From Tolypothrix carrinoi HA7290-LM1 (lineage in GTDB: Bacteria; Cyanobacteriota; Cyanobacteriia; Cyanobacteriales; Nostocaceae): 29,060 nucleotides of DNA. The position numbers were made by a program, and so were the translations under genes. The notes beneath the pieces were generated by a model that saw only the letters and a program-made list of their open reading frames with translations, was not told where the DNA came from and did no database searches. Shown here one piece after another: positions 1 to 29,060 of this stretch (its first letter is position 1; each line of letters starts with the position of its first letter). The stretch lies in assembly GCA_019358935.1 (NCBI GenBank), contig JAHHIK010000104.1, forward strand, positions 1-29,060, read 5' to 3'.

Positions 1-62
1 CGTACACCACACAAGCGTTTAAAGTCTTCTGGCTTTAAGCTCTTTACTTGTTCGTAGGTCAT
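1..62 (-). CDS. IS5-family-like transposase, N-terminus only (partial)
   Basis: Hand translation from the ATG at 62 gives MTYEQVKSLKPEDFKRLCGV, open to the window edge. The FKRLCGV motif is recalled from cyanobacterial IS5/IS702-like transposases. Confidence 0.72.
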   Translation of the reverse strand, partial: MTYEQVKSLKPEDFKRLCGV

Positions 63-122
63 CAATACTACCCAACTCTCACCTAATTTGTCCCACGTAT
101 TTGGGACTTTTGCAAGAGGTCT
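1..122 (-). mobile_element. End of an IS5-family-like insertion sequence (continues beyond the window's left edge)
   Basis: The minus strand from 122 reads AGACCTCTTGCAAAAGTC, which resembles cyanobacterial IS termini. About 60 nt later an ORF begins MTYEQVKSLKPEDFKRLCGV. The junction coincides with the abrupt stop of ORF 121..714. Confidence 0.75.
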
Positions 123-714
123 ATTGATAAATCTGGCTCCATATCGGTTTACCTGCCTTGACTGTCTCTGCATACCAAGCTTCGTTTTGAAATTTGTAGT
201 TGGGAAAAGTATCAATCAGCTTGAGACGATTGCCCTGGTTATCTGTTTGATAGTTGTAGGTATCATTGTTGCCGTATCGCTTTCGGGAAAGATCGTTAAC
301 AATGATCTGACCATTGTTCATGTAATATCCAGAGCCAGAAAATTCACCTGATTTAGAGCCAAAGCTAATATAACCAACGTCATACAACTGCATTTGCTTC
401 CAGAAGTAATGCCCAATACCTTCTAAATCTTGCGGATCTAGCAAACCCAAATCGAAAGCATCGCCATTAACTTGAGCCAAATGTCGAGCCGTTTCCAGAT
501 AGCTATCAAGGTGTTGATCGATACGCGAAGTGACTTCACCCCGCAGTCGCGAAGCAAGTTCGTTAACTGCTCTCTGCCCATTACGTAACGATAGATACCC
601 GGTCAATCCCACGGCAGCAAAGATTTGCAGCACAAAAGGAACGACAAGAATCAAGCGTAGTGATAATTTTGGTAATTTATTGATACCGGAATTTTTCGGG
701 AGTTTAAGTAGCAT
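121..714 (-). pseudogene. 5' part of a Cache-domain membrane sensor gene (histidine kinase/cyclase type), truncated by the IS
   Basis: The TM segment LRLILVVPFVLQIFAAVGLTGYLSLRNGQRAVNELA and the WYAETVKAGKPIWSQIYQ motif are typical of cyanobacterial Cache sensors. The ORF stops mid-domain at the IS boundary, with no second TM or output domain. Confidence 0.8.
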
Positions 715-890
715 TACTACCTGGGAAGCAGTTGGAAAGTTAGCTAATTACATAGTTCCCAAATTTGAGTTGATGATTTGCATTCACTCTAGATAATTGT
801 CGTAAAGACGTTCCTCACCGAACGTCTCTACAATACGATCCAATCCATCTATCCTATAAGTAGAATTATTTGAAGGCTTCGGATAAAAAC

Positions 891-1127
891 ATGAGAGTTT
901 GGCTTGCCTGCTTTTTCGTGCTGTTTGCCCTAGCAAAATTGTTTGACTGGGTGCAAGAACTTTCTCTACCGCTACCAATTTATATTTTGGGTGGGGCTTT
1001 TTTAGCTGTTGCTTCTAACTACGATAAAATTGTCGGCTCTTACTTCAGCGATGCTATTAGTGAAGCGCAACCTGAACAATCTCAATTAGATGCATCTTCT
1101 GTTGATAAAGTCAAGACATCGTTGTGA
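891..1127 (+). CDS. Small hypothetical membrane protein (78 aa)
   Basis: The ATG at 891 is preferred over TTG 870. Two hydrophobic segments (MRVWLACFFVLFALA; LPIYILGGAFLAVASNY) are followed by a polar tail. Confidence 0.7.
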   Translation: MRVWLACFFVLFALAKLFDWVQELSLPLPIYILGGAFLAVASNYDKIVGSYFSDAISEAQPEQSQLDASSVDKVKTSL

Positions 1128-1144
1128 AAATATAAATAATTAAT

Positions 1145-1259
1145 GTAGTAAGCACTTCAGTGCTTAAAATCCTTGCTATGAGCGGTGAGCCAGCGCGGTC
1201 TTGGGGGTTTCCCCCATGAGCGACTTCAGAACCCGAAGGGTAAACCGCTCACTACGAAC
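1145..1259. repeat. GTAG-type REP-like double hairpin with a nested 55-nt palindromic insert (1186-1240)
   Basis: GTAGTAAGCACTTCAGTGCTTA...GAGCGG[insert]TAAACCGCTCACTAC. The insert contains the hairpin GGGGGTTTCCCCC. Confidence 0.7.
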
Positions 1260-1267
1260 TAGGGGTC

Positions 1268-2473
1268 ATGAATTCAACAATCGGTCGTTTGGGCGAAGTT
1301 GCCACACTGTTTTTTAAGTTGGGTATCATCGGTTTCGGGGGTCCGGTTGCTCATATCGCGATGATTGAAGATGAAGTAGTCAAGCGGCGTCAGTGGATGA
1401 CACGAGAGCATTTTCTTGACTTACTTGGAGCAACTAATTTGATTCCGGGTCCAAATTCTACAGAAATGGCGATTCATGTAGGATATGTCTACGCGGGATG
1501 GCTGGGGCTGATTGTTGCGGGTGTTTGCTTTATTTTACCTGCGGTGTTAATTACAGGTGTATTTGCCTGGATTTATGTTAACTATGGCAATTTGCCCCAA
1601 GTCGCTCCTTTACTATATGGAATTAAGCCTGCTGTTTTAGCGGTGATTTTGGATGCGCTTTGGCGTTTGGGAAAAAAAGCTGTAAAAAGTCGTTACTATT
1701 TGGCGATCGCCTTGGGTGTAGTAGTCTTATTATTGTTGAAACTCTCGGAAGTGATTGCCCTCTTAATTGGCGGTATCTTAGGTATGATTTGGTTGCGTAG
1801 TGGCGATCGCAATAATACCCCACCAAACACAGCAAACTTTCTCATCGCTAATTTAACTACAGGTGCGGCTTTTAAAACAACAGCAGTTAGTGCCGCAACT
1901 ACTGCACATACAATAACAAATGTCTCTTTGTGGAAGCTGGGTTTATTTTTCCTGAAAGTCGGTAGTGTGTTGTTTGGTGGTGGTTTTGTGTTGGTAGCGT
2001 TTTTGGAAGGTGGATTAGTTCAGGAATACGGCTGGTTAACGCAACAACAGTTACTCGATGCGATCGCGATCGGTCAATTTACCCCAGGACCGGTTCTTTC
2101 TACCGCTACGTTTATCGGTTACATCATTGCAGGTGTTCAAGGTGCAATTGTGGCAACGGTGGGAATTTTCCTGCCGTCGTTTTTCTTCACGGCTATTCTT
2201 AATCCGCTTGTTCCCCGCTTACGCGCTTCCAAATGGACAAGTGCCTTTCTTGATGCGGTGAATGTCAGTGCTGTAGCGTTGATGTTTGTTGTTACTTTGG
2301 AATTAGCAGCAACGACTTTAATACCAAAAGCTGCGTATGTGGACTTTTTAGCTGTGGCGATCGCTATTATCTCAGCCGTTTTAGTAATTCGCTTCCGCAT
2401 CAATGCTGCATGGCTAGTTTTCGGTGGTGCTTTCATCGGCTGGGTAGCTTCGTTTTTAGGCTACACTCGATAA
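1268..2473 (+). CDS. chrA: Chromate efflux transporter (CHR family, long-chain)
   Basis: 401 aa with two homologous halves: FFKLGIIGFGGP...NLIPGPNSTE and FLKVGSVLFGGG...GQFTPGP. Many TM helices. Confidence 0.95.
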   Translation: MNSTIGRLGEVATLFFKLGIIGFGGPVAHIAMIEDEVVKRRQWMTREHFLDLLGATNLIPGPNSTEMAIHVGYVYAGWLGLIVAGVCFILPAVLITGVFAWIYVNYGNLPQVAPLLYGIKPAVLAVILDALWRLGKKAVKSRYYLAIALGVVVLLLLKLSEVIALLIGGILGMIWLRSGDRNNTPPNTANFLIANLTTGAAFKTTAVSAATTAHTITNVSLWKLGLFFLKVGSVLFGGGFVLVAFLEGGLVQEYGWLTQQQLLDAIAIGQFTPGPVLSTATFIGYIIAGVQGAIVATVGIFLPSFFFTAILNPLVPRLRASKWTSAFLDAVNVSAVALMFVVTLELAATTLIPKAAYVDFLAVAIAIISAVLVIRFRINAAWLVFGGAFIGWVASFLGYTR

Positions 2474-2521
2474 TCTGGCTCTTGACTGTGTAAGCATAAA
2501 GGTAATATAGAGGTAGATTGT

Positions 2522-2695
2522 ATGACTATTGAAACAGCCACCAAATATTACATAGCCAATAAACCAGTACGGCATAAAGTATTAGGAGAAATGTTCATTG
2601 TCGATTTGTACCCGTCTAGAGTTGGCAGCGTGCGGGTAAAACTTCCCAACGGTGTAGAGATGGATTGCCAGCTAGAGTTTCTAGACCCTGTGTAA
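2522..2695 (+). CDS. Small hypothetical protein, 57 aa (absent from the ORF track)
   Basis: Hand translation: MTIETATKYYIANKPVRHKVLGEMFIVDLYPSRVGSVRVKLPNGVEMDCQLEFLDPV. A GAGGT RBS-like motif lies at 2510-2515, and the ORF fills the gap between co-oriented genes. Confidence 0.6.
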   Translation: MTIETATKYYIANKPVRHKVLGEMFIVDLYPSRVGSVRVKLPNGVEMDCQLEFLDPV

Positions 2696-2697
2696 TG

Positions 2698-2767
2698 GTG
2701 GAGGGGGAGAGGGGGGGAGGGGGGAGGGGGGGACAAGGGAGAGGGGGGGGACAAGGGAGAGGGGGGA
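2698..2767. repeat. G-rich purine tract with repeated GGGGGGGACAAGGGAGA units
   Basis: Seen directly: almost only G/A, with multiple runs of 5-7 G. Confidence 0.85.
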
Positions 2768-2854
2768 AAGTTTGAGGCAAAGGAAGTGAAATTTAACGCA
2801 AATGCAAATTGTAAGCGCAACAGCTTAACCAGGGTAAACGAAAAATCAAGGGCG

Positions 2855-3544
2855 ATGACAGATAATATTATTCAACAACAAATTGCGTATTATCGTGCCA
2901 GAGCAAACGAATATGATGAGTGGTTTTATCGGCTTGGTCGCTACGATCGCGGTGAAGAATTCAACCAGCGCTGGTTTGACGAAGTTGCTGTTGTCAAAAG
3001 CGCGTTATATCAACTTCAAGCCGCAGATAACATCTTAGAATTAGCCTGTGGAACAGGTATCTGGACGCAAGAACTTGTAAAGATTGGCAAGAAAATTACT
3101 GCGATAGATGCTTCCGAGGAAGTAATTGAAATTAATCGCAAAAAGTTACTTTCATCCAATGTGAAATATCACCAACTTGATTTATTCACATGGGAACCGG
3201 ATATTGAATATGATTTGGTATTTTTTGCTTTTTGGCTTTCTCATGTACCACCAGCATTACTTGATTTGTTTTTGACGAAAGTTTATAATTCTGTTCGCGT
3301 TGGAGGACAATTTTTTTTGGTAGACTCACGCTTTGAGCCTACATCCACAGCCAAGAATCATATTTTTGAATCCGACAAAAACATTTATCAAATCCGGAAG
3401 TTAAATAATGGTGAAGAATTTCAGATAGTCAAGATTTTTTATCAGCCTGATGAACTTTATAACAAGTTGCTAAAAGTTGGATTTCAGGCTGATATCAAGG
3501 TAACGAACAATTATTTTCTTTATGCAAATGGGACAAAAATTTAG
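2855..3544 (+). CDS. Class I SAM-dependent methyltransferase
   Basis: Motif I ILELACGTG, ITAIDAS, YDLVFFAFWLSHVP and N-terminal QIAYYRARANEYDEW. The ATG at 2855 is preferred over GTG 2786. Confidence 0.9.
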   Translation: MTDNIIQQQIAYYRARANEYDEWFYRLGRYDRGEEFNQRWFDEVAVVKSALYQLQAADNILELACGTGIWTQELVKIGKKITAIDASEEVIEINRKKLLSSNVKYHQLDLFTWEPDIEYDLVFFAFWLSHVPPALLDLFLTKVYNSVRVGGQFFLVDSRFEPTSTAKNHIFESDKNIYQIRKLNNGEEFQIVKIFYQPDELYNKLLKVGFQADIKVTNNYFLYANGTKI

Positions 3545-3552
3545 TATTATCG

Positions 3553-4063
3553 TTACTGTATCAGGGTAAGCGAGGAACGCAGATTCAGCCGCAAAAGACG
3601 TAGCGATCGCATCCAAATTTTTGCCGGTTGATCAAAGAATGTAAAAATATCACCGTAACCGACGTTAGTTTTTTGATGATGTAGCCAATGTCTTTCCGGT
3701 GTAGTTATATATAAAACCTGACACAGCATCTTCAAAAACTTGGGAGTTTCCCAACCCAAGACACTTATGTGTCTCCACCATACATGAAACTGACCAAAAA
3801 GCAACCCACAAATAACGCCAACCGGAGAGAAAGCCCATAAGAATATTGCTAATAGCAAGTATGGCAAAGCACCCAAAATACCATCTAAAAGAACCTGGAA
3901 ATTGAAAGTTAAAATTGCGTAATGTTGATGTGTTTTTCTTCCAAGAGTGGTGCGTTTGCAAGTGAAGCCTACCAAAAACATGTTCTGGTATATGGTATAA
4001 GAAGGTAGAAAAAAAATCGCCAAAAAATAATAGTAGCCAAGCAACAGCGATCGCCTCAAGCAT
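3553..4063 (-). pseudogene. Fatty acid hydroxylase/sterol desaturase family membrane protein, split by a single frameshift near 3933-3937
   Basis: The N-terminal His boxes (YHIPEH, HLQTHH) are in ORF 3665..4063. The C-terminal His boxes (HVWWRH, HWLHH, YGDIFTFFD) are in ORF 3553..4059. Removing one A from the AAGAAAAAC run joins them. Confidence 0.8.
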
Positions 4064-4291
4064 TTGTACTCCTAAGATTCTGTATCGTTATTCTTTTTTT
4101 AGATAAAAAGATGCTTAGTTTAGCAATAATCCATTGCTTTGAGTCTGATGGTACAAAGAACGTTGATTATTGCATACATCTAAAAAACGACAGGATTTAG
4201 GTAGTTTATCTAAAATGACAAGAACAAAGTAAGTCAGTAACAGTAAAGGTTTAGTTAAAAATTGTCAAAATTTCGGTTAATTTCCCAAAAA

Positions 4292-4434
4292 GGGACGCTT
4301 GGACTGGGGACGCTTGGACTGGAGACGCTTGGACTGGGGACTGGGGACGCTTGGATTAGGGAGACAAGAAAGACTCAATTAATTCTTTTGTGACTCCCCA
4401 TCCCCTAATCCCTAATCCCTAATCCCTAATCCCT
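4292..4434. repeat. STRR-type tandem repeats: GGACGCTTGGACTGG 15-mers facing (CCCTAAT)n heptamers
   Basis: About four 15-mer units at 4292-4362 and about four CCCTAAT units at 4395-4434. Confidence 0.85.
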
Positions 4435-4649
4435 CTCGGAATTAATCACTTTGATTTATCAAATTAACAAAAAAATATATTTGCTTTTATCAAAAAGAAT
4501 TTATAAAGTTAAATCAACCTGCATGTACTAATAAACTGTCAGGATTGATGGATGAATTTAAAGTTGGCATTGTAGCACAAATAGTGCCAACTACAAGTTT
4601 AATCTCTCTCATTTTCATCCTGATGGTGTGAATTTAAAGCATTACACCT

Positions 4650-5084
4650 ATGGAACTATCGAGCAAATCTGAATACGCACTTCTAGCTTTGTTAGAGTTG
4701 GCAAATTGTTACCCCCGTAACGAATCTCTGCAAATCCAACAGATAGCTTTGCTACAAAATATACCCCAACGTTATTTAGAACAACTGCTAGCCACATTGA
4801 GACGTGGAGGTTTAATTAAAAGCATACGCGGATCGAAGGGCGGTTATATCTTGGCACGAGACCCCCAACAGATTACGCTTTTAGATGTATTAAACTGCAT
4901 TGAAGGCGTAGAAACTATTTTGACTGATGATACAACATCCAAAACAACAGAAAGTAAAATAATTCAAGATGTCTGGTACCAAGCGCGTCAGGCTGCTAAC
5001 TCCGTTTGGCAAAAGTATACACTCCAAGACCTTTGCGAACTGCGAGATAATCAGCGACAGATACAATTTATGTATTACATATAG
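4650..5084 (+). CDS. Rrf2 family transcriptional regulator (CymR-like; lacks the 3-Cys Fe-S motif)
   Basis: LSSKSEYALLALLELA, IPQRYLEQLL and SIRGSKGGYILARDPQQITLLDV winged-HTH motifs; C-terminal MYYI. Confidence 0.92.
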   Translation: MELSSKSEYALLALLELANCYPRNESLQIQQIALLQNIPQRYLEQLLATLRRGGLIKSIRGSKGGYILARDPQQITLLDVLNCIEGVETILTDDTTSKTTESKIIQDVWYQARQAANSVWQKYTLQDLCELRDNQRQIQFMYYI

Positions 5085-5284
5085 TTGAGAGCGATCGCAT
5101 CTGCCTAAATGTCTTTTTTGTCAATATGCGGTTGAAGTGCAAAATTAATCATTCTCGATTGTCAAATCAGGCTTTTAGATGTTTAATGGAAAAATAAAGT
5201 GAAAAATATCTAGTTTTATACTGAACTATAGCTTTAGTAAATCGTTATTGGAGATGTTTATTGCTCAGTTCATTACGATTATCT

Positions 5285-5319
5285 GCCTCTACATCAGGTG
5301 TGTAGAGGCTATATTTTTT
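5285..5319 (+). terminator. Putative intrinsic terminator
   Basis: A perfect 9-bp stem GCCTCTACA-N7-TGTAGAGGC followed by TATATTTTTT. Confidence 0.55.
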
Positions 5320-5504
5320 GTTTGTTAAGAAAGGTATCAGTTTTTCTCAAAATTATTCATGATAAAAATTAATAGTTTGTTACAAACGATTTACTATATT
5401 TATCCGTCAGGTATGATAAACAAAGATATATTTGAAAAAGAAAGTTTAAAATAATTTTTTGCAATAAAATTATTGATTTGCATTATTTAAGCAACATTTT
5501 GCAA

Positions 5505-6803
5505 ATGAAAATACATAAAAGTCAGCAAAAAATAGTACAAAAGCTGAAATCGCCAATTGTGATATTTTTTGCTGTATTATTGGGTATCATTTTATCGATT
5601 CAGCAAGTTTTATCGCAACAGCCAGTAGTTTTGAATTTGTTGATGACGGCACCCGATGCCCAACCTTGGAAAACGGGTATAGTTAAAGACTTTGAAGCGA
5701 AAAATCCGGGAATTCGGATTAACGTGATCGAAGGACCTAATGCCACAAATTTGCTTGAAGACCTTTATACTTCAGCTTTTATTTTAGGTGATTCTCCTTA
5801 TGACATAGTGAATATGGATGTCATTTGGACACCGAAATTTGCAGCGGGTGGATGGTTACAAGATTTAAGCGATCGCATCACCCCACAAGAGTTAGCCGCA
5901 TTTTCGCCCAAAGATGTAGAAGCCGGACGAATCGAAGGCAAATTATATCGAATTCCCATGCGAAGCGATGTGGGAGTACTCTACTATCGGCAAGACTTAC
6001 TTAAGCAAGCAAAATTTCAACCGCCAGAAACCATTGCAGATTTACTGAAAATTTCTCAAGCGTTGAAAAAGCAAGGAAAAATTAATTGGGGTTATCTTTG
6101 GCAAGGTCGCCAATATGAAGGTGCTGCGGCGATGTTTGTCGAAGTTTTAGAAGGCTTTGGGGGATTTTGGGTAAATCCGAAAACGTTAGAAGTTGGACTG
6201 GATAAACTAGAAGCATTAAAAGCGATCGCCTTTCTCAAACAAACAACTCAATCAGGCATTTCTCCACCTGGAGTCACAACATACATCGAAGAAGATACAA
6301 GGCGAATTTTCCAAAGTGGTCAAGCAGCATTTTTACGTAGCTGGCCCTATGTTTGGCCCCTTGCAAACGCCAAAGATTCGCCTATCAAAGGCAAAATCGG
6401 TATTAAATCAATGGTTGGTATTGACCCGAAAAGTGGCGCAGCTTGTTTAGGTGGTTGGGGTTTGGGAATTGCCAAATCATCGAAACATCCCGAAGAAGCC
6501 TGGAAAGCAATTAAATATTTTACCAGCGAAGAAGCACAGCGGCGATTTATTTTAAATGCCGGTTTTGTACCCAGCCGACGCGCATTATTTACAGACCCAG
6601 AAATTCTCGCCAAATATCCCCATTACCCCAAATTATTAGAAATAGTTAATAAAGCAGTTTTACGTCCACCGATAGCCCAATATGCTCAAGCCTCAGATAT
6701 TTTGCAACGTTATTTAAGTGCCGCTTTAACAAACAGCATGACCCCAGAAAGCGCCATGAAAGCCGCCGCAAATGAAACGCGAAGATTATTAGGAAGTAGG
6801 TAA
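5505..6803 (+). CDS. Sugar ABC transporter substrate-binding protein (CUT1 family)
   Basis: N-terminal hydrophobic signal/anchor; DIVNMDVIWTPKFA, GVLYYRQDLL, FQSGQAAFLRSWPY and LGGWGLGI motifs. The start is uncertain (TTG 5478 or ATG 5505). Confidence 0.92.
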   Translation: MKIHKSQQKIVQKLKSPIVIFFAVLLGIILSIQQVLSQQPVVLNLLMTAPDAQPWKTGIVKDFEAKNPGIRINVIEGPNATNLLEDLYTSAFILGDSPYDIVNMDVIWTPKFAAGGWLQDLSDRITPQELAAFSPKDVEAGRIEGKLYRIPMRSDVGVLYYRQDLLKQAKFQPPETIADLLKISQALKKQGKINWGYLWQGRQYEGAAAMFVEVLEGFGGFWVNPKTLEVGLDKLEALKAIAFLKQTTQSGISPPGVTTYIEEDTRRIFQSGQAAFLRSWPYVWPLANAKDSPIKGKIGIKSMVGIDPKSGAACLGGWGLGIAKSSKHPEEAWKAIKYFTSEEAQRRFILNAGFVPSRRALFTDPEILAKYPHYPKLLEIVNKAVLRPPIAQYAQASDILQRYLSAALTNSMTPESAMKAAANETRRLLGSR

Positions 6804-6929
6804 TGGGGAATGGAGAATGGGTAATGGAGAATGGGTAATGGGGAATGGGAAATGGGGAATGGGGAAAGAATTATTACCAATTACCAATTACCAATTACCA
6901 ATGCCCAATTACCAATTACCAATTACCAA
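6799..6929. repeat. Convergent STRR heptamer arrays: (GGGRAAT/GGGTAAT)n and (ATTACCA)n
   Basis: Seen directly. The two arms are roughly complementary and could form an intergenic hairpin. Confidence 0.9.
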
Positions 6930-6930
6930 A

Positions 6931-7824
6931 ATGACAAATATGCAAACAATTCGAGGTAGAGAACAACGTACAGCATTAATTTTATTATTGCCCGCTTTGT
7001 TAATGCTATTGTTTGTTTTTGGCTACCCGATCGCTCGTGCTTTTTGGTTAAGTTTGTTTACTCAAAATTTGGGAACGAAACTGCAACCTGTCTTTTCTTT
7101 CCTTGACAATTACGCACGAATGGTGGGAGATGGTCGTTTTTGGCAAAGTTTCTGGACAACTTCAATATTTACTACAGTAACCGTGTTTCTAGAATTAATT
7201 CTGGGAATGGGTGTTGCTTTGATTCTCAACCAGCGTTTTTTTGGACGCGGTGTAGTGCGAACGATCGCTATTTTACCTTGGGCTTTGCCAACAGCGCTGA
7301 TTGGTCTAGCTTGGACGTGGATTTTTAACGATCAATTTGGTGTTGTCAATGATATTTTGCGGCGACTGAATTTAATTCAAGCTGATATAAACTGGTTGGG
7401 AGAACCAACACTAGCAATGATAGCGGTAATAGTTGCTGATATTTGGAAAACTACGCCTTTTATTAGTATTCTATTATTAGCTAGTTTGCAGTCAATTTCA
7501 TCAGATTTGTATGAGGCTCATGCCATAGATGGTGCGACACCTTGGCAAAGTTTTCGGCAAATTACGCTACCGCTGTTGATACCGCAAATTCTCATCGCCA
7601 CGTTGTTTCGCTTTGCTCAAGCTTTTGGTGTGTTCGACTTAATTGCGGTGATGACTGGAGGTGGTCCTGGCGGTGCAACGGAGGTCGTATCGTTGTATAT
7701 TTATTCTACCATCATGCGCTACTTAGATTTTGGTTATGGCGCGGCGTTGGTAGTATGTACTTTCATGTTGTTAATTTTTATGGTAACGATCGCACTTTTC
7801 TTTCTCAACAAATCTCGCAAGTAG
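6931..7824 (+). CDS. Sugar ABC transporter permease (MalF-like)
   Basis: EAA loop LYEAHAIDGATPWQSFRQITLPLL, about six TMs, MTGGGPGGATEV. The start was moved past the repeat-derived extension. Confidence 0.92.
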   Translation: MTNMQTIRGREQRTALILLLPALLMLLFVFGYPIARAFWLSLFTQNLGTKLQPVFSFLDNYARMVGDGRFWQSFWTTSIFTTVTVFLELILGMGVALILNQRFFGRGVVRTIAILPWALPTALIGLAWTWIFNDQFGVVNDILRRLNLIQADINWLGEPTLAMIAVIVADIWKTTPFISILLLASLQSISSDLYEAHAIDGATPWQSFRQITLPLLIPQILIATLFRFAQAFGVFDLIAVMTGGGPGGATEVVSLYIYSTIMRYLDFGYGAALVVCTFMLLIFMVTIALFFLNKSRK

Positions 7825-7826
7825 AA

Positions 7827-7905
7827 AGTGGGGAATGGGGAGTGGGGAGTGGGGAAGAGATATTTTTATATACTCTAAATAATCTAAAATCTAAAATCTA
7901 AAATC
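7827..7905. repeat. STRR heptamers (A[GA]TGGGG)n and (AATCTAA)n
   Basis: Seen directly in the spacer between the two permease genes. Confidence 0.85.
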
Positions 7906-7908
7906 GCT

Positions 7909-8793
7909 ATGGCTGTAATTCCTGAAGTAAGTTCTACAAATCCCAAACCTACAACTAGGGTAAAGAATCGTGTAAAAAATATCTTGTTGGGGATAGCGAT
8001 CGCTTGTGTGGTAATCTTCTGTTTAGCACCTGTAATGTGGCAACTTTTGACTTCATTTAAGGTAAATCAAGATATTTCCCAAGTTCCCACCGTTTACTTT
8101 CCGACTCGCATCACCCTCAATCACTACACAGAATTATTTACTCGCAGTCCGTTTTGGCGCTACATTTTAAATAGCGCTTTCGTATCGATTATTTCTACAG
8201 CTTTCTCTTTAGCTTTTGGCGCACCTGCTGCTTACGCATTAGCAAGATTGCGTCCTTGGGGTGGAAAATTCATCCTTGCAGGTATTTTGATTATCACCTT
8301 ATTTCCAGGAATTTTATTGTTTTTGGGACTGTTAGAAATTATCCAAAAGCTGCACTTGGGTAATAATTATTTAGCTTTAATTATTCCCTACACTGCAATT
8401 AATTTACCTTTAACAATTTTAGTATTACGTAGCTTCTTTGAACAATTACCAAAAGACTTAGAAGATTCCGCGAAGGTAGATGGCTATAACACTTTACAAA
8501 TGCTTTTGCAAATTTTATTACCAATGACAATTCCCGCTTTAGTGACAACAGGAATTCTCACCTTTATATTTGCCTGGAATGAGTTTATCTTCGCCCTGAC
8601 ATTTATTACTCGTGAAGAAATGAAAACAATTCCCGTAGCCGCAGCGCAATTAGGCGGTGCAACTCAATTTGAAATTCCCTACGGTCCAATTGCCGCAGCA
8701 ACAATTGTCGGGACATTGCCTTTAGTTTTACTCGTTTTGTTCTTCCAGCGCAAGATTATTCAAGGTCTGACAGCTGGTGCTGTTAAGGGATAA
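7909..8793 (+). CDS. Sugar ABC transporter permease (MalG-like)
   Basis: LPKDLEDSAKVDG EAA loop, FIFAWNEFIFAL, C-terminal QRKIIQGLTAGAVKG. Confidence 0.94.
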   Translation: MAVIPEVSSTNPKPTTRVKNRVKNILLGIAIACVVIFCLAPVMWQLLTSFKVNQDISQVPTVYFPTRITLNHYTELFTRSPFWRYILNSAFVSIISTAFSLAFGAPAAYALARLRPWGGKFILAGILIITLFPGILLFLGLLEIIQKLHLGNNYLALIIPYTAINLPLTILVLRSFFEQLPKDLEDSAKVDGYNTLQMLLQILLPMTIPALVTTGILTFIFAWNEFIFALTFITREEMKTIPVAAAQLGGATQFEIPYGPIAAATIVGTLPLVLLVLFFQRKIIQGLTAGAVKG

Positions 8794-8797
8794 ATTA

Positions 8798-9052
8798 ATT
8801 TTAGATTTTGCGTTCGCGTAGCGTGTCGCAGACAAAAGTTTGAGCGGAGGTTTCCTCCGTTCGCCCTTGGCGTTGCCGTTGGCGTTCGCGAAGCGTCTCG
8901 AAGAGAAGCCTCTCGAAGAGAAGGCATCAAAGCTTTTCAAGACAGATTTTGGATTTTGGATTGATTGTGAGAATCTTATAAAAAGTCAAACAATTTCATT
9001 AATCCCAAATTCAAAATTGGTTAATCTAAAATCCAAAATCCAAAATCCAAAA
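8798..9052. repeat. STRR (ATTTTGG/AATCCAA) region containing multiply nested small dispersed repeats
   Basis: Inserts of 21-24 nt at 8813-8833, 8860-8925, 8879-8920 and 8885-8905 lie inside a CGGAGGTTTCCTCCG hairpin element. Confidence 0.8.
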
Positions 9053-9059
9053 TAGAAAG

Positions 9060-10136
9060 ATGGCAAAACTTGAACTAAAAAATTTAAATAAGACCTATAA
9101 CCCGAAAGTTATTCCAGTTAAAGACATTAGTTTAACTGTCGATGACAATGAATTTCTGACTTTACTCGGTCCTTCTGGCTGTGGTAAGTCTACGACGCTG
9201 CGGATGATAGCGGGGTTGGAAGAACCTACCCACGGTCGAATTTTGCTTGGTAATGAAGATATTACATCGAAACGACCAGGCGATCGCAATATGGCAATGG
9301 TTTTTCAAAGCTATGCGCTTTATCCTCACATGACCGTCTTTGAAAATCTTGCTTCTGGACTAAAGCTGAAAAAAACACCCCGCACAGAAATTCAACAGCG
9401 AGTCACAGAAGTATCCCAACTTTTAGGATTAGAAGAATTATTACAGCGCAAACCCGGTCAATTATCAGGAGGACAACGACAGCGGGTTGCAGTCGGACGA
9501 GCATTAGTCCGTCGCGCTCAAGCGTATTTATTAGATGAACCGCTGAGTAATCTGGATGCACTACTCCGCGAAAGAGTCCGCGCAGATATCAAGCAAATAT
9601 TCGCCGCTCAAAAAGCCCCGGTAGTTTATGTTACTCACGACCAAACAGAAGCAATGACGCTTTCCACCAAAGTCGCAGTATTAAACAACGGTTACGTGCA
9701 GCAACTCGACCCCCCAGAACGCATCTACAACCATCCCGCTAACTTATTTGTGGCTGGATTTGTTGGCAGTCCGCAAATGAATTTGCTGACATTGCCTTGT
9801 CAAGAACGTTACGCAATATTAGGCAATTTCCGCATGAAATTACCAGATATGCCAACAGTTCCACCGCAAATTGTCCTCGGCATCCGTCCAGAAAACGTCC
9901 GTATTGCCCGAAGCGAAGATACACAGATTATTCAAGGTCGAGTTTATCTAGTGGAAAACTTGGGTATGCACAATTTGGTAAGCGTGCGTGTTGCCAGTTC
10001 TCAGACAGAATCGCCAACAGTACGCGCTTTGTTACCCACAGACCAAAATTGGAATGATGCCGAAATTACCCTAGCTCTGCCGCCGCAGAATATCCACTGG
10101 TTTGATGTTCAGTCGGGGGATGCACTTCGCACTTGA
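9060..10136 (+). CDS. Sugar ABC transporter ATP-binding protein (MalK-like)
   Basis: Walker A GPSGCGKS, signature LSGGQRQR, Walker B LLDEPLSNLD, VTHDQ, C-terminal TOBE-like region. Confidence 0.96.
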   Translation: MAKLELKNLNKTYNPKVIPVKDISLTVDDNEFLTLLGPSGCGKSTTLRMIAGLEEPTHGRILLGNEDITSKRPGDRNMAMVFQSYALYPHMTVFENLASGLKLKKTPRTEIQQRVTEVSQLLGLEELLQRKPGQLSGGQRQRVAVGRALVRRAQAYLLDEPLSNLDALLRERVRADIKQIFAAQKAPVVYVTHDQTEAMTLSTKVAVLNNGYVQQLDPPERIYNHPANLFVAGFVGSPQMNLLTLPCQERYAILGNFRMKLPDMPTVPPQIVLGIRPENVRIARSEDTQIIQGRVYLVENLGMHNLVSVRVASSQTESPTVRALLPTDQNWNDAEITLALPPQNIHWFDVQSGDALRT

Positions 10137-10195
10137 TCGACGTAGAGCTAGTTATGAGCAAGCCAAATTTTCAGATAAATAAACCACAACCATGA

Positions 10196-10281
10196 GACCT
10201 AACCCCCAGCCCCTTCCCTACAAGGGAAGGGGAGAAATTCAAAGCCTCTCTCCTCGCAGGAGAGAGGTTTGGAGAGAGGTC
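10196..10281. repeat. REP-like double hairpin after the ABC operon
   Basis: Stems CCCCTTCCCT-ACA-AGGGAAGGGG and CCTCTCTCCT-CGC-AGGAGAGAGG, bracketed by GACCT...AGGTC. Confidence 0.8.
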
Positions 10282-10568
10282 AGCGTATAGTTTAATTAGC
10301 TGAAAACTGCTGTAAGAATTTTGTTGAAAACGACGAATTGCGTTAACATTACATGATACTCAATTTGTACAGTGCGTAAGTCATAGTTTAGTAGTAATCC
10401 AAATCATTGACTAATCAATCGGTGGCAATATACCATATCTAGACCACTGATAACCAAGGTAATCGCCTCAAGTTAATTCGAGTTAGCGCCACCTTTGAGC
10501 CTCGCACTCGCGCTTGGTACACAGAGGCTATTTAGCTTTGACCGCATCTTGTATCAAATTGACTACAA

Positions 10569-13500
10569 ATGTTGACGATTTCCGCTTACCACCTGGTAGC
10601 GCAACTGTATGAAAGCGCCAATTCTCTAATTTATCGTGGTCGGCGGGTGGATACTCAGCAACCCGTTGTGCTGAAAATGCTCAAAGATGCCTATCCTACT
10701 CCAGAGCGCACTGCTTGGTTTAAGCGAGAATATGAAGTTACCCGCAACCTGACAATCCCAGGAGTGGTGGATGCTTACGCGCTTTTTCGGGACACCGAGC
10801 GCTTGGTGATGGTTTTAGAAGATTTCGGCGGGGACTCGTTGGATCTGTTGGCAATAGCGGGTCAACTTGAGTTATGCGAGTTTTTGAAGTTAGCGATCGC
10901 CATCACTGACATCTTAAGTCAAATTCATGCTGCCAACATTATCCACAAAGACATCAACCCCAGCAATATTGTTCTCAACCGAACCACCGGACAAGTCAAA
11001 ATTATTGACTTTGGGATTTCAACCGTACTTTCACGAGAAAATCCCACATTAAGTAATCCTAATATTTTAGAAGGTACACTCGCTTATATTTCACCCGAAC
11101 AGACAGGACGGATGAATCGGGCAATAGACTATCGCAGCGATTTTTACTCGTTAGGTGCTACCTTCTATAAATTGCTGACGGGTATTTTGCCATTTAACAG
11201 TAGTGATACGTTGGAATTGGTGCATAGCCATATCGCCAAACAACCCGTACCACCGCATTCGGTTGTAGGGACATGTTTCTTACCGTCAATCGTCTCAGAT
11301 ATTGTCATGAAGTTAATGGCAAAAAACGCTGAAGACCGTTACCAATCAGCTTATGGTCTAAAAGCGGATTTAGAGCAATGTCTGCACCAGCTACAAACAA
11401 ATGGGCAAATTGATGTCTTTGCTCTTGCAAGGCAAGATATTTGCGATCGCTTTCAAATTCCCCAAAAATTATATGGCAGAAAGCGAGAGATTGAAATCCT
11501 CCTCGCAGCTTTTACGAGAGTGGCAGGGGGAGAAAAAGAGAATTCCTCAATTTCTACCCAATCCCAAACTGAAAAAGAGGCAAGGGAGCAGGGAGCAGGG
11601 AGCAAGGGGGATGATGGTTCAGATGGGGATTCGACCCCACATAACGCGAGAGCCACGCTTGTTGAAGTGGGGGACAACGGACCCATGTTCCCCCCTTCAT
11701 TCCACGGAGGCACTCTTGAAGGGGTTATTTCCCCCTGCTCCCCGCCCCCTGCCCCCTGCCTCTTTGTTGAAATGATTTTGGTTGCTGGATATTCTGGTGT
11801 CGGCAAATCTGCTTTAGTTCGAGAACTCCATAAACCAATTACTGCAAGACGTGGCAATTTTATTTGGGGCAAATTTGACCAGTACCAACGCAATATTCCC
11901 TACTACGCGCTCTCTCAAGCTTTCGATGAATTATGCAAACAACTGCTGACTGAAACTGAAGCAGTATTAAATCAATGGCGAGAGAAAATATTAGCAGCAG
12001 TTGGCAATAATGGACAAGTTTTGATAGATGTTATCCCTAATTTAGAACAAGTCATTGGTACTCAGCCACCTGTCGTCCAAGTGGAAGCATCCCAAGCACA
12101 AAATCGTTTCAATTTAGTCTTTCAAAACTTTCTTAAAGTTATTTGCCAAAAATCACATCCCCTAGTCTTATTTATCGATGATTTGCAATGGGCAGATAAA
12201 GCATCACTGAACCTGCTCAAAATAATCATGAGCGATGCCACTATTCAATATTTACTCATCATCGGTGCGTATCGCGACAACGAAGTAAATGCTAGCCATC
12301 CGCTGATGATGACGTTAGAAGAAATCGAAAAACAAGGAGTTTTATCATCGATTCACTTAGATAATCTGCTCGTGCAAGATGTCAACACTTTCATCTCTGA
12401 GGCTTTAAAGTCTCCACCCACTTCAACGCAGCCGTTAACCGATTTAGTGTATGAGAAAACCCAAGGAAACGCCTTTTTTACCACTCAGTTTTTGAAGTCA
12501 CTCTACACCGAAGAATTATTAACTTTTGAATACTCTCTTACTCCCCCCTTGTTAAGGGGAGCCACTTGCGTGGGCGGGTTTCCCGACTTGAGCAAAGTGG
12601 CGTGGGCTGGGGGGGATCTTCCAAGGGGGTGGCAATGGAATGTAGCACAAATCCAAGCTAAAGATATCACAGACAATGTGGTGGAATTGATGGCGAGCAA
12701 TATTGGCAAGTTACCAGCTTCCACCCAAATTGTATTGCAGTTAGCCGCTTGCATTGGCAATAAATTTGATTTATCCACTTTAAGCATTATCTATCAACAT
12801 CAAGTTATTGAGGTTTTTGCTGATTTGTCCCCAGCGATGCAATCAGGCTTAGTTGTTTCTTTGAATAACAAGTACAAATTGATAGAAACGGCAGATGATT
12901 TGGTTGCAAATGAAGTCAGCTTTAAATTCCTGCATGACCGGGTACAACAAGCGGCTTATGCCTTAATTGATGAAGCGCAAAAAACAGCAATTCACTTACA
13001 AATAGGTCGTTTGCTGTTGCAGAATACTGCACCAGAAGCGTTATCAGACGAAATATTTGAAATCGTCGATCATCTTAATATAGGCAGTGATTTTGTAACC
13101 GATCAACTTGAACGCGATGAAATCGCCAGACTGAATTTGATAGCGGGTGAAAAAGCAAAGTCAGCAATGGCTTATGAAGCAGCAGTCAATTATTTGAATG
13201 TTGGGCTAGATTTATTAGCAGAAGATAGTTGGCAGACTCAGTATGACTTGACACTAAGTTTGTATGAGTCAGCAGCATATGCAGAATATTTAAACACTAG
13301 CTACCAACGAAGCGAATTACTCTCTAATGTTGTTCTACAACAAGTTAAGACTGTGCGAGAAAAAGCTAATGTTTATGAAACTAAAATTCAGCTTTATATC
13401 GCTCAAAACCAGATGCAAGCCTCAATAGATATTGGGCTGCAATTTTTGAAGCTGTTAGGCATATCTTTGTCAAAATCACCGCCAAGCAAACTGGTCATTG

Positions 13501-16500
13501 ATGATTTATACAATCTTCCACCAATGACTGACCCAGATAAGCTGGTAGCGATGCGAATTTTAAAGACTATATGGTCTGCGGTTCATACAACAAATTCTTC
13601 AATAGCTCCATTAATTATATTTACAATGATGGAGCTATCCGTAAACTATGGAAATTCATCTTTTGCCGCTTTTGCCTATGTTTTATATGGTTTCCTTCTT
13701 TGTCGGACGCAATCTGACCTCGATTTTGGCTATCAGCTTGGCAAGCTATCGTTGAAAATATTGAAGCAATTTGATAGTTCAGAAATAGAAGGTAAGGTTA
13801 ACTTACTGTTTAACTGTTTTATCAGACCCTGGAAAGAACATAAACGCAACACTTTAGAATCTTTGCAATCAACGCTTAAACTATTAATGGAAACTGGAGA
13901 TATAGAATATGCTTCTTATGCAGCTATTAACTATTGCTCTAATTTAGTTTTAGTGGGAGAGCCTTTAGAATCTGTCAAGAAAACGTATAAAAATTATATC
14001 AGCTTCGTTGAATCTATTCAACAAGAATTTTCTCTGAATTATGCTAAAATATGGAGTCAATTAATATTAAATTTCATGGGGGATTCTAGAGAATCCAACA
14101 GACTGGTGGGAAAGCTGTTCGATGAAACTGAAATCTTACCCATTTTACAAAGAAATAATAACTTTCAATCATTGTTTGCCATCGATTTCGCAAAAACGTG
14201 GCTCAGTTATTTATTCAACGATTATACTACAGCAGTTAAGAATGGTGAAGATGCAGCAGGCAATAAACAAGCTTTAGAAGGTATATTACCTTATGCTGAA
14301 CATAATTTCTATTACTCTCTTTCTCTTTTAGCCAATTATCTTAGCCAAGAAGATCGAGAAAGAAAACAATATATAGAACAAGTGGCTGCTAACCAAAAGG
14401 AAATGAAAATCTGGGCAGTTCATGCACCGATGAATTTTCAGCACACTTACGATTTAGTGGAGGCAGAAAAAGCGCGAGTTTTGGGTCAAGTTGTTGAAGC
14501 AATGGATTTGTATGAACAAGCTATAAAAAAAGCAAGGGACAACGGATACATTCAACACGAAGCATTAGCTTATGAGTTAGCGGCAAATTTTTATCTAGCG
14601 CGTGGAATGGAAGAGTTTGCCCAACTATACATGACAAAGGCTCACTATAGCTATGTTCGCTGGGGAAGCACAGCAAAGGTCAATGATTTGGAACAACGGT
14701 ATCCTGATTTTTTTGCCAAAACCCCGTCAAGTTCCACCCAGACTACCACAACAATTTTATCCACTGAGTCAAAAACATCCTCGCAACTCGATTTAAACAG
14801 CATTCTCAAAGCTTCTCAAACTCTGTCGAGTGAAATTGTACTCAATACTTTGTTAGAAAAAATGATGAAAATTGTCCTCGAAAATGCGGGGGCAGAAAAA
14901 GGTTATCTCATTTTGAAGCAAGAAGAGCAATGGCTGATTCAAGCATCAGGAACGGTTACATCTGATGATATCGAAGTTTTGCAGTCTATTCCCATAGAAA
15001 CGGTCAGCGATCGCAACAATATATCAGTAGTTCCTCTTTGCATAGTCAATTATGTTATCCGTACCCAAGAGAGTCTTATTTTGAATGATGCTTTGCACTC
15101 AGGTAATTTTACCCGCGACCCATACATCGTTAAACACCAAACGAAATCAGTGTTGTGTATGCCGCTGTTGAATCAAAGCAAATTGGCGGGTCTGCTTTAT
15201 TTGGAAAATAACCAGACTATTGGAGCTTTTACTCCTGACCGTTTGGAAGTATTAAAGTTATTAACTAGCCAAATATTTATCTCAATTGAAAATGCAAAAC
15301 TTTACACAAACTTACAAGCTTATTCTACAGAATTATTGCAGGCTAACAGTCAACTACAAGCTGAAATTGGCGATCGCAAGCTAGCAGAAGAAGCGCTACG
15401 TCTCAGTGAAGAACGATTTCGATTGGCAATTGATAACATCCCTGATACATTTGTAATTTATGATGCCAAGCGGCGGTTCCAGTTTGTCAATGCTTTCGGA
15501 GTTAATCGCGGTGGTTTTCCTCTAGCAGCATATATTGGACATACGGATGAGGAGATACACCCAAAAGAAGTGACGAATGCGTATTTACCACTTTTGCAAA
15601 AAACTGTGGAGACGCGCACCAAGCAAACCGGAGAATGCAATATCACTTTGCCTGGTTGCTCTTTTACCGTAGTTGTCACCTACGTGCCGATTTTAAATGA
15701 GCATGGGGAAATTCATCAAATTCTTGGGATCACCCATGACATCACTGAGCGCAAACAAGCTGAGTCACAACTGCTGCACAATGCGTTTCACGATGCACTC
15801 ACAGGTCTACCCAACCGAGCTTGGTTTATGGAGTGCTTAAAACATGCGTGCGATCGAGCCAAACAACATGAGGATTATTTATTTGCTGTGCTGTTTCTCG
15901 ACTTGGATCGGTTTAAGGTGATCAATGACAGTCTCGGACATTTACTTGGAGACCAATTTCTGATTAAAATAGCAAGCAGGCTAAAAGCTTGCATACGCTC
16001 GATAGATACTGCTGCACGGCTTGGGGGAGACGAATTTACAATTTTGCTTGAGAAAATCGAGAATTTGTCAGAGGCAATTGAGGTGGTTGAGCGAATTCAA
16101 CAGCAACTGGCATTACCCTTTGACCTTGACGGGCAAGAAGTTTTCACTACCGCGAGTATTGGCATCGCTCTGAATTCGATACTCACCTATGACCAACCAG
16201 AAGATTTGCTGAGGGATGCTGACACGGCGATGTACCGAGCTAAGGTGCTGGGCAGGTCGCGTTACGAGGTGTTCCACCCAGATATGTATACTAATGCTGT
16301 GGACAGATTGCAATTAGAGACCGATCTGCGTCGAGCAATTGAACGCCAGGAGTTTCGGGTTTATTACCAACCGATTGTTTCGCTTTCTAGTGGCACAATT
16401 TCCGGTTTTGAGGCTCTGCTGCGCTGGCAGCATCCAGAGCGCGGTCTGCTTTCTCCGGCAGATTTTATCCCCCTGGCGGAGGAAACTGGACTGATTGTCG

Positions 16501-17081
16501 AGATTGGCTACTGGGTGCTTTTTGAGGCTTGCCGCCAGATGCAAGTCTGGCAAATGCGCTATCCTACGAGTTCCCTAGAGAAAATCAGTGTCAATCTCTG
16601 TGTCAAGCAATTTTCCCAAGCGGATTTGATTGAGCAGATTGCACAAATTTTGCACTCGACTGGTCTTGATGCGTGCAGTCTGATGTTAGAAATTACTGAA
16701 AGCGCAATTATGGAAAATGGTGATGAGGCAAATACCGCGTCACAACTTCGAGCGATGGGGATTAAGTTATCAATTGATGACTTTGGTACGGGCTATTCTT
16801 CATTAAGTCGTCTTTATAGCTTTCCGATTAATGTGTTGAAGATTGACCGTTCCTTCGTCAGCCCGATGGACGCTAATAACAGGAATTTAGAAATTATTGA
16901 GATAATTGTCACGCTGGCAGATAAACTAGGTATGGATGTGACTGCCGAAGGGGTAGAGACTCAAGAGCAATTAGCACTTTTGAGAAAGTTGAACTGTGAA
17001 TACGGACAGGGATATTTTTTCTCTCGTCCATTAGATAGTTCTGCGGCAGAGGCGTTAATTATGGGTGAACCTCGGTGGTAA
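10569..17081 (+). CDS. Multidomain Ser/Thr kinase - AAA ATPase - GAF - PAS - GGDEF - EAL signalling protein
   Basis: Kinase motifs VVLK, HKDINPSN, DFG, GTLAYISPEQTGR; Walker A GYSGVGKS; Walker B LVLFIDD; GAF SVLCMPLL...LYLENN; PAS ending HDITERK; HDALTGLPNR, LGGDEF; FEALLRW, DDFGTGYSS, AEGVET, GQGYFFSRP. Confidence 0.95.
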   Translation: MLTISAYHLVAQLYESANSLIYRGRRVDTQQPVVLKMLKDAYPTPERTAWFKREYEVTRNLTIPGVVDAYALFRDTERLVMVLEDFGGDSLDLLAIAGQLELCEFLKLAIAITDILSQIHAANIIHKDINPSNIVLNRTTGQVKIIDFGISTVLSRENPTLSNPNILEGTLAYISPEQTGRMNRAIDYRSDFYSLGATFYKLLTGILPFNSSDTLELVHSHIAKQPVPPHSVVGTCFLPSIVSDIVMKLMAKNAEDRYQSAYGLKADLEQCLHQLQTNGQIDVFALARQDICDRFQIPQKLYGRKREIEILLAAFTRVAGGEKENSSISTQSQTEKEAREQGAGSKGDDGSDGDSTPHNARATLVEVGDNGPMFPPSFHGGTLEGVISPCSPPPAPCLFVEMILVAGYSGVGKSALVRELHKPITARRGNFIWGKFDQYQRNIPYYALSQAFDELCKQLLTETEAVLNQWREKILAAVGNNGQVLIDVIPNLEQVIGTQPPVVQVEASQAQNRFNLVFQNFLKVICQKSHPLVLFIDDLQWADKASLNLLKIIMSDATIQYLLIIGAYRDNEVNASHPLMMTLEEIEKQGVLSSIHLDNLLVQDVNTFISEALKSPPTSTQPLTDLVYEKTQGNAFFTTQFLKSLYTEELLTFEYSLTPPLLRGATCVGGFPDLSKVAWAGGDLPRGWQWNVAQIQAKDITDNVVELMASNIGKLPASTQIVLQLAACIGNKFDLSTLSIIYQHQVIEVFADLSPAMQSGLVVSLNNKYKLIETADDLVANEVSFKFLHDRVQQAAYALIDEAQKTAIHLQIGRLLLQNTAPEALSDEIFEIVDHLNIGSDFVTDQLERDEIARLNLIAGEKAKSAMAYEAAVNYLNVGLDLLAEDSWQTQYDLTLSLYESAAYAEYLNTSYQRSELLSNVVLQQVKTVREKANVYETKIQLYIAQNQMQASIDIGLQFLKLLGISLSKSPPSKLVIDDLYNLPPMTDPDKLVAMRILKTIWSAVHTTNSSIAPLIIFTMMELSVNYGNSSFAAFAYVLYGFLLCRTQSDLDFGYQLGKLSLKILKQFDSSEIEGKVNLLFNCFIRPWKEHKRNTLESLQSTLKLLMETGDIEYASYAAINYCSNLVLVGEPLESVKKTYKNYISFVESIQQEFSLNYAKIWSQLILNFMGDSRESNRLVGKLFDETEILPILQRNNNFQSLFAIDFAKTWLSYLFNDYTTAVKNGEDAAGNKQALEGILPYAEHNFYYSLSLLANYLSQEDRERKQYIEQVAANQKEMKIWAVHAPMNFQHTYDLVEAEKARVLGQVVEAMDLYEQAIKKARDNGYIQHEALAYELAANFYLARGMEEFAQLYMTKAHYSYVRWGSTAKVNDLEQRYPDFFAKTPSSSTQTTTTILSTESKTSSQLDLNSILKASQTLSSEIVLNTLLEKMMKIVLENAGAEKGYLILKQEEQWLIQASGTVTSDDIEVLQSIPIETVSDRNNISVVPLCIVNYVIRTQESLILNDALHSGNFTRDPYIVKHQTKSVLCMPLLNQSKLAGLLYLENNQTIGAFTPDRLEVLKLLTSQIFISIENAKLYTNLQAYSTELLQANSQLQAEIGDRKLAEEALRLSEERFRLAIDNIPDTFVIYDAKRRFQFVNAFGVNRGGFPLAAYIGHTDEEIHPKEVTNAYLPLLQKTVETRTKQTGECNITLPGCSFTVVVTYVPILNEHGEIHQILGITHDITERKQAESQLLHNAFHDALTGLPNRAWFMECLKHACDRAKQHEDYLFAVLFLDLDRFKVINDSLGHLLGDQFLIKIASRLKACIRSIDTAARLGGDEFTILLEKIENLSEAIEVVERIQQQLALPFDLDGQEVFTTASIGIALNSILTYDQPEDLLRDADTAMYRAKVLGRSRYEVFHPDMYTNAVDRLQLETDLRRAIERQEFRVYYQPIVSLSSGTISGFEALLRWQHPERGLLSPADFIPLAEETGLIVEIGYWVLFEACRQMQVWQMRYPTSSLEKISVNLCVKQFSQADLIEQIAQILHSTGLDACSLMLEITESAIMENGDEANTASQLRAMGIKLSIDDFGTGYSSLSRLYSFPINVLKIDRSFVSPMDANNRNLEIIEIIVTLADKLGMDVTAEGVETQEQLALLRKLNCEYGQGYFFSRPLDSSAAEALIMGEPRW
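11574..11765. mobile_element. MITE-like insert (192 bp) in frame within the kinase gene
   Basis: Terminal inverted repeats AAAGAGGCA...TGCCTCTTT with internal (AGGGAGC)n and (CCCCTGC)n arms. It sits just before the Walker A strand VEMILVAGYSG. Confidence 0.7.
12541..12618. repeat. Nested REP-like repeat in frame within the kinase gene
   Basis: The outer CCCCCCTTGTTAAGGGG...GGGCTGGGGGGGATC is interrupted by AGCCACTTGC...GGGTTTCCC...GCAAAGTGGCGT (about 12560-12603). Confidence 0.7.
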
Positions 17082-17084
17082 TAG

Positions 17085-17166
17085 CTCACGCAAAGGCGCA
17101 AAGGCGCAAAGAATAAGAGTTGAAGAAATGTAATTTGGGAATTTCATATCCTGATTCGGCAACGCC
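17085..17166. repeat. Short dispersed repeat containing (CGCAAAGG)n units
   Basis: CTCACGCAAAGGCGCAAAGGCGCAAAG directly after the kinase stop codon. Confidence 0.6.
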
Positions 17167-17219
17167 AGGTTTTTTGATAGGCTAAAAAGCGATCGCCTAA
17201 TTCTCGAAACCTTTGGGCG

Positions 17220-17327
17220 CTATTTTTTCCAGGGTAGCTTAGTACCCATCTCAGTCAGCGCCGAAAAGACGAGATACAAAACTAGTACACCAATACTAAT
17301 AAGAAAAAGAACTAGGTCGTTATTCAT
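17220..17327 (-). CDS. Small single-TM protein (35 aa)
   Basis: MNNDLVLFLISIGVLVLYLVFSALTEMGTKLPWKK from the ATG at 17327. The longer track ORF gains its upstream extension from the antisense of a duplicated kinase fragment. Confidence 0.6.
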   Translation of the reverse strand: MNNDLVLFLISIGVLVLYLVFSALTEMGTKLPWKK

Positions 17328-17376
17328 TATAATAAGTAGGTGGGTTGAATTAGATATAAAACCACCGTAGGGTGGA

Positions 17377-17516
17377 ATGCCGCCATTCATTATCCACAAA
17401 GACATCAACCCCAGCAATATTGTTCTCAACCGAACCACCGGACAAGTCAAAATTATTGACTTTGGGATTTCAACCGTACTTTTACTCCTAAAATCCCACA
17501 TTGAGTAATCCTAATA
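17377..17516 (+). repeat. Direct copy of kinase-domain coding DNA 10927-11064
   Basis: 17388-17482 is identical to 10937-11031 (95 nt). The flanks match with a few substitutions and 1-nt indels. Confidence 0.95.
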
Positions 17517-17643
17517 AGTAACTAAAACCATCGGTGTAAAAGCTGGTGGTTAAGGAACAAAAAACGAAGCTTAACAACGAAAATTGTTCTCTTGCTGCAA
17601 AAACGCCTATTTGTCAAATAAGTTCAGAGGCGTTTATATTAGG

Positions 17644-18240
17644 TTATGAGACAGGACAACCCTGGTTATATATAATGTTGGCAATTTCGTGCAGTGATTT
17701 GAAATTGCTTATCAACCAGCCTGTTGAGGTTTTCTCTAAAGTGAAATCATGTATCGCTATATGTTCAGGTTGATATCCTATACAACGATTTGGGTAAAGC
17801 CAATATGTAACATTATTTACTTTTTTACTAGCTTTTATTTTTACCTTTTCGTTATGAATCGCTTGATAATTTTCAAAATTAGTTTTGCTATAATCGTAGT
17901 TCATGTTAATAAAACTGAGTTTTTCACCAGTAGGTAATTGAGAATTTGCTTCTATTAACCTTTCTCTAGCCTTAAGTGCTTCCCCCGTGTAAGATTTGCG
18001 TAGCTCATCTTTGTTTAAATTCTTAAGAGCATTACGAAAAGTAATGTAAGAAGTATCAACAACTGATTCTATTTCTGATTGTTCCGGTGTAGGTTCAGGG
18101 GTTGGCAGTTTAGTGTCACCTGGAGGAGCGGTCTCACCTGGAAGAGTTATAGGTTTATGAGAAATAAAGAACGGTGAGATAGCAGTAATGACTGCTGCTA
18201 TTCCAATTAGCCACATATAGCGACCTGGAGGAGAATTCAT
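17644..18240 (-). CDS. Membrane-anchored hypothetical protein, possibly with an NTF2-like/ARC6-IMS-like C-terminal domain
   Basis: N-terminal TM, Pro-rich linker (PTPEPTPE), then YTGEALK and a terminal FTLEKTSTGWLISNF strand pattern. Confidence 0.65.
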   Translation of the reverse strand: MNSPPGRYMWLIGIAAVITAISPFFISHKPITLPGETAPPGDTKLPTPEPTPEQSEIESVVDTSYITFRNALKNLNKDELRKSYTGEALKARERLIEANSQLPTGEKLSFINMNYDYSKTNFENYQAIHNEKVKIKASKKVNNVTYWLYPNRCIGYQPEHIAIHDFTLEKTSTGWLISNFKSLHEIANIIYNQGCPVS

Positions 18241-18462
18241 AATCTATAAGAGGATGTTTGAAAAGTCGCAAAGTTTACCTCTGAACCCCGGCTTACGCAA
18301 AGGGTCGCAGAGTTTTTAAATATAAAATATTCAATCACACTAATGCCACCAAATTTGATATGAGTTGTAAAAATTAAGATTTTGCAATATAGAAACGTTT
18401 AAACGGTAAATTTCACGAATGATTAATGTTGATGAAATAAGCCTGCGGTGATTATTTTAAAA

Positions 18463-19038
18463 TTATTTTGCAGTTCTAACACAAGGCGCTTCATTAGTGG
18501 AAGGGGGGTCAGCGAAAATTGCTAAAGTGCTATATTCAGGGTTCCCTTCGCCATATAGTACTCGAAATGCATACAACTTTGTTTTGCCTTGTTTTTCAGT
18601 AACTACTGTTAAAAGCGTATTACTAGTATTAGGCAATCCGGCAATTTTAAGTTTGGGAATTCGTCTAAGTTGAATTACATTCGCGGCTGAGTTTTTACAA
18701 TCTCCTTGACTAACATTGCGTTCTTGACCAAACTGCATACACATCGGACCGTCAAAATCTATAGTTACCTGTGAAGGGTCGTTTAACCAAACTTTCTTAA
18801 TTGTTTCTCCGGCTTGAATAAAACTTAAGTTTGTTCCTTGTTGATACCAAATATCGATCTGAGGTGTTGCTCCCCCCAAACCCTGTGCTTGGCAGGAAAA
18901 CATCGAACGAAGAACGGCATTATTAGCTAAAACACGACCTGCAACTAATAAAATTGCAGTTGAAAAAATCAAGGTAGCCAGATGTAATAAATAAGATTTA
19001 TCTGGGGTTTCTCCTGGAAATTTTGTCTCGTTTTTCAT
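18463..19038 (-). CDS. Exported T4SS-cluster protein, VirB9-like by position
   Basis: Signal-like segment followed by a beta-rich domain (GTNLSFIQAGETIKKVWLNDPS; TLLTVVT; LYAFRV). It overlaps the upstream gene by 4 bp (ATGA). Confidence 0.6.
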   Translation of the reverse strand: MKNETKFPGETPDKSYLLHLATLIFSTAILLVAGRVLANNAVLRSMFSCQAQGLGGATPQIDIWYQQGTNLSFIQAGETIKKVWLNDPSQVTIDFDGPMCMQFGQERNVSQGDCKNSAANVIQLRRIPKLKIAGLPNTSNTLLTVVTEKQGKTKLYAFRVLYGEGNPEYSTLAIFADPPSTNEAPCVRTAK

Positions 19039-20750
19039 GGCTGGAAAGTTTGAATTACATATAGTTCAACTTCTTTACCTGGGGGCAGAAACCAAACGTT
19101 AGTTTGTTGATTCTGTCTTCTAGTGAAAGCTTGTTGATTGCGTTGGTTAATTTGGGTACCTAGAGTAGTCGCACCACCTTCCAAAACCCCGGCTAAGACG
19201 TTGCGTCTGCTGGAGTTGCGAGAACTACTCCTTCGTGCATAGCATCGGTTTCTCTCTTCACGATCCTCAATAGGTATATCACCACAGTACTCCGGGTATT
19301 GATAATCAGGAGTATTATATATCTGTGCTGCTTTACCAACACCATTCAAGACGAATCCTCCTACATCCGCTATCCCTACCCCAGACCCCCCTTCATTGGA
19401 AAATCGGCTTGCTATGAGAGGTTTGCCTTGAGGAGCGCGAATCGTTAGTGCATATGGCGGTAAGCTTTTTTCTATGAAGCTGTTATTATTTTGGAGAATA
19501 ACTTTGACTACATCCAACTGTACGAAGCCTTGCTCGGAAATAGAACGAACTTGAACTAAGAACTGGGTTTTTGCAGGTAAAGCGATCGCACCATCTACAG
19601 ATTTTAATGGCTCTTTCAAAACCGCTACAAATACGTCTTTGCCGCTTTCGTCTTTTCTATTACTATTAGTAGTTGACCTAGTACTTTCCCCGAATACAGC
19701 GGTCGCAAATACAGCTTTCGCCTTAGTTCCTACAGCCACGGATTTCGGGGTCTGCTGTTTTGTTTGGCTGACCGCAGGGGCTGACTCTTCTTCTGGTTCG
19801 TCGTCTGGCTCGGTATTTGTTGCCTGTAACCGAGTATTATTTACAAGAGGTGGAGGAGGAGTTGCTTGAACAGCACTTGTACCAGTGATAGAAACCATAC
19901 CGTAGCTACCTAATTTTGCTAACTTTGCCCATTCCTGAAGCGGATCTGGTGTGGGTTTGGGAGTTGCTGTAACTATTTGCCGAGTGTTTGCTGCAACTAT
20001 CGGCAAACGTGATGGTAAAATTTGAGAGTTAACAGGCTTTTGTAGAATCGGCTTTAGTGCGATCGCCTTTTGGGGAATAGGCTTTTGGGGAATAGGCTTT
20101 TGTGGAGCAGAGGGTACTTTAACGATACGCTCAACAGTGACTGTGCGAGGCACATAAACTGTTCGCACGGGTGTTGGTATCCTTTGCAGTGGTATCCTCG
20201 GTGTATTGACAGAAGCTGACCGTTGTGCTTGTGGAGTCGGTCGAGATGCAAGCTGAGGAGAAGGCGTTGGTTTTTGAAGTCTCAACTTTTGTTGTGCTGC
20301 TTTCACCGCTTCTGCTTGTTCAGTCAGGGCTAATTTAGTTTTTAAAGTCTCTAGTTCTGATTGTAGCTGTTGAGGGCGGGATTCGCTGATTGGTTGCGAT
20401 CGCGTGGAAACAGAATCATTCTTTTTTGGCTGTTGCTTGCCAGTGTTCATTAGCTGCGACAAAAACACCCCAGCCACCAAAACTATACCCAAAGTACCAG
20501 CACCCACCAAGCCTAACTTAGCAAACGGGTTAGATGAAAGAGGTTCAAGAGTGCGAACTTCTTGTGGTTCAGACGAAGGCTGCACTCCTGAAGTTGATTC
20601 TTCTTGTGCTTGGTCGGTATTAGCTTCGGAAGATTCTTCTTGCAAGCCAACCAATCTTGCCATCCGTGATTCCCAATCTAAAGAATCTAATTCGGGTGGA
20701 CTAACTCGATTTGGTGGCAGATTTTCTGAAGGAATTGAATATCCAGTCAT
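19035..20750 (-). CDS. TrbI/VirB10-like protein
   Basis: Cytoplasmic N-terminus, one TM (NPFAKLGLVGAGTL...), coiled coil, long Pro-rich linker, and a C-terminal beta domain (VAVGTKAKA...ALPAKTQF...WFLPPGKEVELYV). Confidence 0.75.
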   Translation of the reverse strand: MTGYSIPSENLPPNRVSPPELDSLDWESRMARLVGLQEESSEANTDQAQEESTSGVQPSSEPQEVRTLEPLSSNPFAKLGLVGAGTLGIVLVAGVFLSQLMNTGKQQPKKNDSVSTRSQPISESRPQQLQSELETLKTKLALTEQAEAVKAAQQKLRLQKPTPSPQLASRPTPQAQRSASVNTPRIPLQRIPTPVRTVYVPRTVTVERIVKVPSAPQKPIPQKPIPQKAIALKPILQKPVNSQILPSRLPIVAANTRQIVTATPKPTPDPLQEWAKLAKLGSYGMVSITGTSAVQATPPPPLVNNTRLQATNTEPDDEPEEESAPAVSQTKQQTPKSVAVGTKAKAVFATAVFGESTRSTTNSNRKDESGKDVFVAVLKEPLKSVDGAIALPAKTQFLVQVRSISEQGFVQLDVVKVILQNNNSFIEKSLPPYALTIRAPQGKPLIASRFSNEGGSGVGIADVGGFVLNGVGKAAQIYNTPDYQYPEYCGDIPIEDREERNRCYARRSSSRNSSRRNVLAGVLEGGATTLGTQINQRNQQAFTRRQNQQTNVWFLPPGKEVELYVIQTFQP

Positions 20751-20837
20751 AAGTAATTTTAAATTGAGTGTTCAACAATCCAATTGTGGCAAGCATCTTC
20801 AGCGTTGACACCATTTATCTATAGAAATGAGCCTAAT

Positions 20838-20892
20838 TAGCCCACGCAGGTGGGCTTTGTTTGTCTAGCCCCAGGCTTCCAGCCTGAGGGCG
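20838..20892. repeat. REP-like double hairpin
   Basis: AGCCCAC-GCAG-GTGGGCT and CAGGCT-TCC-AGCCTG. Confidence 0.7.
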
Positions 20893-20974
20893 AATGAAGC
20901 GCAACATCACGACGAATTATATAACTAGATATAAATTCGACGTGCGATTACTTAGTATAGTTTAACTTATAATT

Positions 20975-21637
20975 TTATGAACATTTTTTATCTTGTATTT
21001 CACAGATATTATAAATTTTTAATCTAGCTTCGCCAAGTCGATAAGCTGCCAAGTTCAAAGGTAACGGTGAGTTTGGTAGTGAAGCGGCTTGTTCATCAAT
21101 TGCTCTAACTAAAATTTGTTTATTAAAAGAAACTGATTTTCCCAATCTATCAGAATTGGTAAAAATTATTTGATTAGCAAACATTTCCACTTTCCACTTA
21201 CCATCTTCTATTTTTGTGGGTTGAGAAATGCTTTGTATAACCAATACATTTTCAGTTCCTCTACTTAAGTTTTCAGTGGGACTAATTTCTGACTCTAATT
21301 TTGGCTGCAATTCATTCGCTATCAGTTCAGAACTAACTTCCCAAACAGTTTTTGGTTGCTGTTGCTGCGACCAAGTAAGCATTAAAGTCATAGTTTCACC
21401 CACAAAGCGCCGAATAGTCTGAGGATCTCGCTCTAAATTTAGTTTGGGGTCTACTGTTATGGCATGTCCATCAGCAAGTTGCACTAAGCTTTGAGGTGTT
21501 AATCGTCGCTGTAACTGCTGCAACATAGACCAGTGGAAGAACAGTACTAATAAAGTGAGCAAATGCAAACCAAAAGTTGCGACAGCAAATAATGGTAAAA
21601 TACTGCTTTTCTTATTTTCCGACTTAAGTATCTGCAT
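20975..21637 (-). CDS. Bitopic T4SS-cluster protein, VirB8-like (paralog 2)
   Basis: One N-terminal TM, LVQLADG, ERDPQTIRRFVGETMTLMLTW, GKWKV, FNKQILVRA, LKIYNI. Confidence 0.65.
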   Translation of the reverse strand: MQILKSENKKSSILPLFAVATFGLHLLTLLVLFFHWSMLQQLQRRLTPQSLVQLADGHAITVDPKLNLERDPQTIRRFVGETMTLMLTWSQQQQPKTVWEVSSELIANELQPKLESEISPTENLSRGTENVLVIQSISQPTKIEDGKWKVEMFANQIIFTNSDRLGKSVSFNKQILVRAIDEQAASLPNSPLPLNLAAYRLGEARLKIYNICEIQDKKCS

Positions 21638-21744
21638 TAATATTCTCCCAAATAATACAACGCAAAAACCCTCTCAAACTCTTATTTATTGGCGTACTTG
21701 GCACCCTAGGCGGTTCGTTTTTCATTCTCTTAAAGAAATTAAAA

Positions 21745-21870
21745 TATAGCAATCCTAAATAAGTTGTGAGATTTGATTTTAAAACTCTCTTTCTCTTTCT
21801 CCGTGTTCTCTGTGCCTCTGCGGTTCGTTTACTCAAGATATATTTTCACAAATCAGATAGGATTGCTATA
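21745..21870. mobile_element. MITE-like element (126 bp) with terminal inverted repeats and TA ends
   Basis: Perfect 13-bp TIR TATAGCAATCCTA...TAGGATTGCTATA with a TTGTGA/TCACAA extension. It abuts the stop codon of 21871..22689. Confidence 0.8.
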
Positions 21871-22689
21871 TTATTTAATAAAACTATCAGTTCTTTGTCT
21901 ATTACCGCATACATTTATATCTTGATTCTGGTTATTGTATTCATCGATTAAACATAAATTACGAATTTCGTAAATTTCTAGTTTATCGGCGCGGACACTA
22001 TAAATTGCTTTTTGCAGAACAGTGGTATTATCAACTTGTGGATAAGCAAAAGAATCTACCGCCCGGACAAGTAAATCTTTATTAAAACGAGTTACTATTG
22101 TTCTATTGTCAGCTTGTTTTTTTTGAATCAAGTCAGCTACCATCCCAACTCGCCATTTACCCAAACCAATTTTTTCAGGTGGATAAACTCGCTTAATAGC
22201 TAACTGTCCGGAAATAACTTGACGGGGGTTATTAGAAAAAACTTCTGGGGGTGTCATTTCCGCAATTTGGCTTAAGAAACCTTTGCGAAAATCTTCAGAT
22301 AAGGCAAAACTGGCTATCCAACTTGTAGTACTAACTTTTTGGCTACCCCCTCGTAAAGTTTGAATTGATATTCCTGCATCTGCTTGAGGTTGTGTGACTT
22401 CTTCGATAGATTGTGGTGGAAGTTTTCCCGACCAGTTAAACATTGATGTCATCGTTTTGCTGACGAATTGCCGAATTGCTTCTGGTTCTCTTTCCACATC
22501 AGGAAGATTTGCTGGTTTGCCATCTATCAGTTGCACAAAGTTAGGAGGTTTTCTCAAGCTGAGTTGGCGAATATTTATGCCTTGAAATATTAATAAAAAT
22601 ATAGCCGATAGATGCAAACTGAAAGTAGCGATCGCAAAAATTGTTAAAATACTTCCTGTTCGTTGTCTTTTCTCCAGTAAACGTACCAT
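21871..22689 (-). CDS. Bitopic T4SS-cluster protein, VirB8-like (paralog 1)
   Basis: One N-terminal TM, FVQLIDG, EREPEAIRQFVSKTMTSMFNW, GKWRV, FNKDLLVRA, LEIYEI. Confidence 0.65.
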   Translation of the reverse strand: MVRLLEKRQRTGSILTIFAIATFSLHLSAIFLLIFQGINIRQLSLRKPPNFVQLIDGKPANLPDVEREPEAIRQFVSKTMTSMFNWSGKLPPQSIEEVTQPQADAGISIQTLRGGSQKVSTTSWIASFALSEDFRKGFLSQIAEMTPPEVFSNNPRQVISGQLAIKRVYPPEKIGLGKWRVGMVADLIQKKQADNRTIVTRFNKDLLVRAVDSFAYPQVDNTTVLQKAIYSVRADKLEIYEIRNLCLIDEYNNQNQDINVCGNRQRTDSFIK

Positions 22690-22713
22690 TTTCTCATCCC
22701 CCTTACTTGAGAT

Positions 22714-23775
22714 TTATACCCTCTCCCTCACCCACGAAGCCGTATTGCTGATAGCACTAAAGACTGCAAATCCTCCAGCAGCAGCCACAAATAAAGATAC
22801 AATCGGGGCTAAAATTCCCAGAAAAATTATAAACCACATTAAGTCTGGATCGGCATTAGGATTCTGTCCCGGTCCATTAACAATAACTGCGGCAGTTAAT
22901 ATGGCAATAATATTAAATGAAATCTTAGAAATCCCTACAGATAAAAACCCGGTAAGCCATGCAAAAATGGGTTTACCAGCTACAGGTAGTAAAGATGCAC
23001 CCACAGCTAACGGTCCCAAAGCTGCTATCAGCAACATTGTAGCTTCTATCAAATTTTGAAAAGCATATTGCAATGAAATTAAAAAGTTTTTGATGCTAGT
23101 TTGGACTGTAGAACCCAACAAAGAATCAAATGAATTTTCCGAGATATAAACTGTAGGATCTGCAATATTATTTACTTTATTTTCTAGTCTATATATCCAA
23201 TTTATATCTCTTCCGTATAAATTTTTATATTCCTCCAAGAGTTTGTCAGCTTCTTCCTTGGCTTTGACAAAGCATTGATTTTGTTGTTCACCAGTAAGTG
23301 ACTGGCAAGGACGCAATAAAGAACCGACTATATCTTCAGCAACACTCATATTCAGTGCTTGCTGATAAGTTTGATTAGCGTCTGCTGTTGCCACTACTTG
23401 CTGATTCACTCCATTGAGATAATTCCTTACCCCTAATGTCAAATTCGACAAGACAGTGCCGTTTCCGGAATTGGTTAATAGTATCACTACTACAAAAGGC
23501 CAAATTAAAGCCGATATTGGACGGGAAAATTCGCTGTTGATAGCATCTTTTAGCCACTGTAACATAAAAAACAGTAGGGTTCCGACGGCAAAAAAGGTAC
23601 CCAGACTCGTCAGCGCTCCATATATATTAGTAGTAGTGTCATTTTGTAATAAATTTACCCATTGTTGATCCCAACTTTCGGCAATACTTGTAGCGGTTGC
23701 GGCTCCAGCTCCATTGACGAGAACATCATCATTGTTGCCAATTTGAAGTAAAAAAGTTGGGAAAATATCTTTCAT
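22714..23775 (-). CDS. Polytopic T4SS-cluster membrane protein, VirB6/TrbL-like
   Basis: Two N-terminal TMs, a large loop with a Cys pair, then LIAALGPLAVGASLLP...WL and further TMs ending in LAPIVSLFVAAAGG. Confidence 0.7.
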   Translation of the reverse strand: MKDIFPTFLLQIGNNDDVLVNGAGAATATSIAESWDQQWVNLLQNDTTTNIYGALTSLGTFFAVGTLLFFMLQWLKDAINSEFSRPISALIWPFVVVILLTNSGNGTVLSNLTLGVRNYLNGVNQQVVATADANQTYQQALNMSVAEDIVGSLLRPCQSLTGEQQNQCFVKAKEEADKLLEEYKNLYGRDINWIYRLENKVNNIADPTVYISENSFDSLLGSTVQTSIKNFLISLQYAFQNLIEATMLLIAALGPLAVGASLLPVAGKPIFAWLTGFLSVGISKISFNIIAILTAAVIVNGPGQNPNADPDLMWFIIFLGILAPIVSLFVAAAGGFAVFSAISNTASWVRERV

Positions 23776-23869
23776 TTTTATAGATTTCCTTTAAAAGGAA
23801 GTTAAGGCTCAATTAAATTATTTATGATAAGTGTAAATAAAGGTTTCTCGTAGTAAATAAATTTTAAGC

Positions 23870-23943
23870 GTAGGGTGTGTTAGACGAAAGTACGGCATCA
23901 AATTCGTCATGGTGCGTTAGGCAAATGCCGTAACGCACCCTAC
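23870..23943. repeat. GTAG-type REP-like palindrome
   Basis: GTAGGGTGTGTTA...GGTGCGTTAGGCAAATGCCGTAACGCACCCTAC. Confidence 0.75.
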
Positions 23944-23980
23944 TACTCACTACGTAAGAATACGTTCTTAATCATGAATT

Positions 23981-24760
23981 TTAGTTGTTAACTTTTCTGC
24001 CAAACAAATCTGTTTGAGAAGTGGTTCGCAAAAGTCGCGCTGCTTCTGCGGATGCGTCTACTCTTCTAGCACGATTTGTATCTTCCATTTGCTGAGAAAG
24101 ATTTGCGAGATTTAAATTAGTGTATTGCAAAGATTGATTCGTCTGTATTGTTTGACCAAGTGTTTCGGCTACAATTTTTACTTGTTCGCGTTGTATTCTA
24201 ACGGTTTGCACTTGAGTAGCACCTGTCAATTGTGTTAATGCAGTTCCCGCCGTACTAGCCTGAGCAAGATTCCTGATAAAATCTGGAATTTGTCCGATCA
24301 GATTATTCTCTGTCTCATCCTGCGCGTCAAACACGCCAATATTTTCCAGTCTATTTTCAGTATCTTGTAGCTTTGTTTTTGACCTATTTTGACCTTCACC
24401 CAAAATACCTGCGGCTGAACTACGAGTAATTAAACGATTTCTTTCATTACTAACTAAAGTTGAACGTACTTCAGGATTATTTTCAAACTTATCTGATATG
24501 GAGTTGAGAAATCTATCATTTTCTCCGGTATCAAAAGGGTTAGGTATTTTAAATTCTCCTGTTACGTTAGGAATGGCATATTCAGATTGAAGTTCTAGTT
24601 TTAAACTGTCGTTTCCATTTACATTTACATTATCTGTAAAATATTTTTGTAAATCGTTAGAATATGATTTAAAATCAGTCCAAACTTTGCCTAGTTGCGC
24701 TGTTGCTGGTAGGATGATGAGGAATGATAGAGAAAGTGTTAAAAGGGCGATTTTTTTCAT
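23981..24760 (-). CDS. Secreted helical T4SS-cluster protein, VirB5/TrbJ-like by position
   Basis: Sec signal MKKIALLTLSLSFLIILPATA|Q and a Q/N-rich helical C-terminus. It lies between the VirB4-like and VirB6-like genes. Confidence 0.55.
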   Translation of the reverse strand: MKKIALLTLSLSFLIILPATAQLGKVWTDFKSYSNDLQKYFTDNVNVNGNDSLKLELQSEYAIPNVTGEFKIPNPFDTGENDRFLNSISDKFENNPEVRSTLVSNERNRLITRSSAAGILGEGQNRSKTKLQDTENRLENIGVFDAQDETENNLIGQIPDFIRNLAQASTAGTALTQLTGATQVQTVRIQREQVKIVAETLGQTIQTNQSLQYTNLNLANLSQQMEDTNRARRVDASAEAARLLRTTSQTDLFGRKVNN

Positions 24761-24903
24761 GGGTCGTAATCGGGAAAAATATCTATAGGAATTTTATTTC
24801 ATTTTTGAAATACGGCTTTTGAGAAACGAACCGCAGAGAGGCAGAGAACACAGAGGAAGAGGAAGGAGAGGGTTTGACGAATGAATGGTTTAACATTGCT
24901 ATG

Positions 24904-27648
24904 TTAACTACCACGTAATGAAGCTACTAATTGACGTGCAAATGTAGAAATTGCTTCATATTTATCGCTGTGATGTCGCATAATTTTACTCCGTGCTGCT
25001 TGTTCGTTGGGGTTGTTAGCTACTACTGCTAATTGTTCGTAACCTGGATAATAGCGGCAAAAGGTATAAATACCGTTATTATCTAACAGCCATTGGCTAT
25101 AAATGCCTTCTTTGCGAGGAAAGAAGTTTTCTGAAGCATTGCGAGAAATAATTTCACGGGGATATTTTAATATATCCATGAAACTATCGACGGCAACGGG
25201 TTGAATGCGTCCGATTAATCGTGTGCTTAAGTTTTGTAAAATCTTAGATGCGGCTTTAGATTTGGCGATGGTATCGGGGTCTTGTGCTGATAAAATAACT
25301 CTAATTCCAGCTTTTGCACCGTTGGCACAAATTCTGCCAACTAAGTCAGCAATTTGGTCAAATTCAAATAGAATTGGTGCTTCATCAATGAAAAATATGG
25401 AAGCTGGACTGCTAAGTGCGCGTCGTAATGCTGCTGAATAAGCACTTAAAGATAACACTGCTGCATCTTCATTATCTGATAGGTTTCTCAGAGCAAAAAC
25501 CAAAAGTTGTGCATCGGTGGGAAAGCTAGATGGTGCAGAAATCGATTGTCCGACGCGACTAGAAAGCCAAAATCGCAAGCGCAATTGAATTTGACTCAAG
25601 GCATCTTCAACTCTGCCACTTACAGAGTTGATTTGTAGATGTTCTGTTGTGCAAAAATAAAGAAAATCTCTTAATGTGGGGGTTTTCTGCCAAGCTGGAC
25701 TGCCAAATCCCCCTGCAATTGCTATTCGATATCGCTCTTTTATACCTTCATCTGCAAAGAATGCTGTTAAAGCCAAATTAAGAAGCGATCGCACGGTTTG
25801 CGATAACAATGGATTTTCTGTGGATGACCCTAAAACCATTGTCATTAAGGCTGATTCTAAAAAGCCTGTATAATCAAGCAGACGATCGCGTTGTTGTTCT
25901 GGATCTAGCGATCGCAAGTCTGGCTGCTCAAATAAGTTATTCGATTGTTTAGAAATATCAAAATATGCTCCACTCTTCTCCATAAACTCTGTATAGTCGG
26001 TGAAGGTAGATGTCCCATCTGGTTTGGGGAAATCTAACGCCACTACCGGAATATTATGCGCTAAAGCTTGAGTTAAAATTCCTGACACCAATACTGATTT
26101 ACCAGCACGAGTTGTCGCAAACAGCGCTAAATTTTTATGCTCGTTAAATAAATCTAAATATACCGGTGTTCCTCCCTCCTCGGCAATCAATTCAAAACCT
26201 TGGCGATCGCCAACTTTAGTTAATACTAAAGGCATTAATCCCGGTACTTCACTTGTTAAATACAACTGCCGACGGTTGAAGGGTTTTGCTAACAAACCTT
26301 CCCAAACTATCGGTAAAGTTTGCAGCCAAATTTTCCAAGCATATTCTGTTTCTCTAATTACCCTTGCTGGACGTTGAAAACAGTTTTCAATATATCTTAT
26401 TGCTTCGTCTAATTTCTCCACACTTGGACGATGTACAAAAATCGCTATCCCCGTATAAATAGGTACTGCACCTTCATATAATTGTTCTTGTGCTGCTACG
26501 GATTTTCTTAATTTTAATTGAGCGTTGACATCAATAGTTCGGCTTTTTTCTTGAGCCGTCAGTGCTGTCACATTCGACTGCTTCAGCACTCGTTGCAAAG
26601 TATTTTTTACCAATGCTGGATTTGCCGCAGTTAACTCACAAAAAATCTCTGTATCAACAACCGTTTCTCTTGCCAACAATTCCCATAAATAGCGCAGTTG
26701 AGAAGATTTATTTTGCCAACCACCAGGTTTTTCTAAAAATGTTAATGCACCAATATAATTATTCTTAACATGAACCCACGAGCGATCGGCGCAAGGTACA
26801 CTAGATTCCATCAACAAAGTTGTACTGTGGATATTATCTACAAGTAATTTGGTACTAGCTAAATCTGAATAAGCTTCTTCGTGCAGTCCATTTTCATCTA
26901 AAGTCATTAATTGCGGAATTTCTATCGGTGGGGTATCATTAAATCTTCTCCATATTTCTCCCCAAAGTTCATTACTAGTTAATGGCTTAACATCCAAAGC
27001 CATTTGATTAGATAATATTTGTTCCCAGCGATAAAAACCTTGTTTGTAAGCATTGCTCACAATGGTTTCTATACGCTGATTTTCAACTTCTGCTATATCT
27101 CCTTTGAATTTCAACCACCACGATTCAGCTTTGGCTAAAAGCCTTTCTATCGAATCATCTGTATTGGTGGAGTTGGGTTCAACGGTATAAGTTACATAAA
27201 TTTTGAGAAATTTCGGTTTGCGAATACCAGAAGCAGTAAGTTCTTTTGTTCTTGCTCTTTCCGCCATTAACAAGTATTTTATATCTTTTGATGGCGTTTG
27301 TTTGATGATTGAACTTAGTTCTTTTTGTCGCTTTTTATCGGAACTAAAAGAACTCAAATGAAAGGTTATTCTTTCATTAGCGGGAATGTCTTTTAAACCC
27401 GATTCAATATTACTAATAATTGTATCTATTTGGTCTGTTCTTAAAGTTGTATGAATACCTCGACATTCAAAACCAAAAACAAAGCAAAATCTATTTTTTT
27501 GAGTTCCCTTTGTCAAAAGATAAGCGCCTATATCACGTCCCCCAAGTGAGACGCGCAACATTGTCGCTAGGTGTAAAGCATCTTCAAATGGTGTTAATCT
27601 CTCGCTACCTGCGACGCCGACGCTTTGTTTTCCGATTTTTTGCTTCAT
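24904..27648 (-). CDS. virB4: VirB4-like type IV secretion ATPase
   Basis: 914 aa with a C-terminal P-loop domain: variant Walker A ATTRAGKS, VVALD, PTLRDF, Walker B FFIDEAP, and GAKAGIRVILSAQ. It is preceded by small membrane genes. Confidence 0.82.
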   Translation of the reverse strand: MKQKIGKQSVGVAGSERLTPFEDALHLATMLRVSLGGRDIGAYLLTKGTQKNRFCFVFGFECRGIHTTLRTDQIDTIISNIESGLKDIPANERITFHLSSFSSDKKRQKELSSIIKQTPSKDIKYLLMAERARTKELTASGIRKPKFLKIYVTYTVEPNSTNTDDSIERLLAKAESWWLKFKGDIAEVENQRIETIVSNAYKQGFYRWEQILSNQMALDVKPLTSNELWGEIWRRFNDTPPIEIPQLMTLDENGLHEEAYSDLASTKLLVDNIHSTTLLMESSVPCADRSWVHVKNNYIGALTFLEKPGGWQNKSSQLRYLWELLARETVVDTEIFCELTAANPALVKNTLQRVLKQSNVTALTAQEKSRTIDVNAQLKLRKSVAAQEQLYEGAVPIYTGIAIFVHRPSVEKLDEAIRYIENCFQRPARVIRETEYAWKIWLQTLPIVWEGLLAKPFNRRQLYLTSEVPGLMPLVLTKVGDRQGFELIAEEGGTPVYLDLFNEHKNLALFATTRAGKSVLVSGILTQALAHNIPVVALDFPKPDGTSTFTDYTEFMEKSGAYFDISKQSNNLFEQPDLRSLDPEQQRDRLLDYTGFLESALMTMVLGSSTENPLLSQTVRSLLNLALTAFFADEGIKERYRIAIAGGFGSPAWQKTPTLRDFLYFCTTEHLQINSVSGRVEDALSQIQLRLRFWLSSRVGQSISAPSSFPTDAQLLVFALRNLSDNEDAAVLSLSAYSAALRRALSSPASIFFIDEAPILFEFDQIADLVGRICANGAKAGIRVILSAQDPDTIAKSKAASKILQNLSTRLIGRIQPVAVDSFMDILKYPREIISRNASENFFPRKEGIYSQWLLDNNGIYTFCRYYPGYEQLAVVANNPNEQAARSKIMRHHSDKYEAISTFARQLVASLRGS

Positions 27649-27973
27649 GGTTTACGAATAGTATGCTTTGATAACGAGCAAAGCCTCTAGTCCAAGCAGG
27701 AACACCAACAAATTTACTTAAAAAACGCCAACTCCTACCACCTGTTAATATCCACCAAGTTGCCATTCCCCAAATAGTAATTAGTACCGTCCACAACCAT
27801 TTTTGAAAGTCGTCTGGAAAAATTCCCCCAAAAATTCCATTGATGATAAAATAAGCAGCTAGGGCAATAAGCGTCCAAGGAAGGACTTGATCGGCGGGGA
27901 TTGGTCCTAATGAAGGTTGGCTTCCTAAAATTTGATTGACTGGACGAAAGTCTTTTTCTTTGTCTTGAGTCAT
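27605..27973 (-). CDS. Small two-TM protein, VirB3-like
   Basis: 122 aa with two TMs; it overlaps the VirB4-like start by 44 bp. Confidence 0.65.
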   Translation of the reverse strand: MTQDKEKDFRPVNQILGSQPSLGPIPADQVLPWTLIALAAYFIINGIFGGIFPDDFQKWLWTVLITIWGMATWWILTGGRSWRFLSKFVGVPAWTRGFARYQSILFVNHEAKNRKTKRRRRR

Positions 27974-28009
27974 GGAATTTTTAGCTTTTCTTCATTTTAT
28001 CTAAATAAA

Positions 28010-28633
28010 TTATGGATTACTATTAGGAGCGCCAATTATAAAGCCTGTGAGAACATCAGCAATTGTCACGGCGACAACTACTAATAAGGGAGTTTTGGCG
28101 ATAGTTTGCCAATCTTCATCTTTGCGAACTGCGTTAATAACACCGACCAAAGAAACTGCTATGTAAAGTAGGTAAATTGCCCGCAACACGTTGAATATTA
28201 AACTAACTGCTTGGGTACCATTATTTACTGCTCCATCTCCTGTGGTGAGATTCTGTTTAAAAAAACCTTCGGCTCGACTAAAAAATTGGGCTTGTGCGGG
28301 AACTGCAAAATAGTCTAACCAAAATAAACTCAAGACGATCGCTACTGCTAAGATTTGTAACAATATGAGCGATCGCTTGGGTAGATGTACCTGGTGCCCA
28401 ATTTGCTGTATAATTATTGTAATTAAACTACCAACAAGTAAACAAAAAAGCAGGATAGGACTTTTCAGGCTGATAACGCTTAGAAATACTGCACAAGCAA
28501 TCAAAAATGGAACAGATTCAATCAGCCGAAAACGCCAGTATTCGAGTGTTACTGTCAATTTAGGAGATATTTTGCTCGCACTACTAGTCAAAGTTTTGAG
28601 AAAAACTCTCTCATGAATACTTTGTCTGGACAT
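28010..28633 (-). CDS. Pilin/VirB2 (TrbC)-like membrane protein with an N-terminal extension
   Basis: A PAQA|QFF processing-like site is followed by two hydrophobic helices separated by RKDEDW. It is the first gene of the cluster. Confidence 0.6.
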   Translation of the reverse strand: MSRQSIHERVFLKTLTSSASKISPKLTVTLEYWRFRLIESVPFLIACAVFLSVISLKSPILLFCLLVGSLITIIIQQIGHQVHLPKRSLILLQILAVAIVLSLFWLDYFAVPAQAQFFSRAEGFFKQNLTTGDGAVNNGTQAVSLIFNVLRAIYLLYIAVSLVGVINAVRKDEDWQTIAKTPLLVVVAVTIADVLTGFIIGAPNSNP

Positions 28634-28764
28634 GAATTTTACTGTTACTTATGACAAATATATTTCATACATTATAGAAGAAGTAGCATCAAAATTCGTC
28701 GTGCTAGGCATAACTGCCAGTATTATAGTTAACTTATCGCATCACTTGCCGCATAACTTCCCTA

Positions 28765-28789
28765 AACCTGAAAAAATCGCTTTCAGGTT
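28765..28789. promoter_or_regulatory. Perfect inverted repeat upstream of the T4SS-like cluster (candidate operator)
   Basis: AACCTGAAA-N7-TTTCAGGTT, with minus-strand TATAAT hexamers at 28722-28727 and 28671-28676. Confidence 0.4.
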
Positions 28790-28899
28790 ACGAAAATTAA
28801 TTAAAAGTTAAATTTTGATACATGAATCAAGGTTTTTGTCAAGTCTAATTTAGATGCGATCGCCAAAAATACCTTTAGTGGTTAGTGGGAATTTGAAGA

Positions 28900-28940
28900 G
28901 GGGAAAAGGGGAAAAGGGGAAAGGGGAAACGGAAAAGGGG
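28900..28940. repeat. STRR-like (GGGGAAA)n tract
   Basis: Seen directly. Confidence 0.8.
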
Positions 28941-28971
28941 TTAGTTGCTGTTCGCTAATATCTGGACAAGC

Positions 28972-29060
28972 CTACCCATCATTTCCCGTTTGTCCAGCTA
29001 TCAACCGTTCAACGTATTCTCTAAGCCGTTTTTGCCAGTTAGGAACGGCTTTCAATTTGT
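28972..29060 (-). CDS. 3' end of a small hypothetical protein (partial)
   Basis: Open frame KLKAVPNWQKRLREYVERLIAGQTGNDG*, an amphipathic helix resembling small cyanobacterial hypothetical proteins. Confidence 0.5.
   Translation of the reverse strand, partial: KLKAVPNWQKRLREYVERLIAGQTGNDG

Follow-up and report, generated by a model that had tools for sequence, protein, structure and literature searches.

Type IV secretion systems (T4SSs) that do not serve conjugation are known almost solely from two proteobacterial classes, while relaxase-less systems in cyanobacteria are mentioned only in passing in the literature. Ptl of Bordetella and Trw of Bartonella are VirB machines kept by their hosts without a substrate receptor; both belong to the MPF_T class and to animal pathogens. 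The Ced apparatus is archaeal, is induced by DNA damage and is not known to have outer-membrane core proteins. This DNA-import system is likewise a domesticated homologue of conjugation machinery (PMC9905601). ComB of Helicobacter pylori imports DNA with VirB2-4 and VirB6-10, and has neither VirD4 nor VirB11 (PMC12857230). In the cyanobacterial class, MPF_C, the closest described system is that of pCC7120alpha in Nostoc sp. PCC 7120 (alr7204-alr7213, with the MobV relaxase alr7199; PMC4027160). Homologues of VirB3, VirB6 and VirB8 are reported for this class, in which a VirB2 homologue was not detected (Guglielmini et al., 2014; PMC4027160).

The locus that we describe lies in a window of 29,060 nucleotides, the entire contig C104 of Tolypothrix carrinoi HA7290-LM1. 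Nine intact ORFs, of 207, 122, 914, 259, 353, 272, 220, 571 and 191 aa, run on the minus strand from 28633 to 18463, with spacings, in order, of 36, -44, 143, 205, 24, 233, 224 and -4 bp, which bears out the original prediction of nine co-oriented, uninterrupted ORFs with two overlapping pairs. Their orthologue in PCC 7120 is all0471-all0463. The first gene (28010..28633; all0471) encodes a pilin-like protein in the VirB2 position, homologous to alr7204 (44%). It carries a conserved PAQAQFF motif resembling a leader-cleavage site, then two hydrophobic helices; a PDB sequence search with the pilin alignment returned no match. There follow a VirB3-like membrane protein (27605..27973; all0470; 41% to the pCC7120alpha gene preceding alr7206) and the VirB4 ATPase (24904..27648; all0469; 53% to its homologue alr7206), which matches TIGR00929 at E 7e-13, under the curated cut-off, and has Walker A and B motifs identical in 139 of 139 clade copies, a set containing redundancy. 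The product in the VirB5 position (23981..24760; all0468) is a fast-evolving helical protein with a signal peptide. Its model is all-helical (pLDDT 75), fold and Atlas searches return generic helical matches only (best Z 7.7), and the gene is linked to its pCC7120alpha counterpart through intermediate copies. Next come a polytopic VirB6-like protein with five hydrophobic segments (22714..23775; all0467; 32% to its homologue alr7208) and two bitopic VirB8-like proteins, copy a (21871..22689; all0466; 32% to its homologue alr7209) and copy b (20975..21637; all0465; 30% to copy a). The Atlas clusters nearest to copy a are VirB8 (0.87-0.89), a lead only; aligning VirB8 against PDB sequences gave nothing useful. 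The VirB10-like protein (19035..20750; all0464; 24% to its homologue alr7210) combines a Pro-rich linker with a TrbI domain (Pfam TrbI E 2e-5, under the gathering score). The last gene (18463..19038; all0463) encodes a VirB9 N-terminal-domain protein: Foldseek relates it to the TrwF/VirB9 NTD (E 7e-6), and its model fits residues 27-139 of Xanthomonas VirB9 with Z 12.0 and an rmsd of 2.6 over 103 aligned positions. In the alignment it is missing the C-terminal helical part of the mobile copies and shows four clade-specific cysteines.

Hydropathy agrees with the order of protein types read at first from the DNA, save that the VirB3-like protein has one clear membrane segment at the threshold used, not two. 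As to the proposed VirB architecture, VirB4, VirB8, VirB9 and VirB10 are matched by sequence or fold, so that the structural kinship with VirB proteins stands, but VirB2 and VirB5 owe their names solely to place and anatomy. A tenth co-oriented ORF (17644-18240) is present in none of 80 related loci and is, by this comparison, outside the conserved unit. A promoter and terminator scan at the operon stayed at chance level.

Gene order is that of pCC7120alpha, with homology to alr7204-alr7211: the MPF_C families are grouped round VirB4 as the original prediction suggested, seven of them matching directly at 23-53%. The set comprises a VirB4-family ATPase with intact Walker motifs; the core-complex proteins VirB9 and VirB10, though VirB9 is truncated here and gone altogether in one subclade; and the inner-membrane proteins VirB3, VirB6 and VirB8, recognised by homology to pCC7120alpha genes in the same positions. 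No VirB7 homologue was found in the operon. Sequence comparison confirms the nine genes as an MPF_C type IV secretion operon, and in the tree its VirB4 nests inside mobile MPF_C diversity. Unlike pCC7120alpha, however, the operon has no alr7212, coupling protein, relaxase or integrase, its VirB9 is shortened or lost, it is chromosomal and largely vertical, and it has two VirB8 genes, a duplication typical of the domesticated clade where mobile operons have one.

The absence of transfer genes extends well beyond the operon. None of the 22 window ORFs scanned is a coupling protein, relaxase or integrase, and the MobV relaxase, integrase, alr7212 and alr7213 of pCC7120alpha find no match in the window, which upholds what had been claimed from its letters. 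The neighbours are, as also claimed, ordinary chromosomal genes: a kinase-GGDEF-EAL protein, a sugar ABC transporter, Rrf2, a methyltransferase and a chromate transporter. On the upstream side the assembly breaks in the end of a multicopy IS-like repeat (28934..29060, without assigned strand), 127 bp shared with about 15 other contig ends. Synteny with a related genome (G001) places contig C76, with a glycosyltransferase/carbamoyltransferase cluster, directly across this repeat, so that no transfer genes are concealed just past 29060. Neither a linked coupling protein nor a linked relaxase or integrase appears in 80 named or 10 wider loci, while the control, 17 loci of lower identity, shows a coupling protein in 13. 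Eight of nine relatives whose only VirB4 is that of the chromosomal clade have no coupling protein, and five of five near-complete carrier genomes have no VirD4 coupling protein, MobV relaxase or alr7212 anywhere, MobV being the one relaxase family searched genome-wide. A plasmid location would have spoken against residence, but the operon is chromosomal in complete genomes, and only one of 134 matching plasmid records falls in the clade, that of an 880-kb linear replicon classed as non-mobilizable. With no linked coupling protein, no linked relaxase and integrase, and neither plasmid location nor mobile phylogeny, the operon is not a mobile element.

Its history points the same way. The VirB4 clade (at least 75% identity) is present in 122 of 161 Nostocaceae genomes and is monophyletic in a FastTree phylogeny, all 55 clade rows falling on one branch with a support of 99. 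Rather than the patchy, plasmid-like phylogeny that would have argued against the original prediction, this single clade broadly tracks rpoB, with exceptions (Mantel rho 0.58, n=21; between lineages 0.60, n=14), and a few copies moved sideways. Recent transfer, suggested by a VirB4 dS of 0.15 against 0.53 for rpoB, was dropped because dS in the flanking genes is comparable or slightly higher and GC3 in rpoB is high; operon dS lies within the range of its flanks. As to selection, a check that the original prediction had proposed, all nine genes have dN/dS below 1 in three genera, indicating purifying selection (0.06-0.12 for VirB4, 0.09-0.16 for VirB3). The operon is therefore very probably a domesticated, host-kept chromosomal gene set derived from a conjugative MPF_C operon. 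Domestication of the resident T4SS, as first proposed, is supported; the function assigned to it below is inferred.

A link to phosphate appears upstream. Of 57 loci, 21 have a PhoX, PhoD, PhoA, PhnD or PstS-like gene in the 6 kb upstream, as do 35 of the 69 named loci, counts in which related genomes share neighbours by descent; the figure is 0 of 21 for mobile loci, with shorter windows (3.8 vs 5.7 kb), and 0.75% for random windows. Such a gene is missing in 36 of the 57, the genus of the window included. At 28794..28823, on the minus strand and 190 bp upstream of the first gene, stands a Pho-box-like triple direct repeat, a candidate SphR site made of three tandem 8-mers with an 11-bp period. 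It has 20 of 24 matches to YTTAAYYW x3 by plain consensus score, a modest value (top 3-5% of promoters) reached by 3.3% of 3236 promoters of the same genome and 5.2% of AT-matched ones, the genome's own phoD scoring 20 as well. Scores of at least 20 occur in 42 of 100 clade upstream regions vs 0 of 23 mobile ones, though in only 11 of 38 genus-spread loci; among 38 further loci, 17 have their best site between -165 and -210. Independently, Su (2007) listed all0471-all0468 (rank 15) and Ava_2887-2884 (rank 10) among the genes with a predicted SphR site, and the motif of that study matches 2 of 161 genomes, both immediately upstream of the operon. The repeat is AT-rich, and another OmpR-type regulator could use it. 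Published RNA-seq shows the operon transcribed in Nodularia and PCC 7120. In Nodularia on methylphosphonate, seven operon genes (13 kb beyond gyrA-lnt, recognised by gene lengths only) change by log2 0.01-0.28, with pstS at 2.2 and phoA at 3.6. This flat response speaks against strong Pho control but is a weak test, since two phoD genes and a 2.1-kb alkaline phosphatase are flat too (0.07-0.24). On balance, repeat and neighbours incline us, by a little, to think that the operon is tied to phosphate starvation.

How might such a machine be used? The comparisons make it very probable that a conjugative MPF_C operon entered the chromosome close to the root of the heterocyst-forming cyanobacteria; alr7212, coupling protein and relaxase were lost, VirB8 was duplicated and VirB9 shortened, the remainder being kept by the host. 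Having no substrate receptor, the machine would be unable to draw DNA or proteins from the cytoplasm, and VirB4 with VirB3, VirB6, both VirB8 and VirB10 would most likely assemble or cycle pilin in the periplasm and on the cell surface, by analogy with Ptl, ComB and Trw. As an importer, its pilus might catch DNA outside the cell, or comparable polymers containing organic phosphorus, and bring them into the periplasm; there PhoX, PhoD and nucleases would release phosphate for Pst uptake. The operon resembles H. pylori ComB in being chromosomal, in having VirB3, VirB4, VirB6 and VirB8-10 besides a gene in the VirB2 position, with VirB4 as sole ATPase, and in having neither VirD4 nor VirB11; it differs in its T4SS class, in retaining a VirB5-position gene, in that VirB7 is not seen, and in that DNA uptake is putative here. 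Loss of VirB9 in a subclade is awkward for any outer-membrane channel. Import of this putative kind is possible, yet we think it rather doubtful, while the broader picture of an envelope machine owned by the host, akin to ComB and used to scavenge nutrients, is our best explanation, tentatively held.

Export would reverse the traffic. Ptl exports a folded periplasmic protein without VirD4, and phosphatases or other large proteins folded in the periplasm might likewise be driven through the outer membrane or presented at the surface. The genes upstream commonly encode enzymes that are exported or large proteins with repeats (PhoX, PhoD, PhoA, beta-helix, GloVer-repeat), and Abby (2016) detected no typical T2SS in cyanobacteria. 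A VirB9 cut to its N-terminal domain or lost, and an operon with no VirB7, make this unlikely, though it is the alternative that survives best. Compared with Ptl and Trw, the present operon belongs to free-living phototrophs and has no known cargo. Trw offers a precedent for an adhesive pilus or surface structure, moving no cargo, for colony formation, attachment or symbiosis. The fastest-evolving genes are indeed those of VirB10 and the secreted VirB5-position protein (dN/dS 0.19-0.66 for the latter, the highest value), and losses are concentrated in one clade (16 of 18 sampled members). This reading leaves the phosphate-gene neighbourhood unexplained and leans on a VirB5 identified by place and anatomy; we consider it quite unlikely.

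A developmental or cell-to-cell role within the filament (heterocyst envelope, septum, continuous periplasm) would suit an operon nearly confined to Nostocaceae (one of 236 sampled genomes of other families) and able to dispense with VirB9. Transcripts of all0469 and all0468 in PCC 7120 increase about 6-7 fold following nitrogen step-down, and a published list of heterocyst-specific genes includes all0463 (PMC4365693); both observations point to nitrogen or development and count against the phosphate reading. The induction is nonetheless small and comes from one unreplicated series with low counts, 39 of 161 Nostocaceae genomes are without the operon, and records of unicellular Gloeothece and Snowella contain it, making such a role improbable. 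Part of a Nostoc copy is also present in two lichen metatranscriptomes (share 0.39 and 0.29), which we do not count as evidence. Decidedly improbable is a resident mating-pair helper still moving DNA with coupling proteins and relaxases that other elements provide in trans: other contigs of the same genome carry, with other transfer regions, coupling proteins (C9, C91) and MobV relaxases (C7, C82, C24), and many relatives harbour such elements, but the operon is intact in genomes without detectable coupling protein, MobV or alr7212. A decaying, functionless remnant of an integrated element, suggested by scattered losses (at least nine changes on a 60-genome tree) and one VirB4 with four internal stops (G073), is largely refuted and highly improbable, 128 of 129 clade VirB4 matches being stop-free in an operon that is transcribed and under strong purifying selection.

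A bolder reading, a former mating T4SS controlled by phosphate starvation and serving nutrient scavenging (DNA as food, or phosphatase export) in most heterocyst-forming cyanobacteria, is one that we advance with reserve. If true, it would be the first non-conjugative MPF_C system, and would give T4SSs a role in mineral nutrition. A domesticated MPF_C machine present across the lineage would mean that a well-studied group, whose carriers are the chief nitrogen fixers of terrestrial, benthic and symbiotic settings, possesses an envelope system so far overlooked. With an orthologue, all0471-all0463, in a genetically tractable model, and a specific regulatory prediction, it is directly testable.

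All nine open reading frames that the original prediction placed at 18463-28633 are there, intact and on the minus strand, with two overlaps and four intergenic gaps of 143-233 bp. Eight of their products match MPF_C genes of plasmid pCC7120alpha in identical order, both VirB8-like proteins matching alr7209, and the protein in the VirB5 position is linked to that set via intermediate copies. VirB4 matches TIGR00929 and VirB10 matches TrbI, both with scores under the curated cut-offs; the predicted fold of the 191-aa protein is that of the VirB9 N-terminal domain alone, while the VirB2 and VirB5 labels follow gene position. Compared with pCC7120alpha, the operon is without alr7212, the coupling protein alr7213, MobV and the integrase. 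The claim that the window holds no coupling protein, relaxase or integrase also stood: none was found elsewhere in it, its remaining genes being ordinary host genes. Some of these deserve mention: a 2170-aa protein (10569-17081, plus strand) that joins Ser/Thr kinase, AAA, GAF, PAS, GGDEF and EAL domains, is convergent with the operon and, in several of the genus's genomes, lies next to it; a fatty-acid hydroxylase region (3553-4063, minus) that shows up as two overlapping ORFs in different frames, possibly frameshifted; a 198-aa membrane-anchored protein (17644-18240, minus) of no assigned family, matched in none of 80 related loci; and a peptide of about 37 residues (17220-17330, minus), present in seven of the 80.

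The genome (7.96 Mb, 184 contigs) has the window as an entire contig, C104, whose terminus is a multicopy repeat. A glycosyltransferase cluster lies upstream of the operon in three genomes (G001, G006, G009); its counterpart here lies on contig C76, the start of which, placed on G001, maps about 150 bp from the end of C104. The nearest named relatives by VirB4 (96-98% identity) are Tolypothrix, Hassallia and Plectonema records. Two further MPF_C operons in the genome look mobile: that of contig C9 (loci L001, L002) is accompanied by a coupling protein, an integrase and ParE, that of C24 (L003, L004) by NikA and transposases. Separately, C91 carries a coupling protein paired with alr7212, MobV relaxases occur on C7, C82 and C24, and a 1111-aa protein on a plasmid-like contig (L004:12823-16158, minus) has a weak eukaryote-type RdRP Pfam match (E 6e-4, under cut-off).

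The MPF_C class was defined from pCC7120alpha (Guglielmini 2014, PMC4027160). In the portions of text accessible to us, cyanobacterial relaxase-less T4SSs get one sentence (Guglielmini 2011, PMC3158045), protein-secreting T4SSs are MPF_T and MPF_I only (Abby 2016, bioRxiv 031039), and another study deals with plasmids (PMC8600333); the word 'cyanobacteria' is absent from a 2025 T4SS review (PMC12857230). We found no description of this chromosomal MPF_C system in the literature searched, subscription papers and most supplements lying outside the search.

VirB4 copies fall into two identity groups, 75-100% versus at most 63%. The former, the domesticated clade, is present in 122 of 161 genomes of the family Nostocaceae (six with two distinct copies, one duplicated in a contaminated assembly) and in one of 236 sampled genomes of other families. 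None of the 80 named clade loci (flanks up to 10 kb, some shorter) showed a transfer gene; by contrast, 13 of 17 lower-identity loci have a coupling protein, the remaining four being incomplete at their ends. Five near-complete carriers gave zero matches to PF10412, Mob_Pre and alr7212, the last searched without a positive control. Just one of 134 plasmid records with a match belongs to the clade, an 880-kb linear replicon from Gloeothece PCC 7822 whose rearranged copy is without coupling protein or VirB9. In three genera, purifying selection acts on each of the nine genes. Immediately after the operon, lnt and gyrA follow in three genomes (G018, G015, G101; L036, L053, L164), perhaps an old chromosomal site.

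In a FastTree phylogeny, 55 clade rows form a single branch (support 99) nested among mobile MPF_C. Its sister, genome G265, has an operon (L198, L221; contig C56) with two VirB8, a full-length VirB9 and no adjacent coupling protein, and keeps a divergently placed alr7212-like gene (859 aa): a possible intermediate stage. Distances in the main subclade correlate with those of rpoB (rho 0.58-0.60), with visible conflicts for G005, G023 and G175, so that descent has been predominantly, though not strictly, vertical. A second subclade (13 rows) is without VirB9, and the query used found none genome-wide in G016, G023 and G050. On an rpoB tree of 60 genomes, deliberately including 22 non-carriers, at least nine presence/absence changes are needed, and one clade misses the operon in 16 of 18 members. 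Rearranged domesticated-clade copies in Snowella/Merismopediaceae, uncultured records and the Gloeothece replicon (L098, L099, L102, L103, L145), where no VirB9 was seen, probably reflect sideways transfer out of Nostocaceae. Genus g130 (L200, L202, L203) has a coupling-protein-bearing MPF_C operon once per genome in four genomes, in one on a 9.7-Mb contig, possibly a resident ICE.

Upstream of the operon, common neighbours are genes for phosphate scavenging that belong to unrelated families: PhoX in short and long versions, PhoD, PhoA and a phosphonate-binding protein, with a PstS-like gene in Nostoc. Such genes occur at 21 of 57 loci from our catalogued genomes and 35 of 69 named loci, versus none of the 21 mobile ones, and random windows of 6 kb give 0.75%; the 35 being 27 Nostoc-type and eight Rivularia-type, independent events are few, and the window's own genus is among those without such a gene. 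Nostoc-type loci (L132:7158-8348, L242:4864-6072) have a GloVer-repeat protein that separates the operon from the PstS-like gene, and in several genera (L039:12812-14641, L251, L252, L263, L231) proteins of roughly 600 residues that match neither Pfam nor NCBIfam sit close upstream. A triple repeat of 11-bp period scores at least 20/24 upstream of 42 of 100 clade loci versus none of 23 mobile loci (own-genome promoters reaching 20, 3.3%; shuffled control, 4.4%); among 38 genus-spread loci, 11 score at least 20, and in 17 the top-scoring site falls at -165 to -210. SphR sites had been predicted for two hypothetical units, all0471-all0468 and Ava_2887-2884 (Su 2007, PMC1906773, as far as accessible). 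A pattern built from these two sites matches in two of 161 genomes, both times on the strand of a clade VirB4 and about 1.1-1.2 kb upstream of it. Taken in order, all0471-all0463 agree in length with the nine operon genes; by motif and gene length, rather than direct sequence comparison, all0471-all0463 fits as the PCC 7120 counterpart.

According to the accessible data, this counterpart stands at 0.1-3.5 RPKM in ammonium, pstS1 being similar at 1.5 (Flaherty 2011, PMC3141674), and all0465 is on a list of predicted FurC boxes (PMC10406281); our locus-tag searches of the literature returned nothing for all0468-all0471. Seven Nodularia genes, BMF81_00294-00300, recognised as operon members by length, are transcribed in phosphate-replete cells (normalised counts: VirB4 185-201, gyrA 610-662, lnt 50-67) and unresponsive to methylphosphonate (Teikari 2018, PMC5955973, available part). 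This counts against strong Pho control, tempered by a likewise flat phoD.

VirD4-less T4SSs include Ptl, exporting folded periplasmic proteins, ComB, importing DNA, and Trw, forming adhesive pili (PMC12857230, in the part available). ComB has the gene set nearest to the operon's and the phosphate context supplies a purpose, so that ComB-like DNA import ranks first, as a tentative proposal: the operon may take up DNA. Ptl-like export comes second and a pilus-only role third; the loss of VirB9 in one subclade is a poor fit to every outer-membrane model. A developmental role, fourth, may be set beside the rise of all0469 and all0468 (5.6-6.8 fold, 12-21 h after nitrogen step-down), most other operon genes changing 1-3 fold and the increase of all0463 starting from a single read (Flaherty 2011, PMC3141674, accessible part); all0463 is on a heterocyst-specific list (PMC4365693, likewise). 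Last comes a helper in trans; counting against it, eight of nine relatives whose sole VirB4 is of the clade type have no coupling-protein match. DNA import remains our tentative first choice for a system that is real, functional-looking and widespread, and whose proposed link to phosphate is new here.
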